Below, piece after piece: positions 1 through 64,000 of a stretch of DNA of 64,000 bases. The translations under genes were made by a program, and so were the position numbers. Source of the DNA: an uncultured Clostridia bacterium. GTDB lineage: Bacteria; Bacillota; Clostridia; UMGS1883. Location: NCBI GenBank assembly GCA_947626145.1, contig CANQRB010000004.1, forward strand, positions 29,250 through 93,249, in the 5' to 3' direction. How positions within the stretch are numbered: the first letter of the stretch is position 1; every line of letters starts with the position of its first letter. The notes under the pieces are model-generated. The model saw nothing but the letters and a program-made list of their open reading frames with translations, was not told the DNA's origin and searched no databases.

Positions 1-1929
1 GCCCGTGGTGTTAAGAAGGCCGAGGCCGCCTTTAATATAGAGAACCTTTCCGACCCCGAGAACATGAAGCTCAGCCACCACATCAATCAGGCCATCCGTG
101 CCCACGGCATCATGAAGCGGGACGTTGACTACGTTGTGAAGGACGGCGAAGTACTCATCGTTGACGAGTTCACCGGCCGTATCATGGTGGGACGGCGTTA
201 CAGCGACGGCCTCCATCAGGCCATTGAGGCCAAGGAGGGCGTGGAGGTCGCCCGTGAGAACAAGACCCTTGCCTCCATCACTTTCCAGAATTATTTCCGT
301 CTGTACGAAAAGCTCAGCGGCATGACCGGTACGGCCAAGACCGAGGAAGAGGAATTCCGTGGCATTTACGGCCTTGACGTTGTGGAAATTCCCACAAACA
401 AGCCCATCGCCCGCATAGACCAAAACGATCAGGTGTACAAAAACGTCACCGCCAAGTACAACGCCGTTGTCCGTGAGATCGAGGCGGCTCACTCTACTGG
501 CCAGCCTGTGCTGGTTGGCACCGTGTCCATTGACAAGTCTGAAATACTCAGCCGCATGCTGAAGGCCAAGGGCATAAAGCATCAGGTTCTGAACGCCAAG
601 CAGCACGAAAAAGAGGCTCAGATAATCGCTCAGGCCGGCAAGCTTGGGGCAGTTACCATTGCCACTAACATGGCGGGCCGCGGTACCGATATTTCTCTGG
701 GCGGCAACGCCGAGTATCTTGCCAAGAACGAGATGCTCCGCCGTGGCTATACCGACGAGATAATCGCCGAGGCCACAGGCTACGCCGAAACGGACAATCA
801 GGAAATACTTGACGCCCGCAAGGTCTATAACGATTTGTATAAGGAATATAGGGTGGAGGTCGAAAAGGAAGCCGAGCAGGTTCGGGCTCTCGGCGGCCTG
901 TATATCATAGGCACCGAGCGCCACGAGGCCCGGCGTATCGACAACCAGCTCCGGGGCCGAAGCGGCCGTCAGGGCGACCCGGGCAAGAGCACCTTCTTCA
1001 TCGGTCTGGACGACGACCTGATGAGGCTTTTCGGCGGCGAACGCATTGAAAAAATGGTCAGCTCCATGGGCCTGCCCGACGACGAGCCCATCGAGCAGAA
1101 GATACTCACCTCCGCCATTGAAAACGCCCAGAAAAAGGTGGAGGGCCGCAACTACAGCACCCGTAAATACGTGCTCCAATACGACGACGTTATGAACCAG
1201 CAGCGTGAGATAATCTACGGTCAGCGCCAGAAGGTGCTGGACGGCGAGGATCTGCGCGACACCATTCAGGGCATGATAGACGAGATAATCAAGTCCGCCG
1301 TGGACACCTACTGCAACGCCCCGTACCCGGACGACTGGGATCTCAACGGCTTCTACGACTATGTGGAAAAGCTCTTTGTGCCCCAGGGCGCCCTGCGCTA
1401 TACAAAGGATCAGTTCAACGACCTGACAAAGGAAAAGGTGCTTGAGGACCTTCACGACTTTGCCGACCGGCGGTACGCCGAACAGGAGGCCCTCTTCGGC
1501 CCCAATATGCGGGAGGTGGAGCGTGTCATCGTTCTCCGCGCCGTCGACACCCACTGGATGGATCACATAGATGAGATGGATCAGCTCAAGAACGGTATCA
1601 ATCTTCGGGCCTACGGCCAACACAATCCCGTGGACGAGTATAAGTTCCTTGGCTTCGATATGTTTGAGGAAATGGTGGCCGGCATCCGTGAGGACACCGT
1701 TAGATATGTAATGAACGTAAAGCCCAGAATACAGCAGATCCAGCGGGTACAGGTGGCCAAGCCCACCATGGCCGTCCACGGCGACGGCAGCCAGAGCGTT
1801 AAGCCCCGTCCTGCCCAGCGCAAGGCCGTCAAGGTGGGCCGCAACGACCCCTGTCCCTGCGGCAGCGGCAAAAAGTACAAGAATTGTTGTATGGCGAAGG
1901 ACGAGCAACAGGAGGCGGCAAATAAATGA
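1..1929 (+). CDS. secA: Preprotein translocase subunit SecA (5'-truncated at window edge; C-terminal ~640 aa)
   Basis: Frame 1 is open from nt 1. The translation has SecA motor/scaffold-domain features and the C-terminal zinc-binding tail [13 protein letters not shown]. The stop overlaps the prfB ATG (ATGA). Confidence 0.92.
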
Positions 1930-3050
1930 TAGTTGAATACGAACAGTTCAAGCAGGAGCTTGCCGGTCAGGAGGGGCCGATAAAAGAGCTGGGTTCGGCC
2001 CTGAACATCGACGGCGCCCGTGAGGAGGCCGCCGCGCTGGAAAAAAAGACCCTCGAGCCCGATTTCTATTCCGATCCGGACAAGAGCCAGAAGGTGCTTC
2101 AAAAAATAAAGCAGCTTGGCGCGAAGATAAAGCGCTACGACGACATGGTTTCCCTCTGGGAGGACACCACAACCCTTCTGGAGCTGGCTATTGCCGAGGA
2201 GGACGCCAGCGTCATGGAGGAAATTTCCTCCGGCTGTCAGCGTCTTCGGGAGACCGTGGAGGCCACCCGTCTTGAAACCCTGCTCTCCGGCCCCTACGAC
2301 AGGAGCAACGCCATCATCACCCTTCACGCCGGAGCGGGCGGCACCGAGGCTCAGGACTGGTGCAGTATGCTTTACCGTATGTACCAGATGTGGGCCGAGC
2401 GCCGTGGCTATGCCGTGTCCACCCTTGACTTCCTTGACGGGGACGAGGCCGGAATAAAAAGCATAACCATTCTTGTGGAGGGGCTCAACGCCTACGGCTA
2501 CGCCAAGTGCGAGAAGGGCGTCCACCGTCTGGTGCGCATTTCTCCCTTCGACGCGGCGGGCCGCCGGCATACCTCCTTCGCCTCGGTCGAGGTCATGCCC
2601 GACATTGAGGACGACATAGAGATAAACATCAACCCCGACGACCTTAAGATAGACACCTACCGCTCCAGCGGAGCCGGCGGCCAGCACGTCAACAAGACCA
2701 GCTCCGCCATCCGCATAACCCACATTCCCACCGGCGTTGTGGTCGCCTGTCAGAACGAGCGCAGCCAGTTCCAGAACAAGGACACCGCCATGAAGATGCT
2801 TAAGGCCAAGCTCATGGAGATTGCCGAGGCCGAGCACAAAGAAAAAATCGAGGACATCAAGGGCGTGCAAAAGGAAATAGCCTGGGGCAGCCAGATACGC
2901 TCCTATGTTTTCCACCCCTACACCATGGTCAAGGATCACCGCACCGGCTACGAGGTGGGCAACATAAGCGCCGTCATGGACGGAGATCTGGACGGCTTCA
3001 TCAACGAGTACCTGCGCAAGGCCAGTCTGGGCCAGCTGGAGCTGAAATAA
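1926..3050 (+). CDS. prfB: Peptide chain release factor 2 (RF2)
   Basis: 374 aa with the SPF tripeptide ([15 protein letters not shown]) and the GGQ motif ([12 protein letters not shown]). It is encoded in one uninterrupted frame with no CTTTGAC-type +1 frameshift site. The secA-prfB order is the usual Firmicutes arrangement. Confidence 0.92.
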
Positions 3051-3069
3051 AACCTTTGCCGACTGTTTT

Positions 3070-3609
3070 ATGAGTGAACTTAAGCGAAAAATCAAAGCAT
3101 GGCTTGACGACTTCCAATTCCGCCACAATTTCAATCTGGCATGGTTCATACGCTACGCCCTCGGCGGCACCGCCACGGTGATTTTGGAGTACACGGTAAT
3201 GTACCTGCTGCTGTGGTGGACCCTGCCATGGGACGTGATAGTGGCCCTCCTGCCGGAAAGGCTGCAGGCCGCCGCCGCAGGCGAGCTCAGCACCTGGGCG
3301 CTGGTTGTCAGCAACGTCATGAGCTATGTTTTCAACTATTTTGTCTCAAAATACTGGGTGTTCCGCAGCCCCGACACCAAACACAGCCGTGACGCGGCGC
3401 TGTTTTTCCTGTCCTGCGTGGTGAATTTGATCCTCGTTTCGGTCACCGGCAGGCTCGCCCTTGCGGGGCTGGAGCTTCTGCCCCTCGCCGGAAAGACGTG
3501 GGAGATGCTGAAGCCCGCCGTGGCCAAGACCGTGTCCAACATAGTAGCCTATATCTCGGTGCTGCTGTTCAAGCGGTTCATAATCTGGAACGATACCAGC
3601 AAATATTGA
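3070..3609 (+). CDS. GtrA-family small polytopic membrane protein
   Basis: 179 aa with 4 predicted TM helices. The N-terminal FIRYALGGTATVILEYTVMYLL resembles the GtrA family signature. Confidence 0.5.
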   Translation: MSELKRKIKAWLDDFQFRHNFNLAWFIRYALGGTATVILEYTVMYLLLWWTLPWDVIVALLPERLQAAAAGELSTWALVVSNVMSYVFNYFVSKYWVFRSPDTKHSRDAALFFLSCVVNLILVSVTGRLALAGLELLPLAGKTWEMLKPAVAKTVSNIVAYISVLLFKRFIIWNDTSKY

Positions 3610-3613
3610 TATT

Positions 3614-4198
3614 ATGTTAATAGACGAAGCCGCGAATTTGATAATGGAAAAGGCCGCCTCTCTCCGGCGCGGGGAGGGGCCGCTTGTTATTGCTCTGGAC
3701 GGCCGCTGCGCCTCGGGCAAGACCACGCTGGCCGGTAGGCTCGGGGAGCTGATGGGCTGCGCGGTTTTTCACATGGACGACTATTTCCCCCGGCCCGAAC
3801 AGCGGACGGAGCGCCGCCTTTCGGCCCCCGGCGGCAACGTGGATCACGAGCGCTTCCTGTCGGAGGTGCTTATTCCCCTGCGCTCTGGAGCGGAGGAGAT
3901 ATGCTTTCGTCCCTTTGACTGCCATAAAATGGAGCTGGCCCCGCCCGTTAAGGCGCGGGTCACGCCCACCGTGGTGGTGGAGGGCTCATATAGCTGTCAT
4001 CCGGCCCTGTGGGATTGCTATGACTTGCGGGTGTTCCTCACGGTAACTCCGGAGGAACAGCTCCGGCGCATAGCCCTGCGCAACGGCCCCGACGGGCTGA
4101 AAAGCTTCCGTGAGCGGTGGATACCCATGGAGGAGCGGTATTTTTCCGCCTTTCGGATAATGGAGCGATGTGATATTGTGGTCGGAGATCGGGAGTAA
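3614..4198 (+). CDS. P-loop nucleoside/uridine-kinase-like ATPase
   Basis: Walker A IALDGRCASGKTTLA near the N-terminus, followed by MDDYF. This resembles the uridine kinase/AAA-ATPase family. About 194 aa. Confidence 0.5.
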   Translation: MLIDEAANLIMEKAASLRRGEGPLVIALDGRCASGKTTLAGRLGELMGCAVFHMDDYFPRPEQRTERRLSAPGGNVDHERFLSEVLIPLRSGAEEICFRPFDCHKMELAPPVKARVTPTVVVEGSYSCHPALWDCYDLRVFLTVTPEEQLRRIALRNGPDGLKSFRERWIPMEERYFSAFRIMERCDIVVGDRE

Positions 4199-4231
4199 TA
4201 GAAAATCGGCAGTAATAACTTTTCACACGAC

Positions 4232-4262
4232 AAAAACGGAACCTTTCGGTTCCGTTTTTGTT
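4232..4262 (+). terminator. Rho-independent terminator after the kinase-like gene
   Basis: aaaaacggaacc-tttc-ggttccgttttt: a perfect 10-bp stem followed by a T-run, 34 nt after the stop codon. Confidence 0.7.
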
Positions 4263-4532
4263 TGGCTCGGGCCGCCCTGTGGTCGAGGCAGGGCGGCCTT
4301 GTGCCTGTAATTTAAGGAAGAATTATAACCACGCTTTCTTTCAGCTCGGTTTTCCGGGCGGCAGCTTCCTCGCGCGCGCCGCCTTTTTTCTGTCCGGCTC
4401 CGCTGCAGACGGGCGGATCAGGGATGGCCTCGCCTTTGGAAAGCGGCGGTTAACTTGGGTCGGGGTGGCCGGTCTGTTGCGGCCACGGTGTGAGTGGAAT
4501 CAGTTTGCAAAAATCTGTTAACACAAAATAGT

Positions 4533-4706
4533 TTATTGTTTCTGCTTCCAAACCTTATAATCGTCAACAACAGATTTTGTATCTGTGATAACTTTTGCCC
4601 CGGTTATGCCTAAACTGGTCGCTTGGAACAGAACCCCGTCCATAACGGCCTTATCGGGAGACAGGTCTTTAATATCTATTGCGGGATTTTCAAATGCTTT
4701 TCTCAT
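4533..4706 (-). CDS. Small hypothetical protein (57 aa) directly downstream of the large surface-protein gene
   Basis: Not in the ORF track (<60 aa). ATG at 4706..4704 is preceded by GGAGG with a 9-nt spacer. Translation: MRKAFENPAIDIKDLSPDKAVMDGVLFQATSLGITGAKVITDTKSVVDDYKVWKQKQ. It begins 15 nt after the stop of the 1034-aa gene. Confidence 0.4.
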   Translation of the reverse strand: MRKAFENPAIDIKDLSPDKAVMDGVLFQATSLGITGAKVITDTKSVVDDYKVWKQKQ

Positions 4707-4720
4707 TTTAATCTACCTCC

Positions 4721-7700
4721 TTACAGCTCGGGAATGAAGTCGACTTCCGCACCAGCGGAATCAGCTTCGGTCTCGGCGATTTCGGTACTTACAAACTCAA
4801 TCTCAACACTGTCTAGGCTGAAGATCATAGCACCATCAACGCCTTCACAAGTAACATCATTGCCATTGATAGTTATCTTATAGAACAAGCCCTCAGTTTG
4901 AGTTGCTGTTTTATCTGTGCCGTTTACATCAACAATGGTAGATACCTTGAAGCCTATACCATTATCGTAAAGGGCTTTATCCAGTTCTATCGTTGTTCCT
5001 GCTTCACTGCTTGTAACTTTAATGAATTCTTTACGAACATCGTTAATAGCGTTCTTGTCATCAAGAACAACACCGCCGGTGCTGAGAATAGCAATGGCCT
5101 GTTCAAGCTTTTTTGCATCAAATTTTTCACGATTCAAAGTATCTTTGTAGTCGCTAAGGTTGGTTTTGATATCGTTAGCAAGCAACTCATAAAGAGATGC
5201 TTCAGCTTGAGCGATGAGATAACCGCTATTTGTGTCAACAAGCCTTGCCATATAGTAAATATTGCTTCCATTGTCTTTTTTCGGAATAACAAGTACAGAC
5301 GGAGCCCCGTTACTGAGGACAGAAGTGTCTATAGTCGTATTGTCTACTCCTTTACCGCCTTTTTCATTTGTTGTTTCGTGAAGATCAATAGCTGTAACCT
5401 TTAGCGTCTGTCCATCATAAGCACCATCGGCAGTAAAAGTTATGCCCAAAGTATCCGCACTGTCTCCATCAGCAGCAAAGCCAAGTCCAGCGGTGAGTGT
5501 AGCCGTCGCAGGAACGTCCACGCCACCTGCATATACGGCAAACTTGCTGATCTCAAGGTCTCCTTCACTTGAGGGATTGTTTCCAAAGAAGGAAACACCG
5601 TCAATTCCTCCATTGTTACGGAATGGTATGCCCATCAACATTTTACCTTCACCGGATGATTCATTCCGCACGGAAAGATTATATGTGTTATTTGTAACAT
5701 CAACATCTACGATAAAAGCATATGACTGATTAAGCTCCATTGTCATAAATTCTTTCTTGGCGGCGTTGTCTCTGTAGTAAATTTTGTCGCCACCGATAGG
5801 CAAATGAATACGAAGATTTGTGCCATACGCATCTGTCCCTTTTGCGTCGTACTTAAAAAATCCGATAGCGTTGTCGCCGTTTTGTTTGGCAACAAGAGTA
5901 AATGCGACGGTAAATTTGTCTGATATTTCTTTAGGGAAACGATACATTTCACTAAATGTCCTACCCTGATTGTTGATTACTGAGTTAGAACCAACGGTCA
6001 TGCCGGCTGTAGGATCAAATGTCTTTTCATGAGTCACAACATTTGCCGTCAAGGTAAGGCCTGTATCGGCGATAGTGCCGGTAGTATCCTCCCATGTTAC
6101 GGGCAATTCCTCGGCTGTCACTGCATCACTGTCAACAGTGGTCTTAATTGCGGTGGGAAGAACATAGTTATATCCTTCGAGAGTATTAATGTCAATGCTG
6201 TCGGGGCCGGTGATGGTGGCAGTTAACTCGGCCTCAACCTCAATTTCCTTAGTAGTGGTTGCGATAATAGTATCCTGATCAGACGCCTTATTGGTATAAT
6301 ATTTATCTGCTATGCGACGATTAGTAATAATCTTGCCATCACTGGCGGCACGGCCTTGATCAACGACCTGGTTTTCTGCAACTTTTACCGTTTCGCCTAC
6401 CTTGCCGGTCTGTTTCTCGATAGTGGCTACAGTTTGACCCTTGTATTTGGCATTTATGACGTAATCCACATCGTCGTTTTCAAGATTGCTAAGTTTGGTT
6501 ATTTTGAAGTTGTCGATGATGGGCTGAGTATCGTTACCGACCCAAGCGGTCTTAAAGCCCAGTTTTGTCTGCTTGGAACCGGTCCATACAATAAACTGCT
6601 TCGTCTCAAATTGATTGAGAGTGTGCAGGGTCATCTGCTGAAGCTTTTGGCTGGTATTGTCATTTTTGTCGGCATACCAATCAGCGCAGGGGTCGTCGGC
6701 CTCGCCGGTGCCATTGGCATCGGTTACGTAAAGCCACATATACTGATCCTTTGCCTGCTTGGTTGGCATGACGTCAAAGCTCACGAGATAACGGGTATTG
6801 GGGTCAACATTCCAAGTGCCGCCGAAAACAGTTCCGGCCGCACCGGCAACGCCCTTGAGCCAAAGAGCCTGGCTTCCTTCGGTCTTTTGGTTCTCACCCT
6901 TGACTATCTCATATTCTTCATTGGGTATATTAGTCCAACCATTAATACCATTTTCAAAGCCGTCGTTGGTGCCGGTAACAGTTCCCTCGACATTTTTTAC
7001 ATGTTTGGCGGTAATGTCGTAGTTGTTATTACCTTCACTCAAAGTGATCTCTTTGATTTCGGGGAGAGCAAGTTCATAAAGCTTTTCATTTTTAACAAGG
7101 TACTTGTTGCAACTGTTGAGAGAAAACTTATCTCCGGCAAAGTATTCCTTTTTATTTCCGTTTGGATTAGACTCCTCCAAAACATTTCCGCCGTCCATTA
7201 TGCGAACATTGACAGCAGCGTCGGGAGACAAAACCTTAACATCAGCAAGGTAAGCATCCTTAAGAGAAGCTACACCCCCAGTGGCATCTCCGCCGTGGAT
7301 ATTGGAGAGCAGAAAAGCGACCTTACCACCAACTATCTTATCGGCAGGAATACGGAGCTGAGACGTCACCTCAGTCCATGAATTAGATACATTTGATGTA
7401 CTCAGTGTTCCGACAAGAACTCTGCCCTCAACAGCAGTATCGAGCAGAGCGTTGTTCTCAGCTTCAACAGCTGCAGGGTCAACAGCAAAAATGGCAGCTT
7501 TAGATATACGGTCGTTAGCACCATTGTTAGACCATGCCTGAACCTTAAAGGTAGCCCGAAGAATTTGACCGGCAGCAACATTAGTGTCTTCTGGCAGTGT
7601 GAATTCAGCAAAACCCGCACGGTTATTTGAGAAAGACACTATGGCAGACTGAGCGTCTTGAACTTTGTATTCGTCAAATGTTTGCGGACGCTTAGCATCG

Positions 7701-7825
7701 GAATTAAAATTCCAACCATAAAGCTTATCTGCGGCGATATCTCCATCAGCCGCAAAAGCTACGGGCACTACTGTCAATACCATGGCCAAAACCACAGCCA
7801 ATGACAGAACTTTTTTGATTCTCAT
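4721..7825 (-). CDS. Large secreted multidomain protein (1034 aa) with CBM4/9-like and Ig-like modules; function unknown
   Basis: Signal peptide MRIKKVLSLAVVLAMVLTVVPVAFAADG. GGAGG RBS 8 nt upstream of the ATG. Internal stretch GFENGINGWTN...ALWLKG...RYLVSFDV looks like CBM_4_9, with beta-rich repeats elsewhere. Acidic C-terminus, no LPXTG or SLH motif. Lower GC than flanking DNA. Confidence 0.8.
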   Translation of the reverse strand: MRIKKVLSLAVVLAMVLTVVPVAFAADGDIAADKLYGWNFNSDAKRPQTFDEYKVQDAQSAIVSFSNNRAGFAEFTLPEDTNVAAGQILRATFKVQAWSNNGANDRISKAAIFAVDPAAVEAENNALLDTAVEGRVLVGTLSTSNVSNSWTEVTSQLRIPADKIVGGKVAFLLSNIHGGDATGGVASLKDAYLADVKVLSPDAAVNVRIMDGGNVLEESNPNGNKKEYFAGDKFSLNSCNKYLVKNEKLYELALPEIKEITLSEGNNNYDITAKHVKNVEGTVTGTNDGFENGINGWTNIPNEEYEIVKGENQKTEGSQALWLKGVAGAAGTVFGGTWNVDPNTRYLVSFDVMPTKQAKDQYMWLYVTDANGTGEADDPCADWYADKNDNTSQKLQQMTLHTLNQFETKQFIVWTGSKQTKLGFKTAWVGNDTQPIIDNFKITKLSNLENDDVDYVINAKYKGQTVATIEKQTGKVGETVKVAENQVVDQGRAASDGKIITNRRIADKYYTNKASDQDTIIATTTKEIEVEAELTATITGPDSIDINTLEGYNYVLPTAIKTTVDSDAVTAEELPVTWEDTTGTIADTGLTLTANVVTHEKTFDPTAGMTVGSNSVINNQGRTFSEMYRFPKEISDKFTVAFTLVAKQNGDNAIGFFKYDAKGTDAYGTNLRIHLPIGGDKIYYRDNAAKKEFMTMELNQSYAFIVDVDVTNNTYNLSVRNESSGEGKMLMGIPFRNNGGIDGVSFFGNNPSSEGDLEISKFAVYAGGVDVPATATLTAGLGFAADGDSADTLGITFTADGAYDGQTLKVTAIDLHETTNEKGGKGVDNTTIDTSVLSNGAPSVLVIPKKDNGSNIYYMARLVDTNSGYLIAQAEASLYELLANDIKTNLSDYKDTLNREKFDAKKLEQAIAILSTGGVVLDDKNAINDVRKEFIKVTSSEAGTTIELDKALYDNGIGFKVSTIVDVNGTDKTATQTEGLFYKITINGNDVTCEGVDGAMIFSLDSVEIEFVSTEIAETEADSAGAEVDFIPEL

Positions 7826-7879
7826 TTTTGTTACCTCCTTAAAATTTTGCTAAAAAATAAATCCTCGATTTCATGCGCA

Positions 7880-7905
7880 CTTCCTATAAGAAATGCTATC
7901 GGAAG
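7880..7905. promoter_or_regulatory. 26-nt hairpin/palindrome in the 5' UTR of the large surface-protein gene (copy 1)
   Basis: cttcctataagaaatgctatcggaag is the near-reverse complement of the perfect palindrome at 8188-8213. It lies 55-80 nt upstream of the ATG at 7825. Confidence 0.45.
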
Positions 7906-8022
7906 TAAATTTATGCCGTTTTACGGCAATATTTACAACATAAAAATGAAAATTAGAAATTATTTGTTGAAATTGCACAATTACTCACAACAATTTTGTA
8001 CATTATGGATAAGGGAAAGATA

Positions 8023-8052
8023 TTGACTTTTTTATGGCAAAAGTAGTATAAT
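8023..8052 (+). promoter_or_regulatory. Near-consensus sigma-A promoter (TTGACT-18-TATAAT) with no adjacent coding gene
   Basis: -35 TTGACT at 8023-8028 and -10 TATAAT at 8047-8052. The next convincing plus-strand CDS starts 420 nt away. Confidence 0.5.
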
Positions 8053-8059
8053 TAGATTA

Positions 8060-8283
8060 TAAAATTTCATGTGCCGATCATAGGAAAGCCTCGGAAAAAG
8101 GCCGTGTTAAGCCGGATTTGCCCGGTTGACGGCGCAGAGGTCGACTGCAAAGCCAGCCTTGGAGCGATGAATGGCCGCTCGGTTTTACTTCCGATAGCAT
8201 TTCTTATCGGAAGTTCGATGAAATCATACAAAAAAGCACCTGTGACAAGCTCTTTATCGTGAGCTTGCCGCAGGTGTTTTTTT
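8060..8283 (+). ncRNA. Candidate ~220-nt structured transcript (sRNA or cis-regulatory leader) between the orphan promoter and a strong terminator
   Basis: Several internal stems, including the perfect palindrome cttccgatagcatttcttatcggaag (8188-8213). It ends in a 16-bp hairpin + T7 at 8237-8283. The only ORF (8071-8262) has no RBS and a non-protein-like composition. Confidence 0.3.
8237..8283 (+). terminator. Strong Rho-independent terminator
   Basis: cacctgtgacaagctc-tttatcgt-gagcttgccgcaggtg followed by ttttttt. Confidence 0.7.
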
Positions 8284-8318
8284 AATGTGATGCCGTTATT
8301 TTCGATATAACGCAAAAA

Positions 8319-8343
8319 GCAGCCGATTTCGGCCGCTTTTTTT
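8319..8343 (+). terminator. Second tandem terminator
   Basis: gcagccga-ttt-cggccgc followed by ttttttt. Confidence 0.55.
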
Positions 8344-8425
8344 ATTATACGCCTACGTCGCAATCCGTTCTTTGGTATCATAGTTGTATAGGCTTGTATT
8401 TCGCATAAAAAATTTAAAATTTTCC

Positions 8426-8454
8426 TGCAACTTTTCGATCCTTTGCAACGAATA
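8426..8454 (+). promoter_or_regulatory. Putative ECF-type (autoregulated) promoter for the sigma operon
   Basis: TGCAAC-N17-CGAATA, with the AAC -35 core and CGA -10 core typical of ECF sigma promoters. It sits ~20 nt upstream of the TTG start. A second GCAAC direct repeat follows. Confidence 0.35.
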
Positions 8455-8471
8455 TATTAAGTGGAAGGAGG

Positions 8472-9041
8472 TTGAGCGGATTGGCGGCGGAGCACGAGGA
8501 ACTTAAATGGATAAGGAAAATCAAGCTGTTCGGTTCAAAAAAAGACGCCGACAGTCTGGTTCGGTCTTATTACGATGAGATTTACAGATATGTATCCCGA
8601 CAGCTTCCCGACAGCGGGGACGCCTGGGATCTTACTCAGGAAATCTTTATATCCATGCTGCGCTCCATAAAGTCGTACAAAAAAGAACGGTCGTCCTTCC
8701 GCACATGGCTGTACCGCATCGCCACAAACAAAATTATAGACTGCCGCCGGAAAAAGGTTCCGACGACTGCCGCGCCCGACGAAGTCAATACAGCCGACGA
8801 TGCCGATTTTATAAGTCAAATCGCCCAGGCCGAGCTGCTGAAAAAAATCGAGGGCTATGTCAACCGCTTTTCGCCCGCCGTGCAGCAGATATACAGACTG
8901 CACATTTACGGGGATTTTACCTTCGCAAGCATCGCTTCAGCCCTGGACATCCCTGAGGCCACCGTAAAATCCCACTATTACAGATTGCAGAAAAAAATAA
9001 GAGAGGAGTTTGGCGATGAGTACAGAGACGTTGTCGAATGA
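8472..9041 (+). CDS. ECF-family RNA polymerase sigma factor (sigma-70 region 2/4)
   Basis: TTG start with GGAAGGAGG RBS. Region 2 DLTQEIFISMLRSIKSYK..FRTWLYRIATNKIID and region 4 HTH EATVKSHYYRLQKKIREEF. 189 aa. Confidence 0.85.
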   Translation: MSGLAAEHEELKWIRKIKLFGSKKDADSLVRSYYDEIYRYVSRQLPDSGDAWDLTQEIFISMLRSIKSYKKERSSFRTWLYRIATNKIIDCRRKKVPTTAAPDEVNTADDADFISQIAQAELLKKIEGYVNRFSPAVQQIYRLHIYGDFTFASIASALDIPEATVKSHYYRLQKKIREEFGDEYRDVVE

Positions 9042-9759
9042 CGAAAAGGATATTGCCATAAAAAAAATTTTGGACGCGGGCGTCGTTACCCCTTGGGACA
9101 GGGTGAAAAAAAACTTGCTGGCGCTCCGTTTCTGCGCGCCGAAGCACATATTTTTCGACATGGGCGACTGCCTGTTTTTGGGACTGCTGGCGGCAGCGGC
9201 AGGTTGGATATTGCTTTTGAATATAAACGGCGGCTTTGTCTGCTGTTCCCTGCTGCTCGCCTCCCCTTTTGCATATATGATAACCTGCCTTCTGACGGCG
9301 TGGAAGGAGCGTCAACGGCGGATGTATGAAATAAAAATGACCTGCTATTTTAATCTGCATCAGGTGACGGCCCTCCGGATGCTGTATTTCAGCGGCCTTA
9401 ATTTAATTGTAAATTTTGTCATGATTCTGCTCGAACGCCGAATTTCTATTTTGGGAGCTTTGTTCTGGCGGCTTTTGGGCATTTCCTTTTCCGGCATATT
9501 TATTTACGGAGTTTTGCTAATAGCTTTCCAAATAAAAGTCCATGGCAGAATGTCCGTTATCTTACCGCCTGTTTTTTGGCTGATGATAAACAGCGTGATA
9601 TTCATTGTATGGAACGAAAGAATAGAATTTATAATATTAAATTTATCCGTTTATATAGTATATCTTGTGACGGCGGGACTGCTCATGCTGTATATTGCGA
9701 TGCTATACACCTATATGACGAATTGGAGAGGAGAAACAGACTATGCTTTCAGTGAATAA
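9016..9759 (+). CDS. Polytopic membrane protein co-transcribed with the ECF sigma (candidate anti-sigma/sensor)
   Basis: ATG at 9016 with GAGAGGAG RBS (the track start 9010 is TTG). ~70-aa soluble N-terminus followed by ~6 TM helices. Overlaps the sigma gene's 3' end. Confidence 0.6.
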   Translation: MSTETLSNDEKDIAIKKILDAGVVTPWDRVKKNLLALRFCAPKHIFFDMGDCLFLGLLAAAAGWILLLNINGGFVCCSLLLASPFAYMITCLLTAWKERQRRMYEIKMTCYFNLHQVTALRMLYFSGLNLIVNFVMILLERRISILGALFWRLLGISFSGIFIYGVLLIAFQIKVHGRMSVILPPVFWLMINSVIFIVWNERIEFIILNLSVYIVYLVTAGLLMLYIAMLYTYMTNWRGETDYAFSE

Positions 9760-10600
9760 CGTCACAAAAAAATACGGTGATTTCACTGCGCTTCAAGACA
9801 TAAACATTGAGTTTGACCGAGGAGTTTACGGACTGCTGGCGCCCAACGGAGCCGGAAAAACCACTCTGATGAAAATGCTGGCCACCCTTTCCTTCCCAAC
9901 AAAGGGGGAGATTTTGTGGAACGGCACGGATATATTTCAACTGGACGAGGAATACCGTGATATTCTGGGCTTTTTGCCGCAGAAGTTCGGCTATTACAGG
10001 AATTATTCCCCGCGCAGGTTCTTGGGCTACATGGCGGCGTTAAAAGGCATAGAAAAAAACGGGGCGGAGGAAAAAATCGACTCACTTCTTAAAAAGGTCT
10101 TTCTCGAAGAATTTGCGGATAAAAAAATGAAGCAGTTTTCAGGGGGTATGCTCCAACGGGTAGGCATCGCTCAGGCTCTGCTCAACGACCCCGAGCTGCT
10201 TATTCTGGACGAGCCCACCGCCGGACTTGACCCAAAGGAGCGGGTTCGCTTTCGCTCCATGCTCCACTCTTTGGCCGGTGAACGCATAGTTATTCTGTCA
10301 ACTCATATCGTTTCCGACATTGAAACAATAGCTGATAAAATAATTTTGCTTAAGGATCATAAACTGCTTTGCTGTGCCGCGCCCACAAGGCTGTGCTCCG
10401 CGTTGCAGGGCAAAATTTTTGAGATACCCGCCGACAGGCATATTGACGCGCCCTGTGAAATTCTGTATGAGCGCCAGACCGGAACAGGGACCGTCCTGCG
10501 TATTTACAGCGAGTCACGCCCTGACGGAGCAACGGAAACGGCCGCGAACCTTGAGGACGTGTTCCTGACGGTTTACCGTGACGAAAGGAGACAAAAATGA
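9743..10600 (+). CDS. ABC transporter ATP-binding protein
   Basis: Walker A LLAPNGAGKTT, ABC signature FSGGMLQRVGIAQAL, Walker B LLILDEPTAGLD. GGAGAGGAG RBS. Confidence 0.9.
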   Translation: MLSVNNVTKKYGDFTALQDINIEFDRGVYGLLAPNGAGKTTLMKMLATLSFPTKGEILWNGTDIFQLDEEYRDILGFLPQKFGYYRNYSPRRFLGYMAALKGIEKNGAEEKIDSLLKKVFLEEFADKKMKQFSGGMLQRVGIAQALLNDPELLILDEPTAGLDPKERVRFRSMLHSLAGERIVILSTHIVSDIETIADKIILLKDHKLLCCAAPTRLCSALQGKIFEIPADRHIDAPCEILYERQTGTGTVLRIYSESRPDGATETAANLEDVFLTVYRDERRQK

Positions 10601-11751
10601 AACTGATAAAATCGGAAATTAAGAAGCTTGTATTTAACAAAAGCCTGTATTTTTTTCTGGCCATTTGCCTGACGTTAAATCTTGCGCTGATCGCTGTGAC
10701 GGGCGGCGAACGTTCTTATATAAAATATATTGGAGAAATCACGGCGAACGCCGGAGACAGGATCAACCGTTCTTTTCTTAATTATGTCAGCGCTTTGCCG
10801 GACAGCGAGTTCATCGACCGCCTCACAGCCGCCTGTGCCGGTGCGGGAAAAATCTTCGACAGCTTTGACGCGGCGGCATTGGGCAGAAACTGGTATTATG
10901 ATGAATACTATATAAAGTCCTCTTTCCTTCATAGAATGTTATATGAGAAATACGAAAAATTAAACAATTCAGTGAAATTGCTGAATTCCGAAAACGCCGA
11001 TCTGTCCGTTTACGGGGCCGACGCCACGGGGAATTTCCATGAGGCTCTGTTTACATATACACTCAAAGCGCTGATGATAGAGGGATTTATACTTATTTCT
11101 CTCCTTACGATCCACATAATGGGCATTGAACGTCAAAGCCTTACCGAGTCCATAATATATTCCAGCCGAAGAGGTCGGGCCCTTGTCAAAGACAAAATGT
11201 GCGCCGCCTGGATAGTGAATACCGGCTGCATCTTGCTGCTGTACGGGTCAACGCTGGCGTTTTTCTTTTCGGTATGGGATATCGGCGGCCTTTGGGAAGC
11301 CAACGTGTCAAGCTGCTTCCACCTTGTGACGGACGTTGATCTGCCGTTTCTGAAGCCTTTCCTCACTTGGACAAGCTTCACGGTAAGAGAGTATTTCACC
11401 GCGACTCTGCTTTTGGAAGCCGCATTGCTGTTGGTGTGGCAGCTCATATCCTCCTGCATCGGAATTTTGTGCGGCAGTTCCGCCAAAGGATTTCTGACGG
11501 CGGCGGCCTGCCTTACGGGTCCGTATTTTCTGCCGTTTGTTTTTAAATCGCTGAGCTGTGGGTGGTCATTTTATATTAACACCTTTTCCATCTCAATGTT
11601 AACGCTTAATCAGCATTTGTGGTTTACGGACATGGGTGTTTACGAGCTGCTGCCGTGGCAGGAAACCTTGTCGGCCGGAATACATTTATCCGTGTGTGTT
11701 CCGCTCTTTTTTACGGCAATTAAAATATTCAAAAGAAGGGAGCTGATGTAA
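10597..11751 (+). CDS. Polytopic membrane protein (ABC-2-type permease-like), function unknown
   Basis: 384 aa with multiple TM segments. Its start overlaps the ATPase stop (ATGA). Confidence 0.6.
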   Translation: MKLIKSEIKKLVFNKSLYFFLAICLTLNLALIAVTGGERSYIKYIGEITANAGDRINRSFLNYVSALPDSEFIDRLTAACAGAGKIFDSFDAAALGRNWYYDEYYIKSSFLHRMLYEKYEKLNNSVKLLNSENADLSVYGADATGNFHEALFTYTLKALMIEGFILISLLTIHIMGIERQSLTESIIYSSRRGRALVKDKMCAAWIVNTGCILLLYGSTLAFFFSVWDIGGLWEANVSSCFHLVTDVDLPFLKPFLTWTSFTVREYFTATLLLEAALLLVWQLISSCIGILCGSSAKGFLTAAACLTGPYFLPFVFKSLSCGWSFYINTFSISMLTLNQHLWFTDMGVYELLPWQETLSAGIHLSVCVPLFFTAIKIFKRRELM

Positions 11752-12933
11752 ATGTTTGTCTGGGAGCTCAGAAAAGTTTGGACAAAGGAGCATATCTTAC
11801 TCATCGCCGCGGTCACGCTTCTTTTTTCTCTGACCTTTCTTGTACCGCCAATAAGGTCGGTGACTGTGACAGAAGAGGGCGAGGAAATCTTCTCCGCGAG
11901 GATGGGGATAATCAAGGAGTGGCTCAATAAATATGACACACAAATTACGCCTCAGGAATTTGAAGAGATAAAAAGGATCTATGATGAACGCCTTTCCGAC
12001 GGACAGGCTGTCATTTCAACGCAGCCCTATTTCGCGGAGAATAATGTGTTTACTTATGACGACTATCTTTCTTACGGTAATAACGCCCTGAACGGCGCGG
12101 AAGGCTACTCCTACGACAGCTTCCGCAAAATGCGTGAGTTCATATCCGAAGGCACCGATTATTCCGCCATGTATTATCAGGAGTATGAAGATCTCATACA
12201 TAAATATGTTGACGGCAGCTCGCGAAAAGCTCGTTATATTGAAACGCTCCTGTCCGGCAAAGCCGAAAAGGCCGCAATATCCGAGCTCGACACGCTTCGC
12301 CGAACCAAAGGCGTCGGCAGTCTGCTGCCCGGCGAACTTGTGTACGCCGCAAACCGTTACTATGTCAACCTCTCAATTTTGCTCATTATATTGGCGATGT
12401 TCATTTCCGGGCCTGTCATGGTCAACGATAATGCCAATAACATTCGGCCGGGGCAATACAGCAGCAAAATCGGTCTCAAAATATATCAGCGTCAGTATGC
12501 GGCCATGGCGGTTTCTCTTTCCGCACTTACGGCACTCATGCTCATCGGCAGCTTGACGCTTTGGCTTGCAGTCGGGGCCGGCCGCTTTTTCCAATGCGGC
12601 ATCTTTGCTTTTCAAATGATGGAAACGCCGGTGACGGGCGATCTATCGTTTGGCGTGTATTTGGTTTTGATTTCGGCGCTGATTTTTATTCTTGTAAACG
12701 GTGTTGGCGGGCTTATGTTTTATCTTTCCGGCACGAGCCGCAATTTTATCGAGATGCTGATGAAATCGATACCCGCCGCGGTTTTTGGGATAATGCTGTC
12801 GCTTTCTTTAAATGACCTGTTTCTCAATACAAACTTTCTTTTCCGTATGACAGGGATAAGAGGTGTGGAGATTTTTCCGGTTATTTTGATTTTCATATTT
12901 GGATTATTGATAAATTTAAAAGGGATACGTTAG
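11752..12933 (+). CDS. Polytopic membrane protein with a large extracytoplasmic loop, function unknown
   Basis: 393 aa. N-terminal TM, a ~180-aa soluble loop, then 5-6 C-terminal TM helices. Starts 1 nt after the previous stop. Confidence 0.6.
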   Translation: MFVWELRKVWTKEHILLIAAVTLLFSLTFLVPPIRSVTVTEEGEEIFSARMGIIKEWLNKYDTQITPQEFEEIKRIYDERLSDGQAVISTQPYFAENNVFTYDDYLSYGNNALNGAEGYSYDSFRKMREFISEGTDYSAMYYQEYEDLIHKYVDGSSRKARYIETLLSGKAEKAAISELDTLRRTKGVGSLLPGELVYAANRYYVNLSILLIILAMFISGPVMVNDNANNIRPGQYSSKIGLKIYQRQYAAMAVSLSALTALMLIGSLTLWLAVGAGRFFQCGIFAFQMMETPVTGDLSFGVYLVLISALIFILVNGVGGLMFYLSGTSRNFIEMLMKSIPAAVFGIMLSLSLNDLFLNTNFLFRMTGIRGVEIFPVILIFIFGLLINLKGIR

Positions 12934-12995
12934 TAATGCGGTATGGAGAAGCTGTCTGTTGGGCTTGGCGAAGTTAGCATGGTATCACCTCAAAA

Positions 12996-13030
12996 CGAAA
13001 CGGACGCTCCGCTTGGAACGTCCGTTTGAT
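12996..13030. terminator. Bidirectional terminator between convergent operons
   Basis: aaacggacg-ctccgcttggaa-cgtccgttt, flanked by A/T runs on both sides. Confidence 0.55.
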
Positions 13031-13092
13031 TATCTTTTTACTCTACCATTTTAACACATATATAACTCTCATTCAATCACATTTACTCTCAT

Positions 13093-13404
13093 CTATTCTA
13101 ACTTTTTTTGATAATCGCTTTTAGCATAAACGACTCTCGTAACAGTTATCAGCTTCTCGCGCTCATCCACACGATAAAACATAATATAATTCTTAATCAG
13201 CAGTTTACGGTACTCATATTTTAAAGTTTGGAGTGGGCGATAAACAGGCATGGAATACGGAAAAACTCTGATTTTTTCCGCTTCGGTTATAAACTCCTCA
13301 GCTAACCGTCCGGCCGCAATGGGATTTGATAATGTTTTGCCGATATATGTCACAATGTTAATCATATCCTGTTGGGCGATAGGCTGAAACTCCAAATCAT
13401 ACAT
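13093..13404 (-). CDS. Type II toxin, RelE/ParE family
   Basis: ~103 aa. MYDLEFQPIAQQDMINIVTYI...YRKLLIKNYIMFYRVDEREKLITVTRVVYAKSDY matches the ParE/RelE fold pattern. Its start overlaps the antitoxin stop (ATGTATGA). Confidence 0.8.
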   Translation of the reverse strand: MYDLEFQPIAQQDMINIVTYIGKTLSNPIAAGRLAEEFITEAEKIRVFPYSMPVYRPLQTLKYEYRKLLIKNYIMFYRVDEREKLITVTRVVYAKSDYQKKLE

Positions 13405-13675
13405 TTTCGGTTTCTCCAATCGCCTCGCGCATATTTTTCAAGACTTCTTTTGGTGAAAACCGCTTGTTTGTCATTTCCGCCTCATACTCCGCCTCCTTAA
13501 GCTTAAAGTACACTTCGCTTTCAAACTGAAGATTTTCATAAGCTTCCATACTCATAACAACCATGTCGCCAAAACCGTTTTTTGTTAAGAAAACGGGCTG
13601 CTTTGTTTCGTGGACTGTCTTGGAAATATCCGCAAATTTATTTCTTAAGTCCGAAACGGGTCTTATTAAATTCAT
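13397..13675 (-). CDS. Type II antitoxin, Phd/YefM family
   Basis: Start at MNLIRPVSDLRNKFADISKTVHETKQPVFLTKNGFGDMVVMSMEAYENL, a classic Phd/YefM N-terminus. AGGAGG RBS 7 nt upstream. Confidence 0.8.
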   Translation of the reverse strand: MNLIRPVSDLRNKFADISKTVHETKQPVFLTKNGFGDMVVMSMEAYENLQFESEVYFKLKEAEYEAEMTNKRFSPKEVLKNMREAIGETENV

Positions 13676-13705
13676 AAAAATTCCTCCTATCATATTATGA
13701 TTGTA

Positions 13706-13727
13706 TTTTAGCACAATTATGCTAAAA
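13706..13727. promoter_or_regulatory. Perfect inverted repeat (candidate Phd/ParE operator)
   Basis: ttttagca-caatta-tgctaaaa, 30 nt upstream of the antitoxin start. TA promoters are typically autoregulated through such palindromes. Confidence 0.45.
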
Positions 13728-13778
13728 TTGCAAGAGGAAATTTTTATTTTTATAAAGTGATTTCCTTGCTAAAGCTAC

Positions 13779-13813
13779 AAAAAATGAGCTATGGAGGGTT
13801 GGCTCCATAGCTC
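13779..13813 (-). terminator. Rho-independent terminator of the M4 protease gene
   Basis: On the minus strand gagctatggag-ccaacc-ctccatagctc is followed by tttttt. Confidence 0.6.
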
Positions 13814-13927
13814 GATAACTTACGTAGTGCCTATATTGTACAGTCTTGCGCCTGACGCACCGCGGTCGCAAAGCTTCCTATTCGAGGGCAAATGACCTGA
13901 TAAGTGATAGCCTATTGCAAATCTAAA

Positions 13928-16900
13928 TTATAAGGCTATCATACCATCAGTTTCATCATTACCATTAAGTTCTTCGTCCTTTTTGCCTGTGTTTTTATTC
14001 TCAGATATATCTCCTTCGAAAGCTGTTTCGACGGACTCTTCATTTTTAAGTTCTTTGCCTCCAAACTCATTACTGATATCCTTTATTGGCACTTTGTCTG
14101 GCAAGGATTCAATAGAAACTAGTGACTCTTCATCATGATAATTTATTAATATGCCATTAGATATTTTGAATACAGGCCAAGAGTTTCCTGATTGGTTAGA
14201 AGAAACTTTGTACACCTCAACTAAGTTATTTCCATTATATAACTCTACCTGTGCACCCGAAGTCGCCCAAGTACCTTCACCGTAGAACCAGTATACATAA
14301 TATTCATATGTGCTATTTATGTCCACTTCAAATGTAACGGTTTCCGGCCCTTCTCCATCGGTATCATCCACATCCAAATTGGCCACCAAATCTCCTGATG
14401 CATTATATCCGTTTCTGTTAGAAAAATATACATGAAAGTTTCTATGGTCTGAAAGGCTTCCAACCAAATGAGAGTCTAAGTCGCTGGGATTCATGTTCCA
14501 ACGAAGAACTGCCCTATATTGATTGCTAGTCATCGAAGGAGAAATGCTTCCATTTTGATTGGCAACTTCTCTTCCCCCAATTATTGTGACGTTGAAATAT
14601 CCGGTGGTGTATCCGTACTTTTCCATTTCTATTGTATAATACCCAGAGGATGCAGTTAGTGAATATTCACCACTACCGTTAGTTATTGTTGAAGATATTT
14701 CCTCACCTTTACTACTATTCCACCCGTTTCTCAACCTGACTATTACGCCATCAATAGGATATCCGGTTGTTGCGCTTGTAATAACGCCGCTTATTTTTCC
14801 TTCACCAGACTTTACAAGTTTAACAAGTTCTTCTGTTTGGTTGTCTTTTGTTACTGTCGCAAGCCCGTAGAAAGGCATATAACCGTCTTTTTCAATAACA
14901 ACAGAATATGTTCCCACATCAAGAGACAGTTCTTTTGCTCCCTCTGCGCCTATTTGAACTTTCCCAATCAAGAAATCATCATCAAGTATAGATATAGTTG
15001 CATCTTTTATAAATGTTTCATCTTCCGCATCAACAATTTGTATATAAAGAGTACCTCTATCCCCATATATACCAACATCATCAAATGCACGTTTTATAGT
15101 CATTTTTTCCGCTTTAGACAATCCCTGAGTATCAGCTTGAAGCAGTACATTTCTCCTTACGGTTTTAAAGTTAGAATTTGCACTGAAGCCCTTGCCCAAC
15201 GAACCATACCATAGGTCTATAAGCTTAGACATTGAAATGGCCGGAAGACTATAAGAGGGATAGCCTTGTGACATTAAATATGCAGCATGAGAAATTACTG
15301 ATGAATTCGTGTGAGCAAATACTGATTTATTACCAGTATTAGTGCACCAATTAGTTCCACCAACTTTACTGGGCTTATGGCAGGAAGATGGATCCTTAAC
15401 ATTTCTTAATGGTCGCCAGTCCTCCCCTATGGTATAGTTATTATCATCAACGAACCATCCAAAGATATCTGCGTATGCTTCGTTGATTGCATAAGATATA
15501 TGACCATTACTGTGATCGTGACTAAGTCCATTCCCTGTCTTAAACTGAACTACTCCATGAGTGTACTCATGAGCAATAATATCAAGTCCGCTGGCCGTAG
15601 TAGTTTGGAGATTACTGTCGTTATTACTATTATCATAAAAATAGAATTCTTTGTTGCCGCCTGTCCAACACGCATTACTACTGCCTCCAAATTTATGAAC
15701 AGTTACTTTAATAGGATATCCATTCCCGTCCACAGAGCGTCTGCCCAAAGTGTCCGCATACCAATTATATACATCTATCATATTGGTGTATGCAGAAATA
15801 GCCGTTTTATCTCGCCATACATTAAATTCACTGCCAACTCTACTATTAACAAGTCCCCCATCATACATTTTAATGTTTCTCTCTGAATCTTCCATATAGT
15901 AGAATAACCAATCCCATTGTTTAAATTGTACGGGGAATGACACTTCGGTATTTTTTTCATTTTCACCGCTACCAGTTACTCTTTTGTCGCCCCAGTCTAA
16001 AATATTGCTTCCAGAATAAATTACGGAACCAGTATATCCATTTATGATTACAGTTTCGTCAATATTGTCGCCAGACAAACAAATTACATATGCTACAACA
16101 GGACTTTGCTCATATTCATCAAGAGAATATATAACTACCTCTGTTGATACAACATCTACTGATTCTTGCGGGTACTGACTTTTAGCAATATTTATTGCTT
16201 CACTTTCTGATATCACGGGGTCGGTATTTACATCAACTAAGTTTGCAGATGCAACTACATCGGATGTTAATGAAGTAGATGTTCCATTATTATCTACAGA
16301 CACGGTTAAATTTCTATCATAAACGTCAAGCCCATTATATTGTTGACTAAAAGTATAATCAGTTCCGTATTTGCCAGAATTTGTCACAGATATATTTAAT
16401 TCTTTTATTGGATCGTTCATGCCAAGAATTGTTCGAACTCCGTATATTGCATAAAGAGCATCGTCTGGGGAGTTTATATCAATATCACTTATTTTACCAC
16501 TTATCGCTGTTACTTGGGATCCCTCTTCATTGTATTCTATATAAGTATCAAAATCTGCATCCTTATTCATTTGCTCTATATCGACAACTGAATTATTAGG
16601 AGACTCATTAATATTAAAGTTACTTTCTTTTATAACCGTAACTTCAAAAGATTTTGTTAAATTATAGTCTCCTTTCGATATGCTAGCGTTGAGTCTAACA
16701 TTTTTATTCTCATTTATCGGACGTGAGACGGAACCGCTTTCTGAAACTACATTAATATTGTTACTTTCCCATGATATATCTACTGTTTCAATCATTGTTG
16801 GTAAAATCAAATCATGAGTAACAGATTCTTTACAGTCACCTTTACTATATGTAATTTCAAGAGTATCATATGCATATTGAACTATCGCTTTATTAAATTC

Positions 16901-18244
16901 ATTCTCATCATATTCTACCCACCTTGCATACAAAGTTAATTTATTGTTAACGGCCAATTTAAAATCATAGATATTTTCGCAATCCCTATCAGTATACCAG
17001 CCACCAAACAAATAATCTTTACGTTCAGGGTCTTTGGGAATTGTAACATTATTTCCAGCTAAAATCTCTTGACTTTCAGGCGCATCCTCTGCCCCTTCAT
17101 AATTCAAATCAAAGGTGACAGTGTAAACGCCGTCCTCCTCAATTTCTTCTTCCCAACCAGCATACAGAGTCAAGCGCTCGGTAATTTCCGTGTTCTCAAA
17201 ATCAAACTCATAAACGCATTCCTCATCTGTGTACCAGCCCGTGAAGATATAGCCCTCTCTTTCGGGATCATCGGGACGCTCTGCATAATCGTTCTTCTTT
17301 ACTTTCTGGGTAGCCGGAGGATTTTTCGCTCCTGAATAATTCAGGTCAAATTTTACATTGTATCTCGTGGTGCCGCCGGAGCTTCCGCCACCACCGCCAC
17401 CACCGGTGGAACGACTTATCGTATATTCAACGCTCATCACATCGCTGACAAGAACATCATCTTTTACCGCGATTGCCTTCAGTGTCGCGGTAGACAGTAT
17501 ATTTATATTGCCACCTGTGTATTCCTCGCTGTCAACTGTGGGCTCTGTTCCATCGGTCGTATAGTAAATCTTAACGCCCTCGGTGTCGCTCTTAAGCGTT
17601 ACAAGCTGATTTACATAATATGTGCCCGCCTCAACGGACGCGACAGGGGCGGCTACCGTTGTGCGGAGACCGTTATAAACCATTACGGCAATGTCCCCAC
17701 GGGTAGAGGCTGATCCCTTTCTGCCCTTGAGGTTATCCGTTATACCGTTATCCTCAGCCGCTTTAATATAGCCGGCAGACCAATCATCAGGGTCGGATTC
17801 AACATCGTCGCCAAGACCGACGCCGCAAACCACCATCTTTATGGCCTCTTCATATTTGACGTCGTCATCCGGCATAAATCCGCCGCTACCGTTGCCGTTT
17901 ATTATCTCCTCTTTCGCGGCGACATTGATGTAGCCGCTGGCCCAGTGGTCGGCGGGAACATCGTCAAACTTTGTGGCGCCCTTGGAATTGCGGGCATCGT
18001 TCTCCTTGCCTATCATGCGGCATACTACCGCCGCCATTTCGGACCTTGTGATAGATTTATCCGCCCCAAATGTACCGTCGGCGTAGCCGGTGAAAATGTC
18101 GAGCTTTTCCAGAGCGAGAGCCGCCTCGGCGTAATACTCATTCCCCGTAACATCGGAAAAGACCGTGCCTGCGGCAAAAGCACCGATCGGCGCAAGCGAC
18201 AGTGTCATTGCCAAAACTAAAATGATGCTTAAAAATTTTTTCAC
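13928..18244 (-). CDS. SLH-domain cell-surface M4 (thermolysin-like) zinc metalloprotease, ~1438 aa
   Basis: Likely GTG start (MKKFLSIILVLAMTLSLAPIGAFA signal peptide) with a GGAGG RBS. Three SLH repeats sit at the N-terminus. A chitobiase/Fn3-like domain and a Gly/Ser linker follow, then two Listeria-Bacteroides (Flg_new) repeats (YIFTGWYTDEEC, YLFGGWYTDRDC) and a PepSY/FTP-like propeptide. The M4 catalytic core has HEYTH (HExxH) and the third zinc ligand in AINEAYADIFG. Carboxypeptidase-regulatory-like beta domains are at the C-terminus. Low GC. Confidence 0.85.
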   Translation of the reverse strand: MKKFLSIILVLAMTLSLAPIGAFAAGTVFSDVTGNEYYAEAALALEKLDIFTGYADGTFGADKSITRSEMAAVVCRMIGKENDARNSKGATKFDDVPADHWASGYINVAAKEEIINGNGSGGFMPDDDVKYEEAIKMVVCGVGLGDDVESDPDDWSAGYIKAAEDNGITDNLKGRKGSASTRGDIAVMVYNGLRTTVAAPVASVEAGTYYVNQLVTLKSDTEGVKIYYTTDGTEPTVDSEEYTGGNINILSTATLKAIAVKDDVLVSDVMSVEYTISRSTGGGGGGGSSGGTTRYNVKFDLNYSGAKNPPATQKVKKNDYAERPDDPEREGYIFTGWYTDEECVYEFDFENTEITERLTLYAGWEEEIEEDGVYTVTFDLNYEGAEDAPESQEILAGNNVTIPKDPERKDYLFGGWYTDRDCENIYDFKLAVNNKLTLYARWVEYDENEFNKAIVQYAYDTLEITYSKGDCKESVTHDLILPTMIETVDISWESNNINVVSESGSVSRPINENKNVRLNASISKGDYNLTKSFEVTVIKESNFNINESPNNSVVDIEQMNKDADFDTYIEYNEEGSQVTAISGKISDIDINSPDDALYAIYGVRTILGMNDPIKELNISVTNSGKYGTDYTFSQQYNGLDVYDRNLTVSVDNNGTSTSLTSDVVASANLVDVNTDPVISESEAINIAKSQYPQESVDVVSTEVVIYSLDEYEQSPVVAYVICLSGDNIDETVIINGYTGSVIYSGSNILDWGDKRVTGSGENEKNTEVSFPVQFKQWDWLFYYMEDSERNIKMYDGGLVNSRVGSEFNVWRDKTAISAYTNMIDVYNWYADTLGRRSVDGNGYPIKVTVHKFGGSSNACWTGGNKEFYFYDNSNNDSNLQTTTASGLDIIAHEYTHGVVQFKTGNGLSHDHSNGHISYAINEAYADIFGWFVDDNNYTIGEDWRPLRNVKDPSSCHKPSKVGGTNWCTNTGNKSVFAHTNSSVISHAAYLMSQGYPSYSLPAISMSKLIDLWYGSLGKGFSANSNFKTVRRNVLLQADTQGLSKAEKMTIKRAFDDVGIYGDRGTLYIQIVDAEDETFIKDATISILDDDFLIGKVQIGAEGAKELSLDVGTYSVVIEKDGYMPFYGLATVTKDNQTEELVKLVKSGEGKISGVITSATTGYPIDGVIVRLRNGWNSSKGEEISSTITNGSGEYSLTASSGYYTIEMEKYGYTTGYFNVTIIGGREVANQNGSISPSMTSNQYRAVLRWNMNPSDLDSHLVGSLSDHRNFHVYFSNRNGYNASGDLVANLDVDDTDGEGPETVTFEVDINSTYEYYVYWFYGEGTWATSGAQVELYNGNNLVEVYKVSSNQSGNSWPVFKISNGILINYHDEESLVSIESLPDKVPIKDISNEFGGKELKNEESVETAFEGDISENKNTGKKDEELNGNDETDGMIAL

Positions 18245-20366
18245 GATTGTAACCTCCAATTTTATTTATTCACTTTCTAATTGCAGGAAAACACCGCCAC
18301 TGTATGTCACGCCCCCTTTTGGGCGAATTTGTCCTCCGTACAATAAAAAATGCGCAGCTCATCGGAGCCGCGCACGAAAAATGCTTAGCTCCGAATTTAC
18401 TGCGACATAAATTAATATAACACAAAAGAAACGCATTTTTGGCACTCGCTCATTAAAAATGCAACCAGAGCGTTACAGGAGCAGCATTTTTACCAATGCT
18501 AATGTTGCTCCGGTTAGCACTTTTATACGTTAGAATGTTAAAACAATGATAGAAAATATAGGTACTCAAAAAAGAGCGCAAAAAGCGAACTTAATAAGCG
18601 TTTCTATATTAATCTATGTCGCAAATAAAGTATACCACACATTTTTCCGGTTGTAAAGTGTTTTTTTTTCGTAAATGAATAATTTTTTATAACATATTCG
18701 CCGCGAAACCCATCTAGGCGCTTATCTTGCTGCTGAACGGCTCCCCGACTGTTTTACAAAAGAGTCGAACATTGCACAAATTCGTTCTTCGTAGGAAGGA
18801 GCTGCCACAACATTTCCCTCCTTTTGCTAAAAATTGTTCTTGGTCGGTTTTCCCCCCCTTTGTAATACCGGAACAATTTAAGTTATACAAAATCGGAAAT
18901 TTTTTTAAATTATCTGAAAAAGTCAAAATAAAAAGGACAGATTAATATCTATCATTCTCAGTATTCAATTACATCGCCTTTAAAAATCCCCTCCGGCGCA
19001 TGAGGGGGTTTACGCCGGAGAAAATTTTATATATCAAAGAGGCCCGTGCCTCTTAATTTTTGCGGCCGGTTATGCCTGAGTCGCGGCGTCCGTCTTGACT
19101 CTGCGGAAGCGCACCAGACCCGTACGGTGAAGGGCAACCATTATTGCCGGGATAAGCACAAGTTGAAGTATTATTCCGGGGATGGCGTTAAGCACCGCAG
19201 TCTGCGCAGGACAAAAAACCTGAAAAGATGTCGATTTCGCCTGACTTTGTTGGTCTATGTTGCATGGCGATCCGCTTCTGTGCAAGCTCAAAGATTTCTT
19301 CGTCAATTAACGGCTCATGCGTATTAGGTAAGAAATAGCGTTGTTCTGCCTCTTTTTCGACTTATACGAAACCTTGTGTGTTTTCTCAGTGATGATATGC
19401 CCTAAATACTTTTACCGTGTCAGGATGTCAAACAGCGTTTTCTCCGGCCATGTGTAAGGAGCGATCAAGGCTTTCTGATGTCGCGCATTCCTCGTCCGCT
19501 CATAACGTAATGCACCGATTGTCAAAACCTTGTTGTCGTCAAGCCATCGCTGAATATCGCACATCTGAGTATCCTTCACATACATGACGAAAATCTGCTT
19601 GACTATGAGATGTATCCGTATGGATATTCCCCGTTGACGTGCTCGCCCTTTTGAGTCCGCGCCTGCTTTGCGGCTCGGTGGTTGTCGCTCGGCATATTCT
19701 CTCGGATATGTGTCATGGCACACCCGCCGTATGGCTCGGCGCAAAAGGGATGTGTCCTTTGTTGCTGTTATGATGCCTCGCTGTTATCTTGCGGGCAAAT
19801 TTGTCGAGGTTCGTACAGATGGGGAGTATCGGAAAGGGGGATTTATGCGCCGCTCCAGGTCGTCGGGTCAGTTCACCTGAAAAGTCAGAATTTTTGTAAT
19901 GAGCTTCGTTTCCAGTCTGCTGATCTTCGTCTACGCACAAATGAGGATTGCCATACTCGTCGTTTTCGATGTACACTGTATGATCCAGAATACCGAAAGC
20001 CCTGTCCTCTTTGAAATAACTGTCTCAGACTGAAAGCTGATTCATTACTTCAACAGGAAATTCGACAAAGAAAATCGCCTGCCTGCACATGGCAGGCGGG
20101 CGAAACGGAACTAACAGAAGTATTTACGTGATTTATGTGTTCATCTTCCTCGGCAGGGTATCCCGCTTGCTGGGTCAGACTTCTTTTGAGCGAAGAACCA
20201 TTGCCGGAATTTGTCGATATGGAATAGGCTTCATGGCGGCTACCTCCTGTTAGCCGCCATACCTGTTAGCCTGCAGTTTCTTCCCTTGTATCAAGAGAAA
20301 TGGCAGCCTATGAAAAACAAGCATATAACCAAGAGCAGCAGTATATAGGCTCTGCGTCTATGCGTC

Positions 20367-20530
20367 TTACTCTTTTACAACCTCGATCCGTAGGTGTTCC
20401 TCGTTAATCAGCGTTTTGCGTTTGCATTTGGGACAATACAACGGAAAGTTCTCCAGAATGGTATCTTCCAGTATTTTAATTCGTGTTTTGCTTTTACAAA
20501 CAGGACACAACACCAAAACGCTTTTATTTA
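20367..20530 (-). CDS. Cysteine-rich KTR-domain small protein (~50 aa), likely from a mobile-element backbone
   Basis: Minus-strand translation LCPVCKSKTRIKILEDTILENFPLYCPKCKRKTLINEEHLRIEVVKE matches the Cys_rich_KTR family (two CxxC pairs). The start is probably GTG/TTG. Not in the ORF track (short). Confidence 0.4.
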
Positions 20531-20716
20531 CTCCGATTCGAACTACTCCCTGCGAATTGCAATAAGTGTTTTAAACTATTACCCTCAACAAAGCACAACA
20601 ACCAGATATTTCCTGACGGCAATTTTTTGCGAAATGATTCCCGTAATTATCGTCGATGCATTGCTGTGAGCAGGTATTTATTTTGTAAAAAGTCGTTGCT
20701 GCCCGTATTTTAATTT

Positions 20717-21340
20717 TTACGATTTTTTGAACTTCGTTTTAAGCGCCTCAAAGTTTGCTTTCAGCTTGGCACGCTCAGCTTCCATTTTCTGCTTGCGTTC
20801 TGCGCTACGCTCAGCGTGCATCTTACGGCGAGCTTCGTCGGCAAGTTCTTTTTCTACGCGCATTGCTTCTTCTACCTCGTCCTGTACCAATGTAGCATCG
20901 CGTCGAAGAATCGTCGTTTGAAACTTATCGAACCGAAAATCCAGTGCATGATCTGTTTCCTCCTGCGCAAGGAGAAGAATCGCGACCTCACCGTCCTCCA
21001 GCTTTGATCCAACCGTTTCCAGCATTGTGTTGTTCCGATCCACATCATCAATGTCTTTGGCGCTTCCAATCAGATGACCTGTCATACCACCCAAAAGGAT
21101 GCCGAGAGGACCACCGAGAATTCCGATCAGACCGCCAATCAGACCGCCCGCGAGGGCGTCATCGCTGCTGTCCATGCCGCTTGTGAATGAGTCTATGGTG
21201 GAAATTATATTACCGTTTTTCTTTACAAGCGCCCCTTGCAATACGGTATATTGCGGCATAATTGGCTGCTTTTTGATTCCCATGTAGGCTTGATAGCCCT
21301 CGCTTTCCACATTGAACAAAATAGTTAAGACATTTTCCAT
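20717..21340 (-). CDS. Hypothetical protein with a glycine-zipper core and Lys/Glu-rich coiled-coil tail
   Basis: 207 aa. GGLIGGLIGILGGPLGILLGGMTGHLIGS glycine-zipper motif, and a C-terminal ERSAERKQKMEAERAKLKANFEALKTKFKK. GAAAGGAAG RBS. Confidence 0.7.
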   Translation of the reverse strand: MENVLTILFNVESEGYQAYMGIKKQPIMPQYTVLQGALVKKNGNIISTIDSFTSGMDSSDDALAGGLIGGLIGILGGPLGILLGGMTGHLIGSAKDIDDVDRNNTMLETVGSKLEDGEVAILLLAQEETDHALDFRFDKFQTTILRRDATLVQDEVEEAMRVEKELADEARRKMHAERSAERKQKMEAERAKLKANFEALKTKFKKS

Positions 21341-21538
21341 TCGTGAAACTTCCTTTCTTTTGTTGTTATTTTAATCACTAAATTGCTTTTGCCAATCTAT
21401 ACACGAAATCAATTATATTGCGCCTAAAAACTTTGTATATCGGTGTTTCGGGCAATAGGGGTAACCATTAACGGACGCCGCGTCATCTCGTATTTAATCG
21501 CAAGTTTTCCTCGATCAAAGAGAAACGTAATTGCCTTT

Positions 21539-21988
21539 TTATCTCCTGTTTGCTTTTTTCAGTTCCTTTTGGGCGGCTTTGATTTCCCGTTGCAGTTCGT
21601 CAAGTTCCTGTTCCAGTGCGTCGGCAATATAATCTCCGGTAATCACAGCGGCACGAATCATACAGGCGGTGCTTACAATGGCATCCTCCACCTCTTTTCC
21701 GAGTCCGAGGAGTTCCAGAGAACCTGTGCCGTTTTCATCGTACAGCACCACGTCCGGAATCCCGTTTTTATCCGTGTCTCCGAAGTACAGATTGAATTCT
21801 CCGTCGCCGGTGAGATCCACCGCCAGCGTGTCAATATCTCCGTCGCCGGTGGTATCAAGCAAAGCCAAATCCGCTTCTTTATCTCCGTCAATATCGATCA
21901 AAATCTCGTCTTTTCCACTGCGAAGCAGTGTCTTGTGCCAGTCGCGGTCAAATTTCATTTTAGTTTTCAATTTTCTGAGGGTTCCCAT
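21539..21988 (-). CDS. Hypothetical protein with tandem DxDxDG (EF-hand/dockerin-like) calcium-binding repeats
   Basis: 149 aa. DIDGDKEAD, DTTGDGDID, DLTGDGEFN and DTDKNGIPD loops. C-terminal amphipathic helix LEQELDELQREIKAAQKELKK. AAAGGAG RBS. The overlapping plus ORF 21443-22039 is rejected. Confidence 0.7.
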   Translation of the reverse strand: MGTLRKLKTKMKFDRDWHKTLLRSGKDEILIDIDGDKEADLALLDTTGDGDIDTLAVDLTGDGEFNLYFGDTDKNGIPDVVLYDENGTGSLELLGLGKEVEDAIVSTACMIRAAVITGDYIADALEQELDELQREIKAAQKELKKANRR

Positions 21989-22039
21989 AGGTCATTGCTC
22001 CTTTTCTTTTATTTTGGGCTTTTTCAGCCTTTTTTATAG

Positions 22040-22330
22040 GGTTATTCTGTCCGCAACACAAACAGGGGCTCTCTTTGCGGCATTTCTGGAGGGGATGATG
22101 CCGGCAATTTCTGACGCAACAAGCACCCCACCCCTGTGGTGGCCGGGTAGTGTTTAACTTCGAAATAAATCAATGAAATCATTAGTAATCTTATAACTTC
22201 TCCCTTGATTTATTCCGTTTCATCCGATCCCATTTTTGCAGCAGCCTCTTTATAGAAACATCCAAATATCCAATATAATTTTGCCACCGTAAAATCCGCT
22301 TATGATAGGGGCCTTCCTTTCCAAAAAACT
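22040..22330 (-). pseudogene. Rearrangement scar: relic SAS leader fused to a GT8 3' end fragment and a pgsA-like 5' fragment
   Basis: 22040-22140 parallels the first ~35 codons of the PgsA-like gene (22987..). 22140-22260 parallels the last 15 codons of the GT8 gene (FYKEAAAKMGSDETE vs FYKEAVAKMRSDETE) plus the intergenic spacer. 22290-22330 repeats the SAS gene leader/RBS (ttttttggaaaggaagg). No intact ORF. Confidence 0.6.
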
Positions 22331-22368
22331 TGTTGGATTGATACCGTCTCTGCCGCTTCTCACAAATC

Positions 22369-22403
22369 ATGATAGCAGAGAAATCTAAACTGAAACGAAA
22401 CTG
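22369..22403 (-). promoter_or_regulatory. Conserved promoter module, copy 1 (TTTCAGTTTAGATT box + TGC-TATCAT)
   Basis: Minus-sense GTTTCGTTTCAGTTTAGATTTCTCTGCTATCATGA. It lies upstream of the scar and of the 21988/21340 genes. Confidence 0.55.
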
Positions 22404-22414
22404 TCTTTTTTCTT

Positions 22415-22987
22415 TTATTTGTGCGGAACAGGATTGTTTTTACTCAAAATATGCTTATAGTATCGGATATAAAGGATGAGAGACATAATCATCAAACATC
22501 CGCTTATTAGAATTAGACCATTTGCTATTTTCAATGGGATATCGGGGAAAAGGATAAGCACAGATATAACAATATACAAAAAAACTGTGTTCAACTTTCC
22601 ATACCATTTTGCGCTGTTGACAGTATCTTTTCGTTTCAAAGCAAGATATCCAAGCGTGGCCATGCAGATTTCTTTTCCGATAAACAATACGATCAGAACA
22701 GACATCCACTTATACCGACTCGAAAGGCAGACAATAAGTACACATTGCGTCAATTTATCCGCTATGGGGTCTAATATCTTGCCAAGATCGGATACCATAT
22801 GGAACTTCCGTGCAATGATACCATCAGCAATGTCCGTAATTGCTGACGCGACAAGCACTCCTGTGGCTGCTTGGTAGTGTTTGACCCCGATATAAAGCCA
22901 TACGATCAGCGGGATCATCAGTAATCTTATAACGCTAAGCAAATTCGGTATGGTCAGGATTTGGTCTTTTTTGAATATCCTGTGCAT
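22415..22987 (-). CDS. CDP-alcohol phosphatidyltransferase (PgsA-like)
   Basis: 190 aa, polytopic. Signature DIADGIIARKFHMVSDLGKILDPIADK (D-G-x2-A-R...G...D...D). Confidence 0.8.
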   Translation of the reverse strand: MHRIFKKDQILTIPNLLSVIRLLMIPLIVWLYIGVKHYQAATGVLVASAITDIADGIIARKFHMVSDLGKILDPIADKLTQCVLIVCLSSRYKWMSVLIVLFIGKEICMATLGYLALKRKDTVNSAKWYGKLNTVFLYIVISVLILFPDIPLKIANGLILISGCLMIMSLILYIRYYKHILSKNNPVPHK

Positions 22988-23005
22988 TGAATATCCTCCC
23001 TTAAT

Positions 23006-23851
23006 CTATTCCGTTTCATCTGATCTCATTTTTGCAACAGCCTCTTTATAGAACACATCCAAATCTCCGATATAATTTTCTTTCCACGGTTTATTCCTTC
23101 CGCAGTAGTGAATTATAATGGAGTGCTTTCGTACCCAATTCAAATCAAGACTTTTTTCAAATGGACTGTGCACCCGATAAAGCCACTCTGTCATGTTATA
23201 TCGAAATGGGTCCAGCGTATAGATTTTGCTGCCATACAGGCTGCTGATAATGTCCTGATCCGGAAAGACAAGATGAGATTTTCTCTTTTCGATGAAGTGA
23301 AACACATCCGCATAGTCCTGCTCTTTCCGTAAAAGCGAGAGGTTCATGAGCAACACGCCGGAATTAATATATGGGCTGTTGTCATCCATATCCAGACGCA
23401 GTTCATTGAACTTATGGAGAAACCCAAGACTGTCAATGTGTGACGCTGCCGCATAATAGTATTCTTCCATCGAGGTCTGATACAGTGGAAGAATCGAACC
23501 ATTGAGAACAAGATCGGGGTCAAGATAGAGCACGCGGTCGAGAGTCTCCGGCAGATAGCGTGCAGCAAAAATACGGTAATAAATCTCTTGTGGATAGCGC
23601 GAAGTTGTTGGGGCCTCGTCAAGCGCCAAATAATCAGCCTTTATTGGGATCAGACATCCTCCTGCCTTAAAAAGCATTTTTTCGGTTGCTTTAAGCGCCT
23701 GCTTTGAAATTGAGGAATGAAGAAGATACACATGGAATACGCAGCCTGGGTTGGAGCGAATCAAGGTTGAAAGCATCACATTCAAATAGGGGATGTAGTT
23801 TTCATCCAAAGTAACAAGAATATTAATCGGATTTATCAATCCAGGATTCAT
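23006..23851 (-). CDS. Family 8 glycosyltransferase (GspA/LPS glucosyltransferase-like)
   Basis: Start at MNPGLINPINILVTLDENYIPYL (GGAGGG RBS; the track's upstream extension is rejected). YLDPDLV DxD motif and a GT8 core. Confidence 0.8.
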   Translation of the reverse strand: MNPGLINPINILVTLDENYIPYLNVMLSTLIRSNPGCVFHVYLLHSSISKQALKATEKMLFKAGGCLIPIKADYLALDEAPTTSRYPQEIYYRIFAARYLPETLDRVLYLDPDLVLNGSILPLYQTSMEEYYYAAASHIDSLGFLHKFNELRLDMDDNSPYINSGVLLMNLSLLRKEQDYADVFHFIEKRKSHLVFPDQDIISSLYGSKIYTLDPFRYNMTEWLYRVHSPFEKSLDLNWVRKHSIIIHYCGRNKPWKENYIGDLDVFYKEAVAKMRSDETE

Positions 23852-23917
23852 TTTAATCCCTCCCTGTTTCTTATGTTGTATATAGTCTTCTTCACCCATT
23901 CACAAATCCTACCATTT

Positions 23918-24625
23918 CTATCGTGGTTTCAGAGTATTTTTATTTTGTTGGGTCTTTTTTAAGAGGTTATCCATTCTCCGATCAAGTTCCGCGCTGAGGT
24001 TTGCGCACTGATAAAGTTCCTCAGCCATTTCCGGGGTAAATGCAGAATCCTTTTTATAACGAAGCTGATGTTCAAGGCTGGCCCAGAAATCCATCGCTAT
24101 CGTGCGCAGCTGAATTTCTACTTTCATCATCCGTTTTTCATGTGCCAAAAAGATCGGAATTGCTACAATCAGATGCAGACTTCTATATCCGTTGGGTTTC
24201 GGGTTTTTTATGTAGTCCTTTTTTTCAATCAGGGTAATGTCATCCTGTATGAGCAATGCCTCTGACAGCGCATAAACATCGTCCGGAAATGAGCAGATTA
24301 CTCGAACACCGGCAATATCGTTTAGATTTTCTTCTATAGAGGAAAGTGTGGGCGGGATGCCCCGCCGCTCCAATTTTTCTTTTATGCTGCGGGGATTTTT
24401 CAGTCTGGTTTTGATACTGCTTATCGGATTACGGTCGAATTCCAAAGAATATTCTTCATTCAACACATTGAATTTTGTTTCAATCTCCATCATGGCACAT
24501 TTGTAATAGGACATCAGGCGGATAAAAGGTACAGATTTTCTCTGCATCCAGTCGATTGTCTGATCGTCCACAATAGAGAGCATTCGTGTTTTTATATTTT
24601 CATCCTCTTGATTCCATTCAGACAT
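23918..24625 (-). CDS. Small alarmone synthetase (RelA/SpoT-domain GTP pyrophosphokinase, RelQ/RelP-like)
   Basis: Start at MSEWNQ with GGAAAGGAAG RBS. Synthetase motifs GYRSLHLIV, EIQLRT, DFWASLEH.LRYK. ~235 aa with no hydrolase domain. Confidence 0.8.
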   Translation of the reverse strand: MSEWNQEDENIKTRMLSIVDDQTIDWMQRKSVPFIRLMSYYKCAMMEIETKFNVLNEEYSLEFDRNPISSIKTRLKNPRSIKEKLERRGIPPTLSSIEENLNDIAGVRVICSFPDDVYALSEALLIQDDITLIEKKDYIKNPKPNGYRSLHLIVAIPIFLAHEKRMMKVEIQLRTIAMDFWASLEHQLRYKKDSAFTPEMAEELYQCANLSAELDRRMDNLLKKTQQNKNTLKPR

Positions 24626-24692
24626 TCTGATCTTCCTTTCCAAAAAACAAAGCTTGTTGGATCAATACCGGCTCTGCCGCTTTTCGCAGGTA

Positions 24693-24724
24693 ATGATAGC
24701 AGAGAAAACTAAACTGAAACAAAA
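24693..24724 (-). promoter_or_regulatory. Conserved promoter module, copy 2 (upstream of the SAS-GT8-pgsA operon)
   Basis: Minus-sense GTTTTGTTTCAGTTTAGTTTTCTCTGCTATCATTA. The -10 is ~70 nt from the start codon. Confidence 0.55.
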
Positions 24725-24818
24725 CAACGACGGACCCTTCGAAAAAGAAGAATCCGTCTGACCGCTTTACGGCGGAAGTAATAAACTAATTTTATAACCA
24801 TTTCGCAAGTTGACTGTA

Positions 24819-26588
24819 TCAAGCTGCAAGGCAGCGAGCGTTGGCGCTGGATTGCTCCAGCCGGTCAGATGCTGCTTTGATTGCAGCCATCTCACTTTCA
24901 GTTACGGTTTCCGGTTTATATTTGCCAAGCAACTTTCGTAATGCAGAACAGTCTTCTTTAATCTGCTTTTTTTCTTCTTTTTCAAGCTGCTTCCCAACTT
25001 TGTGCAATGCCTGTTCAGCTTCTGATAATACCTTCCCTGCGCGATTAACCATTTCTAAAGAGTTACGGCGAACACCATCCTGTGCCGCATACTGTTCCGC
25101 ATCGCGAATCGCCTGTTCAATCTCCGCATCGGACATTTTATCATTGTTCGAAATGGTAATAGACTGTGCTTTCCCCGTATCCAAATCTCTTGCGGACACT
25201 TTTAAAATTCCATTGGCATCAATGTCGAAAGTAACTTCAATCTGCGGCACTCCTGCGGGGGCTTTCTTAATTCCGTTAAGTTTGAATTTGCCGATGGTCT
25301 TATTATCGCGTGCCATTGGCCGTTCTCCTTGTAGAACATGAATTTCCACACTGCTTTGAAACGGTGCCGCGGTTGAAAAAATCTGTGAATAGTGAATGGG
25401 CAAAGTGGAATTTCTCTCCACAAGACGTGTTGCGACACCGCCTACTGTTTCAATAGAAAGGCTGAGAGGGGTAACATCCAAAAGAAGGATACCGTTTTCC
25501 GAACCGGCAATCTGCAGCGAACCGCCAGAAAGCGTGTCTCCCTGAATGGCGGCGCCCTGAGCAACACACTCATCCGGATTGATATTCTTTGACGGTATAA
25601 TACCGGTCAATTGACGCACTTTTTCCTGAACAGCGGGAATACGGGTTGCGCCTCCGACAAGGATGACCTTGCCAAGTTCGGATGGCGCAATACCAGCATC
25701 ATTCAAGGCGTTCTGTACCGGAATTGCTGTTCGATCCACAAGATCGCGGGTCAGCTCGTTGAATTTGGCACGGGTGAGGATAGTATCAAAGTGTATTATG
25801 CCGTCCTTTTCCTGGGCCAGGTACGGCAGGCTTATCATAGCGTTCTCTGAGCCGGACAGTTCCTTTTTTGCCTGTTCAGCCGCTTCACGCACACGCTGCA
25901 ATGCTACATAATCTTTTTTTACATCTGTATGATACTGCCTCTGAATTTCCGAAATCAAATACTCAGTGATACGCTCATCAAAGTCATCGCCGCCCAAATG
26001 GTTATCACCATTTGTTGCCAGAACTTCTATAACGCCGTCTCCAATCTCAATGATGGAAACATCAAAAGTACCGCCGCCAAGGTCATATACCATGACCTTT
26101 TGCTGTGTTCCGTTATCCAGCCCGTAAGCAAGCGCGGCGCTGGTTGGCTCATTAATAATCCGTTTTACATTTAAGCCTGCAATTCGCCCGGCATCTTTTG
26201 TGGCCTGTCGCTGAATATCGTTAAAATAAGCGGGTACAGTGATGACCGCGTCCGTCACTTCCTCTCCAAGAAAGGCTTCTGCATCCTTGCGCAGTTTTCG
26301 TAGAATCATTGCACTGATCTCCTGCGGCGTAAATCTTTTACCGTCAATATTGATAGTCCAATCCGTCCCCATGTGACGTTTCACAGACGAAACGGTTCGG
26401 GACGCATTAGTAACCGCCTGTCGTCTTGCCGTTTCACCCACTAACCGTTCACCGGATGCGGTAAAAGCAACAATGCTGGGAGTGGTTCTTCCGCCTTGTT
26501 CGCTTGGAATGATAACGGGTTTGCCGCCCTCTACAAAAGCGACGCAGCTATTCGTTGTTCCAAGATCAATACCGATTGTTTTTCCCAC
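24819..26588 (-). CDS. Hsp70-family chaperone paralog (DnaK-like, not in a canonical hrcA-grpE-dnaK-dnaJ context)
   Basis: Probable GTG start at [14 protein letters not shown] (GGAAAGGATGG RBS). Complete actin-like NBD ([24 protein letters not shown]) and substrate-binding domain. Neither grpE nor a full dnaJ is adjacent. Confidence 0.85.
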
Positions 26589-26605
26589 AGTAATTCCATC
26601 CTTTC

Positions 26606-27406
26606 CTACATACATCTAAGGCAGCCAAATGGGCCGCATAGGAATTGCATGGCTAAAAAGCCAAAACATATTTTTTGTATATTAGTGGCTTCCATATCGA
26701 AGCCTTTTGCATTTTGTTCATAGGTTTGCTCTGAACGGCGAAATTTTTGCAAAAGCAGATGATAGGTGCGATTATTCGGCTCCATTTGTGATGCTCTCTG
26801 CATATGGTCGATTGCCTGAACGGTGTTACCAAGACCATGATTGGCAAGAGCGCTTAAATAATACCACCTTGCACCTCGTCCTACGCTCGGTATACGGGTC
26901 AAAATCCAAATTGCCTCTTGATAGCGATGGTTATTGATTTCAGTAATGGCCTGCCTGATTTCCATATTGTCGCCCGGCTCAGGCTGCGGATTCATAAAAA
27001 CGGCATCATCATTGCCGTTCCGTTCAAATCCAAATCCAAAAATATTCCCAAAGTCAAAGCCGCCAAAATCGCTCGACCAGCCACCCGGACCTCGATAACC
27101 GCCAGAGCCGCCCTGCCTTTCATATCCGGTTCCACTATAACCGCCGTTTTGATTTTCCGTATATCCCCCATATTGCCTACTCTGTCCGTAAGATTGGCGC
27201 TGCTGTGCTCGCCTTGCCTCATACTTCTGCGGATTCATCAACATATCGTAGGCTTCATTCACCGCATTCATTTTTTGGCTCGCGGTCGGATCATCGGGAT
27301 GCAAGTCAGGATGATATTGCTTTGCCTTTTGACGATATGCTTTTTTTATTTCTTCTTTAGTCGCTCCTTTAGGAACGCCCAGAGTTTGATAAGGGTCATT
27401 GACCAT
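26606..27406 (-). CDS. J-domain protein (DnaJ N-terminal domain only) with a Gly/Tyr-rich linker and a helical C-terminal domain
   Basis: YQTLGV...[15 protein letters not shown] contains the HPD motif. It lacks the CxxCxGxG zinc-finger and the client-binding domains of true DnaJ. Confidence 0.8.
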
Positions 27407-27409
27407 GGC

Positions 27410-28228
27410 TCACTTTTTCCTTTCCGTCTGCATTTGCCGGTTATATTTGATCCAAACGCCAGAATAAAGAATGTTCCTTAAAATGTGGGCGTCCTGGACA
27501 AGCGGCAGCGATTCAAAGGCTTCAGCAGCTTCTCCGAGAATGGTCTTCAGCATGGAGCGGATTTCTTCCTGACTCAGAGTGACAGAAGAAAAAGGATTAT
27601 AACTTCCTTTTTTCTGGTCATGCCTTAAATCAATCGCGGCATCGGCAAGATAGATATACTTTCCGATATGATAACCAAACTTCTGCAAACGCGGCATCCA
27701 GTGATCCGGCTCAACCACAAAAATCGTTGACATCAATCTGCCAAAGCTGTTGGCTGCCGCATCTGGAGAGGCGAAGCAGGATTTCTCAATTTCAGAGATT
27801 TCATTTATTTCCTTTTCGATGATCGAACACTGATCTTTTCTTGCTGCTCTGACTTCTTCATAAGCCTTTTTAAGCAGAGTGGCATAGCACTTGTGGGAGA
27901 TATTTCGATCATCGTTCCAGTCGTCAAGACATTTGAAGTATGTCAAGGCTATTGTCATATCGGCGGCATAGTCTATATATTTACCGGACAGATAATTATG
28001 TTTCTTGCATGGATGCACGGCACATCGCACCGCTTTGCTGGTTTCCTCCGGTTCATACAAGGATGATAAAAACATAGCCAAGAATGTCAGATCGTATGTC
28101 AGTCCCAATCGCGACCTAAATCCATACCTTTCCCCCAACGCATGACACAATCCGCAATAAAAGGCACGATACCGTTCTTTTTCTTCATCAGTAAGACCGG
28201 ATAAATTGGCCTGTATGATTCCAAACAT
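27410..28228 (-). CDS. Uncharacterized Cys-rich cytoplasmic protein co-operonic with the J-domain/Hsp70 pair
   Basis: 272 aa; N-terminus MFGIIQANLSGLTDEEKERYRAFYCGLCHALGERYGF. From memory it resembles DUF5685-type proteins that accompany Hsp70/J pairs in Clostridia; this is not verified here. Confidence 0.6.
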   Translation of the reverse strand: MFGIIQANLSGLTDEEKERYRAFYCGLCHALGERYGFRSRLGLTYDLTFLAMFLSSLYEPEETSKAVRCAVHPCKKHNYLSGKYIDYAADMTIALTYFKCLDDWNDDRNISHKCYATLLKKAYEEVRAARKDQCSIIEKEINEISEIEKSCFASPDAAANSFGRLMSTIFVVEPDHWMPRLQKFGYHIGKYIYLADAAIDLRHDQKKGSYNPFSSVTLSQEEIRSMLKTILGEAAEAFESLPLVQDAHILRNILYSGVWIKYNRQMQTERKK

Positions 28229-28237
28229 AGTGCCACC

Positions 28238-28648
28238 TCATGTTTTGCGGGTTATTTTGCCTTTACATACCGGACAAGTGATTTCAATTTGCCCTTTTCC
28301 TTTCGGAACTCGTAGCCAACTTTTGCAGTTCGGACATTTATAATACCGATGCGTCTTTCGATCTCGCCACATATTTTTCCGACGTTTGAAACTCTGCTTC
28401 ACTTTGTCTGTATATTTCAAGAAAGTTTCCCGCTCCTTCTGTCGTTTTTCAAGATTGCGGGAAAAGCTGCGAAACATCGACCAAATCAACAGAATCATCG
28501 CAATCGGATATAGCAGAGGGACGAGCGGGGAAATGAGTACGAAAACCAGCACCGCAATCAATAGAAATTTGGAAAGCTCGTCATAGCCGTATCTTCCGTA
28601 CATCCATGCCTGCATTTTTTCTCCGAGCCTTTGCAACCATCGTTTCAT
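28238..28648 (-). CDS. Small membrane protein with a C-terminal zinc ribbon
   Basis: 136 aa; one or two TM helices, then CPNC...CPVC near the C-terminus. First gene after promoter module copy 3. Confidence 0.65.
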   Translation of the reverse strand: MKRWLQRLGEKMQAWMYGRYGYDELSKFLLIAVLVFVLISPLVPLLYPIAMILLIWSMFRSFSRNLEKRQKERETFLKYTDKVKQSFKRRKNMWRDRKTHRYYKCPNCKSWLRVPKGKGQIEITCPVCKGKITRKT

Positions 28649-28688
28649 TTTCCGTTTCTCCTTTATCGGCTTACTCTTTTTACACCAA

Positions 28689-28722
28689 ATTTTACAGCAA
28701 GAATCTAAACTGAAACGAAACT
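28689..28722 (-). promoter_or_regulatory. Conserved promoter module, copy 3 (upstream of the zinc-ribbon/DUF/J-domain/Hsp70 operon)
   Basis: Minus-sense GTTTCGTTTCAGTTTAGATTCTTGCTGTAAAATTT. The -10 TAAAAT is ~40 nt from the ATG. Confidence 0.55.
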
Positions 28723-28928
28723 AAGGAAGAGCTTTCTTCCAGACTATTTTTTCGGTAAGTTCAGTTCTGATAGATTTACTGAATAGCCGCAGAAGTCATA
28801 GACCTACATAAAAAAGAACCTCCACAACGAAGGCTCTCACGGTAAATCTCATATTGGAAGCGGCAGTATGCCTCACAGCACACTGCCACTTTACGCTTCT
28901 CATGCTTAATTAAATGTCCCGCACTATT

Positions 28929-29714
28929 TTATCCAATGCCTCTGAAAGCATTAACGGAAAGAATCGCCACGCCTAAAACCGTCAGCACCACACCAACAGC
29001 CCTGTTGAGCGTTTTGGCGCTGGCCTTGTTTGCGAACAATGCGGCGATCCTTGCCCACAACAGAGTAAACGCCACGCAGAGAGCGAGACACCATAGGTCG
29101 GGCATATCGCCAATGGCAAAATGACTGACGGCGCCGGTCAGCGCGGTAAAGGTCATAATAAAGACACTGGTACCCACAGCGGTTTTTAATTCATATCCCA
29201 AAATGCTGGTCAACAGAAGCAGCATCATCATTCCACCGCCTGCGCCCACAAAACCACAAATGAAGCCGACGACCATTCCGCAGACAATCGACTGAATCGT
29301 CCGCTTTTTTGCGCTTACGACAGCCATCGCCTCCTTTGTGGTCATGACAGGTTTTACAATAAATTTGATGCCCAAAAGCATCGTCATGAAGACGGAGAAG
29401 CTGCCCATAGTGGCGTTGGAGACCAGACTGGCTACCCAACTGCCTACTAAGGTGAAAAGCAAGACGGCCACCATCATAACAAGCCCGTTGCGAATGTCGA
29501 TGTTTTTGTTTTTTCCATAGGTATAGGCGCTGACCGCACTTGCCAGCACGTCACTTGCCAGAGCGATGCCTACCGCTTCATAAGCCGGCATACCCATAAA
29601 TGTGATCAGCATTGGGCTGATGACTGCGGCGGCGCTCATTCCGGCAAAACCGGTTCCCAAACCCGCTCCGATACCTGCTATAAAACAAACTAAAACTTTT
29701 ACCCACAGATTCAT
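28929..29714 (-). CDS. TauE/SafE-family (sulfite exporter-like) membrane protein
   Basis: Start at MNLWVKVLVCFIAGIGAGLGTGFAGMSAAAV with GGAGAAAAA RBS. Two repeated 4-TM halves with G-rich motifs, typical of TauE. The track's 5' extension is rejected. Confidence 0.75.
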   Translation of the reverse strand: MNLWVKVLVCFIAGIGAGLGTGFAGMSAAAVISPMLITFMGMPAYEAVGIALASDVLASAVSAYTYGKNKNIDIRNGLVMMVAVLLFTLVGSWVASLVSNATMGSFSVFMTMLLGIKFIVKPVMTTKEAMAVVSAKKRTIQSIVCGMVVGFICGFVGAGGGMMMLLLLTSILGYELKTAVGTSVFIMTFTALTGAVSHFAIGDMPDLWCLALCVAFTLLWARIAALFANKASAKTLNRAVGVVLTVLGVAILSVNAFRGIG

Positions 29715-29845
29715 TTTGCGTTTTTCTCCATATATTTTTTTATATTCTTTTCCACCCGCGTTATGTAGGACTGAAACTGCCGCTGACCTCTTTGTCAAGA
29801 TCGTCTGCGATGATATCCGCAAAATCGAAGCACTCTGATAAAAAA

Positions 29846-30940
29846 TCAGTTTTTCTGGCTTTCTTCTTCTGCATTTAGCTTTGATTTCGGCAATGTAACC
29901 GTAAACATGGTAAGATTGTTTTCGCTTTGAACCGAAACCGTTCCGTTGTGCAATTCCACCACTTTTTTGACAATTGCAAGCCCGATTCCGTTTCCCTCAC
30001 CGGAGTGTGAACTGTCAGCCTGATAAAATTTCTGAAAGATTCGTGATATACTTTCCGCAGGAATTTCCTCTCCCGAATTGATGATATCCACGGACAGGGA
30101 AGACGGTTGATTTTTAATATTGACTTCAATGACTCCTCCAGCGGGAGAAAATTTGATCGCGTTATCCAGCAGATTGATCCACACCTGTTTCAAAAGCTCC
30201 TCATTGGCAGAAATCCTGTATTCACCGAAATCCACTTTAAAGTCCAGTTGCTTTTTTTCCCACTTGTCGGCAAGCAACAGGATGGAAGACCGGATTTGTT
30301 CTGAAAGGTTAAACTTTACAACATCCGTTAAAATCGTTTGATTTTCTACCCGCGTCAGATTCAACACGTTTGTCGCCATATCAGAAAGCCGCAGAGATTC
30401 TTCTTCGATAACCGCCAAATATTCCCCTTTTTGTTCTTCTGTCAGGTTGCCTCGGCGAAGCAGCTTTGCAAAGCCGGCAATAGATACGATGGGCGTTTTG
30501 AATTCATGCGAAAAATTATTTACAAAATCCCCACGAAGCATCTCTGTATTTTTGAGTTCAGAAGCCATTCGATTGAAGCTGTGCGAAAGCTGCGAAAAAG
30601 TAGGATGTTTGGATATGGGCCATCCGAAATCCAATCGGGCACTGAAATCACCGGATGCCAGCCGATCGATTTGATAAATTACATTCCGCAGGGGGCGGGC
30701 GGATATTTTACTGGATAAATAGGCAACAATGACACCGACAATATTACTGATGACGATCATGTAGAGGATGATAATACCGATGTTTGATCGGATATCGGTA
30801 TCAAGCGTGACAACTTGAAAATGTACCAGCATATAAATAATAGAAGCGGTTATTGAAGTAATAATAAATTGAATGAAAAAAATAAGTGTCGATATTAAAA
30901 ACGTGAGCGCAAAATAATGTTTTCGATTTTGTTTGTTCAT
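29846..30940 (-). CDS. Sensor histidine kinase (two N-terminal TM helices, HisKA, HATPase_c)
   Basis: H-box FSHEFKTPIVSIAGF, N-box LLDNAIKFSPAGG, G-boxes GEGNGIGLAIVKK. Overlaps the regulator gene stop. Confidence 0.9.
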   Translation of the reverse strand: MNKQNRKHYFALTFLISTLIFFIQFIITSITASIIYMLVHFQVVTLDTDIRSNIGIIILYMIVISNIVGVIVAYLSSKISARPLRNVIYQIDRLASGDFSARLDFGWPISKHPTFSQLSHSFNRMASELKNTEMLRGDFVNNFSHEFKTPIVSIAGFAKLLRRGNLTEEQKGEYLAVIEEESLRLSDMATNVLNLTRVENQTILTDVVKFNLSEQIRSSILLLADKWEKKQLDFKVDFGEYRISANEELLKQVWINLLDNAIKFSPAGGVIEVNIKNQPSSLSVDIINSGEEIPAESISRIFQKFYQADSSHSGEGNGIGLAIVKKVVELHNGTVSVQSENNLTMFTVTLPKSKLNAEEESQKN

Positions 30941-31611
30941 ACTTTTTTCACCGCCTTATATCCGAGCCCGCGCACGGATTCGATATCAAATTCTTCCCAA
31001 CCCTCGAACCGTTTGCGGAGCCTGCCGATGTGAACCGTCACAGTTTCCCACCCGGTATCGCTCTCAGCGCCCCAGATTTCATCCATCAGTTGAATCCGTG
31101 TAAAAATCTTTCCGGGGTATGACAGCAATTTATAAAGTAACAAAAATTCCTTTTGCGGGAGTTCTTGTGTCTCGCCGTTTTTGGTCACGGTAAAGGAATC
31201 GTAATCCAAAATTACATTTCCAATCGTCATTTTACGTTCGTTGGCAATTTGAGCGCGGCGTAGAAGTGCTTTGATTCGCCAGAGCATTTCTTCCTCATCA
31301 ATCGGTTTTGTCATGTAGTCGTCAATCCCTAATGAAAAACCTTTATGTTTATCTTCGGGGAGCTGTTTTGCCGAAACCATAAGAATGGGAAGATTGTTCT
31401 TGCTTTCGCGGAGGATTTTTGTAAATTCATATCCGTCCATTTTCGGCATCATTATGTCGAGAATCACAAGGTCAATATACTCTTTATCCATTACATCGAG
31501 GGCGTCTTCACCGTTTTCCGCAGTAAATACAGAATAGTGCTCCGTTTCAAGCACGGCTTTGAGCAGCCGGCGTGTATTTTTATCGTCGTCTACAACAAGA
31601 ATTTGGAACAT
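30937..31611 (-). CDS. OmpR-family response regulator
   Basis: Receiver domain VVDDDKN...DLVILDIMMPKMDG plus a winged-helix C-terminus (GYEFTK...RGLGYKAV). Confidence 0.9.
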   Translation of the reverse strand: MFQILVVDDDKNTRRLLKAVLETEHYSVFTAENGEDALDVMDKEYIDLVILDIMMPKMDGYEFTKILRESKNNLPILMVSAKQLPEDKHKGFSLGIDDYMTKPIDEEEMLWRIKALLRRAQIANERKMTIGNVILDYDSFTVTKNGETQELPQKEFLLLYKLLSYPGKIFTRIQLMDEIWGAESDTGWETVTVHIGRLRKRFEGWEEFDIESVRGLGYKAVKKV

Positions 31612-31642
31612 TGTTTACACCTCCTAATAATCAATATAAGAT

Positions 31643-31675
31643 AAGATAACATACAAATCTAAACTGAAAAGAAAG
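31643..31675 (-). promoter_or_regulatory. Conserved promoter module, copy 4 (upstream of the response-regulator/kinase/TauE operon)
   Basis: Minus-sense CTTTCTTTTCAGTTTAGATTTGTATGTTATCTTAT. The -10 TATCTT with TGT is ~30 nt from the ATG. Confidence 0.55.
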
Positions 31676-32096
31676 TGTGCGAGTTTAATCCCCAAAATTT
31701 ATTATTTCGTTCAGCAGGCTTTTTCGCGTCTTTGAGCAACAGCCACATCTTTCCCATTTTATCGACTCCTGCAATACGTCCGGCAAAACAGTAATAATTT
31801 AATCATGCGGGGAGAGATACCCCATTTTTCGCTGCCTATTTGAACGTCATGTAATTAAAATATCGCACCTCCACATATAAAATTATATTTCGTTATCTTG
31901 AAGAAAGCAAGTGCATTTGATGAACATTAGATGAATTATTTACCCTCGCTACTGAAACTGTAAAGACATATCCAAATAAAGAAAGGGACTGTAAAATGGA
32001 TCAATTTCAATAAAGCGGACAGAAAAACATAAGATGGCAGGAAATTATGTAAAATATTCAATATCCATATTTCTCATAAAGTATATCACATAAAAA

Positions 32097-32318
32097 TCAT
32101 AAAAGATATTTGTCTTGATTTTCGATTACATATTGAAGCCATTCCTCTGGAGTAGGAATGTCGTTTGAAGATGGTATTTTTTTCCACTGTGCTCTAATTT
32201 CAGGATTTGAACTGGTCATTCCAAATTTTATTCGCTCTGAAATTATAACTTTAATTTCGTCAACCGTCATATTCCTTTTCTCAGCTATTTCGGCTAATGT
32301 TATTTTTATCTGTTTCAT
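32097..32318 (-). CDS. Small hypothetical protein (73 aa), divergent from the XRE regulator
   Basis: AGGAGG RBS 6 nt upstream. MKQIKITLAEIAEKRNMTVDEIKVIISERIKFG. Confidence 0.55.
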   Translation of the reverse strand: MKQIKITLAEIAEKRNMTVDEIKVIISERIKFGMTSSNPEIRAQWKKIPSSNDIPTPEEWLQYVIENQDKYLL

Positions 32319-32472
32319 GGACCGCCTCCTATTAATTTATTGTTTGTATTATTCCATAATATAACCGTATGCCCTTTGCGGGGCGTATATAATCTACTGA
32401 TTATGACTATTATATCACATTTTTGTGATTTAGAATAGTATTAATAGAAATTATTTTTAGAAGGTTATCTTT

Positions 32473-32787
32473 ATGGATGTACAAAAGCGCATCAGGTAGT
32501 TGATGGCGGAAAGAGGCTGGTCAGACTATAGGCTTGCAAAGGAGTCCAACCTCTCTCACTCAACTATAACGAATATATTCAACAGAAATAACGCCCCAAC
32601 GCTGCCAACATTGGAGTCCGTATGTTCCGCTTTGGGGGTAACCATGTCACAGTTTTTCACTGAAGGCGACGAACCCGTTGTGTTGAGCAGCGAACAAAAA
32701 ATAATACTTGATAGGTTCAACACGTTATCACCGACTCAGAGAAAAGTCATTATTGAACTGCCTGGCAATATGAACAAAGGCACATGA
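32473..32787 (+). CDS. XRE-family HTH transcriptional regulator interrupted by an in-frame TAG at codon 9 (alternative start TTG/ATG at 32500/32503)
   Basis: MDVQKRIR-TAG-LMAERGWSDYRLAKESNLSHSTITNIFNRNNAPTLPTLESVCSALGVTMSQFF is a canonical HTH_3. The TAG at 32497-32499 would be CAG in an intact IRQLMAERG helix 1. Confidence 0.6.
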
Positions 32788-32837
32788 TGTCATAACAAGA
32801 CAGAGACCGGTCGATGAGCTTTTTTCGACATTGCTAA

Positions 32838-32871
32838 AAAACCTGCATACATTTCTGTGTGCAGGTTTTTC
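32838..32871 (+). terminator. Rho-independent terminator after the XRE gene
   Basis: aaaaacctgcatac-atttctgt-gtgcaggttttt. Confidence 0.6.
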
Positions 32872-32879
32872 AAATATAA

Positions 32880-32995
32880 AAATCTAACGATTACTCAATA
32901 ATCCAACGATTACCCCAAAAAACTAACGATTTCCCATAAAACCAACGATTTCCCATAAATCCAACGATTTCCCATAAATCCAACGATTACACGGC
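32880..32995. repeat. Iteron-like tandem array: six copies of a 19-20-bp unit (consensus tCCAACGATTtcCCATAAA)
   Basis: AACGATT cores at 32886, 32905, 32925, 32944, 32963 and 32982. The last three units are near-identical. There are no spacers, so it is not a CRISPR array. It lies between the XRE terminator and tRNA-Ser. Confidence 0.7.
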
Positions 32996-33153
32996 GGCGA
33001 GTTAGGATGGATAATTTCCGAAAAGCAAAAACTGCATTTATTGCCTCCGTAAGGTGCGGAAAAATTATGCCGACCATACAAAAAAGCCGATAATATCGGC
33101 TTTTTTGCACAAAGAAAGAACCTTGACTTTGTATCAAAATCAAGGTTCTTATT

Positions 33154-33244
33154 TGGCGGAGAGAAAGGGATTCGAACCCTTGATCGGGGTTAACCGATAC
33201 ACGATTTCCAGTCGTGCGCCTTAGACCAGCTCAGCCATCTCTCC
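33154..33244 (-). tRNA. tRNA-Ser (anticodon GGA)
   Basis: Minus-strand GGAGAGATGGCTGAGCTGGTCTAAGGCGCACGACTGGAAATCGTG...long variable arm...GGGTTCGAATCCCTTTCTCTCCGCCA. 7-bp acceptor stem, CTGGAAA anticodon loop, class II variable arm, encoded CCA. Confidence 0.85.
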
Positions 33245-33368
33245 GCGCTGACAAACGGTATTATAGCACATATTTTGCCGTTTGTCAAGGACTTTTTTCA
33301 ATTCTTATATCAAAAATTTATATCTTATATCAAAAATTTAAACAAAATTTAGAAAAGAATTAGGAAAA

Positions 33369-34067
33369 TCATTTACAGGCCTCAACGAAGCTGAGAAGGA
33401 TCTTAAACTGATCCTCATCACCGCGCCAGGAAAATTCCGGGTGCCACTGTACCGCCTGAACAAAGCGTTTCTCCGGACAGTATACGGCTTCGATCAGGCC
33501 GTCGGGAGCGGCGGCCATCGCCTTCAGCCCCGGCGCAAGAGCCTTTATGCCCTGATGATGATAGCTGTTCACACTCAGGATATCCTTCTGCAAAAGATGC
33601 CGCAGCGGTGAACCGGGCACGAGACAGACCTCGTGCCAGCCGCGGTCATAGGGCGGCACCATTTTATGACAGACGGCATCCTCCTTTTGAGACGGGATAT
33701 CCTGATACAGCGTACCGCCCAAGACCGCGTTGATAAACTGTATTCCACGGCATATGCCGAAAACAGGCCTGTCCAGCTCAAAGGCCTGACGGAACAGCTC
33801 CGTTTCCAACCGGTCACGGGGCGGATAGGGAGCGCCGCAGGAGCGCAGCCTTTTCTCACCGTAAAGCGCCGGATCCACGTCCTGACCTCCGGTAAACAGG
33901 AAGCCGGAGCACAGCTCCGCCATCTCCCCCACGCTGTCGGGGTCAAAGGGCAGGATCACGGGCAGCGCTCCGCAGGCCGTCAAGGCGTCCACATACCCCG
34001 GCAGCATCCAGATACTGTCTTTTTCCGTATCAAAAAGGGGCACAACGCCGATAACAGGTTTTTTCAC
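33369..34067 (-). CDS. Class I glutamine amidotransferase-like gamma-glutamyl hydrolase (peptidase C26, PuuD-like)
   Basis: Catalytic Cys in CRGIQFINAVLGGTL and the His/Glu pair near the C-terminus (WHPEF). 232 aa. Confidence 0.75.
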   Translation of the reverse strand: MKKPVIGVVPLFDTEKDSIWMLPGYVDALTACGALPVILPFDPDSVGEMAELCSGFLFTGGQDVDPALYGEKRLRSCGAPYPPRDRLETELFRQAFELDRPVFGICRGIQFINAVLGGTLYQDIPSQKEDAVCHKMVPPYDRGWHEVCLVPGSPLRHLLQKDILSVNSYHHQGIKALAPGLKAMAAAPDGLIEAVYCPEKRFVQAVQWHPEFSWRGDEDQFKILLSFVEACK

Positions 34068-34146
34068 ATAAATTACCTCGTTTCGTCGCCGCCCCTTTGC
34101 GGTCGGTATTCAGAAATTTGTATTAAATATCCATAGCGCCGGCAGG

Positions 34147-35244
34147 TCAGCCCAGCTTCTTATAGTTGCCCAGGAACCGATAGCTGGGGGCGTAGGCCTT
34201 GAGCTTGTCCAGCGTGGCGCTGACATCCATCTTGCCCACGTTGCCCTCAAGGTCCACAAAGAACAGGTACTCGCCCAGCTTGTCGGGAATGGGGCGGCTC
34301 TCTATCTTAGCCAGATTCAGGCCGGACTCCTTGAAAAAGCCCAGAGCCTCGAAAAGGGCTCCGCTGACGTGCGGCGTGGAAAACATGATGGAAATTTTGT
34401 TGTTTTGCTCATCTGTGATTGGATTTTTACTTATTATGATGAAGCGGGTGCGGTTGTTGTCGGCAAAATTGATATTTGTCTGAAGTATCTTCAGGCCGTA
34501 TATCTCGGCGGCCCGGGCGGAGCATATCGCCGCCTTGGAGGGGTCGTTCATCTCGGCCACCATGTTGGCGGCCACGGCGGTGTTCACCACCTTGGTCTGT
34601 ATCCACTCCTTGTCGGAGAGGTATTCCTTGCTCTGATAAAAGCCCTGCTCGTGGGAGTAAACCTGCTCAATGCCGTCTATTTCCGCGTCCTGAGTGCCCG
34701 CCAGACAGTGGCGCACCTCCACGTAGGTCTCGCCGGCGATATAGACCTCGTACTTTTTCAGCAGGTCAAAGACCTCCATAATGGAGCCGGTGGAGTAATT
34801 TTCCACCGGAAGCACGCCGTAGTCGGCCCGGCCGCTCTCCACCTCGCGGAACACATCTTCAAATGTAAGGACGTTGTAAATGCTGTCGCCGAACACCGCC
34901 GCCGCAGCCTCGCTGCCATAGCTGCCGTTAAGGCCCTGATAAGCCGCCGTGCCGCTGAGACGGCCCTTTTCGTAGGTGCGCATTATGCTCCGCTGGAGCT
35001 TGCGGCTCTGGGATAATATGCACTTGAATATTTCCTCAATGTGCCTGTGGTAAGCGGGGTTTTCGGCACGGGAAACACGGTCGGCCAGGATGAGCCGCTC
35101 CCGCTCGGGGTCAAGGATTTTCATGCCGTTGAGCATTTTAATGTTGCCGACCTCCTCGCTGGCGGCCATACGCTTCTCAAAAAGAGCCACCAGCTGGGTG
35201 TCCACCTCGTCGATTATTTTGCGCTGTTGTTCCAGTTCAGTCAT
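34147..35244 (-). CDS. pheA: Bifunctional chorismate mutase / prephenate dehydratase
   Basis: N-terminal chorismate mutase helix bundle (RKIIDEVDTQLVALFEKRMAASEEVGNIK). PDT domain (AYQGLNGSYGSEAA...TRF) and a C-terminal ACT domain. Confidence 0.85.
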   Translation of the reverse strand: MTELEQQRKIIDEVDTQLVALFEKRMAASEEVGNIKMLNGMKILDPERERLILADRVSRAENPAYHRHIEEIFKCILSQSRKLQRSIMRTYEKGRLSGTAAYQGLNGSYGSEAAAAVFGDSIYNVLTFEDVFREVESGRADYGVLPVENYSTGSIMEVFDLLKKYEVYIAGETYVEVRHCLAGTQDAEIDGIEQVYSHEQGFYQSKEYLSDKEWIQTKVVNTAVAANMVAEMNDPSKAAICSARAAEIYGLKILQTNINFADNNRTRFIIISKNPITDEQNNKISIMFSTPHVSGALFEALGFFKESGLNLAKIESRPIPDKLGEYLFFVDLEGNVGKMDVSATLDKLKAYAPSYRFLGNYKKLG

Positions 35245-36331
35245 TTATCTTCTTTCCTCCCAGTAAAAAATCCATGGCGCACAGAGCGGCGCAGCTCTCG
35301 ATGACCGGCACGGCCCGGGGCACGATGCAGGCGTCGTGACGGCCCTTTATCACCAATTCGGTATCTGTGGCGGTTTTAAAATTGACGGTGCTCTGGGGCC
35401 TTGAAATGGACGGAGTGGGCTTGACGGCCACACGGAAAACAACGGGCATGCCGTTGGTTATGCCGCCGTTTATACCGCCGTTATTGTTGGTTTTGGTTCT
35501 CACTCTGCCGCCGTCCATGTAAAACTCATCGTTGGCGGCGCTGCCGGTCATTTTCGTTATGCCGAAGCCCGCGCCGAACTCCACGCCCTTTACCGCCGGA
35601 ACGGCGTACAAAAGCTCCGCGAGGCGGCTTTCAAAGGCGCCGAAGATCGGATCACCCAGACCGGCTGGCAGACCGGCAATACTGCATTCGATCACTCCGC
35701 CAACGCTGTCGAGGCTGTTTTTTGCCTCCATGGCACGGTCGTACATCAGCCTGCCTTTTTCGTCGCTGAAGGTGGGAAAGAGCTTGTCCTTGACGGCCTT
35801 CGCCTGTTCATAGGTCAGGGTTTCGATGTCCGGCCCCTCGTCCTCTATATCCATTATGCTTTTGATGTGTACGGCACAGTAAATGCCCCGCCCCTCCAAA
35901 AAGCCCGTGGCAAGCCCGCCGGCGAACACAATCGGAGCCGTGAGCCGTCCGGAGAAGTGGCCGCCGCCCCGATAATCGTTATTGCCGCCGTAGCGCACAA
36001 AGCCCGAATAGTCGGCGTGACCGGGACGGGCGTTCTCGGCAAGATTGGAATAGTCGGCGCTGTGCTGATCGCTGTTGTATATGACAAAGGCCAGCGGCGT
36101 ACCGGTGGTTTTGCCGTTAAAAACTCCGCTGAGTATCTCGGGCCTGTCCGGCTCCTTCCGGGCGGTGGTGATGGCGCTCATACCGGTGGCGCGGCGGGCC
36201 AGCATACGTTCTATCCCTTCCGTATCCACGGGGATGCCGGCGGGCAGGTCGTCAATGACGCCGCCGATGCCGCGGCTGTGGGACTCGCCGAAAACCGTCA
36301 GCTTAAAGTTCTTTCCCCAATACGAGCTCAT
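35237..36331 (-). CDS. aroC: Chorismate synthase
   Basis: FGESHSRGIGGVIDDLPAGI N-terminal signature and a conserved C-terminal half. Confidence 0.9.
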   Translation of the reverse strand: MSSYWGKNFKLTVFGESHSRGIGGVIDDLPAGIPVDTEGIERMLARRATGMSAITTARKEPDRPEILSGVFNGKTTGTPLAFVIYNSDQHSADYSNLAENARPGHADYSGFVRYGGNNDYRGGGHFSGRLTAPIVFAGGLATGFLEGRGIYCAVHIKSIMDIEDEGPDIETLTYEQAKAVKDKLFPTFSDEKGRLMYDRAMEAKNSLDSVGGVIECSIAGLPAGLGDPIFGAFESRLAELLYAVPAVKGVEFGAGFGITKMTGSAANDEFYMDGGRVRTKTNNNGGINGGITNGMPVVFRVAVKPTPSISRPQSTVNFKTATDTELVIKGRHDACIVPRAVPVIESCAALCAMDFLLGGKKIND

Positions 36332-37500
36332 CTTATTTTACCTCCAAGCCTTTCAAATCTTTCCCAGAAATCGGGCATACTCTTGTTCACGCACTCGGCC
36401 CCGTCTATGACCAATTCGCCCTCCACATGGGGCGAAAGCGCGGCCAGAGCCATGGCGATGCGGTGGTCGTTGTGGGAGCCGCACACCGCTCCGCGCAGAG
36501 GTCTGCCGCCGCGAATGACAAGGCAGTCCTCCCCCTCTTCCACGTCCGCCCCAAGGCGGCGCAGCTCCTGAGTTATGGCGGCGAGGCGGTCGCTTTCCTT
36601 GATGCGCAGGCGGCCGGCGTTGACTATTCGGCTTTCGCCGGGGACGGTCGCCATTACGCAGGCCAGAACCGGCACAAAGTCGGGTATCTGGCCCACATCG
36701 ACCACGGCGGGAACAGCGGCGGTACCGTTTGTTGAATATCCGCCGTCAATCTCGTTTATCTCCATGCCCATCCGGCGGTATACCTCCACCGTGGCTCTGT
36801 CCCCCTGAATTGAGGCGGAGTTCAGGCCAAGGCAGTTTATCCGGCCCATAGCCATAAAAAAGCCCGCCTGAGAAAAGTCGCCCTCAACAGTGTATTCGGC
36901 GGGGCGATATTTTTGCCCCCCGCTTACGTAATATCCGTATTCCGTATTTTCTATTTTTATCCCGAATTTCTCAAGGACCTCTATCGTCATATCCACATAG
37001 CCTTTGGACTGGAGTCCGGTGGTAAGGATTATGCGGCTGTCCCCCTCAAGCAGCGGCAGGGCCAGCAACAGGCCGGTGATAAACTGGCTGCTTACGTCCC
37101 CCCGAAGCCTGTAATCCCCGGGCCTGAGCCTACCCTCGGCCCTGAGGACGGAATTTTCCGTTTTGTATTTTATGTTCTGTTCCTCAAAAATGCGGAAATA
37201 GTCGTCCAGCGGCCGCTCCATGAGCCGCCGGGAGCCCTTTATCTCCAGCCTGCCGTTGAGGGCCAGAGCGAGAGGTATCATAAAGCGCAGGGTGGAGCCG
37301 GACTCGTTCGCGTCCATGACGGCCCCTGTTTTTAGGGCTTCCATGCACTGCTTTGTTGCCCTGATGTCATCGCTGTCGCCAAGGTTCAGAGCCTGTCCGC
37401 CGCCCAGCCCGGCGCAGATAAGCGCCCGATGACTGTAGCTCTTCGACGGAGGCATGACCATCGTGCCGGACAGGGGCGAGGGGGTTATTGTGACCTTCAT
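36328..37500 (-). CDS. aroA: 3-phosphoshikimate 1-carboxyvinyltransferase (EPSP synthase)
   Basis: PPSKSYSHRALICAGL and the EPSPS fold signature. Overlaps aroC by 4 nt. Confidence 0.85.
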   Translation of the reverse strand: MKVTITPSPLSGTMVMPPSKSYSHRALICAGLGGGQALNLGDSDDIRATKQCMEALKTGAVMDANESGSTLRFMIPLALALNGRLEIKGSRRLMERPLDDYFRIFEEQNIKYKTENSVLRAEGRLRPGDYRLRGDVSSQFITGLLLALPLLEGDSRIILTTGLQSKGYVDMTIEVLEKFGIKIENTEYGYYVSGGQKYRPAEYTVEGDFSQAGFFMAMGRINCLGLNSASIQGDRATVEVYRRMGMEINEIDGGYSTNGTAAVPAVVDVGQIPDFVPVLACVMATVPGESRIVNAGRLRIKESDRLAAITQELRRLGADVEEGEDCLVIRGGRPLRGAVCGSHNDHRIAMALAALSPHVEGELVIDGAECVNKSMPDFWERFERLGGKIR

Positions 37501-38549
37501 GCCCCATCCCCCCTGACTATGTCATTAAGAACGGATTTGTGTACCTTCATGTAATAGCCCTCTCCCATCTCGTGAACCAGCACGATGCTCAGACTGTCGC
37601 CCTTGCGCTTTTTGTCGTGAACGGCAGCGGAGGCCAGCTCGGCCCGGTGTTCGCAGTCGGTGGGAAGGCCGTATTTTTTGTTAAGGGCTTTTATGATGTC
37701 GAGGGTTCCGGCCTTGGTGTACCCCATCTTTTCGGCGTACTCGGTCATGATGCACATACCGATGGCCACGGCGGCCCCGTGGCTAAGGGTTCCGTAACCG
37801 TAGTAATTTTCCACGGCGTGGCCTATCGTGTGTCCGAAATTGAGGAGCATACGTTCGCCGGTGTCCCGCTCGTCATTCATCACTATTTCGGCCTTTATCT
37901 CGCAGCACCGGGCCACGACATCGGCCAGATCATAATCGCCGGAAAGGAGGGCCTCGCCCATCTTCTTATCCCTGATGGCGGCGTATTTGATTATTTCCGC
38001 CATGCCGCAGGCCACCTCGCGTTCGGGCAGGGTTTTGAGGGTGTCCATATCAATTATGACCGCGGAGGGCTGATAAAACGTGCCCACAAGGTTCTTGCCT
38101 ACAGGGAGATTGACGGCGGTCTTGCCGCCGACGGAGCTGTCCACCTGACTCAGCAGCGTTGTAGGCACCTGCACAAGGGTCACGCCCCGGAGCACCGTGG
38201 AAGCCACGAAGCCCGCCAAGTCCCCCACAACTCCGCCGCCAAGGGCGATAACGCAGTCCGTGCGGGAAAAGTCGTTTTCCAGTATCTCGCCGCAGACCCG
38301 CTCAAAGACGGAGATGCTCTTGCTGTTCTCCCCAGCCTCCACCACTACCTTAAACGGATTTGCTCCGGCGGCGGTGAGCTGGGCCTCCAGCGCGGAATAA
38401 TAAAGGGGCTCCACATTGGTGTCGGTTATCACGGCGGCTTTTCTGCCCTTTACTATCGGCTCGAGGATTGAGGCGCAGCCCTTCAGCAGCCCGCTCTCAA
38501 TATAGATTTTATATTCCCTGCCGGGAATGTTAACGTCAATGGTACGCAT
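37497..38549 (-). CDS. aroB: 3-dehydroquinate synthase
   Basis: GGGVVGDLAGFVA Rossmann motif plus metal-binding His residues (NFGHTIGHAVE). 350 aa. Confidence 0.9.
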   Translation of the reverse strand: MRTIDVNIPGREYKIYIESGLLKGCASILEPIVKGRKAAVITDTNVEPLYYSALEAQLTAAGANPFKVVVEAGENSKSISVFERVCGEILENDFSRTDCVIALGGGVVGDLAGFVASTVLRGVTLVQVPTTLLSQVDSSVGGKTAVNLPVGKNLVGTFYQPSAVIIDMDTLKTLPEREVACGMAEIIKYAAIRDKKMGEALLSGDYDLADVVARCCEIKAEIVMNDERDTGERMLLNFGHTIGHAVENYYGYGTLSHGAAVAIGMCIMTEYAEKMGYTKAGTLDIIKALNKKYGLPTDCEHRAELASAAVHDKKRKGDSLSIVLVHEMGEGYYMKVHKSVLNDIVRGDGA

Positions 38550-38578
38550 TACATCAGATCCTTACAGTATGATATACT

Positions 38579-38607
38579 ATTTTACTATAATTTTGGTTTT
38601 TTGTCAA
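38579..38607 (-). promoter_or_regulatory. Consensus sigma-A promoter of the aroB-aroA-aroC-pheA operon (TTGACA-17-TAAAAT)
   Basis: Minus-sense TTGACAaaaaaccaaaattatagTAAAAT, ~30 nt upstream of the aroB ATG. No T-box/attenuator-length leader. Confidence 0.6.
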
Positions 38608-38709
38608 TAGAAAAAGGGGCCGCAATTCTGCGACAAAAAAATCTATTGCATTTTTCGGAAATATGTGATAGAATGTTAATGTACTGATTTTTCCAAAGGT
38701 GGCGGATGC

Positions 38710-39612
38710 GTGAAAACTCTGAGAGCTTTAAGAGATATAATACTCAGCGGGGCCAACAAGCTGGCCCACGACAGCATAGGGGCCTACTCGGCGCAGGCGG
38801 CCTTCTTTCTGCTTACCTCTCTTTTCCCGTTCATAATGCTGCTGCTGTCCCTTTTGCAGTTCTTCCCCTTCGAAATGGAGGATCTGATAAGCGCCGCCAC
38901 CGGCGTCATGCCCGACGCCATAAAGGGCTTTCTTGTGCCGGTAATAACCGAAATATACGAAAAGGGCACTCCCGCCCTCATTTCAGTGGCCGCCATTACC
39001 ACCCTGTGGTCCGCGTCCACGGGGGTAAACGCTGTCGTCCGCGGCCTGAGCCGTATCTTCGACACCGACAAAACCGAAACATGGATAAGGCTGAGGCTGG
39101 AATCCATAGTCTATATGCTCTGCCTCATCATAGTTATCATTCTGTCCCTGGGCCTGTCGGTGTTCGGCAGCTCCTTCATGGGGAAAATACTGGAGTTTTT
39201 CCCCGCCCTGAACAAGCTCGGCTTTCTCTCCCAGGGGGTGCGGCTGGTGTGCAGCTTTTCACTGCTTACGCTGATTTTTGACCTTGTGTACATCTTCGCC
39301 CCGCTGCGCAAGAGCCGGTTCACGGCCCAGCTCCCCGGAGCCATCGTGGCCGCCGTGGGCTGGATGGGATTTTCCTTTCTTTACTCCTTCTATGTTGACA
39401 ATCTGGCCAACTTCAGCGTTTACGGCAGCCTTGCGGCGGTAGTTTTCTTTATGCTGTGGATGTACGTATGCTTCTACATACTCTTTATCGGGGCGGAGAT
39501 CAACGTGTTCATCAACGTCCTGCTAAACCGGCTCAAAGCCCTGCGCCGCCCCGAATCCGAAAGCAAAAATTCCGTCAAAAAGAAAGCAGAAGAGTCTGAA
39601 GCTCGTCCATAG
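38710..39612 (+). CDS. YihY/BrkB-family membrane protein
   Basis: GTG start. The N-terminus ...DSIGAYSAQAAFFLLTSLFPFIMLLLSL is the YihY signature. 6 TM helices. TTGCAT-17-TAGAAT promoter with TG at 38648-38676. Confidence 0.8.
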   Translation: MKTLRALRDIILSGANKLAHDSIGAYSAQAAFFLLTSLFPFIMLLLSLLQFFPFEMEDLISAATGVMPDAIKGFLVPVITEIYEKGTPALISVAAITTLWSASTGVNAVVRGLSRIFDTDKTETWIRLRLESIVYMLCLIIVIILSLGLSVFGSSFMGKILEFFPALNKLGFLSQGVRLVCSFSLLTLIFDLVYIFAPLRKSRFTAQLPGAIVAAVGWMGFSFLYSFYVDNLANFSVYGSLAAVVFFMLWMYVCFYILFIGAEINVFINVLLNRLKALRRPESESKNSVKKKAEESEARP

Positions 39613-40219
39613 TGCCGACCGTCCACCGGGCGCCGGCGGCCTCCAGCTCGCCCTCGGCGGCGTAGCCGAAGCCCACGCCCACGGCGCTCACTCCGTTGGC
39701 GGCCGCGCCCAGCACGTCGTGCTCCCGATCTCCTATCATGACGGCCTGCTCCGGAGCGGCCCCCAGCCTTTTCAGAACCTCGGCCACCACCTGAGCCTTG
39801 TCGGTCAGCCGGCCGTCCAGCTCGCTGCCCACTATCAAATCAAGGTACGGCGCAAGGCCGTACTTTTTTACTATCCGCTCGGCGAAGACCTGGGGCTTGC
39901 TGGTGGCGAGGGCAAGGGTTTTTCCGACGGCCTTCAGCTCCCTCAGCAGCTCAACGGCCCCGTCGTAGACCCGATTTTCGAATATGCCGACAGGCGCGAA
40001 GCGCTCCCGGTAGACCGTCACCGCCTCCTCCGCCTGCTCAGGGGTGAAGCCGCAGTAACGCATGAACTGCTCCTTGAGCGGCGGGCCGATAAAGCACACC
40101 AGCTCACCGCAGTCCCGTTCGATGCCGAAGCGGCGCAGGGCGTACTGAACGCATTTGGTTATGCCTTCTTTCGGGTCGGTGAGGGTGCCGTCAAGGTCGA
40201 AAAGAAAATATTTTATCAT
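39575..40219 (-). CDS. HAD-IA family hydrolase (phosphoglycolate phosphatase-like)
   Basis: Motif I FDLDGTLTD, motif II T.K, motif IV GDREHDVLGAAANG. Confidence 0.85.
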   Translation of the reverse strand: MIKYFLFDLDGTLTDPKEGITKCVQYALRRFGIERDCGELVCFIGPPLKEQFMRYCGFTPEQAEEAVTVYRERFAPVGIFENRVYDGAVELLRELKAVGKTLALATSKPQVFAERIVKKYGLAPYLDLIVGSELDGRLTDKAQVVAEVLKRLGAAPEQAVMIGDREHDVLGAAANGVSAVGVGFGYAAEGELEAAGARWTVGTMDELQTLLLSF

Positions 40220-40560
40220 TTGCAGCCACCGCAGGGCTTAAAAAACTCTTTAATGTTGACCGCAAGCCCGTTTTCTCCGTCCTTAAAGCCCAGCAGATAA
40301 AGGGCGGGGAACATGGTCTCATTTTTGCAGAAGCCGGTCTCAACGCCATTCAGATCAAGATGGTTCAGAGCCGCGCGGATCAAAAGCTCAAAAACGCCGT
40401 CCCTGTCCACAACGTACAGCAGCTCGCCGGTCTCCTTAAAGGCGCACCAACCCTTACAGTCCGGCCCCTCCTGAGCCCAGGCCACGCGCATATCCTCATC
40501 CGGATCGGGGTGAATGGACGCTATTACCTGTTTATTGTCAAAAATTACTACCTTTATCAC
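40216..40560 (-). CDS. Small Cys-containing hypothetical protein (~114 aa), translationally coupled to rluB
   Basis: GTG start overlaps the rluB stop (GTGA). The track's longer N-terminal extension would overlap rluB by 57 nt and is rejected. C-terminal CGGCK. Confidence 0.55.
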   Translation of the reverse strand: MIKVVIFDNKQVIASIHPDPDEDMRVAWAQEGPDCKGWCAFKETGELLYVVDRDGVFELLIRAALNHLDLNGVETGFCKNETMFPALYLLGFKDGENGLAVNIKEFFKPCGGCK

Positions 40561-41264
40561 TTTTTCCGCCGTCCCTTCAGCTTGTTTATCTCGGCGTCGT
40601 TGAGGTGCCGCCACTTGCCCTCGGGCAGATTGCCGAGGGTCACGCCGCCCACGGCTATGCGCTTAAGGCTCAGAACCTCAGCGCCCACGGCCTCCAGCAT
40701 CTTGCGAACCTGACGGTTGCGGCCCTCGTGAATGGTTATTTTTACCTCGGGGAGCCTGCCGTGGAGCTGTTCCACTCCGGCCGGCGCGGTAAGGCGGCCG
40801 TCGATTTCCACTCCCTTGCGGAGCGCGGCCTCCTCGCTCTTGTCCAAAGGACGGTTGACACGGGCGATATAGACCTTGTCCACCGAATGGCTGGGGTGTG
40901 TGACCTGATTGGCAAAGGCCCCGTCGTTTGTCATGATCAGCAGACCCGAGGTGTCGAAGTCCAGCCGTCCCACCGGGTAAATGCGGGCGTCAATGTCCCC
41001 GACCAGCTCCATCACGGTGGGGCGGCCAAGGTCGTCGCTGACCGTGGTGACGTAATTTTTTGGCTTATTCAGGGCTATATAGTACAGCTTTTTCTCGGGG
41101 GTTATGACCTTGCCGTCAACGCTGACCTCGTCTCCCTCCCCCACCTCGCAGCCCATATAGTCCACCAGACTGCCGTTGACCTGCACCCGTCCGCTTTCGA
41201 TGAGCCGTTCCGCCGCTCTGCGGGAGGCCACGCCGCACATGGCGATATATTTTTGCAAACGCAT
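40557..41264 (-). CDS. rluB: Pseudouridine synthase, RsuA/RluB family
   Basis: S4 domain (QKYIAMCGVASRRAAERLIESGRVQVNG) and catalytic motif GRLDFDTSGLLIMTNDG. Confidence 0.85.
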   Translation of the reverse strand: MRLQKYIAMCGVASRRAAERLIESGRVQVNGSLVDYMGCEVGEGDEVSVDGKVITPEKKLYYIALNKPKNYVTTVSDDLGRPTVMELVGDIDARIYPVGRLDFDTSGLLIMTNDGAFANQVTHPSHSVDKVYIARVNRPLDKSEEAALRKGVEIDGRLTAPAGVEQLHGRLPEVKITIHEGRNRQVRKMLEAVGAEVLSLKRIAVGGVTLGNLPEGKWRHLNDAEINKLKGRRKK

Positions 41265-42365
41265 TTACATCAGTTCCTTCGCTATTTTTATCAGATTGTC
41301 CAGGAAGCCCTCTTCCTCCTCAATGTCACGGTCGGCCAGCAGATCCACCCCGCCCAGGAACTCTCCCTCGCAGAACATATAGAGCCGGGCCAGCTTTTGG
41401 CCTTTTTTTATGGGCAGTGTCATGTCGCCGGCCTCGGTGCGGTACTCCACGGCCCAAAGCTCGGCTCCGGTCAGTGAGGTGACAAAATCCCCGGCGCATA
41501 CCAGCCCCAGCTCGGAGCTGTCGAGGGTCACCGTCTCCCAAAGCTGGCCCGCCTTGGTGAGGGCGGCCGTTTCATAGTCGCCGAAGCCGTAATCCAGCAG
41601 CCGGGCATGATCCTGCCAGTCGTCGGGGGCGTTGAGAGTCACGGCCACAAGCTCGCGTCCGTCCCGAAGGGCCGAGGAAACAAGGCATCGGCCCGCCTTT
41701 TTGGTGAAGCCGGTCTTGACGCCGGTGCAGCCCTCGTACTGCCAAAGCAGCTTGTTATGATTTTTCAGGCTCCTGTCCCACTCGTGGCCGCTCCAAGGTA
41801 TATTTTTCTGCTTTGTGCCCGCTATTTCTCTGAATTTCGGCAACGTCATGGCATGGCGGGCCAGAACCGCCATATCATAGGCGGTGGTGTAATGGCCGTC
41901 GCCGTCCAGACCGTTCGGCGTCTCGAAGCCGGTGTTATACATTCCCAGCTCCTTCGCCTGGGCGTTCATCAAAGCGACAAAGGCGTCGACGCTTCCGGCG
42001 GTGTGCTCGGCAAGGGCAACGGCGGCGTCGTTGCCGCTGTTCAGCATAAGGCCGTACAGCAGCTGCTCCACCGTGAGCTGCTCACCGGCGGCAAGCCATA
42101 TCGACGAGCCCTCAACTCCCGAGGCCACGGGACTGACCGTGACAACGTCGGCCATGGAGCAGTTTTCTATGGCGAGGACGGCCGTCATGATTTTTGTGGT
42201 GCTGGCCATAGGCAGACGCTCGAAGCCGTTTTTCTCGTACAACAGCCGGCCCGAGGCGGCGTCCATGAGCACGGCACTGCGGGCGGAAAGGCCCTCCGGC
42301 GCCTGAGCGTGAGCCGCGGCCGTAAGAAATATTACCGTAAAGATAATTGCCGTCAGTTTTTTCAT
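41265..42365 (-). CDS. D-alanyl-D-alanine carboxypeptidase (peptidase S11, low-MW PBP)
   Basis: Signal peptide from MKKLTAIIF (AGGGGATAAGGG RBS). SxxK (ASTTK), SxN (NSGND), KTG (VKTGFT). Confidence 0.85.
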   Translation of the reverse strand: MKKLTAIIFTVIFLTAAAHAQAPEGLSARSAVLMDAASGRLLYEKNGFERLPMASTTKIMTAVLAIENCSMADVVTVSPVASGVEGSSIWLAAGEQLTVEQLLYGLMLNSGNDAAVALAEHTAGSVDAFVALMNAQAKELGMYNTGFETPNGLDGDGHYTTAYDMAVLARHAMTLPKFREIAGTKQKNIPWSGHEWDRSLKNHNKLLWQYEGCTGVKTGFTKKAGRCLVSSALRDGRELVAVTLNAPDDWQDHARLLDYGFGDYETAALTKAGQLWETVTLDSSELGLVCAGDFVTSLTGAELWAVEYRTEAGDMTLPIKKGQKLARLYMFCEGEFLGGVDLLADRDIEEEEGFLDNLIKIAKELM

Positions 42366-42419
42366 ACCCTTATCCCCTTCACAAAATGCTACTATCATTT
42401 TATGAGGGCTTGTTCGGTT

Positions 42420-43799
42420 TTATTTAAGATTTTCCAGAGTCTCCTTCGCCGCCGCGATGGATTTTGCCACAGCCGACGGAGCCGGCCCGCCGGTGACGGT
42501 GCGGCCGTTCACACAGGTCTCAAGGCTTATTTCCCCGTAAATGTCCTCGCCGATGAGGGGGCTGCACTCCCTCAGCTCCTCAAGGCTCAGCTCATCGATG
42601 CCGACGCCCTTCTTTTCGGCGACAAGCACCATATGTCCCACCACGGCGTGGGCCTCACGGAAGGGCAGGCCGTGCTTCACAAGGTAGTCGGCCACATCGG
42701 TGGCGTTGGTAAAGCCGCCGTTGGCGCCCCTGTACATATTTTCGCCGTTTATCTTCATTGTCGCCACCATGCGGGTGAACACCGGCAGGCAGAGCTTAAC
42801 CGTGTCTATGGCGTCGAACAGAGCTTCCTTGTCCTCCTGCATATCCTTGTTATAAGCCAGAGGCAGACCCTTCATCACCGTGAGCAGGGCCGTCAGATCC
42901 CCGTAGACCCGTCCGGTCTTGCCACGTATCAGCTCGGCAAAATCCGGATTTTTCTTCTGGGGCATGATGGAGCTGCCGGTGCTGTAGGCGTCGTCCATGG
43001 TGACGAAGCGGAACTCGTTGCTGCTCCAAAGTATAAGCTCCTCGCAGAACCGTGAAAGGTGCATCATTATCACCGAGCAGTCAAACATGGTCTCCAGAGC
43101 AAAGTCCCTGTCGGACACTCCGTCCAGAGAGTTCATGGTTATCGCCGAAAAGCCCAGCTTCTCCGCCACAAATTCCCTGTCAAGGGGGTAAGTAGTGCCG
43201 GCCAGAGCCCCGCTGCCAAGAGGCATAACGTCGGTGCGTTCATAGCAGTCGCCCAGCCTGTCCATATCCCGCAGGAACATATTCACATAGGCCATGAGGT
43301 GGTGGGCCAGGGTGATGGGCTGAGCCTTTTGAAGGTGGGTATAGCCGGGCATAATAGTGCTGAGGTTTTCCCCGGCCAACTTGATAAGCGTTTCGACAAG
43401 CTCCGCCAGCATGGCTTTGATTTCGTTTATAGCGTCCTTGGTGTACATTCTCACGTCCAGCGCCACCTGATCGTTACGGCTGCGGCCGGTGTGGAGGCGT
43501 TTGCCCGCCTCGCCTATACGGTCGGTGAGGATTTTCTCTATATTCATATGGATGTCCTCGGCGTCAACGAGGAACTCCACCTTTCCGGCCTCGATGTCCT
43601 CAAGTATACCGCCGAGGGCCTCGACTATCCGGCGGCTGTCCTCCCCGGGGATTATACCCTGACGGCCCAGCATCTCGGCGTGGGCCATGGAACCCATTAT
43701 ATCCTGACGGTACATCCTTTGGTCAAAGCGTATTGACGACTGAAAGTCGTTGGCCTGAGCGTCGGTGGCCTTTTCAAAGCGTCCGCCCCAAAGCTTCAT
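42420..43799 (-). CDS. argH: Argininosuccinate lyase
   Basis: Start at [10 protein letters not shown]. Fumarate-lyase signature [11 protein letters not shown]. 459 aa. Confidence 0.9.
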
Positions 43800-43864
43800 A
43801 AAAATTTCCCCTTTGCTGCAACTCCCCGGCACGTGTGCGCCGGGGAGTGATGATATTTATTTGT

Positions 43865-45082
43865 TTATTTGTTTTCCTGATTTTGCTTCATGAGCGCGCG
43901 AACCTTGAGGGGCAGGCCGAACAGGTTGATGAAGCCCTCGGAATCCTTATGGCTGTAAAGCTCGTGGCTGTCGCCGAAGCTGGCGATGGTCTCGTTATAA
44001 AGAGAATAGGGGCTCCTGGCGCCGGCGGAGGAAATGCCGCCCTTATAAAGCTTGAGGCGCACCTCGCCGGTGACGGTCTCCTGAGTGCTGTCCACAAAGG
44101 CGGAAATAGCCTCACGGAGAGGGGTGTACCATTTGCCGTCGTAAACCAGCTCGGCAAGCTTGATGGCCACATGACGCTTGAAGGCCTGAGTGTCACGGTC
44201 AAGGCAGAGGTACTCCAGCTCGTTGTGAGCGTAGTAAAGTATCGTGCCGCCGGGGGTCTCGTAGACGCCGCGGCTCTTCATGCCCACAAGACGGTCCTCA
44301 ACTATGTCGGCTATGCCGATGCCGTAGGCGCCGCCTATCTCGTTGAGCTTTTCCACAAGAGCTCTGGGGGCCATTTTTTCACCGTCAAGGGAAACGGCCT
44401 CGCCCTTTTCAAAGCCTATGGTGATATACTTGGGCTCGTCAGGGGTCTTCTCCGGCGGAACGGTGAGCTTGAGCAGATTGTCAAGCTGAGGCTCGTTGGC
44501 GGGATCCTCAAGATCCATGCCCTCGTGGCTGATGTGCCAGATGTTGCGGTCGCGGGAGTAGAGATCCTTCTTGGTAACGGGAACCTGAATGTGATGGGCC
44601 TCGGCGTAGTCCACCGCGTCCTCACGGGACTTGATGTCCCAAATTCTCCAGGGAGCGATTATCTTCAGCTGAGGAGCGAGGGCCTTGATGGTCAGCTCAA
44701 AGCGAACCTGATCGTTGCCCTTTCCGGTGGCGCCATGGCAGATAGCCGTGGCTCCCTCCGCCAGAGCTATCTCAACAAGTCTCTTGGCGATGATGGGGCG
44801 GGCGTGGCTGGTGCCAAGCAGGTACTTGCCCTCATAAACGGCCCCGGCCTTGACCACGGGATAAATGAAGTCCTCAACGTATTCGTCTCTCAGATCCTCA
44901 AGGTAGAGCTTGGAAGCGCCGGCCGCCTTGGCCCGCTGTTCAAGGCCCTCGGTCTCCTTGCCCTGTCCCACGTCGCCGCAGACGGCAATAACCTCGCAGC
45001 CCTCATAGTTCTCCTTGAGCCAGCTTATAATGATGGAGGTGTCAAGACCGCCGGAATAAGCCAGTACGATTTTTTCTGCCAT
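43865..45082 (-). CDS. argG: Argininosuccinate synthase
   Basis: [11 protein letters not shown]-loop and a conserved ArgG body. 405 aa. Confidence 0.9.
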
Positions 45083-45169
45083 TGAAATTCCTCCTAAACA
45101 GTTTTTACGATGTAGTAATTATACATCAAAATGCAAAATTATGCAATACCTTTTTATAAAATTTTTCGG

Positions 45170-45766
45170 CTATTTTAACAGCCCTTTTTGTATACCCTGA
45201 CATATTATCCAGTCGGCAAGGGCAGCGGTCTCGTCGTCCATGGCCGCCTTTACGGGTTCCATGCGCCTGTACACCTGCTCGGCACGGACGTTTCCCTTCT
45301 TCCATGTGTGGTAGTTGGTGAGGTGGTTGTTTATCAGGGGCTGGAGCCGGTCGATGGCGGCGGCGTAGGCCGCGTCGGGAGTGGCTTTTTCGTCAAATTC
45401 CTCCCACAGCAGGCGGTACTCCCGTCCCTGCTCCTCGGGCAAAAGGCCAAAGAGCCGGTCGGCGGCGGCCTTTTCACGGGCGACCTTGTCCCTGCCGGCC
45501 TCCTCGTCGTAGCAGAAGGTATCGCCGGCGTAGACCTCCACAAGGTCGTGTACAAGGGCCATTCTTATCACCATGTCAAGATCGATCTTATCCTTGTCCC
45601 GGGCGTGGTCAAAGAGGGTCAGGGCCATGAGGGCGAAATGCCAGGAATGCTCGGCGTCGGTCTCCTGACGGGAACCGTCGGCAATCAGGGTCTGACGCAG
45701 GACGTTTTTCATTTTGTCCGCCTCGACGAGGAAGCGGAGCTGCTTTTCATAATCCCCGCTTATCAC
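45170..45766 (-). CDS. HD-domain phosphohydrolase (YfbR-like 5'-deoxynucleotidase family)
   Basis: GTG start overlapping the pepP stop (GTGA). HD motif ...AEHSWHFALMA...VHDLVEVYAGD. Confidence 0.75.
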   Translation of the reverse strand: MISGDYEKQLRFLVEADKMKNVLRQTLIADGSRQETDAEHSWHFALMALTLFDHARDKDKIDLDMVIRMALVHDLVEVYAGDTFCYDEEAGRDKVAREKAAADRLFGLLPEEQGREYRLLWEEFDEKATPDAAYAAAIDRLQPLINNHLTNYHTWKKGNVRAEQVYRRMEPVKAAMDDETAALADWIICQGIQKGLLK

Positions 45767-47544
45767 CGGCACACCTCCCGGGTATACCGTGTCAGCCAGT
45801 CCTGCTCCTCCTGAGAGAGCCGGGGCATGAGGCGCTTGCGGCACTCAAGGTGATAGCGGTTTATCCATTCTATCTCCTCGTCGGTGAGCAGAGAGGGATC
45901 AATGCCGTTTACGTCAATAGGCACGAAGGACAGCAGTCCGAAGCCGTAAAACTCGCCGTGCCCGGTGGTCTTCCACGGCACGACGACAACGTCGTTCTCG
46001 GTGCGGATGCCGTATTTGCCCTCTATGTAAACGCCTGGCTCGATAGTGATGTTCATGCCCGGCTCAAAGGGGATGGAGCGCAGGTTCTGGCTCATGTTCT
46101 GGGGACCTTCGTGTACGTTGAGATAGAAGCCCACACCGTGACCGGTGCCGCACTTGTAGTCGATGCCCTCCCTCCACAGGGGCTCACGGGCCAGAATATC
46201 CAGATTTGCGCCCGCGGCGCCCTTAAGGAAGCGGGCGGAGATAAGGGCTATGCTGGACTTGAGCACAAGGGTGAAATTGCGGCGCTCCTCCTCGGTTATG
46301 GGGCCAAGAACCAAAGTTCTTGTTATATCGGTGCTTCCGTTCAGGTAGTGGCCGCCGGAGTCGATGAGGAGCATACCCTCGGCCTTAAGAACGGCGTTGT
46401 TTTCGGGAGTGGGACTGTAGTGCATCATGGCCGCGTTGCCCCTGTAAGCGGCAATGGTCTCAAAGCTGGGCCCCATGTTGTAGGGCTGCTGAGCCCGAAG
46501 CTCCAGCAGCTTTTCGCACACGTCAAGCTCGGTAATTGGACGGCCGCCGCTGAGGCAGTCATAAATATAGTAAAAGCCCTTGACCAGCGCCACGGCGTCG
46601 TTTTCGTAGCACTCCACAAGATTTTGATTTTCGGTCTTGTTTTTCACGGCCTTGAAGGGCGTCACTATGTCCCAGATGTACTTAAGGCTGCACTTTTGGG
46701 CGGCGGCCGCGAGAGCGCTGTTGTTTATGTCGAAATCCATGCCAAGGGTGCAGTCCTCGCCCAGGGCGGCAATATCGCCGTAAATACCGCCGTATTCATA
46801 CAGGCTGATGCCCTGCTGCTCAAGAGCGTAGCGCTCGTTCTCGCCCACCTTGGCGGGGTCGATATAGAGACGGACGCCGCCGGGGCCGACGAGCAGATAG
46901 CTGAGAGCGAAGGGGCAGCAGTGGATGTCGGAGCCGCGTATATTGCAGAGCCACATGATGCAGTCCAGCTTGCCAACGGCGTAATGGGTGAGGCCGAGCT
47001 TGCTCATCTCCTCGCGGACACGGGCGATCTTGCTCGAGGCGCTCTCCCCGCACCACTTTTCGTCGTGGAGGATTATTTTTCCGTCGGGAATGGGAGGCCG
47101 GTCCTGCCAGATGACTGACAAATCCACGGAGCTGTCCAAAACCAGCTTTTTCTCCCCGAATTTTTTCTTCATATCATTTATCGACGACTGGGAAAACAGC
47201 TTTCCGTTTACGCCTATTTTCGCGCCCTCGGGCAGCTCGTCGCAAAGGAACTGAACGTAGCTCTTCACGCCGGGGTCATAGGCCCGGAACAGCGCTATCT
47301 CGCTGCCGGAGAGCTGGTTTTCCGCCTGAATGTAGTAGCGTCCGTCTGTCCAAAGGCCGCTCCTGTCCTTTGTGACGGCCACGGTTCCGGCGCTGCCGGT
47401 GAAGCCCGAAAGCCAGCGGCGGAACTGATAGTGCTCCGGCACATACTCGCTCAGGTGCGGATCCGCCGAGGGCACAATGCAGGCGTCAAGGCCGTTTTTC
47501 TCCATTTCCTGCCGCAGGAGGGCAAGCTTTTCGTTAACTGTCAT
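45763..47544 (-). CDS. Xaa-Pro aminopeptidase (M24B, aminopeptidase P family)
   Basis: Creatinase-like N-domains and an M24 pita-bread C-domain with metal ligands (D..D..H..E..E pattern; HGVGFYLNVHE). Confidence 0.85.
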   Translation of the reverse strand: MTVNEKLALLRQEMEKNGLDACIVPSADPHLSEYVPEHYQFRRWLSGFTGSAGTVAVTKDRSGLWTDGRYYIQAENQLSGSEIALFRAYDPGVKSYVQFLCDELPEGAKIGVNGKLFSQSSINDMKKKFGEKKLVLDSSVDLSVIWQDRPPIPDGKIILHDEKWCGESASSKIARVREEMSKLGLTHYAVGKLDCIMWLCNIRGSDIHCCPFALSYLLVGPGGVRLYIDPAKVGENERYALEQQGISLYEYGGIYGDIAALGEDCTLGMDFDINNSALAAAAQKCSLKYIWDIVTPFKAVKNKTENQNLVECYENDAVALVKGFYYIYDCLSGGRPITELDVCEKLLELRAQQPYNMGPSFETIAAYRGNAAMMHYSPTPENNAVLKAEGMLLIDSGGHYLNGSTDITRTLVLGPITEEERRNFTLVLKSSIALISARFLKGAAGANLDILAREPLWREGIDYKCGTGHGVGFYLNVHEGPQNMSQNLRSIPFEPGMNITIEPGVYIEGKYGIRTENDVVVVPWKTTGHGEFYGFGLLSFVPIDVNGIDPSLLTDEEIEWINRYHLECRKRLMPRLSQEEQDWLTRYTREVCR

Positions 47545-47578
47545 ATTAAATTACCCCTTTCCTCTGTCTAATCTTTAT

Positions 47579-48577
47579 TTATTCCAGTCTCAGCTGAGGC
47601 TCGGCGTTCAGTGTCAGGTCGGCCCGCATACCGGCGGCGTAGTTCAGGTACCCGGCGCAGGAGATCATGGCTCCGTTGTCGGTACACAGGTCTATGGGCG
47701 GGCAGTACATTTTCATGCCCGCGGCCCTGGCGGCGGCTTCAAGGGCCGAGCGCAGGGCGGTGTTGGCGGCCACTCCGCCGGCAAGGCAAACGGTTTTGCA
47801 GCCCGCCTGCTTTGCGGCGCCTACGGTGTTCTCCACCAGCACGTCCACGACCGCCTGCTGGAAGGAGGCGGCAATATCCGCCCGATTGAATTCCTCCCCC
47901 TTCTGTTCGGCGGTGTGAACATAGTTTATCACCGCCGTCTTCAGGCCGCTGAAGCTGAAGTCAAAGCCGTGATGGGGCCGGGGGAAGGCTATGGCGTTGG
48001 GGTCACCCTCCTTCGCCAGAGCGTTGACCTTCGGCCCGCCGGGATAGCCAAGTCCCAGCACACGGGCCACCTTGTCAAAAGCCTCGCCGGCGGCGTCGTC
48101 GGTGGTGGCGCCCAGCACCTCAAACTCGTGATAGTCCTTCACATGGAGGATGTGGCTGTGCCCGCCGGAGGCCACAAGGCAGACAAAGGGCGGTTCAAGC
48201 TCCGGATGGGCGATGTAGTTGGCGGCGATATGGCCCTGAATGTGGTTCACGGGCACGAGGGGCCTGTTTATGCCGTAGGCGAAGGCCTTTGCCACGCTTA
48301 CCCCAACCAGCAGGGCCCCCACAAGGCCGGGATTGTAGGTCACGGCCACGGCGTCCAGCTCTTTTTTGTCTATGCCGGCCTCCTTCAGAGCGGCGTCAAT
48401 TACGTATATAATCTTGTCGATATGCCTGCGGGAGGCTATCTCCGGCACAACGCCGCCGTAGACCTCGTGCAGGGCTATCTGAGTATATATAACGTTGGAG
48501 AGGACCTCCCGCCCGTCACGGGTGACGGAGGCCGCGGTCTCGTCGCAGGAAGTTTCGATGCCTAAAACCAATGCCAT
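47579..48577 (-). CDS. tsaD: tRNA N6-adenosine threonylcarbamoyltransferase
   Basis: [13 protein letters not shown]-terminus and metal-binding His pair (HIQGH). 332 aa. Confidence 0.9.
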
Positions 48578-48578
48578 A

Positions 48579-48989
48579 CTATCTTCTCCATTTCATAACT
48601 ACCGCGTCCTCGCCGCCGCCATAGTAGTTTTTTCTTATGCCGATCTTTTCAAAGCCCAGCTCCGTATAAAGGGCCATGGCGGGCAGATTGCTGACGCGCA
48701 CGTCCAGAAAGGCCTCGTCGGCGTCCTTTAACGCCTCGCAAACGAGGGCGCGGCCGATCCCCCTGCGGCGCCCGTCGGGAGCGACGGCGATGTTGTATAT
48801 CTCCGCCTCGCCGCAGATACAGGAAAAAATCACGTAGCCGCCGACCTTTCCCCCGTCCCACACAAGAAAGCTCACCCCCGGATGCTCCAGAAAGCTCCGG
48901 AAATCCTCCTCGATCCATGGGTCGTCAAAGGATGCGGCTTCAATACGTACTATTTCGTCCAAGTCGCTGTCATTTGCGGCACGTATCAT
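48579..48989 (-). CDS. rimI: Ribosomal-protein-alanine N-acetyltransferase (GNAT)
   Basis: GNAT motif A ([10 protein letters not shown]). Its position between tsaC and tsaD is typical for rimI. Confidence 0.8.
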
Positions 48990-49960
48990 ATAACCTTACC
49001 TCCGGCGGATTTCAAAAGCCTGTTGCGCACCGCGACTCCGATGCCCTTATTTTCCGGCAGACGTGCATAAAGGGTATCTATCCCGTCCTCGTCGGCCTTG
49101 CGGAGGAAGTAAAAGAGCTTGGCGGCATAGTCCTCCACCGTCCCGCCGGCGTCGTACACCGGACGGTCGAAGCTGCCCCCGCCGTAAGTGAGTATGGCGG
49201 AATTTTCCGCAAAGGGTATCTTTGTCATGTCGCTGACGGCCCAGACCTTGGCTTTTGGACTGTAATGGGTGTACTTCATGCCGGGGCACTTGGGGGCGTT
49301 GGCGTAATCCCCGCCGTAAACGCAGTCCCCGGCCACGGCGGCAATATCCTCGGCGGTTATTGCGCCGGGCCGCAGCACCGTTGGCACGTCAAGGGTCATA
49401 TCCACCACAGTGGACTCCACCCCTATGAAGCTGTCGCCCCCGTCGATTATCATATCCACCCTGCCGTCCATGTCGTCTATGGCGTGGCGGGCGGCGGTGG
49501 GACTGGGACTGCCGCTGAGGTTGGCGCTGGGGGCGGCGATGGGCACGCCGGCGCGCCGTATCAGCTCATAGGCCACGGCGTGGCTGGGGAAACGTATGCT
49601 CACCGTGTCCAGTCCGGCGGAAACTATGTCCGGCACCTCGGGCCGGCGCTTAAGTATCACCGTCAGCGGCCCGCCCCAGAAGTGCTCCATGAGCCTCCGT
49701 GCCCGGTCGGGTATCTCCGAGGCCAGTTCCTCCGCCTGCTCAAGAGAGCAGATGTGGGAAATCAGGGGGTTGTCGGCGGGGCGGCCCTTGGCGGCGTAAA
49801 TTTTCGCCACAGCCGCCGGGTCAAAGGTGTTTGCCCCAAGCCCGTAAACCGTCTCGGTGGGGAAAACCACCAGTCCGCCCCGCAAAATAACCTCCGCCGC
49901 CCTGTCCATGAGCGCCGCGTCAATATTTTTCGGGTCTGTTTTTATGATCTCGGTGTTCAA
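48986..49960 (-). CDS. tsaC: L-threonylcarbamoyladenylate synthase (Sua5/YwlC type: YrdC domain + Sua5 C-domain)
   Basis: YrdC fold with PTETVYGLGAN and KGRPADNPLI. 324 aa with the C-terminal Sua5 domain. Confidence 0.85.
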   Translation of the reverse strand: MNTEIIKTDPKNIDAALMDRAAEVILRGGLVVFPTETVYGLGANTFDPAAVAKIYAAKGRPADNPLISHICSLEQAEELASEIPDRARRLMEHFWGGPLTVILKRRPEVPDIVSAGLDTVSIRFPSHAVAYELIRRAGVPIAAPSANLSGSPSPTAARHAIDDMDGRVDMIIDGGDSFIGVESTVVDMTLDVPTVLRPGAITAEDIAAVAGDCVYGGDYANAPKCPGMKYTHYSPKAKVWAVSDMTKIPFAENSAILTYGGGSFDRPVYDAGGTVEDYAAKLFYFLRKADEDGIDTLYARLPENKGIGVAVRNRLLKSAGGKVI

Positions 49961-49972
49961 GCTATCACTCTC

Positions 49973-51571
49973 TCAGATGACAAAATAAAATTCCACTCCG
50001 CCGTCCCGGTTCTCGAAGCCGCAGCTGCCCCCGTGGAGCTCCACGCACTTCTTCACTATAGTGAGGCCCAGACCGCTGCCGCCGTAGGCCCTTGTCCGGG
50101 CCTTGTCCAGCTTGCCGAAGCTCTCCCAGATCTGATCCGCCCCGCTGTCCGGTATGGGCGCGCCGCTGTTGTACACACCAAAACGCGCCCTCTCCCCTTC
50201 ACGGCGAAGGCTGACCCTGATAAGGCCCCTTTCGTCCACGTGATGGAGGGCGTTGGTTATGTAATTGTCTATCGCCTGGGTCACGGCGTTCTCATCGGCG
50301 GTTATTTCGATTTTTTCCGGGCAGTCCAGCTCAACGGAAGCACCCTGGCGCCTGGCAAGAATGTCAAAGCCCCGAACCTCTCTTTCCACCAGAGCGGAAA
50401 GGTCGAGAGCCGTCCTCTCGGGCTCGCCGCCCTCGGCGGCCTCCAGCTCGGCGACTGTCAGCATCTGCCGTATTATCTTATCCATACGCCCGGCCTCGTC
50501 GATGATAACGTCGCAGTAATAGTTTCTGTCCTCGGCGCTGGCGGCTATATTTTCCTTCAGGCCCTCGGCGTAACCGCCGATTAGGGCTACCGGCGTCTTA
50601 AGCTCGTGGGAGGCGGCGGCGATGAACTCCTTGCGCATACGGTCGATGGAGTTCTTGAGCTCGATGTCCTTTTCCAGACGGGCGTTTTTCTCCCGCAGCT
50701 CGTTGATGTTTTCCTCAAGGCGGGCGCTCATTATGTTGACGCTGCGGCCAAGATCGCCCACCTCGTCACCGGACTTGCCCTCGTATTTTCGGCTGAAATC
50801 CAGAGCGGACACGGCACCGGCTATTTCCGTAAGCTGACGGATGGGACGGGTGGCGGCGCCGGAGGCCGCAAAAACAATGGCGATGCCAAGCACAAGGGCC
50901 ACAACGCCGATAAACATCAGCAGTTCGTTGGCGGTACGCGCCGCCTCGTCCACCGGAGCCATGGCTGTCTGTAAAAACAGATAGTTTCCGTTGTCAAGAC
51001 GTGCGGTAAGACTGAGTACGGCGCCGCCCAGCCGCTCGTCATGGCGGGGGCTGAGGACGTATTTTTCATCGCCGAGGATCCTTCCGGCAATTTCGGCAAC
51101 GGGGATTTTTTTCTCCCAGCCGTGCCGGTCGCCCTCGGGAGGCGGGCCGCCGCCGCTTTCGTCCTCTCCGTCAGCCGGAGCCGGAGGCTCCGGAGGGCGG
51201 CGCCAGTCTTCGCCGCCCTCCTCCCAGGGATTTATGCCCTCACGGTCAAAAAGGCCCTCACGCAGCATGAAGAAAATATTCTGGGCGTTACGGACGGAGG
51301 CGAAGATCTCCTCGCCGTTCCCGTCACAGATAAATATGTCTATCCCCTCAACGGAGGAAATTTTGTCCAGCTCCAGCTCGTTCTCGACGGAGGACAGGGA
51401 GTTGACGGTGTTGTAGGCGTCCGTCAGGGCCACGCGCTTGTCCCGCTCGTAAAGCCGGGACAGCAGGATACGGTTGGCCACCGCTATCCCGCCGATGGTG
51501 ATAAGCAGTATCGCCGCAAAAATCAGCACAAATTTGGCCCTGAGGGTAACGCGGAATTTTTTATTTTTCAA
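49973..51571 (-). CDS. Sensor histidine kinase (TM-sensor-TM, HAMP, HisKA, HATPase_c)
   Basis: H-box ASHELKTPVALIGGYAEGL, N-box DNYITNALHH, G2 box GGSGLGLTIVKK. A Pro/Gly/Glu-rich extracytoplasmic segment. Confidence 0.9.
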   Translation of the reverse strand: MKNKKFRVTLRAKFVLIFAAILLITIGGIAVANRILLSRLYERDKRVALTDAYNTVNSLSSVENELELDKISSVEGIDIFICDGNGEEIFASVRNAQNIFFMLREGLFDREGINPWEEGGEDWRRPPEPPAPADGEDESGGGPPPEGDRHGWEKKIPVAEIAGRILGDEKYVLSPRHDERLGGAVLSLTARLDNGNYLFLQTAMAPVDEAARTANELLMFIGVVALVLGIAIVFAASGAATRPIRQLTEIAGAVSALDFSRKYEGKSGDEVGDLGRSVNIMSARLEENINELREKNARLEKDIELKNSIDRMRKEFIAAASHELKTPVALIGGYAEGLKENIAASAEDRNYYCDVIIDEAGRMDKIIRQMLTVAELEAAEGGEPERTALDLSALVEREVRGFDILARRQGASVELDCPEKIEITADENAVTQAIDNYITNALHHVDERGLIRVSLRREGERARFGVYNSGAPIPDSGADQIWESFGKLDKARTRAYGGSGLGLTIVKKCVELHGGSCGFENRDGGVEFYFVI

Positions 51572-52241
51572 ACCTGTATCCCACTCCCCTCACCGTTTGC
51601 AGCATATCCCCCCACTGACCCAGCTTTTTCCTCAGCTTGGTCACATGGGTGTCAATGGTGCGGGCGTCGCCGAAGTAGTCATAGTTCCAAACGTTGTCAA
51701 GAATTTTCTCACGGGTCAGGGTGGAGCCCCGATTCTCCATGAGGTACAGGAGCAGGTCATACTCCTTCAGGCTCATATATATCTCCTCGCCGTCCACATA
51801 GACGGTGTGGGCCTCCCTGTCCACCCTTATCCCGCCGACGGTAAGCTCGCTGCCCCCGTCGGAAGAGGCCGTGCGCCGGAGCATGGCCTCGACCCGGGCC
51901 ACAAAGACCTTGGGCGAAAAGGGCTTGGTCACATAATCGTCCGCCCCGGCCTCGAAGCCCTCCACCTCGTCGCTCTCCTGCGAAAGGGCGGTGAGCATGA
52001 TAACGGGTACGTCCGAGGTTTTGCGCACCTCGCGGCAGACCTCCCAGCCGCTCAGCCCGGGCATCATCACGTCAAGGATCAGCAGCTTTATTTCCTTTGG
52101 CTGGGCGTTGTACAGCTCCAGCGCCCGGCTGCCGTTCTCCGCCTCGACAACGCTGTAGCCCGCCGCCTCAAGGAAGTCCCTGATAAGCCGCCGCATCCTG
52201 TCCTCGTCGTCGGCGACGAGAATTTTGATTTTAGAGCTCAT
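51561..52241 (-). CDS. OmpR-family response regulator
   Basis: Receiver domain LVADDEDRMRRLI...LLILDVMMPGLSG plus a winged helix. GGGAGG RBS. Confidence 0.9.
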   Translation of the reverse strand: MSSKIKILVADDEDRMRRLIRDFLEAAGYSVVEAENGSRALELYNAQPKEIKLLILDVMMPGLSGWEVCREVRKTSDVPVIMLTALSQESDEVEGFEAGADDYVTKPFSPKVFVARVEAMLRRTASSDGGSELTVGGIRVDREAHTVYVDGEEIYMSLKEYDLLLYLMENRGSTLTREKILDNVWNYDYFGDARTIDTHVTKLRKKLGQWGDMLQTVRGVGYRFEK

Positions 52242-52253
52242 GCTTTACCTCCC

Positions 52254-53000
52254 TCAGTCCAGATCACCCGAAGCCTTGGCGGCGTTGTAGCTGTTGGCGG
52301 TCTCGTTGACCGTTTCGTTTATTTCATTGGCGGCGTTCTGAATATCGCCCAGCATGGCGTTGAGCAGCTCGGGAGTCAGGGCCGGACGAAGGACGCCGTC
52401 GCTGCCGGTATCCAGCCGAATATACACGTCCGTGGAAGTGTTGTTTATCTCGCCCGACTCCAGCACCTCCACAAGAGCCCGGTCGTTGAACTCGGCGGCC
52501 TCCTCGCTGGTGGCAACCTCTCCGTTCATCATGGCGTCGTTCATGCGTATGAACACCTGACCGTAGACCTCGCGCATGGAAGGGGCCGATATTTTGGCGC
52601 TGATATAATTGACGCCGTTTTCGGTAAGGCTCTCGCCCAGCTCGTAGCTCATACGGGGCAGCAGAGCGGCATAGGCCACATTGTTACGCGCGCTTTCCAC
52701 GTCCATCAACTGACGGTCCTCCTCACGGGCGTTGGCAAGAGCGCCCTCATAGTCCAGCTTTTGGAAGCAGTCCAGCATAGCCGAGGCGGCGGCGCGGTTG
52801 GCGGCGATAACCTCCTCGTCCGTCACCGGCTGAAATTCGTGTTCCTCCTCTTCCGGCAGGGCGTCCTCAGTCCCGGTCTGCTGTGCCGCACTGCCGTTAT
52901 AGCTGTTGCTGATTTGTTCGTCGGGCTTGTCGGCCTGCTTCCTCCCGCATCCGGCGAGGGCAAGGACGAGCACAAGGGCGATGATCACATTCTTTTTCAT
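52254..53000 (-). CDS. Lipoprotein of unknown function, upstream of the TCS
   Basis: Lipobox LVLALAGC-G. The mature protein starts with an acidic low-complexity linker followed by a globular domain. 12 nt from the regulator start. Confidence 0.75.
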   Translation of the reverse strand: MKKNVIIALVLVLALAGCGRKQADKPDEQISNSYNGSAAQQTGTEDALPEEEEHEFQPVTDEEVIAANRAAASAMLDCFQKLDYEGALANAREEDRQLMDVESARNNVAYAALLPRMSYELGESLTENGVNYISAKISAPSMREVYGQVFIRMNDAMMNGEVATSEEAAEFNDRALVEVLESGEINNTSTDVYIRLDTGSDGVLRPALTPELLNAMLGDIQNAANEINETVNETANSYNAAKASGDLD

Positions 53001-53153
53001 AAAAATCCTTCCTTTTACTGTTCAACATTACACACAAAAAGCCCTGAATGGGCTTTTCGGAGCGGGGCCGCGCTCCCGTAACAGACGGCCGGCCCCGCCT
53101 CACATTATCCCCGCAGGAGCCTTGTAATTTTCAAATACTGACATATGACAAAT

Positions 53154-53423
53154 TTAACCCTTATTTTCTCCGTGTACATCCTCAAACGGTTTGGGGCAGT
53201 CAGGGTCAAGGTCACAACAGAACAGAAGAAATTCCGAAGAACTGGGTGAGTTTTCTTTTATAAACTCTATCATTTTTTGTGCCGTGCCAAGCCTTTTTGC
53301 GTCTATGCACGCACCTATTTCAAGGCCCTCATAACATCTCGGTATTGTCCTGACCCATTTTAACAGCTCCTGAAATTCTTCCCGCTCAAGCAGCGGGACT
53401 TTTTTCGTTTCTTTATTTTTCAT
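53154..53423 (-). CDS. Small Cys-containing hypothetical protein, paralog A (89 aa)
   Basis: Start at MKNKETKKVPLLEREEFQELLKWVRTIP. ~70% identical to the upstream paralog. The track's N-terminal extension is rejected. Confidence 0.6.
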   Translation of the reverse strand: MKNKETKKVPLLEREEFQELLKWVRTIPRCYEGLEIGACIDAKRLGTAQKMIEFIKENSPSSSEFLLFCCDLDPDCPKPFEDVHGENKG

Positions 53424-53676
53424 TTTGTATATCCTCGAACGGTTTGGGGCGTTTGGGGTCAAGGCCATAACAGAACAAAACGAGTTCTGAAGAGCTGGGG
53501 GAGTTTTCCTTGATGTAGTCAACGATTTCCTTCGTCTTGCCAAATTTTTTTGCTTCTATGCAAGTACCTATTTCAAGATCCACGTAACAGTCCGGTATCG
53601 TTCTGACCCACTTTAACAGCTCCTGAAATTCTTCCTGCTCAAGCAGCGGTATTTTTTTCGTTTCTTTATTTTTCAT
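53413..53676 (-). CDS. Small Cys-containing hypothetical protein, paralog B (87 aa)
   Basis: MKNKETKKIPLLEQEEFQELLKWVRTIPDCYVDLEIGTCIEAKKFG...SSSELVLFCYGLDPKRPKPFEDI. No signal peptide. Overlaps paralog A's start by 11 nt. Confidence 0.6.
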   Translation of the reverse strand: MKNKETKKIPLLEQEEFQELLKWVRTIPDCYVDLEIGTCIEAKKFGKTKEIVDYIKENSPSSSELVLFCYGLDPKRPKPFEDIQNEK

Positions 53677-53730
53677 TATTTATCATCCATTCTTAAACAT
53701 TTTCAATGCGGCAAATCGGGCCTTACCGGC

Positions 53731-55209
53731 CTATTCCGTAACGGGCTCATACCTGTCCGCCGGGCAAAGAGGTTCGAGTTTGTCCATCATCCAGACCATG
53801 TGAGTCACCGGATCAAGGGACATATAATCCTTCGTGGTGACCGAGCTGCGCGGGGCAAGGGTTACGGCGGAGGTTTTCTGATTATACTGAACGCCGTTAT
53901 TGCTCGCCGCCCATATATCCGTCACGGTATAGCTGTCAAAGCCGCTGTTGGTTATGGTCGCGGATGCGGTGAAGCTGTCGCTGTCAAAGCTTATGCCGCT
54001 GACGGTTATTTTCCTGCCCAGAAGGGTATCCATCATCCTGCCGACGTCCACGATGCCGAAGCCGTAAAAGGTGTCCCAGCCGGGAGCCCCCATATCACGG
54101 GACGTGGCCTGAATAAGGGAGCGGAACCGGTTCACGTCCGCCTCGGGCTCGATCTGCTTGACAAGAGCCGCCACGGAGGCTATGTATGGCGAGGAAAACG
54201 ACGTGCCGCTGTTTTGCCCGAAGCCCATATTCGACAGGTCTTTGAAATTGAGGACGGAGACGCTTCCGCCGCAGGCGGCCACATCCACCTGACTGTTATG
54301 GTACGAAAAGCTGGAATAGTTGCCGTTGCTGTCCACCGAGGCCACGCTTATCACGTTGTTAAAAGCGCCGGGGTACATAAAGGGGCTGTCCTTATTCAGA
54401 TCGTTTTTGTTGTTGGTCGTACTGTCGTGATTGCCCGCGGCGGCCACCACTATGATGCCCCTGTTGGCGGCGTTGTCAATAATTTCCTTCATGGACTTTA
54501 TGGCGGCGGCATTGTTGGCGTCTTCCTTCGCGCCAACACTCATATTTATAACGTCGCAGCCCTGCCTTACGGCGTAGTCCAAGCCGAGGATGAGGTTGCT
54601 GACGGCGGTGGTGTTTGAGTTGCCGGGGAAGGCCTTTATCACCACGAGATCAACGCCGTCGGCCAGGCTGGAAAGTCCCCTGCTGTTGTTGGTCGCGGCG
54701 CATATCATCCCGGCCACAGAGGTGCCGTGGCCCTGATAATCGGTGACATCCTCCGCCTTGGGGTCAGTCTCCTTGACGGTCACATCCCGCCGTCCGACGA
54801 CCTTGGCGTAGTTGATATCCGGATGGCCGTTGGCGATGCCCGTATCAATGATACCCACCTTGACGCCGGAGCCGTTATACGTTCCGTTGTTAACCACGCC
54901 GATAGCGTTTGTGAGCCGGAACTCATAGCTCCGCTGGCGCTCGTAGCCCGTGTCGTCGGCGGCATCCATGAGCTCCACCGAGGCGTCGGGGCCGTAATAT
55001 TCAATTATGCCCGCCTCATACAGGCGCTGAAGCTCCTCAAGGTCGTCGCTGAGATAGATGGCCCCGCTTAGGTGGTTCTGCTCCATCTCAAGGCTCATTG
55101 GCATAACAAGGCCGTCCCTGTACCGGAATATGTAGTCCTGGGCATACGCGGCAGAGCAGAACAGCAGCGCCATCAGCCCGGTCAGAAAAAAACTTTTGAC
55201 AAATTTCAT
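53731..55209 (-). CDS. Secreted subtilisin-like serine protease (peptidase S8)
   Basis: Signal peptide MKFVKSFFLTGLMALLFCSAAYA. Catalytic triad D (VGIIDTGI), H (HGTSVAG), S (GTSFSSPY). A C-terminal beta-rich domain. Confidence 0.9.
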   Translation of the reverse strand: MKFVKSFFLTGLMALLFCSAAYAQDYIFRYRDGLVMPMSLEMEQNHLSGAIYLSDDLEELQRLYEAGIIEYYGPDASVELMDAADDTGYERQRSYEFRLTNAIGVVNNGTYNGSGVKVGIIDTGIANGHPDINYAKVVGRRDVTVKETDPKAEDVTDYQGHGTSVAGMICAATNNSRGLSSLADGVDLVVIKAFPGNSNTTAVSNLILGLDYAVRQGCDVINMSVGAKEDANNAAAIKSMKEIIDNAANRGIIVVAAAGNHDSTTNNKNDLNKDSPFMYPGAFNNVISVASVDSNGNYSSFSYHNSQVDVAACGGSVSVLNFKDLSNMGFGQNSGTSFSSPYIASVAALVKQIEPEADVNRFRSLIQATSRDMGAPGWDTFYGFGIVDVGRMMDTLLGRKITVSGISFDSDSFTASATITNSGFDSYTVTDIWAASNNGVQYNQKTSAVTLAPRSSVTTKDYMSLDPVTHMVWMMDKLEPLCPADRYEPVTE

Positions 55210-55253
55210 AGCTTTATCCCCTGAAATCAACAATCAATAATATTACATTTTCT

Positions 55254-55282
55254 ATTGTACAATAAAAAAGGAAATTTGTCAA
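55254..55282 (-). promoter_or_regulatory. Strong sigma-A promoter of the S8 protease gene (TTGACA-17-TGtTACAAT)
   Basis: Minus-sense TTGACAaatttccttttttatTGTACAAT, ~45 nt upstream of the ATG. Confidence 0.6.
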
Positions 55283-55365
55283 ATGAATTTTTTGTTATTT
55301 TTATTTTAAACTAATCCCAAATTAAAATCATAAATATGTGAGTTCATTATGGTAACAATGACAGA

Positions 55366-55530
55366 TTAAAAAGGCTTCCCCTCGAGGGGAAGCTGTCAGC
55401 GACAGCTGACTGATGAGGTGTAGCCGCTGTGCGGCGTTAGCATAGCCGTAAACGTATAACGGATGCTTCGCATCCTACACCTCATCCGGCACTTCGTGCC
55501 ACCTTCCCCTCAAAGGGGAAGGCTTTATTA
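55366..55530 (-). ncRNA. Structured GC-rich element in the mazF 3' region / S8 upstream region (terminator + multi-stem domain)
   Basis: Nearly identical palindromic hairpins at both ends (gcttcccctcgaggggaagc; ccttcccctcaaaggggaagg). A 12-bp long-range stem gatgaggtgtag/ctacacctcatc encloses the hairpins gatgcgaagcatc and ggcacttcgtgcc. The first hairpin plus an A-run forms the minus-strand terminator. Confidence 0.35.
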
Positions 55531-55708
55531 TCTGCTATATTTAATACTACTTTCTAATTAAAATCATCAATTCACGGCAGTCTTTTTGGTCTCTTCCTTG
55601 TCTGACACGAAAAATCCTCGCCACTCGGTGTCTGCTTTTAATAGATTAGTATTAAATAAATAAGGGGACAGGCTTTCAGATCAAACCGAAAACCCGTCCC
55701 CGCTCCGC

Positions 55709-56059
55709 TCACCTTCCGCTCAGCCCGAAGCTGACGGATATGGCGTCGTTGACCTTTACCATCTGCAATTCATCCAAACGGCCTATCTTTTCACGAAGGC
55801 GCTTTTTATCTATGGTCCGTATCTGCTCCAGAAGGACGACGCTGTCCTTTTGGAGGCCGTACTGGGCCGCCTCTATCTCAATGTGCGTGGGGAGCTTGGC
55901 CTTGTTGATGCGGCTGGTTATGGCGGCGGCTATGACCGTGGGGCTGTACTTGTTGCCCACGTCGTTCTGCACCACCAGCACCGGCCTGACGCCGCCCTGC
56001 TCTGAACCCACCACCGGACTAAGATCCGCGTAAAAAATGTCGCCTCGCTTGACAATCAC
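55709..56059 (-). CDS. mazF: Type II toxin, MazF/PemK (EndoA/NdoA) endoribonuclease
   Basis: [33 protein letters not shown]... is the canonical MazF/EndoA sequence. 116 aa. Confidence 0.9.
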
Positions 56060-56065
56060 TAAACT

Positions 56066-56341
56066 TCACTCTCCGATAAAATTTTCGTAGGCGTACAACG
56101 CGATTTCATCAGTTGGAAGGGCTTCATTAGCGATTTTCAGATTTATCTCGGCCATCTCGAGATACCCCGACCGCATAAGGGACTTAAGCTCCAGCCGCCG
56201 CTTTTCCCTCAGGTAAGAGCGGACGATCTGGACGATAAAGTCGCTGCGGCTGTTGCGTCCGGGACCGGCGAGAAGGTCTATCTCGGACAGCATGGAATCG
56301 GGTATACTCAGTGAGATCTCCTTTTCACAGCGCTGTGGCAT
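56066..56341 (-). CDS. mazE: Type II antitoxin, ribbon-helix-helix (EndoAI/NdoAI, MazE-like)
   Basis: ISLSIPDSMLSEIDLLAGPGRNSRSDFIVQIVRSYLRE...MRSGYLEMAEINL matches B. subtilis NdoAI. The alr-mazE-mazF order is conserved. Confidence 0.85.
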   Translation of the reverse strand: MPQRCEKEISLSIPDSMLSEIDLLAGPGRNSRSDFIVQIVRSYLREKRRLELKSLMRSGYLEMAEINLKIANEALPTDEIALYAYENFIGE

Positions 56342-56443
56342 ATCTGTTCCTCCTTCACATACGGGAGCTGACCCCTATTATATATGAATATTATACAACA
56401 AATATGCCCGGGCGTCAAACCACAAACTCCGGAAAACGTGCCG

Positions 56444-57571
56444 CTATATGTAAATTCGGGGAACGCGCTTTCCGACGGTACAGATGACCTCATAGTTTAT
56501 TGTGCCCATAATTTCCGCAAGCTCTTCCACCGGCACGGTCTGTCCTCCGTCGCTGCCGAACAGAACCACACTGTCGCCTACAGAAATATTTTGGACATTT
56601 CTCAGGTCAATCATACATTGATCCATACAAATTCTGCCCAGGACGGCCTTTTTTTCTCCGCCGACAATGACCCGGGCTCTGCCGCTGAGGGCGCGGGAGT
56701 AGCCGTCGGCGTAGCCGGCGCTGACCGTGCCGATTTTCATATCCTCGGGAGTGGTGTAAGCTCCGCCGTAGCTGACGAGGCTGCCCTCTGGCACGGTCTT
56801 TATTTCGGAAATGCGGGCCCTCATGCTCATGACGGGCCTCAGCGGCAGGCGGCTCCTGTCCACCTCATCCGAGGGATACAGGCCGTAAAGCACTATCCCC
56901 GCCCGCACCATGTCAAGGTGCATCTCCGGAGCGTTCATTATGGCCGCGCTGTTGCAGCAGTGCCGAACCTTTATATGCACTCCGGCGGCCTCTATCCTGT
57001 CCAGACAGTCCATGAAGCGCCGGAACTGCAGCTTTTGATACGTGTTGTCCCGCTCGTCCGCCTTGGAAAAATGGGTGAAGGCTCCCTCCACCTCTATGCC
57101 GGGCAGATCGGCTATTTCCCTGACCCTGGCGGCAAGCTCCGGATCGGAATAGTACAGGCCCAGCCGGTTCATGCCGGTGTCCAGCTTGATATGCACCTTC
57201 ACGCTCTTATCCTGTGCGGCGGCCTCACGGCTCAGCACCCGGGCAAGGGCGAGGTCAAATACCGCCGGTATCACATCCAGCCGCACAATGTCGGCGGCGT
57301 TTTCCTCGTCGGCCCCGCTGAGCATGTGTATCGGGGTCTCGGGGAAGCGCGCCCGCAGCTGAGCGGCCTCGTCCACGGTGGCCACCGCAAGCCGGTCGGC
57401 CCCGTTTTTAAGCAGCACCTTTGACACCTCAACCGCGCCGTGGCCGTAGCCGTCGGCCTTGACCACGCCCATGACCATGGCCCGGGGGTCGGTTATGCTC
57501 CGCACGTTCCTCATATTTTCGGCAAGGGCGCCCAAATCTATCTCAGTCCAGACTCTTCCGTGACCGCTCAC
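56444..57571 (-). CDS. alr: Alanine racemase
   Basis: PLP-lysine motif VVKADGYGHG, TIM barrel plus C-terminal beta domain. Probable GTG start with GGAGG RBS; it overlaps the nnr 3' end by 29 nt. Confidence 0.9.
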   Translation of the reverse strand: MSGHGRVWTEIDLGALAENMRNVRSITDPRAMVMGVVKADGYGHGAVEVSKVLLKNGADRLAVATVDEAAQLRARFPETPIHMLSGADEENAADIVRLDVIPAVFDLALARVLSREAAAQDKSVKVHIKLDTGMNRLGLYYSDPELAARVREIADLPGIEVEGAFTHFSKADERDNTYQKLQFRRFMDCLDRIEAAGVHIKVRHCCNSAAIMNAPEMHLDMVRAGIVLYGLYPSDEVDRSRLPLRPVMSMRARISEIKTVPEGSLVSYGGAYTTPEDMKIGTVSAGYADGYSRALSGRARVIVGGEKKAVLGRICMDQCMIDLRNVQNISVGDSVVLFGSDGGQTVPVEELAEIMGTINYEVICTVGKRVPRIYI

Positions 57572-59054
57572 TGTTATCAACCTCCATAAATGCGTATTTA
57601 AGATTATCTATGATGTCGTCGGCGGTGACGGAATACGCACCGATGCTTTTCTCGCAGAACATTCCGCTCCGTCCGTGGAGCCAGACCGCGAGAACAGCCG
57701 CCCGGTCAGCCGGTATGCCCTGGGCGCAGAGGGAGCCTACAAGCCCCGCCAGAATGTCGCCGCTGCCGCCCCGTGCCAGAGCCGAGGTGGCCGACAGCGA
57801 GACCCAGGCCTCCCCATCGGGCCGGGCGACAACCGTCCTCGCCCCCTTCAGCAGCACCGTGACGCCGTATTCGGAGGCAAAGCTCCGGGCGGCGCCCAGC
57901 CGGTCGGCCTCTATATCCTCAACACTATGCCCCGTAAGGCGGGAAAATTCCATTGGGTGGGGCGTTATCAGCACTTTCCCTCCGCGCAGAAGCTCCGGAC
58001 GCCCCTTCAGTGCGTTGAGGGCGTCGGCGTCCAGTATCACCGGCCCGCCGGCGGCCTTTATCACACCGGAAATAAAGCCCGGCGCCAGGGTACCGCCGCT
58101 GCCGCAGCCCATTACCGCGGCGGAGGCCGACCTCACGGCCTTTTCCAGCCTTTCGTCGCTAAAATCGTATTTTTTCACCGGCAGCGCCACGGCCTGGGGG
58201 GCCATGAGGTTCATAAAATTCTCCGTTCCGTCGGGGCAGGCCGCCGTCACCAGTCCGCAGCCGCCGCGGAGCGCGGCCCGTGCCGCCATGGACGCGGCTC
58301 CCATCATGCCGTGACTGCCTGTGACCAGCAGCAGACGCCCGAAGGTTCCCTTGTGGGAAAACCGGGGACGCCGCGGGAGTATCTCCGCAGCAAGGCCGGG
58401 AGTTATGGGTATGGGCTGCTCCGCCGGAACCTCGCCCCAGTCCACCGGTATGCCGGCGTCACGGACAACCGTTTCGCCGCAGGGCTCCACGCTTTCACTG
58501 TTTAAAAATCCGGTCTTCGGCGCCGTAAAGGTGACGGTCTTATCCGCCATGACGCAGACCCCGCAGGGCCGTCCGCCGTCGGCGTCCAGTCCGCTGGGTA
58601 TATCCGCCGACAGGACGTAAGCGTCCATGGAATTTATGTAGTCGATGGCCTCCCGTGCCGGGCCGACCACCCCTCCCCTGATGCCGATGCCGAAAATGGC
58701 GTCAACGACAGCGTCACAGATGGGCTTTTCCATATTTTTGTCAAATGACTTTATGGCAATGCCGGCTCTGCGGCACTCCTCCGCCAGCGTCCTGCACTCC
58801 GGAGTGAAGGGCTCGGCCACGCTGACGACGCCCACTCTTTTTCCCATGTCCGCCAACAGCTTCGCCGTCCTGTAGCCGTCGGCGCCGTTGTTGCCCTTGC
58901 CGCAAAAAACGCAAACCGCGTCAAAGAGCCTCAGCTCCCTGACGCAGGCGCGGGCGGCGTTGTCTATGAGCTCAAGGGAGGCCTCGGGGCCGGTTATGAC
59001 CCGGCTCTCGAAATCCCTTATCTGACCTGAAGTCAAAAAACGCATAACAAACAC
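57543..59054 (-). CDS. nnr: Bifunctional NAD(P)H-hydrate epimerase / ADP-dependent dehydratase (YjeF_N + YjeF_C)
   Basis: N-domain CGKGNNGADG, and a C-terminal carbohydrate-kinase-like domain with the GxGD motif (GGSGDILAG). Confidence 0.85.
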   Translation of the reverse strand: MFVMRFLTSGQIRDFESRVITGPEASLELIDNAARACVRELRLFDAVCVFCGKGNNGADGYRTAKLLADMGKRVGVVSVAEPFTPECRTLAEECRRAGIAIKSFDKNMEKPICDAVVDAIFGIGIRGGVVGPAREAIDYINSMDAYVLSADIPSGLDADGGRPCGVCVMADKTVTFTAPKTGFLNSESVEPCGETVVRDAGIPVDWGEVPAEQPIPITPGLAAEILPRRPRFSHKGTFGRLLLVTGSHGMMGAASMAARAALRGGCGLVTAACPDGTENFMNLMAPQAVALPVKKYDFSDERLEKAVRSASAAVMGCGSGGTLAPGFISGVIKAAGGPVILDADALNALKGRPELLRGGKVLITPHPMEFSRLTGHSVEDIEADRLGAARSFASEYGVTVLLKGARTVVARPDGEAWVSLSATSALARGGSGDILAGLVGSLCAQGIPADRAAVLAVWLHGRSGMFCEKSIGAYSVTADDIIDNLKYAFMEVDNSERSRKSLD

Positions 59055-59059
59055 CTTAT

Positions 59060-59566
59060 TTATCTGAAAATTCTGCTCCTCACATAAACCGACATTCCGT
59101 CCAGTATTTTGTCGTTGGGCTCGAACACCAGCATACAGCTGCCGCCCTCGCCGGCAAACACGGCGAACATAGCGCCGGAAGCATCGGGAGCGGACGCCGC
59201 CTGTATCACCTTGGCGAAGCTCCGCTTCATCTCCCCCTTTTTGTCCGGATCGTCAACCCGGGCGCAGAGCTCCATGGCCTCCATATCGAAGCCGCAGAGC
59301 CGCCGGCGGTTCCTGCCGCCGATTATCACGTCCACGTCCAGATGGTCGTTGGTGAGGATATATTCAAATTCTCTTTTTATGCCGGAGGCCAGCCACCAGG
59401 CCCCATAGCCTCCCAGCACCAGAAGCACCAAAGCGCTGGCAAAGCCCAGCCACAGTCCGGCTCCGCCGCATATCACGAACAGAGCCAGGATTATGAGACA
59501 GTATTTGAGCATATCGCTTCGGTCGAATTTTTTCTTTACAAGATATTCAGTATAGTTTTCCATCAA
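59060..59566 (-). CDS. Small membrane protein of unknown function
   Basis: 168 aa. Two N-terminal TM helices followed by a soluble domain. Sits between the PBP1A and nnr genes. Confidence 0.6.
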   Translation of the reverse strand: MMENYTEYLVKKKFDRSDMLKYCLIILALFVICGGAGLWLGFASALVLLVLGGYGAWWLASGIKREFEYILTNDHLDVDVIIGGRNRRRLCGFDMEAMELCARVDDPDKKGEMKRSFAKVIQAASAPDASGAMFAVFAGEGGSCMLVFEPNDKILDGMSVYVRSRIFR

Positions 59567-62235
59567 AAGCCTCCGTCGCTTACGACCTCGCCGCCGGAAG
59601 GAGCGGTTCCGCCGCCGTCACCGCCGCCGGAGGGAGCCACGCTGCCGCCGCCACCGCCGGAGGGCGTTACACTGCCGCCGCCCGAAGGCGTTACGCTGCC
59701 GCCACCGCCGCCGGAAGGTGTTACGCTGCCGCTGTCGCCGCCGCCGGAAGGCGTTACGCTGCCGCTGTCACCACCGCCGGAAGGCGTTACGCTGCCGCTG
59801 TCGCCGCCGCCCGAAGGCGTTACGCTGCCGCCACCGCCGGAGGGTGTTGTGCTGCCGCTGTCGCTGCCGCCGGAGGGCGTTGTGCTGCCGCTGCCGTCGC
59901 CGCCGCCGGAGCCATCACCGCCCGCGGGCTCGGCGGAAACCGTTTCGCCGCCTTCGCCCGAGGTCGTTTCGCCTGAGCCGGAGCCGGAGCTTCCGGAATC
60001 GTCATCATCGTCGGAGCTGCTGCCGGAACTCGTATTACGCCTTGACGACGAGCCGCTGCTGCTTGTCGCCTTGCCCTCGCTGAGGACATTCTTGCTGCCG
60101 GTCACAAGGGGATGGAGCTTGCAGCGCGTAGTGGGGATGCTGCCGCTCTTGAAAATCTGACTCTCCACACGGTCACAGCCCGGATTGGCCCGCTGTCCGC
60201 TGTCGGAGCAGATCATCACCGAGACCTCCTTGCCGGGTCTCTCGAAATCCTTATATTTCAGATCCTCGTGAATGGGCATCATCACCTTGCGCCAGGTGAG
60301 GGCCGCCGGGTTGGAAGAAAATCCGCTGAGGTTCCGGGGCTGGTCATAGCCGAACCACACCGCGCCCACATAATAGGGTGTCATACCCACGAACCAGCGG
60401 TCATTGCTGGTGGTGGTGCCGGTGGTGCCGGTCTTGCCGGCTATTTCCATTCCGCTGAAGTTGGCCATCTTGCCGCTGCCGTAGCTGACAACGTCCTTAA
60501 GCATCGAGATCATGTCGGCGGCGGTCTTTTCGCTCATGGCTATCTCATGGGTGGGCTCGCCGCTGAGGATAACGCCGCCGTTGGCGTCCAGCACCCTGGT
60601 GTAAAGGGTGGGCTTGTTGTAAAAGCCGTCGTTGACAAAGGAGCAGTAGGCCGCCGTGAGCTCAAGCACGCTGACGCCGTCGGTAAGGCCGCCGAGGGCC
60701 AGAGGCGCCAGATCCTTATCGGAGAAGGTCTTGCCGTTGCGCTCCTCAAAATCCACAAGGGTGGAAATGTGCATACGCTCGGTCATATAGTCGAAGGAAT
60801 TGTCCACGCCGAGGTAACGGCACACCTTGACGGCGGGCACGTTACGGGAATTGGCAAGGGCGCTGCGAACCGAAACGTTGCCCACAAAGCGGTTGTCCAC
60901 GTTTTTCGGGGACCAGCCGTTATAGGTGACGGGGGCGTCCTTTACCGTGGAGGTGGGCGTTATGAGGCCGTATTCCATGGCCGGACCGTAAACGCCGATG
61001 GGCTTGATCGTGGAACCCGGCTGGCGCAGGGACTGAGTGGCACGGTTAAGTGTGAGGTTGCCCTCCTTATCTCCGCGTCCGCCCACAAGGGCCTTTACCT
61101 GGCCGGTATAGGGATCCATTATGACCATGGCGGACTCGGGCTGTACCTCGCCCCTGCCCTTGGGGAACGCCGACTCGTCGGCGTACACGTCGTCCATGAT
61201 CTGCTGGAGGTTCATATCCTGAGCCAGATATATCTTGAGGCCGCCGTTAAATAGAACGCGCTGGGCTATATCCTTTGTATAGTTATACTGGGTCATAAGA
61301 TCGTCAATGATCTGGTTTATGGCCGCGTCAACATAGTAGCTCTGATAAACTATCTCATCCTGAGTCTTAAGGGGCACAAAATGGAGCTCCTGCGCCACGG
61401 CATCCTCATACTGAGCCTGAGTGATGTGGCCCAGCTCAAGCATTTTTCCAAGGACTACCTCCTGCCGCTCCTTATTGTTTTGGGGATTTGCGTAGGGGTC
61501 GTACTTGGAAGGGGACTGGGTTATGCCGGCTATGCAGGCGCACTCGGCCAGAGACAGCTCCGATACGGGCTTGCCGAAATATACGTTGGCCGCCGAGGAA
61601 ACGCCGTTGCACTGCTGACTCAGGAAAATGGTATTAAGGTAATATTCGAGGATTTCTTCCTTGGACAGCTCATCCTCCAGCTTGAAGGCCCGGTATATCT
61701 CCTGAATTTTTCTTTCAACGCTGTAGCCCTTTTCGCCGGTAATGTTCTTTATGAGCTGCTGTGTCAAGGTGCTTCCGCCGAAGGTACGGTCGCTGGTGCC
61801 CCTGATCTTGCCGTAGACATAGGTTACCGTCGCGCCTATGGTACGCTTGATGTCAACGCCCTTATGGCTCCAGAAGCGCTCGTCCTCAATGTCAATGAAG
61901 GCGTTCTGAAGGTCCTTGGGTATATCGTCAAGGTCCACCCAGATGCGGTTTTCGTTGTCATAGAGCCGCTGCACCTCAACGGTGTTGCCGTCGGGGTCGG
62001 TGCCGTAAACAAAGGACGTCATGTTCAGCTTTATGTTGTTCACGTCGATGGTGTCCACGGTCTCAACATAGCCGAACAGGGCTCCCGCCACTATACCGGC
62101 GCCGATAATGCCGATGAGCAGCACAATGAGCAGCAGCGCCAGAAAGACGTTCCTGAACGACAGGAGAATCGCCATTCCGACGCTTCTCTTCTTTTTGCCG
62201 GAAGAGGTTCCCCTCCGAGTTCTGTCATTTGCCAT
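59563..62235 (-). CDS. Class A penicillin-binding protein (PBP1A: transglycosylase + transpeptidase) with a C-terminal Gly/Ser/Pro-rich repeat tail
   Basis: Start at MANDRTRRG with GGAGGTG RBS. GT51 motifs (EDERFWSHKGVD, GGSTLTQQ). TP motifs SxxK (STIKP), SxN (SRN), KTG (GKTGTT). ~170-aa tail of SGGGDSGSVTP repeats. Confidence 0.9.
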   Translation of the reverse strand: MANDRTRRGTSSGKKKRSVGMAILLSFRNVFLALLLIVLLIGIIGAGIVAGALFGYVETVDTIDVNNIKLNMTSFVYGTDPDGNTVEVQRLYDNENRIWVDLDDIPKDLQNAFIDIEDERFWSHKGVDIKRTIGATVTYVYGKIRGTSDRTFGGSTLTQQLIKNITGEKGYSVERKIQEIYRAFKLEDELSKEEILEYYLNTIFLSQQCNGVSSAANVYFGKPVSELSLAECACIAGITQSPSKYDPYANPQNNKERQEVVLGKMLELGHITQAQYEDAVAQELHFVPLKTQDEIVYQSYYVDAAINQIIDDLMTQYNYTKDIAQRVLFNGGLKIYLAQDMNLQQIMDDVYADESAFPKGRGEVQPESAMVIMDPYTGQVKALVGGRGDKEGNLTLNRATQSLRQPGSTIKPIGVYGPAMEYGLITPTSTVKDAPVTYNGWSPKNVDNRFVGNVSVRSALANSRNVPAVKVCRYLGVDNSFDYMTERMHISTLVDFEERNGKTFSDKDLAPLALGGLTDGVSVLELTAAYCSFVNDGFYNKPTLYTRVLDANGGVILSGEPTHEIAMSEKTAADMISMLKDVVSYGSGKMANFSGMEIAGKTGTTGTTTSNDRWFVGMTPYYVGAVWFGYDQPRNLSGFSSNPAALTWRKVMMPIHEDLKYKDFERPGKEVSVMICSDSGQRANPGCDRVESQIFKSGSIPTTRCKLHPLVTGSKNVLSEGKATSSSGSSSRRNTSSGSSSDDDDDSGSSGSGSGETTSGEGGETVSAEPAGGDGSGGGDGSGSTTPSGGSDSGSTTPSGGGGSVTPSGGGDSGSVTPSGGGDSGSVTPSGGGDSGSVTPSGGGGGSVTPSGGGSVTPSGGGGGSVAPSGGGDGGGTAPSGGEVVSDGGF
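59590..59900. repeat. Tandem ~33-nt coding repeats (GGxDSGSVTPS units) in the PBP1A tail
   Basis: About 9 near-identical units, gaaggcgttacgctgccgc(tg/ca)tcgccgccgccg. A likely slipped-strand/recombination-prone tract. Confidence 0.8.
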
Positions 62236-62433
62236 AAAAAGCGCACCTCCGAAGTTATTTGAGGAGTAGTAATTATAGAAAGACATAATTAACTTATTAT
62301 ATTTTACATCAAAACCGTTAAAAAAGTATTACAAAATCCCCTTTTTCCACTTTTATTTTGCGGGAAATTGCATTTTGAATTTTTACTGCGCATATTGCAC
62401 AAAAACATTGTAAAATTATTGTATAATTCTGAC

Positions 62434-62558
62434 AAAATGCTTCTTGCAAAACCTGAAACCCTGTGGTAAGATATATACGTACTCGATGAGAGTGCAAAAA
62501 CTTTTTTCATTTTCCCTCCTTTTTTAGTGGCAGATACACAGTGTCTGTCATTTTTTTT
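62434..62558 (+). ncRNA. Candidate sRNA unit 1 (extended -10 promoter -> ~125 nt -> hairpin+T8 terminator) with a UUUUCCCUCCUUUUUU anti-SD-like motif
   Basis: TGtATAAT at 62420-62427. Terminator cagatac-aca-gtgtctg + tcattttttttgc at 62531-62558. The 3' 65 nt are duplicated in unit 2. Confidence 0.3.
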
Positions 62559-62669
62559 GCGCTCTGCCGCCGTTATTATAAGTTTTGCACAAAACCTCGC
62601 CGCTTTCTTTATAAAAATTGAATAAAATTACCGTTGATATGGCGCTTTAAAAGCTGATATAATAACAGT

Positions 62670-62748
62670 GCGCCAGTAGAGTGCATAAGTTTTTTTCATT
62701 TTCCCTCCTTTTTTAGTGGCAGATACAACGTGTCTGTCATTTTTTTTG
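62670..62748 (+). ncRNA. Candidate sRNA unit 2 (TTGATA-18-TGaTATAAT promoter -> ~80 nt -> identical terminator)
   Basis: -35 at 62634-62639, -10 at 62658-62663. It shares gagtgcaTAAgtttttttcattttccctccttttttagtggcagatacaacgtgtctgtcattttttttgc with unit 1, and ends 30 nt before the DUF815 gene start. Confidence 0.3.
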
Positions 62749-62778
62749 CAATAATACTACCTTAAAAGAGGTGCCGTC

Positions 62779-63975
62779 ATGAACAGATACGCTTATTTAA
62801 ACTCCCGTCTGGGTACGCTGACCGTATTCCGCAATATCCTCGGCGAGCCCGTGATAGCAAGGCTAAGGGAGCTTCTCTCCTGCGAGGACTGGGACAAGCT
62901 CCGTCTGGCCGAGCTGTACTGCGGCTTTGTACACGAGCTGTACCTCACCGGAGACAGCCTTACCGACTGGGTGCTGCGGTACATATCCGGCGACGAAAAC
63001 CCATACGTGGGCCGCATTATTTCCGGCGGGGTTCCGGGTAAGTTAATGGAAGAGAGCCTGACAAACGAGCTGAAAATTCTTGAAGAGCTGGCCGCGCTGG
63101 ACTGCGGAGAGGTTGCGGAGGCCATTAACTGCGGGCTTGAGCTGCCCCGCTGGGAGAGCCGCCGCGAGGATCTGACCGCCGCCTGCCGCCGGAGAATTGC
63201 CGAGATACCCACCAGGGGCTACGGTATATTTGCCAAATATCATATGTTCACCCTGGACGGCGACGGAAATCTCGTGCCCGTCCGCCATCCCGACCCACAG
63301 ACTCTTGACAGCCTCTACGGCTATCAGCGGGAGAGGGAGACCGTAATGCGCAACACCCTCGCCCTTATCGAGGGCCGGGGCGCCAACAACGTCCTCCTCT
63401 ACGGGGACGCCGGCACCGGTAAGAGCTCCACGGTCAAGGCCATCGCCAACGCCCTTAAGGACAGGGGTCTGCGCCTTATCGAGGTCAGGAAAAACCAGCT
63501 CTACCTGCTGCCGGGGCTGATGGACAGCCTTGAGGGCAGCCCGCTGAAATACATCATATTTATTGACGATCTGAGCTTCGGCGGCGGGGACGCCGACTTT
63601 GCCGCCCTGAAGGCCATACTGGAGGGCAGCGTCAGCAGCCGCGGCACAAACGTGGCCGTTTACGCCACCAGCAACCGCCGCCATCTGCTTAAGGAGAGCA
63701 TGAGCGACCGTGACGGGGACGACATTCACGCCTCCGACACCCGTCAGGAGCAGCTGAGCCTTTCCGCCCGCTTCGGCCTGACGGTGACCTTCCTCCGGCC
63801 GGAGCATGAGCTTTACTGCGAAATAGTGGAAAAGCTGGCCCGTGAGCACGGCATAACCATGGACAGGGATCGGCTTCTGGTCAAGGCTGAGGCCCACGCC
63901 ATCAGGAACGGCGGCCGCAGCCCCCGCACCGCCAAGCAGTTTGTGGAAATGCTCAGTCAGGGAGTTATAGAATAA
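62779..63975 (+). CDS. DUF815-family AAA+ ATPase
   Basis: Walker A LLYGDAGTGKSS, Walker B YIIFIDDLSF. 398 aa. AAAAGAGGTG RBS. Confidence 0.8.
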   Translation: MNRYAYLNSRLGTLTVFRNILGEPVIARLRELLSCEDWDKLRLAELYCGFVHELYLTGDSLTDWVLRYISGDENPYVGRIISGGVPGKLMEESLTNELKILEELAALDCGEVAEAINCGLELPRWESRREDLTAACRRRIAEIPTRGYGIFAKYHMFTLDGDGNLVPVRHPDPQTLDSLYGYQRERETVMRNTLALIEGRGANNVLLYGDAGTGKSSTVKAIANALKDRGLRLIEVRKNQLYLLPGLMDSLEGSPLKYIIFIDDLSFGGGDADFAALKAILEGSVSSRGTNVAVYATSNRRHLLKESMSDRDGDDIHASDTRQEQLSLSARFGLTVTFLRPEHELYCEIVEKLAREHGITMDRDRLLVKAEAHAIRNGGRSPRTAKQFVEMLSQGVIE

Positions 63976-64000
63976 AAAAAGAATAATTTGCGAAAAAGCG

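Follow-up and report, generated by a model that had tools for sequence, protein, structure and literature searches.

Results

Organization of the mazF-S8 intergenic region

We analyzed the region between mazF (55709-56059, minus strand) and an S8 peptidase (subtilase) gene in a contig of an uncultured Clostridia bacterium. The window, by which we mean the whole 64,000-nucleotide stretch of DNA that was analyzed, contains no open reading frame of 40 or more amino acids between 55233 and 55709. The intergenic region is AT-rich (GC content 0.15-0.25) and, as a first-pass annotation of the sequence had noted, is interrupted by a GC-rich element (GC content 0.53-0.60). The two flanking genes have the following signals.

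55664..55701, minus strand: intrinsic terminator of mazF, a 16-pair hairpin with a T-run, 8 nt past the mazF stop codon
55254..55282, minus strand: promoter-like site of the S8 peptidase gene, TTGACA-17-TACAAT, with 11/12 consensus matches, 24 nt beyond the insertion described below

The GC-rich element itself is composed of a series of hairpins, which we designate P1 to P5.

55370..55526, plus strand: conserved core element of 157 nt, scoring 121.1 bits with covariance model R1 (see below); the span matched by blastn on virome contigs is exactly this core
55353..55382, plus strand: the core subfamily has an extended inverted repeat, and this is its left arm, TAACAATGACAGATTAAAAAGGCTTCCCCT; the 30 nt show 77% complementarity to 55514-55543
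55374..55393, plus strand: hairpin P1, inverted repeat GCTTCCCCTC/GAGGGGAAGC; the T-run that follows it on the minus strand makes it terminator-like
55395..55410, plus strand: hairpin P2, GTCAGC-GACA-GCTGAC; the stem letters differ among copies and the pairing is kept
55412..55486, plus strand: helix P3 of 12 bp, GATGAGGTGTAG (55412-55423) with CTACACCTCATC (55475-55486), around a variable interior with two small hairpins
55461..55475: hairpin GGATGC-TTC-GCATCC, whose TTC loop on the plus strand is GAA on the minus strand
55488..55500, plus strand: hairpin P4, GGCAC-TTC-GTGCC, whose TTC loop on the plus strand is GAA on the minus strand
55502..55522, plus strand: hairpin P5, CCTTCCCCT-CAA-AGGGGAAGG, followed by CTTTATTAT; terminator-like on the plus strand

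The near-identical end palindromes (55374-55393 and 55502-55522) and the 12-bp long-range helix (55412-55423 with 55475-55486) reported in the first-pass annotation are both present. The two GAA-looped hairpins that it placed inside the helix also exist; only the one at 55461-55475 lies inside, and the one at 55488-55500 lies outside. The hairpin at 55395-55410 (P2) was missing from its list.

The segment 55370-55526 has a very stable predicted fold with five stems (z about -10). The folding energy was -89.5 kcal/mol for the plus-strand RNA (z = -9.7 relative to shuffles) and -87.4 kcal/mol for the minus-strand RNA (z = -7.8), and folding with DNA parameters gave z = -10.4; no shuffle reached the native energy with RNA parameters on either strand or with DNA parameters. 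A terminator consensus scan accepted two of the hairpins, plus-strand P5 and minus-strand P1; this is a consensus match only.

A dispersed repeat family in gut Clostridia

A blastn search against phage records matched 15 unverified 'Bacteriophage sp.' contigs from human faeces with 71-90% identity, and the matches in these virome contigs were limited to positions 77-242 of the query, which correspond to 55366-55531 of the window. From the virome copies we derived the search pattern GACTGATGAGG-N35-65-CCTCATCCGGC, for which about two chance matches are expected in the genome collection. This pattern was present in 11 IMG/VR contigs and in at least 117 stretches of species-representative genomes, so that the dispersed repeat for which the first-pass annotation had suggested searching does exist. 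The genome matches listed were nearly all from Oscillospiraceae- or Ruminococcaceae-type gut organisms, and the carriers include Gemmiger, Faecalibacterium, and many metagenome-assembled genomes (MAGs). Copy numbers per genome were at least 17 in Gemmiger formicilis MCC627, at least 9 in ATCC 27749, and at least 13 in an uncultured Gemmiger. A search of the examined loci with model R1 gave approximately 170 distinct copies. The 64-kb window itself has a single copy by both blastn and R1, a search of the plasmid collection returned a chance match only, and a metagenome scan for the AT-rich subfamily gave zero matches.

The Rfam scan that had likewise been suggested matched no family to the window copy or to the GC-rich copies. 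The whole window yielded tRNA only; the element region, searched at E values up to 10, yielded only chance matches far below the threshold; eight loci with many copies yielded only 6S RNA and tRNA elsewhere in the loci; and a consensus-like copy yielded only sub-threshold miRNA hairpins. A literature search by sequence strings and keywords found no description of the repeat family. A MITE survey published in 2024 links 33 viral sequences to Gemmiger through MITEs (PMC11602168), and these links may include the hairpin repeat family, though only implicitly.

Conserved architecture and covariation of the hairpins

The family unit is approximately 130-170 nt long and has a fixed, directional layout, as follows.

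P1: (AAA)G-GCTTCCCC-loop-GGGGAAGC, then TG
P2: GTC-N-loop-N-GAC, then T
P3: GATGAGG[35-65 variable nt]CCTCATC, then C
P4: GGC-N-loop-N-GCC, then A
P5: CCTTCCCC-loop-GGGGAAGG, then CTTT

The left half of the unit is approximately the reverse complement of the right half, which gives inverted arms of about 50 nt around a variable centre. The two halves keep conserved differences (GCTGTC...GACTG on the left versus GGTGGC...GCCGG on the right), and therefore the orientation of the element is well defined. Covariance model R1, built on the five-hairpin structure, has 146 positions and 33 pairs. The window copy scores 121.1 bits on the plus strand (E = 1.9e-32), which is the family sense strand, and still 80.3 bits on the minus strand because of the near reverse complementarity of the two halves. 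In every one of the approximately 170 copies, the sense-strand score exceeds the antisense score by 30-45 bits.

Standard pairs occupy 96.8% of the stem cells in the R1 alignment compared with 84% in shuffles, and the covariation score is 0.279, compared with 0.080 for shuffles and 0.015-0.040 for slid partners. Counted in sense rows only, the variable positions of P2 and P4 show all four Watson-Crick pair types. In P2, the counts are 31 AT, 19 GC, 13 TA, and 8 CG at one position and 43 GC and 27 CG at the next, and one position in P4 has 37 CG, 22 GC, and 9 AT. P1 and P5 carry internal C-G to T-A switches that occur independently of each other: 6 copies have the P1/P5 combination C-G/T-A, 5 have T-A/C-G, and 6 have T-A/T-A. 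Independent covariation of the two stems is seen in 11/78 copies. The base of P3 (GATGAGG/CCTCATC) is nearly invariant across all copies, and the P3 interior is inverted in some of them (flip/flop). The minimum free energy (MFE) folds pair the two arms with each other. P2 and P4 cannot pair together, and a long closing stem between the end palindromes is disfavoured, as P1 and P5 compensate independently. Since P1 and P5 covary separately, the alignment favours a conserved structure of five local hairpins, not the single long closing stem of the MFE fold.

A clear excess of G·U pairs is normally expected in RNA from a transcribed strand. In the sense rows, G·T pairs (25) and A·C mismatches (25) are equally frequent, each making up about 1% of the stem cells, and the attempt to infer a functional RNA strand from wobble pairs accordingly gave no RNA signature. 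We infer from the alignment a paired, single-stranded nucleic acid whose two strands are equally constrained, as would be expected for DNA hairpins or a cruciform, or for a palindromic protein-binding site comprising the invariant P1, P5, and P3 base.

Two further readings were considered. A hammerhead ribozyme, suggested by CUGAUGAG, was rejected: in every copy, GAUGAGG pairs along its whole length with CCUCAUC, GAAA is absent after the stem, and there is no Rfam match. REP-like solo hairpins were rejected as the basic unit because they are rare, with about 5 true ones versus 245 hairpins within elements.

A recent insertion between mazF and the S8 peptidase gene

We compared ten contigs that encode a MazF identical to that of the window. 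A 346-bp block containing the core is present in 4/10 of these contigs and absent from 6/10, and the contigs that lack it cover the site. The features of the block are as follows.

55306..55651: 346-bp insertion, comprising a 342-bp element and one duplicated TTAA copy; missing in syntenic relatives
55306..55309: left copy of the TTAA target duplication (up to TTTAA read on the other strand)
55652..55655: right copy of the TTAA target duplication, from the comparison of occupied and empty sites
55310..55327, plus strand: outer left terminal inverted repeat of the AT-rich carrier MITE, ACTAATCCCAAATTAAAA, which pairs with 55644-55660
55633..55651, plus strand: outer right terminal inverted repeat, ...TTTTAATAGATTAGTA, from an inverted-repeat search
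55537..55636, plus strand: extra segment of approximately 100 nt in the right arm of the carrier MITE, lacking in the L105 copy

The mazF-S8 spacer is approximately 500 nt long in contigs L002 and L005, and the start of the block is also seen in L008 and L010; the spacer is approximately 154-163 nt in L001, L003, L004, L006, L007, and L009. L002 and L005, with the block, are 99.99-100% identical to the window. L009, without it, is 98.4-98.5% identical on both flanks, and more distant relatives (85-92% identity) also lack it. Because these relatives, close and distant, are without the block, it was gained recently at the mazF-S8 locus and is dispensable there.

The empty site of L009 reads ...TTATTTATTTAAAATAAAAAT..., and the occupied site has TTAA on both sides; in the exact filled/empty pair, the empty-site sequence is ...CCTTATTTATTTAAAATAAAAATAAC.... 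The inserted DNA starts with ACTAATC and ends with GATTAGTA. The outer ends (ACTAATC/GATTAGT) form an inverted match of 88% over 17 nt, and the terminal inverted repeats of the carrier MITE are about 18 nt long. In the lineage of the window, the core is nested inside an AT-rich MITE, and the composite is 342 bp long with TTAA as the target. The outer terminal repeat occurs once in the 64-kb window. The ends of the AT-rich MITE (TACTAAYCYCAAATTAAAA... and ...TTTTAATNGGGATTAGTA) are shared by the window copy, L105, and L067. A rabbit-gut MAG, CANRJP01, has an empty mazF site (L001), yet carries at least 3 copies elsewhere (L040, L067, and L105), which share the AT-rich arms of the window copy. 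Short duplications consisting of A/T only adjoin the AT-rich copies, namely TTTAA in the window and, plausibly, TATAA in L105. The extra segment of approximately 100 nt is bounded by a direct repeat, TCTGCT, at 55531-55536 and 55631-55636, and holds a second left-end-like copy at 55538-55571 (34-nt direct repeat, 79% identity).

The insertion lies 12 nt downstream of the mazF terminator stem. That terminator (55701-55664), which is separate from the element, is kept in the empty-site relatives, and the S8 promoter-like sequence is unchanged in them. The first-pass reading of the first palindrome (P1) as the mazEF terminator is not upheld, as mazF has a terminator of its own.

Genomic placement of the copies

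Genes were called with a simple self-trained ORF scorer, which agreed with the manual reading of two loci. Relative to the flanking genes, 46 copies are co-oriented and 48 anti-oriented between tandem genes (p = 0.92), 25 lie between convergent genes, 6 between divergent genes, and 5 within ORFs. Convergent gaps hold 20% of the copies against 11% of the background of intergenic types at the same loci, and divergent gaps hold 4.8% against 11.4%. A gene 3' end is faced by 119/125 intergenic copies; a stop codon lies within 10 nt of 47 of the 125 (38%) and within 30 nt of 64, adjoining the P1 side and the P5 side with equal frequency. The full element is replaced at one orthologous site by a solo hairpin that has an A-tract and a T-tract. 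Some long ORFs run through copies and give rise to motifs such as ...GKLSPKVTDEG....

In GC-rich copies, conservation extends only 3 nt past the end hairpins, with A-rich sequence on the left and T-rich sequence on the right. Among the 127 GC-rich core-only copies, duplication of the target is absent whatever the offset or length, and the target has no conserved tetranucleotide, P1 being preceded by an A-rich triplet only. No guide-like complementarity to the flanks is seen in the variable stems of P2 and P4. In the examined loci, a left and a right arm more than 110 nt apart never enclose an ORF, as they would in an autonomous version, and neither a transposase nor an autonomous parent with matching ends was found. 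A tblastn search of approximately 1 Mb of loci for a Y1 transposase also found none; it used an approximate IS608 TnpA query and, for single-copy genes, is a weak test.

Discussion

Comparison with known repeats

We place the repeat with the non-autonomous intergenic mobile repeats. Like bacterial MITEs (Correia/NEMIS, ERIC, RUP, and BOX; PMC2229807, PMC3184786), it is small, non-coding, and multi-copy, has terminal inverted repeats, shows presence/absence polymorphism among strains and, at the window insertion, a short A/T duplication, and it shares with them stable hairpins in transcripts and a modular or nested structure. The insertion (346 bp) and the core (157 nt) are non-coding and below the approximately 500 bp typical of MITEs. 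At least 9-17 copies per genome are present in Gemmiger, filled and empty sites exist at mazF, and terminal inverted repeats are seen both in the outer ends and in the mutually reverse-complementary arms of the core. Unlike classical DDE-type MITEs, the core has no target duplication in GC-rich genomes, and its inverted arms, unlike those of MITEs, each hold two separate hairpins with covarying stems.

The core also resembles REPINs, REP sequences, and BIMEs of the REP-RAYT system in Proteobacteria (PMC3116915, PMC2817692). All are extragenic, multi-copy, GC-rich palindromes with two inverted arms; they lack target duplication, carry compensatory Watson-Crick substitutions, lie preferentially at gene 3' ends, and include mosaic variants and solo hairpins beside full units. 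However, the element has no GTAG/CGTC head, its consensus ends being AAAGGCTTCCCC... and ...GGGGAAGGCTTT, and the copies that do contain GTAG have it in their variable P3 only. Compared with REPINs, the element is larger (approximately 150 nt with five hairpins), has a fixed left/right asymmetry, and resides in Clostridia, and the comparison of its copies supports local hairpins, not one long hairpin; a RAYT partner is only putative.

Similarity to the IS200/IS605-derived PATEs lies in the similar subterminal hairpins at both ends (P1 and P5 are near-identical hairpins 3-4 nt from the core ends), the lack of target duplication, and the non-coding sequence. In contrast to PATEs, the element is biased neither in strand nor in orientation, lacks a conserved target tetranucleotide, and has neither a tnpA/tnpB remnant nor, in Rfam scans, an ωRNA-like match. 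Rho-independent bidirectional terminators share the GC-rich hairpins, the preceding A-run and the following T-run, and many copies of the element lie, as such terminators do, directly after stop codons; unlike a terminator, which does not need P2-P4, the element is a 150-nt repeat at unrelated loci and is insertion-polymorphic. The five covarying hairpins, the fixed polarity, the flip/flop interior, the nesting in another MITE, and the mini-module of its own are unusual traits of this repeat.

Proposed origin and mobilization

The element is one member of a dispersed, non-coding family of hairpin-rich repeats in Oscillospiraceae/Ruminococcaceae-type gut Clostridia, and we consider it very probable that it is a non-autonomous DNA repeat, MITE- or REPIN-like. 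The miniature inverted-repeat element, one of the options left by the first-pass annotation, is the one that agrees with both the 346-bp insertion absent from close relatives and the multi-copy core in many genomes. Readings of the element as an RNA gene or as the mazEF terminator are probably wrong.

Presence/absence polymorphism and copy number are the two observations that point to mobilization. The window copy may have moved as a 342-bp unit in trans, through a transposase that would recognize the outer inverted repeats and leave a short A/T duplication of 4-5 bp. In GC-rich relatives, the core appears to spread without target duplication, and because it does so, the responsible enzyme might be one that reads folded DNA hairpins, as at REPIN/RAYT or IS200/IS605 ends. 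Selection would then act on Watson-Crick DNA hairpins, not on a strand-specific RNA. Because each end is an outward-facing hairpin with a T-run and copies are placed after stop codons, they are probably bidirectional terminators or 3'-end stabilizers. The window copy would at most add insulation between mazEF and the S8 peptidase promoter. The pattern of placement suggests that termination or 3' protection is a side effect, possibly co-opted by the host.

Alternative explanations

The repeat could instead be a domesticated module, kept by the host as a bidirectional terminator, an insulator, or a protector of mRNA 3' ends, with transposition secondary. This possibility overlaps the mobile-repeat explanation and does not exclude it, and we regard it as tenable, if somewhat improbable. 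Each end carries an outward-facing hairpin followed by CTTT(T), 38% of the copies lie within 10 nt of a stop codon, and convergent gaps hold more copies, and divergent gaps fewer, than the background. Moreover, the solo hairpin with A- and T-tracts replaces the element at one orthologous site, and the architecture is conserved in distant genomes. However, the T-runs comprise only 3-5 T and in many cases are interrupted, one hairpin is enough for termination and leaves P2-P4 unexplained, purifying selection against a selfish element would equally well keep copies out of promoter regions, and mazF in the window already has a terminator. The architecture and the left/right asymmetry are kept across distant genomes to a degree beyond most MITE families, which could reflect a host function.

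A derivation of the core from an IS200/IS605- or REP/RAYT-type system, in which single-stranded DNA would be moved by an HUH Y1 transposase binding P1 and P5, seems doubtful. The near-identical subterminal hairpins at both ends, the lack of target duplication in core-only copies, the purely Watson-Crick stem covariation, the interior found in both orientations, and the extragenic location with high copy number are consistent with such an origin. On the other hand, the copies show no orientation bias relative to genes (46 versus 48, gene direction serving as a proxy for replication), the GTAG/CGTC head is absent, there is no conserved target tetranucleotide past the A-rich triplet, the variable stems have no guide-like match to the flanks, and the tblastn search of approximately 1 Mb, itself a weak test with an approximate query, found no Y1 transposase.

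It is very unlikely that the element is an independent sRNA gene on the minus strand, with a transcript of approximately 150 nt starting at about 55522 and ending at P1 plus TTTTT (55393-55366). A promoter-like site (TAGAAA-18-GATAAT, 55556-55527) and a terminator-like site do follow each other in the correct order on the minus strand, and the minus-strand fold is very stable. However, the promoter match is weak (9/12) in AT-rich sequence, and its -35-like box lies in the approximately 100-nt segment that is particular to the window copy and absent in L105; since this segment is copy-specific, the site is not a feature of the family. The family sense strand is the plus strand here, copies occur in both orientations and usually adjoin stop codons so closely that a promoter would not fit, G·U wobble pairs are not in excess, and close relatives lack the element at this locus. 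The 3'-UTR-derived sRNA and the regulatory RNA for the subtilase, which had both been suggested in the first-pass annotation, are made unlikely by the same evidence: there is no orientation preference and no G·U excess, copies adjoin stop codons, and the element is dispensable.

A locus-specific cis element that would terminate mazEF, regulate the S8 subtilase gene as a 5' RNA, or do both, is suggested by the position between the two genes and by P1 with its minus-strand T-run, which passes the terminator scan, but is highly improbable, given that mazF has its own 16-pair terminator right after its stop codon, that the S8 promoter-like site is downstream of the insertion and the element is therefore not in the S8 leader, that relatives with the same genes and the same promoter have empty sites, and that the same core lies beside unrelated genes in approximately 170 other places.

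Implications

Beyond the assignment to a dispersed mobile repeat, we tentatively propose that the core could represent a novel class of mobile element in gut Clostridia: REPIN-like, without target duplication, with five hairpins and a fixed polarity, copied via folded or single-stranded DNA by a putative single-copy enzyme, and recruited by Faecalibacterium, Gemmiger, and their relatives to terminate transcription in both directions at gene 3' ends. This proposal is possible rather than probable. Passage through folded or single-stranded DNA would account for the exclusively Watson-Crick covariation and for the flip/flop interior.

At the mazF-S8 locus, an apparent regulatory RNA is explained away as a recent and dispensable insertion. 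The family to which it belongs is abundant in very common human and animal gut commensals, occurs also in virome contigs, and has no Rfam entry. Model R1 provides a handle for a census of the family and for the search for the mobilizing enzyme. ORFs that read through copies may seed spurious ORF calls. The family creates strain-level insertion polymorphisms, and its placement at gene 3' ends could shape termination and mRNA stability in these bacteria.

Structural variation among element copies

The interior of P3 (window 55424-55474), which is the long-range helix of this hairpin-rich repeat, is flipped among copies whose arms run in the same direction. The window copy and a copy at L105 (4132-4288) carry the interior one way, and those at L067 (2907-3065) and L040 (7869-8000) carry it the opposite way; these three loci lie in a single MAG, that of a relative with the empty insertion site. 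Over a 35-nt stretch, the interiors of the L052 and L058 copies match at 100% identity, with the matching sequences on opposite strands. Seventeen of the 72 similar P3-interior pairs are inverted; some of the short matches in this count may be palindromic stems, which would align either way. Such a pattern points to recombination of one P3 arm with the other, or to copying via a hairpin.

In Gemmiger-type copies, a module of approximately 60 nt can be located within the end hairpin P5, or within its near-identical counterpart P1 on the other strand. The module (AGTCTACGCGCTAAGAGCCGCC-tacg-GGCGGTTGCGCTCCGACACGCGCCTGCGGGCGCAG) is located exactly between CTTC and CCCC of the hairpin in 13 places, which include the following.

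L041:4564
L050:497
L064:3477
L079:3102
L116, L117 and L138

The module may be a nested mini-insertion targeting the hairpin, or a mosaic module.

At orthologous sites in two Gemmiger genomes, a full element (L118:2513-2655) is found in one, whereas only a solo hairpin, AAAAGCTTCCCCAAAAGGGGAAGGCTCTTT, is found in the other (L079:1529-1546). The 15 nt to the left of the solo hairpin are not alike in the two genomes. The difference could have arisen in either direction, by a P1-P5 deletion or by insertion at a hairpin that was already present.

Copies in MAGs labeled as other phyla and in viromes

Several copies are located on GC-rich contigs of MAGs labeled as Bacteroidota, Proteobacteria, Actinobacteria or Chloroflexi.

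Barnesiella: L027, L059, L068, L088, L107, L120
Oxalobacter: L086, L110, L143
Phascolarctobacterium: L054
Collinsella: L063, L123, L132
Further MAGs of this set: L042, L046, L057

Either these are Oscillospiraceae contigs within the bins, or the element crosses phyla. Copies were also present in virome and IMG/VR contigs (L011-L026), namely 15 faecal contigs with unverified records as 'Bacteriophage sp.' and 11 from IMG/VR, at times with two or three per 5 kb. These contigs may be true phages or bacterial DNA within viromes.

Neighboring genes and RNAs

Downstream of the S8 peptidase gene there are two small ORFs, adjacent and paralogous.

53154-53676, minus strand: ORFs of 87 aa and, as listed, 129 aa (in the latter the MKNKETKK start is internal)

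The two have in common the sequence MKNKETKK(I/V)PLLE(Q/R)EEFQELLKWVRTIP..., and the corresponding place in L001, a relative with 88% identity, is occupied by a 245-aa protein. The sole Rfam match in the window is a tRNA; a 6S RNA, which has no relation to the element, is located near two element copies in a Gemmiger formicilis locus.

33157-33244, minus strand: tRNA with a long variable arm, 88 nt, 57.4 bits
L104:7151-7344: 6S RNA, 70.2 bits

Open reading frames through the elements

Long ORFs read through the elements at L064:661-1359, L104:5566-5934, and other loci. Peptide strings such as ...PPRGKLSPKVTDEG... and ...PHPALRATSPQGG... recur from ORFs across elements. In these genomes the element family probably gives rise to false or overlong gene calls.

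Follow-up and report, generated by a model that had tools for sequence, protein, structure and literature searches.

Tandem units between the PBP1A and DUF815 genes represent a conserved, multicopy family of predicted anti-initiation-region small RNAs in Oscillospiraceae

The tandem units and their promoters

The window (the whole 64-kb stretch of DNA that was analysed) contains, between two divergent genes, a duplicated sequence with the appearance of a small RNA (sRNA) gene. The identity of the flanking genes, given in the earlier note as those of PBP1A and a DUF815 ATPase, was verified with Pfam. The PBP1A gene, encoding Transgly and Transpeptidase domains, starts at 62235 and is read from the minus strand. 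The gene of the DUF815 AAA+ ATPase (PF05673, E-value 3.7e-82, with support from synteny) occupies 62779–63975 of the plus strand; in most genomes it follows the last unit in the same orientation. Between both genes there is a 72-nt direct repeat (62489–62560 and 62678–62749), 93% identical and carrying UUUUCCCUCCUUUUUU in each copy; the sequence TTTTCCCTCCTTTTTT is also present in the two copies (62510–62525 and 62699–62714). The 34-nt core of the repeat was found at exactly two places of the 64-kb window, with zero occurrences expected, and a covariance-model search of the window did not find a third copy, so that it holds exactly two. Each copy ends in a hairpin (62526–62552 and 62715–62741) of 12 pairs, G-U pairs included, followed by T8, and these were detected by the terminator scan on the plus strand only. 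The RNA fold of the plus strand had z values of −2.9 to −3.6 with respect to shuffled sequences, and for the reverse complement the fold was no more stable than that of shuffles (z = +0.3 and +0.8). Since the core is repeated where no repeat is expected and the stable fold is limited to the plus strand, the repeat with its sRNA-like features is real and not a product of chance. The earlier note had described two tandem plus-strand sRNA-like units with a shared 3' module, each with its own terminator, and the repeat and its hairpins bear this description out.

All the units that were folded, in the window and in related genomes (n = 22), display the same order of elements, namely a 5' hairpin, some 30 unpaired nt and a terminator hairpin with its U-tract. 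The 5' hairpin has 6 bp (GUACUC-GAUGA-GAGUAC) and its first G lies near the expected transcription start (~+1). The 3' element has the features of an intrinsic terminator, as it is a G+C-containing hairpin with a U-tract directly 3' of it on the transcribed strand. Unit 1 (62479–62558, plus strand, ~80 nt), which is supported by its fold, its conservation and a covariance-model score of 108.5 bits, is made up of the 5' hairpin at 62479–62495, an unpaired stretch at 62496–62525 and the terminator hairpin, with the T-run at 62551–62558; its seed comprises the anti-AUG CAU (62508–62510) and CCCUCC (62514–62519). Unit 2 (62668–62747, plus strand, ~80 nt) is supported by its fold, the promoter and terminator scans and a covariance-model score of 92.1 bits, with the 5' hairpin at 62668–62686, CAU at 62697–62699, CCCUCC at 62703–62708 and the T-run at 62740–62747. 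A plus-strand mini-ORF starting at the AUG of the 5' loop (MRVQKLFSFSLLF) was also considered and rejected, because this AUG is absent in unit 2 of the window and in the related loci L010, L014 and L017, and the length of the T-run varies.

Upstream of the units, a conserved box, NNACAAAA, was located at −82 ± 1 relative to the first base of the hairpin in 18 of 19 units. Next come a block rich in A and T (about −60 to −40), placed where an UP element would be, the −35 hexamer (cTTGnnn), a spacer of 17–18 nt and an extended −10, TGnTA(t/a)AAT, which is 4–7 nt away from the hairpin. In unit 2 the box (GCACAAAA, 62587–62594, plus strand) is at −81, and the promoter TTGATA-18-TGaTATAAT at 62634–62663 (plus strand), already proposed in the earlier note, agrees with the consensus at 11 of 12 positions, has the TG and takes the homologous position in all units. 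In unit 1 the anchored promoter alignment places the box (GCACAAAA, 62397–62404, plus strand) at −82 with respect to the 5' hairpin. Its promoter was assigned by homology to TTGCAA (62444–62449), a 17-nt spacer and TGg plus TAAGAT (62464–62472), on the plus strand. With 8 of 12 matches this promoter is under the threshold of the promoter scan; its position is that of TTGCAA-17-TGaTAAAAT in L003 and of the TGcTATAAT promoters of other units. The sequence previously proposed as the unit 1 promoter, TGTATAAT at 62420, does exist (62420–62427) but aligns with no −10 of the family: its homologous sequence in other promoters of the unit 1 type is not a −10, and each unit has a −10 ending 4–7 nt before the hairpin. 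Since the promoter of unit 1 is at 62444–62472 and not at 62420, both RNAs are expected to have ~80 nt. Of the sizes suggested earlier, ~80 and ~125 nt, the former was retained and the latter replaced by a second RNA of ~80 nt. A search of the window for further combinations of box and promoter returned unit 2 only. On the basis of these signals each unit appears to be a complete and independent plus-strand gene, whose transcription we infer.

The family in related genomes

The units were compared with two groups of relatives. The first consisted of the loci of DUF815 homologues from uncultured Oscillospiraceae/Clostridia, with 61–96% identity to the protein of the window. The second came from a core-pattern scan of one genome per species, which yielded 15 stretches in about nine MAGs of Oscillospiraceae/Clostridia, mostly from rabbit gut. 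The combined set contains 22 distinct units from about ten related genome assemblies, and a covariance model (R1) was built from 21 of them. All 22 units scored 74–110 bits with this model, and nothing else in 236 kb exceeded 23 bits. The core UUUUUUCAUUUUCCCUCCUUUUU(U)AG is invariant in all 21 aligned units (columns T33–C50 and T52–G60) although the linked proteins have diverged to 61–70% identity; the loops, the linkers and the upper terminator stems differ. The JGI metagenome collection, searched with the relaxed pattern TTTCCCTCCTTTTT-N0-2-AGTGGC, gave six matches, none of them with the anatomy of a unit and hence attributable to chance, and viral contigs gave no match to the unit.

Pairing in the stems is also maintained. 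In the model-based alignment 97.9% of the cells were paired, against 25–56% in slid controls, and in three pairs both partners have changed. Between genomes the upper terminator stem is exchanged as a whole, with its pairing kept (GAUAC/GUGUC, GACCGG/UUGUC, GACGCC/GGCGUUC). Seven of the 15 modelled pairs never vary, and covariation is modest because the stems themselves are highly conserved. In a strain variant (L002), a G-to-A change has replaced one of the G-U pairs in the terminator of unit 1 by A-U.

There are one or two copies per PBP1A–DUF815 locus, where most of the units sit, plus extra loci in relatives. The presence of the module upstream of DUF815 genes, which the earlier note had advised checking, was thus found at the DUF815 loci of relatives, and it was found at other loci too. 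In L026/L020 the extra units are between the genes of a 2-hydroxyacid dehydrogenase and a LUD-domain protein. In one genome the locus is split, with one unit beside PBP1A (L028) and another before DUF815, next to araA (L010); the unit of L028 is followed by a TetR-like gene, assigned by eye, with its own promoter. Several MAG contigs terminate within a unit or right beside it (L018/L025, L017/L007 and L036). Because such contig ends fit the collapse of a multicopy repeat by the assembler, the copy numbers per genome are lower bounds.

Two units depart from the common anatomy. That at 6978–7095 of L026 has an insertion of ~30 nt, with an extra hairpin (GGCGCUGUUUUGAAUAGCGCU), between seed and terminator. 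At 6155–6228 of L023 (minus strand) there is a degenerate second unit, which keeps the promoter cTTGCGG...TGtTATAAT and the terminator hairpin GUGGCAGAUAC...GUGUCUGUCAUUUUU; its 5' hairpin and seed have been replaced, the hairpin stands directly before the DUF815 Shine-Dalgarno sequence (SD), and its covariance-model score is 23 bits.

As far as the sequences allow us to judge, the units are a real, strongly conserved and previously unannotated family of predicted sRNA genes. A literature search gave no described sRNA of this kind in Oscillospiraceae, and to our knowledge very few regulatory RNAs are known from this major and mostly uncultured gut family. With its fixed promoter, invariant seed, several copies and stable link to PBP1A and DUF815, the family is unusually definable from sequence alone, and therefore the covariance model R1 is ready for use in annotation.

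The seed, its proposed action and known sRNAs

The unpaired stretch of ~30 nt is C/U-rich and carries an anti-SD together with the anti-start codon CAU, within an invariant seed of ~24 nt. The complement of UUUUUUCAUUUUCCCUCCUUUUU is AAAAAGGAGGGAAAAUGAAAAAA, that is, a strong SD, a 4-nt spacer, AUG and two Lys codons, the classical form of a Firmicute initiation region, and this match is exact and in register. Because the anti-start CAU is included, the seed mirrors the whole translation initiation region and not the SD alone. The exposed anti-SD-like CCCUCC seed postulated earlier was found unpaired in all 22 units, and invariant.

The reading that we favour, with a probability of roughly 60%, is that the units encode a multicopy trans-acting sRNA which would block translation initiation in the way of the streptococcal csRNAs and of LhrC. 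Transcription would start at or just before the 6-bp 5' hairpin and stop at the intrinsic terminator, giving an RNA of ~80 nt. This sRNA would pair in trans with the SD and start codon of mRNAs encoded elsewhere in the genome, and the pairing would prevent ribosome binding and possibly trigger mRNA decay. As the seed and the promoter layout are common to all copies, these probably form one co-regulated, dosage-additive set, under a DNA-binding regulator that would act at the −82 box.

Complementarity alone is weak evidence for a given target, since any CCUCC stretch pairs with any SD. A near-perfect complement of the seed was not found in the 64-kb window. For the initiation regions of 50 genes of the window, the predicted duplex energy had a mean of −11.6 ± 4.0 kcal/mol. 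The best energy, −20.5 kcal/mol, was predicted for the gene at 23851 (minus strand) that encodes a GT8 glycosyltransferase; it is about two standard deviations below this mean and, as a model-based value, only suggestive of a candidate target. The neighbouring genes were average partners with respect to the 50 genes (DUF815, −11.5 kcal/mol; PBP1A, −9.9 kcal/mol).

Among known sRNAs, the csRNAs (cia-dependent small RNAs, ccnA–E) of Streptococcus, which belong to the CiaRH regulon, share much with the units. They have two stem-loops flanking an unpaired region with an anti-SD and CAU, the latter in 53 of 61 (PMC3091779), and a block of translation initiation has been proposed for them in general and demonstrated for comC (PMC3091779; PMC4507080). 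Like the units, csRNAs have ~80–150 nt, with a 5' stem-loop, the unpaired anti-SD and CAU, and a terminator; they are likewise present as several near-identical copies per genome, some of them adjacent, with one type of promoter for all. The 22 units all fold in this manner, and their CAU and CCCUCC are invariant. However, the host of the units is a member of Oscillospiraceae (Clostridia) and not Streptococcus, their seed is longer and invariant, and their conserved promoter element is the NNACAAAA box at −82 and not the CiaR repeat. This direct repeat (TTTAAG-N5-TTTAAG), which marks csRNA promoters and stands there immediately before the −10, gave no match with up to two mismatches in 62236–62778, nor at the promoter position in the related loci.

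LhrC of Listeria monocytogenes has a C/U-rich (UCCC) single strand between two stem-loops that pairs with the G-rich ribosome-binding region of its targets (PMC4132741). As in the units, LhrC is multicopy and each copy has its own promoter and terminator; its expression depends on LisRK and is induced by cell-envelope stress. Four of the five LhrC1–5 genes are neighbours within a single intergenic region, an arrangement comparable to that of the two units. LhrC differs in its three redundant UCCC sites, one each in loop A, in the single strand and in the loop of the terminator. The units have one UCCC, within UUUUCCCUCC and in the single strand only, and their loops (GAUGA, and ACA or variable) are not C-rich.

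RsaE/RoxS, the analogue suggested in the earlier note, is also a Firmicute sRNA that uses unpaired C-rich motifs against the SD. RsaE/RoxS is usually present in one copy, and its loops contain several C-rich motifs; the units have a single linear stretch against the initiation region, the anti-AUG included. The units have one C-rich site and gave no match to the RsaE/RoxS covariance model (RF01820) at E ≤ 10; RsaE/RoxS is not their closest analogue, csRNAs and LhrC being closer.

No family of Rfam 15 matched the units, either in a 1-kb E-value scan or in a scan with a 97-nt query at E ≤ 10, and three related loci gave no match to Rfam at the gathering score. Concerning homology with csRNAs, the 97-nt query gave at E ≤ 10 no Rfam match beyond ncr1241 and chance ones. 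The sub-threshold ncr1241 model (RF02451), the best match, reached 27.0 and 21.9 bits with respect to a gathering score of 60. It corresponds to an uncharacterised Bacillus intergenic sRNA between yugI and alaT (PMC2965217). The two have in common a pyrimidine-rich UUCCC stretch followed by a terminator, but the first hairpin of the model is not formed in the units, which are not members of this family. By analogy, the units would work like csRNAs and LhrC and are members of neither. The gain is incremental and not conceptual, because this class of mechanism is well known; nevertheless the family would offer a clean case for an independent origin of anti-ribosome-binding-site sRNAs in different Firmicutes.

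Alternative readings and the neighbouring genes

The position of the units beside DUF815 is the basis of the alternative that survives best, although we consider it unlikely: the unit nearest DUF815 would be mainly a cis-acting 5' leader of the DUF815 mRNA, whose expression would be set by the terminator and possibly by pairing of the anti-SD with the DUF815 SD in the read-through transcript, the short RNA being a by-product. The last unit is always co-oriented with DUF815; the terminator is 30 nt from the DUF815 ATG in the window, and the distance from T-run to start codon is only ~25–30 nt in the window and in L003, L009 and L016. The unit remains with DUF815 where the synteny with PBP1A is broken (L010), and the degenerate unit of L023, directly before the DUF815 SD, has kept the promoter and terminator and not the seed. 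In addition, a possible extended −10 for DUF815, TGcAATAAT (62747–62755, plus strand; uncertain), directly follows the unit 2 terminator and is missed by the promoter scan because it has no −35; TG(c/t)AATAAT follows the T-run directly in L003 and L009 too. In view of the short gap and of this element, transcription of DUF815 may in these three loci either pass through the terminator or begin at a −10-only promoter. In L002 (700–730, equivalent to 62748–62760 of the window) an 8-nt duplication of the −10-like element, GCAATAAT-GCAATAAT, was observed between the unit 2 terminator and the DUF815 SD.

However, L008 has a separate promoter, TTGAAA-17-TAGAAT, between the terminator and DUF815, and others were identified by eye in L027, L035, L036 and L017/L007. 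Units also occur at the unrelated loci mentioned above, before the LUD-domain gene and before the TetR-like gene with its own promoter, so that a 5'-leader position is not obligate, and in a tandem the upstream unit cannot act as a leader. The folds showed none of the alternative, anti-terminator pairing that would be expected of an attenuator or riboswitch, an attenuator does not explain the invariant anti-AUG, and the DUF815 initiation region is only an average partner (−11.5 against the mean of −11.6 kcal/mol). The attenuation of DUF815 suggested in the earlier note is consequently not a general rule, since several relatives have a separate DUF815 promoter, although with a gap of 30 nt read-through control is possible in the window.

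Rather less probable is that the pyrimidine-rich tract and the lower terminator stem titrate an RNA-binding protein or the ribosome (S1 or 30S), with no specific mRNA partners. The sequence conservation of the U-tracts and of the lower terminator stem, AGUGGCAGA/UCUGUCAUU, exceeds what pairing needs and could reflect protein binding, and several copies are typical of sponge RNAs. Nevertheless, each RNA has one C-rich site and no repeated protein-binding motif, there is no known candidate for the protein partner, and a generic pyrimidine binder would not demand the exact in-register match to SD, 4-nt spacer, AUG and AAAAAA.

On the minus strand the seed reads as a perfect SD with correct spacing and an ATG, and a weak promoter-like site exists at 62780–62751 of that strand. 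Small proteins (MKK...) could be made from these GGAGGG-AUG sites, or they could be type I toxins with the plus-strand RNA as antisense antitoxin; we regard both versions as very improbable. The ORFs starting at the mirrored ATG in the 22 units have 14–68 aa and use all three frames after MKK, which indicates that they are not coding. Linker indels of 1–2 nt directly after MKK shift the frame, the ORFs end wherever the A/T-rich promoter sequence offers a stop codon, and shared residues such as LSSST are the conserved plus-strand hairpin read backwards. Frame, length and sequence are all unconserved, contrary to what a type I toxin would show. Moreover, the stems hold their pairing by compensatory changes and G-U wobbles that work on the plus strand only; G-U pairs are found at five stem positions in some or all units, where the minus strand would have A-C mismatches, and minus-strand folding, as noted for the window, is no better than that of shuffles. 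The mean fold energy of the whole unit is −22.0 kcal/mol for the plus strand vs. −15.1 kcal/mol for the minus strand, the plus being more stable in 21 of 22, and the conserved promoter elements are all on the plus-strand side. The earlier view that the minus-strand mini-ORFs are fortuitous agrees with these data. ORFs of 23–68 aa lie opposite the sRNA genes in the window (62304–62510 and 62628–62699, minus strand), L003 (2576–2734) and L008 (2673–2867), and gene callers have annotated some such ORFs, of 52–64 aa, as genes in public assemblies. These gene calls are artefacts of the mirrored ribosome-binding site, and annotators should be warned against 50–70-aa "genes" opposite the units.

Finally, a dispersed repeat without function (MITE- or REP-like), or a terminator that was simply duplicated, would suit the multicopy state of the element and the assemblies that break inside it, but is scarcely credible given the lack of terminal inverted repeats, target-site duplications and viral contig matches, the fixed orientation and promoter architecture, and a core that is invariant across genomes with linked proteins at 61–70% identity while loops and linkers vary.

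The PBP1A promoter points to a possible control in common with the sRNA units. This promoter contains the block TTTTGTAATACTTTTTTAA (62318–62336, minus strand), which is unique in the window and was compared in the window, L003, L006, L008, L009, L014, L017, L023, L027, L028 and L035; 10 of these 11 distinct PBP1A-linked sequences have it in identical form, and L009 differs by one substitution. It ends ~11 nt before a conserved TAnAAT −10 (62306–62301 in the window). The minus-strand sequence TTGTCA-17-TACAAT (62435–62407) was discarded as the PBP1A promoter, as it is not conserved even in L003 and the conserved −10 is at 62306–62301. Inside the block there is a third box-A-like sequence, TTACAAAA (62329–62336, plus strand), and TTTTGTRYA is common to the block and to the −82 box of the sRNAs, in opposite orientation. 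The block has the form TGTAAT-N5-TTTAA(C/T). Response regulators of the OmpR family bind direct repeats of this type, with a spacing of 11 bp, and the block presumably resembles the WalR consensus.

The adjacency of PBP1A and the shared TTTTGTRYA box hint at a link to the cell envelope. A more far-reaching and rather doubtful proposal would assign the units to a cell-envelope regulon, as its RNA arm. PBP1A and all sRNA copies would be driven by a single regulator acting at the TTTTGTRYA boxes; the sRNAs would silence exported or surface proteins, whose mRNAs would start with GGAGGG-N4-AUG-AAA-AAA and encode Met-Lys-Lys signal peptides, and the last copy would also be a leaky-terminator leader that couples DUF815 to this signal. 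If this were true, the system would be the convergent counterpart of CiaRH–csRNA and LisRK–LhrC in an uncultured lineage of gut Clostridia. The value of the family would be raised by the regulator of the −82 box, by the possible shared control of PBP1A through TTTTGTAATACTTTTTTAA and by a gating of DUF815 by the last copy.

Other observations were made in the window. The end of the PBP1A protein (59563–60100, minus strand) consists of long low-complexity Gly/Ser/Thr/Pro repeats (...SGSVTPSGGGD..., repeated several times). The stretch from about 14000 to 33500, possibly a cell-surface locus that was acquired, has a G+C content of 0.32–0.46, compared with ~0.58 elsewhere. Among its products are the GT8 glycosyltransferase and a protein of 1438 aa that combines SLH, List_Bact_rpt and M4-peptidase domains.
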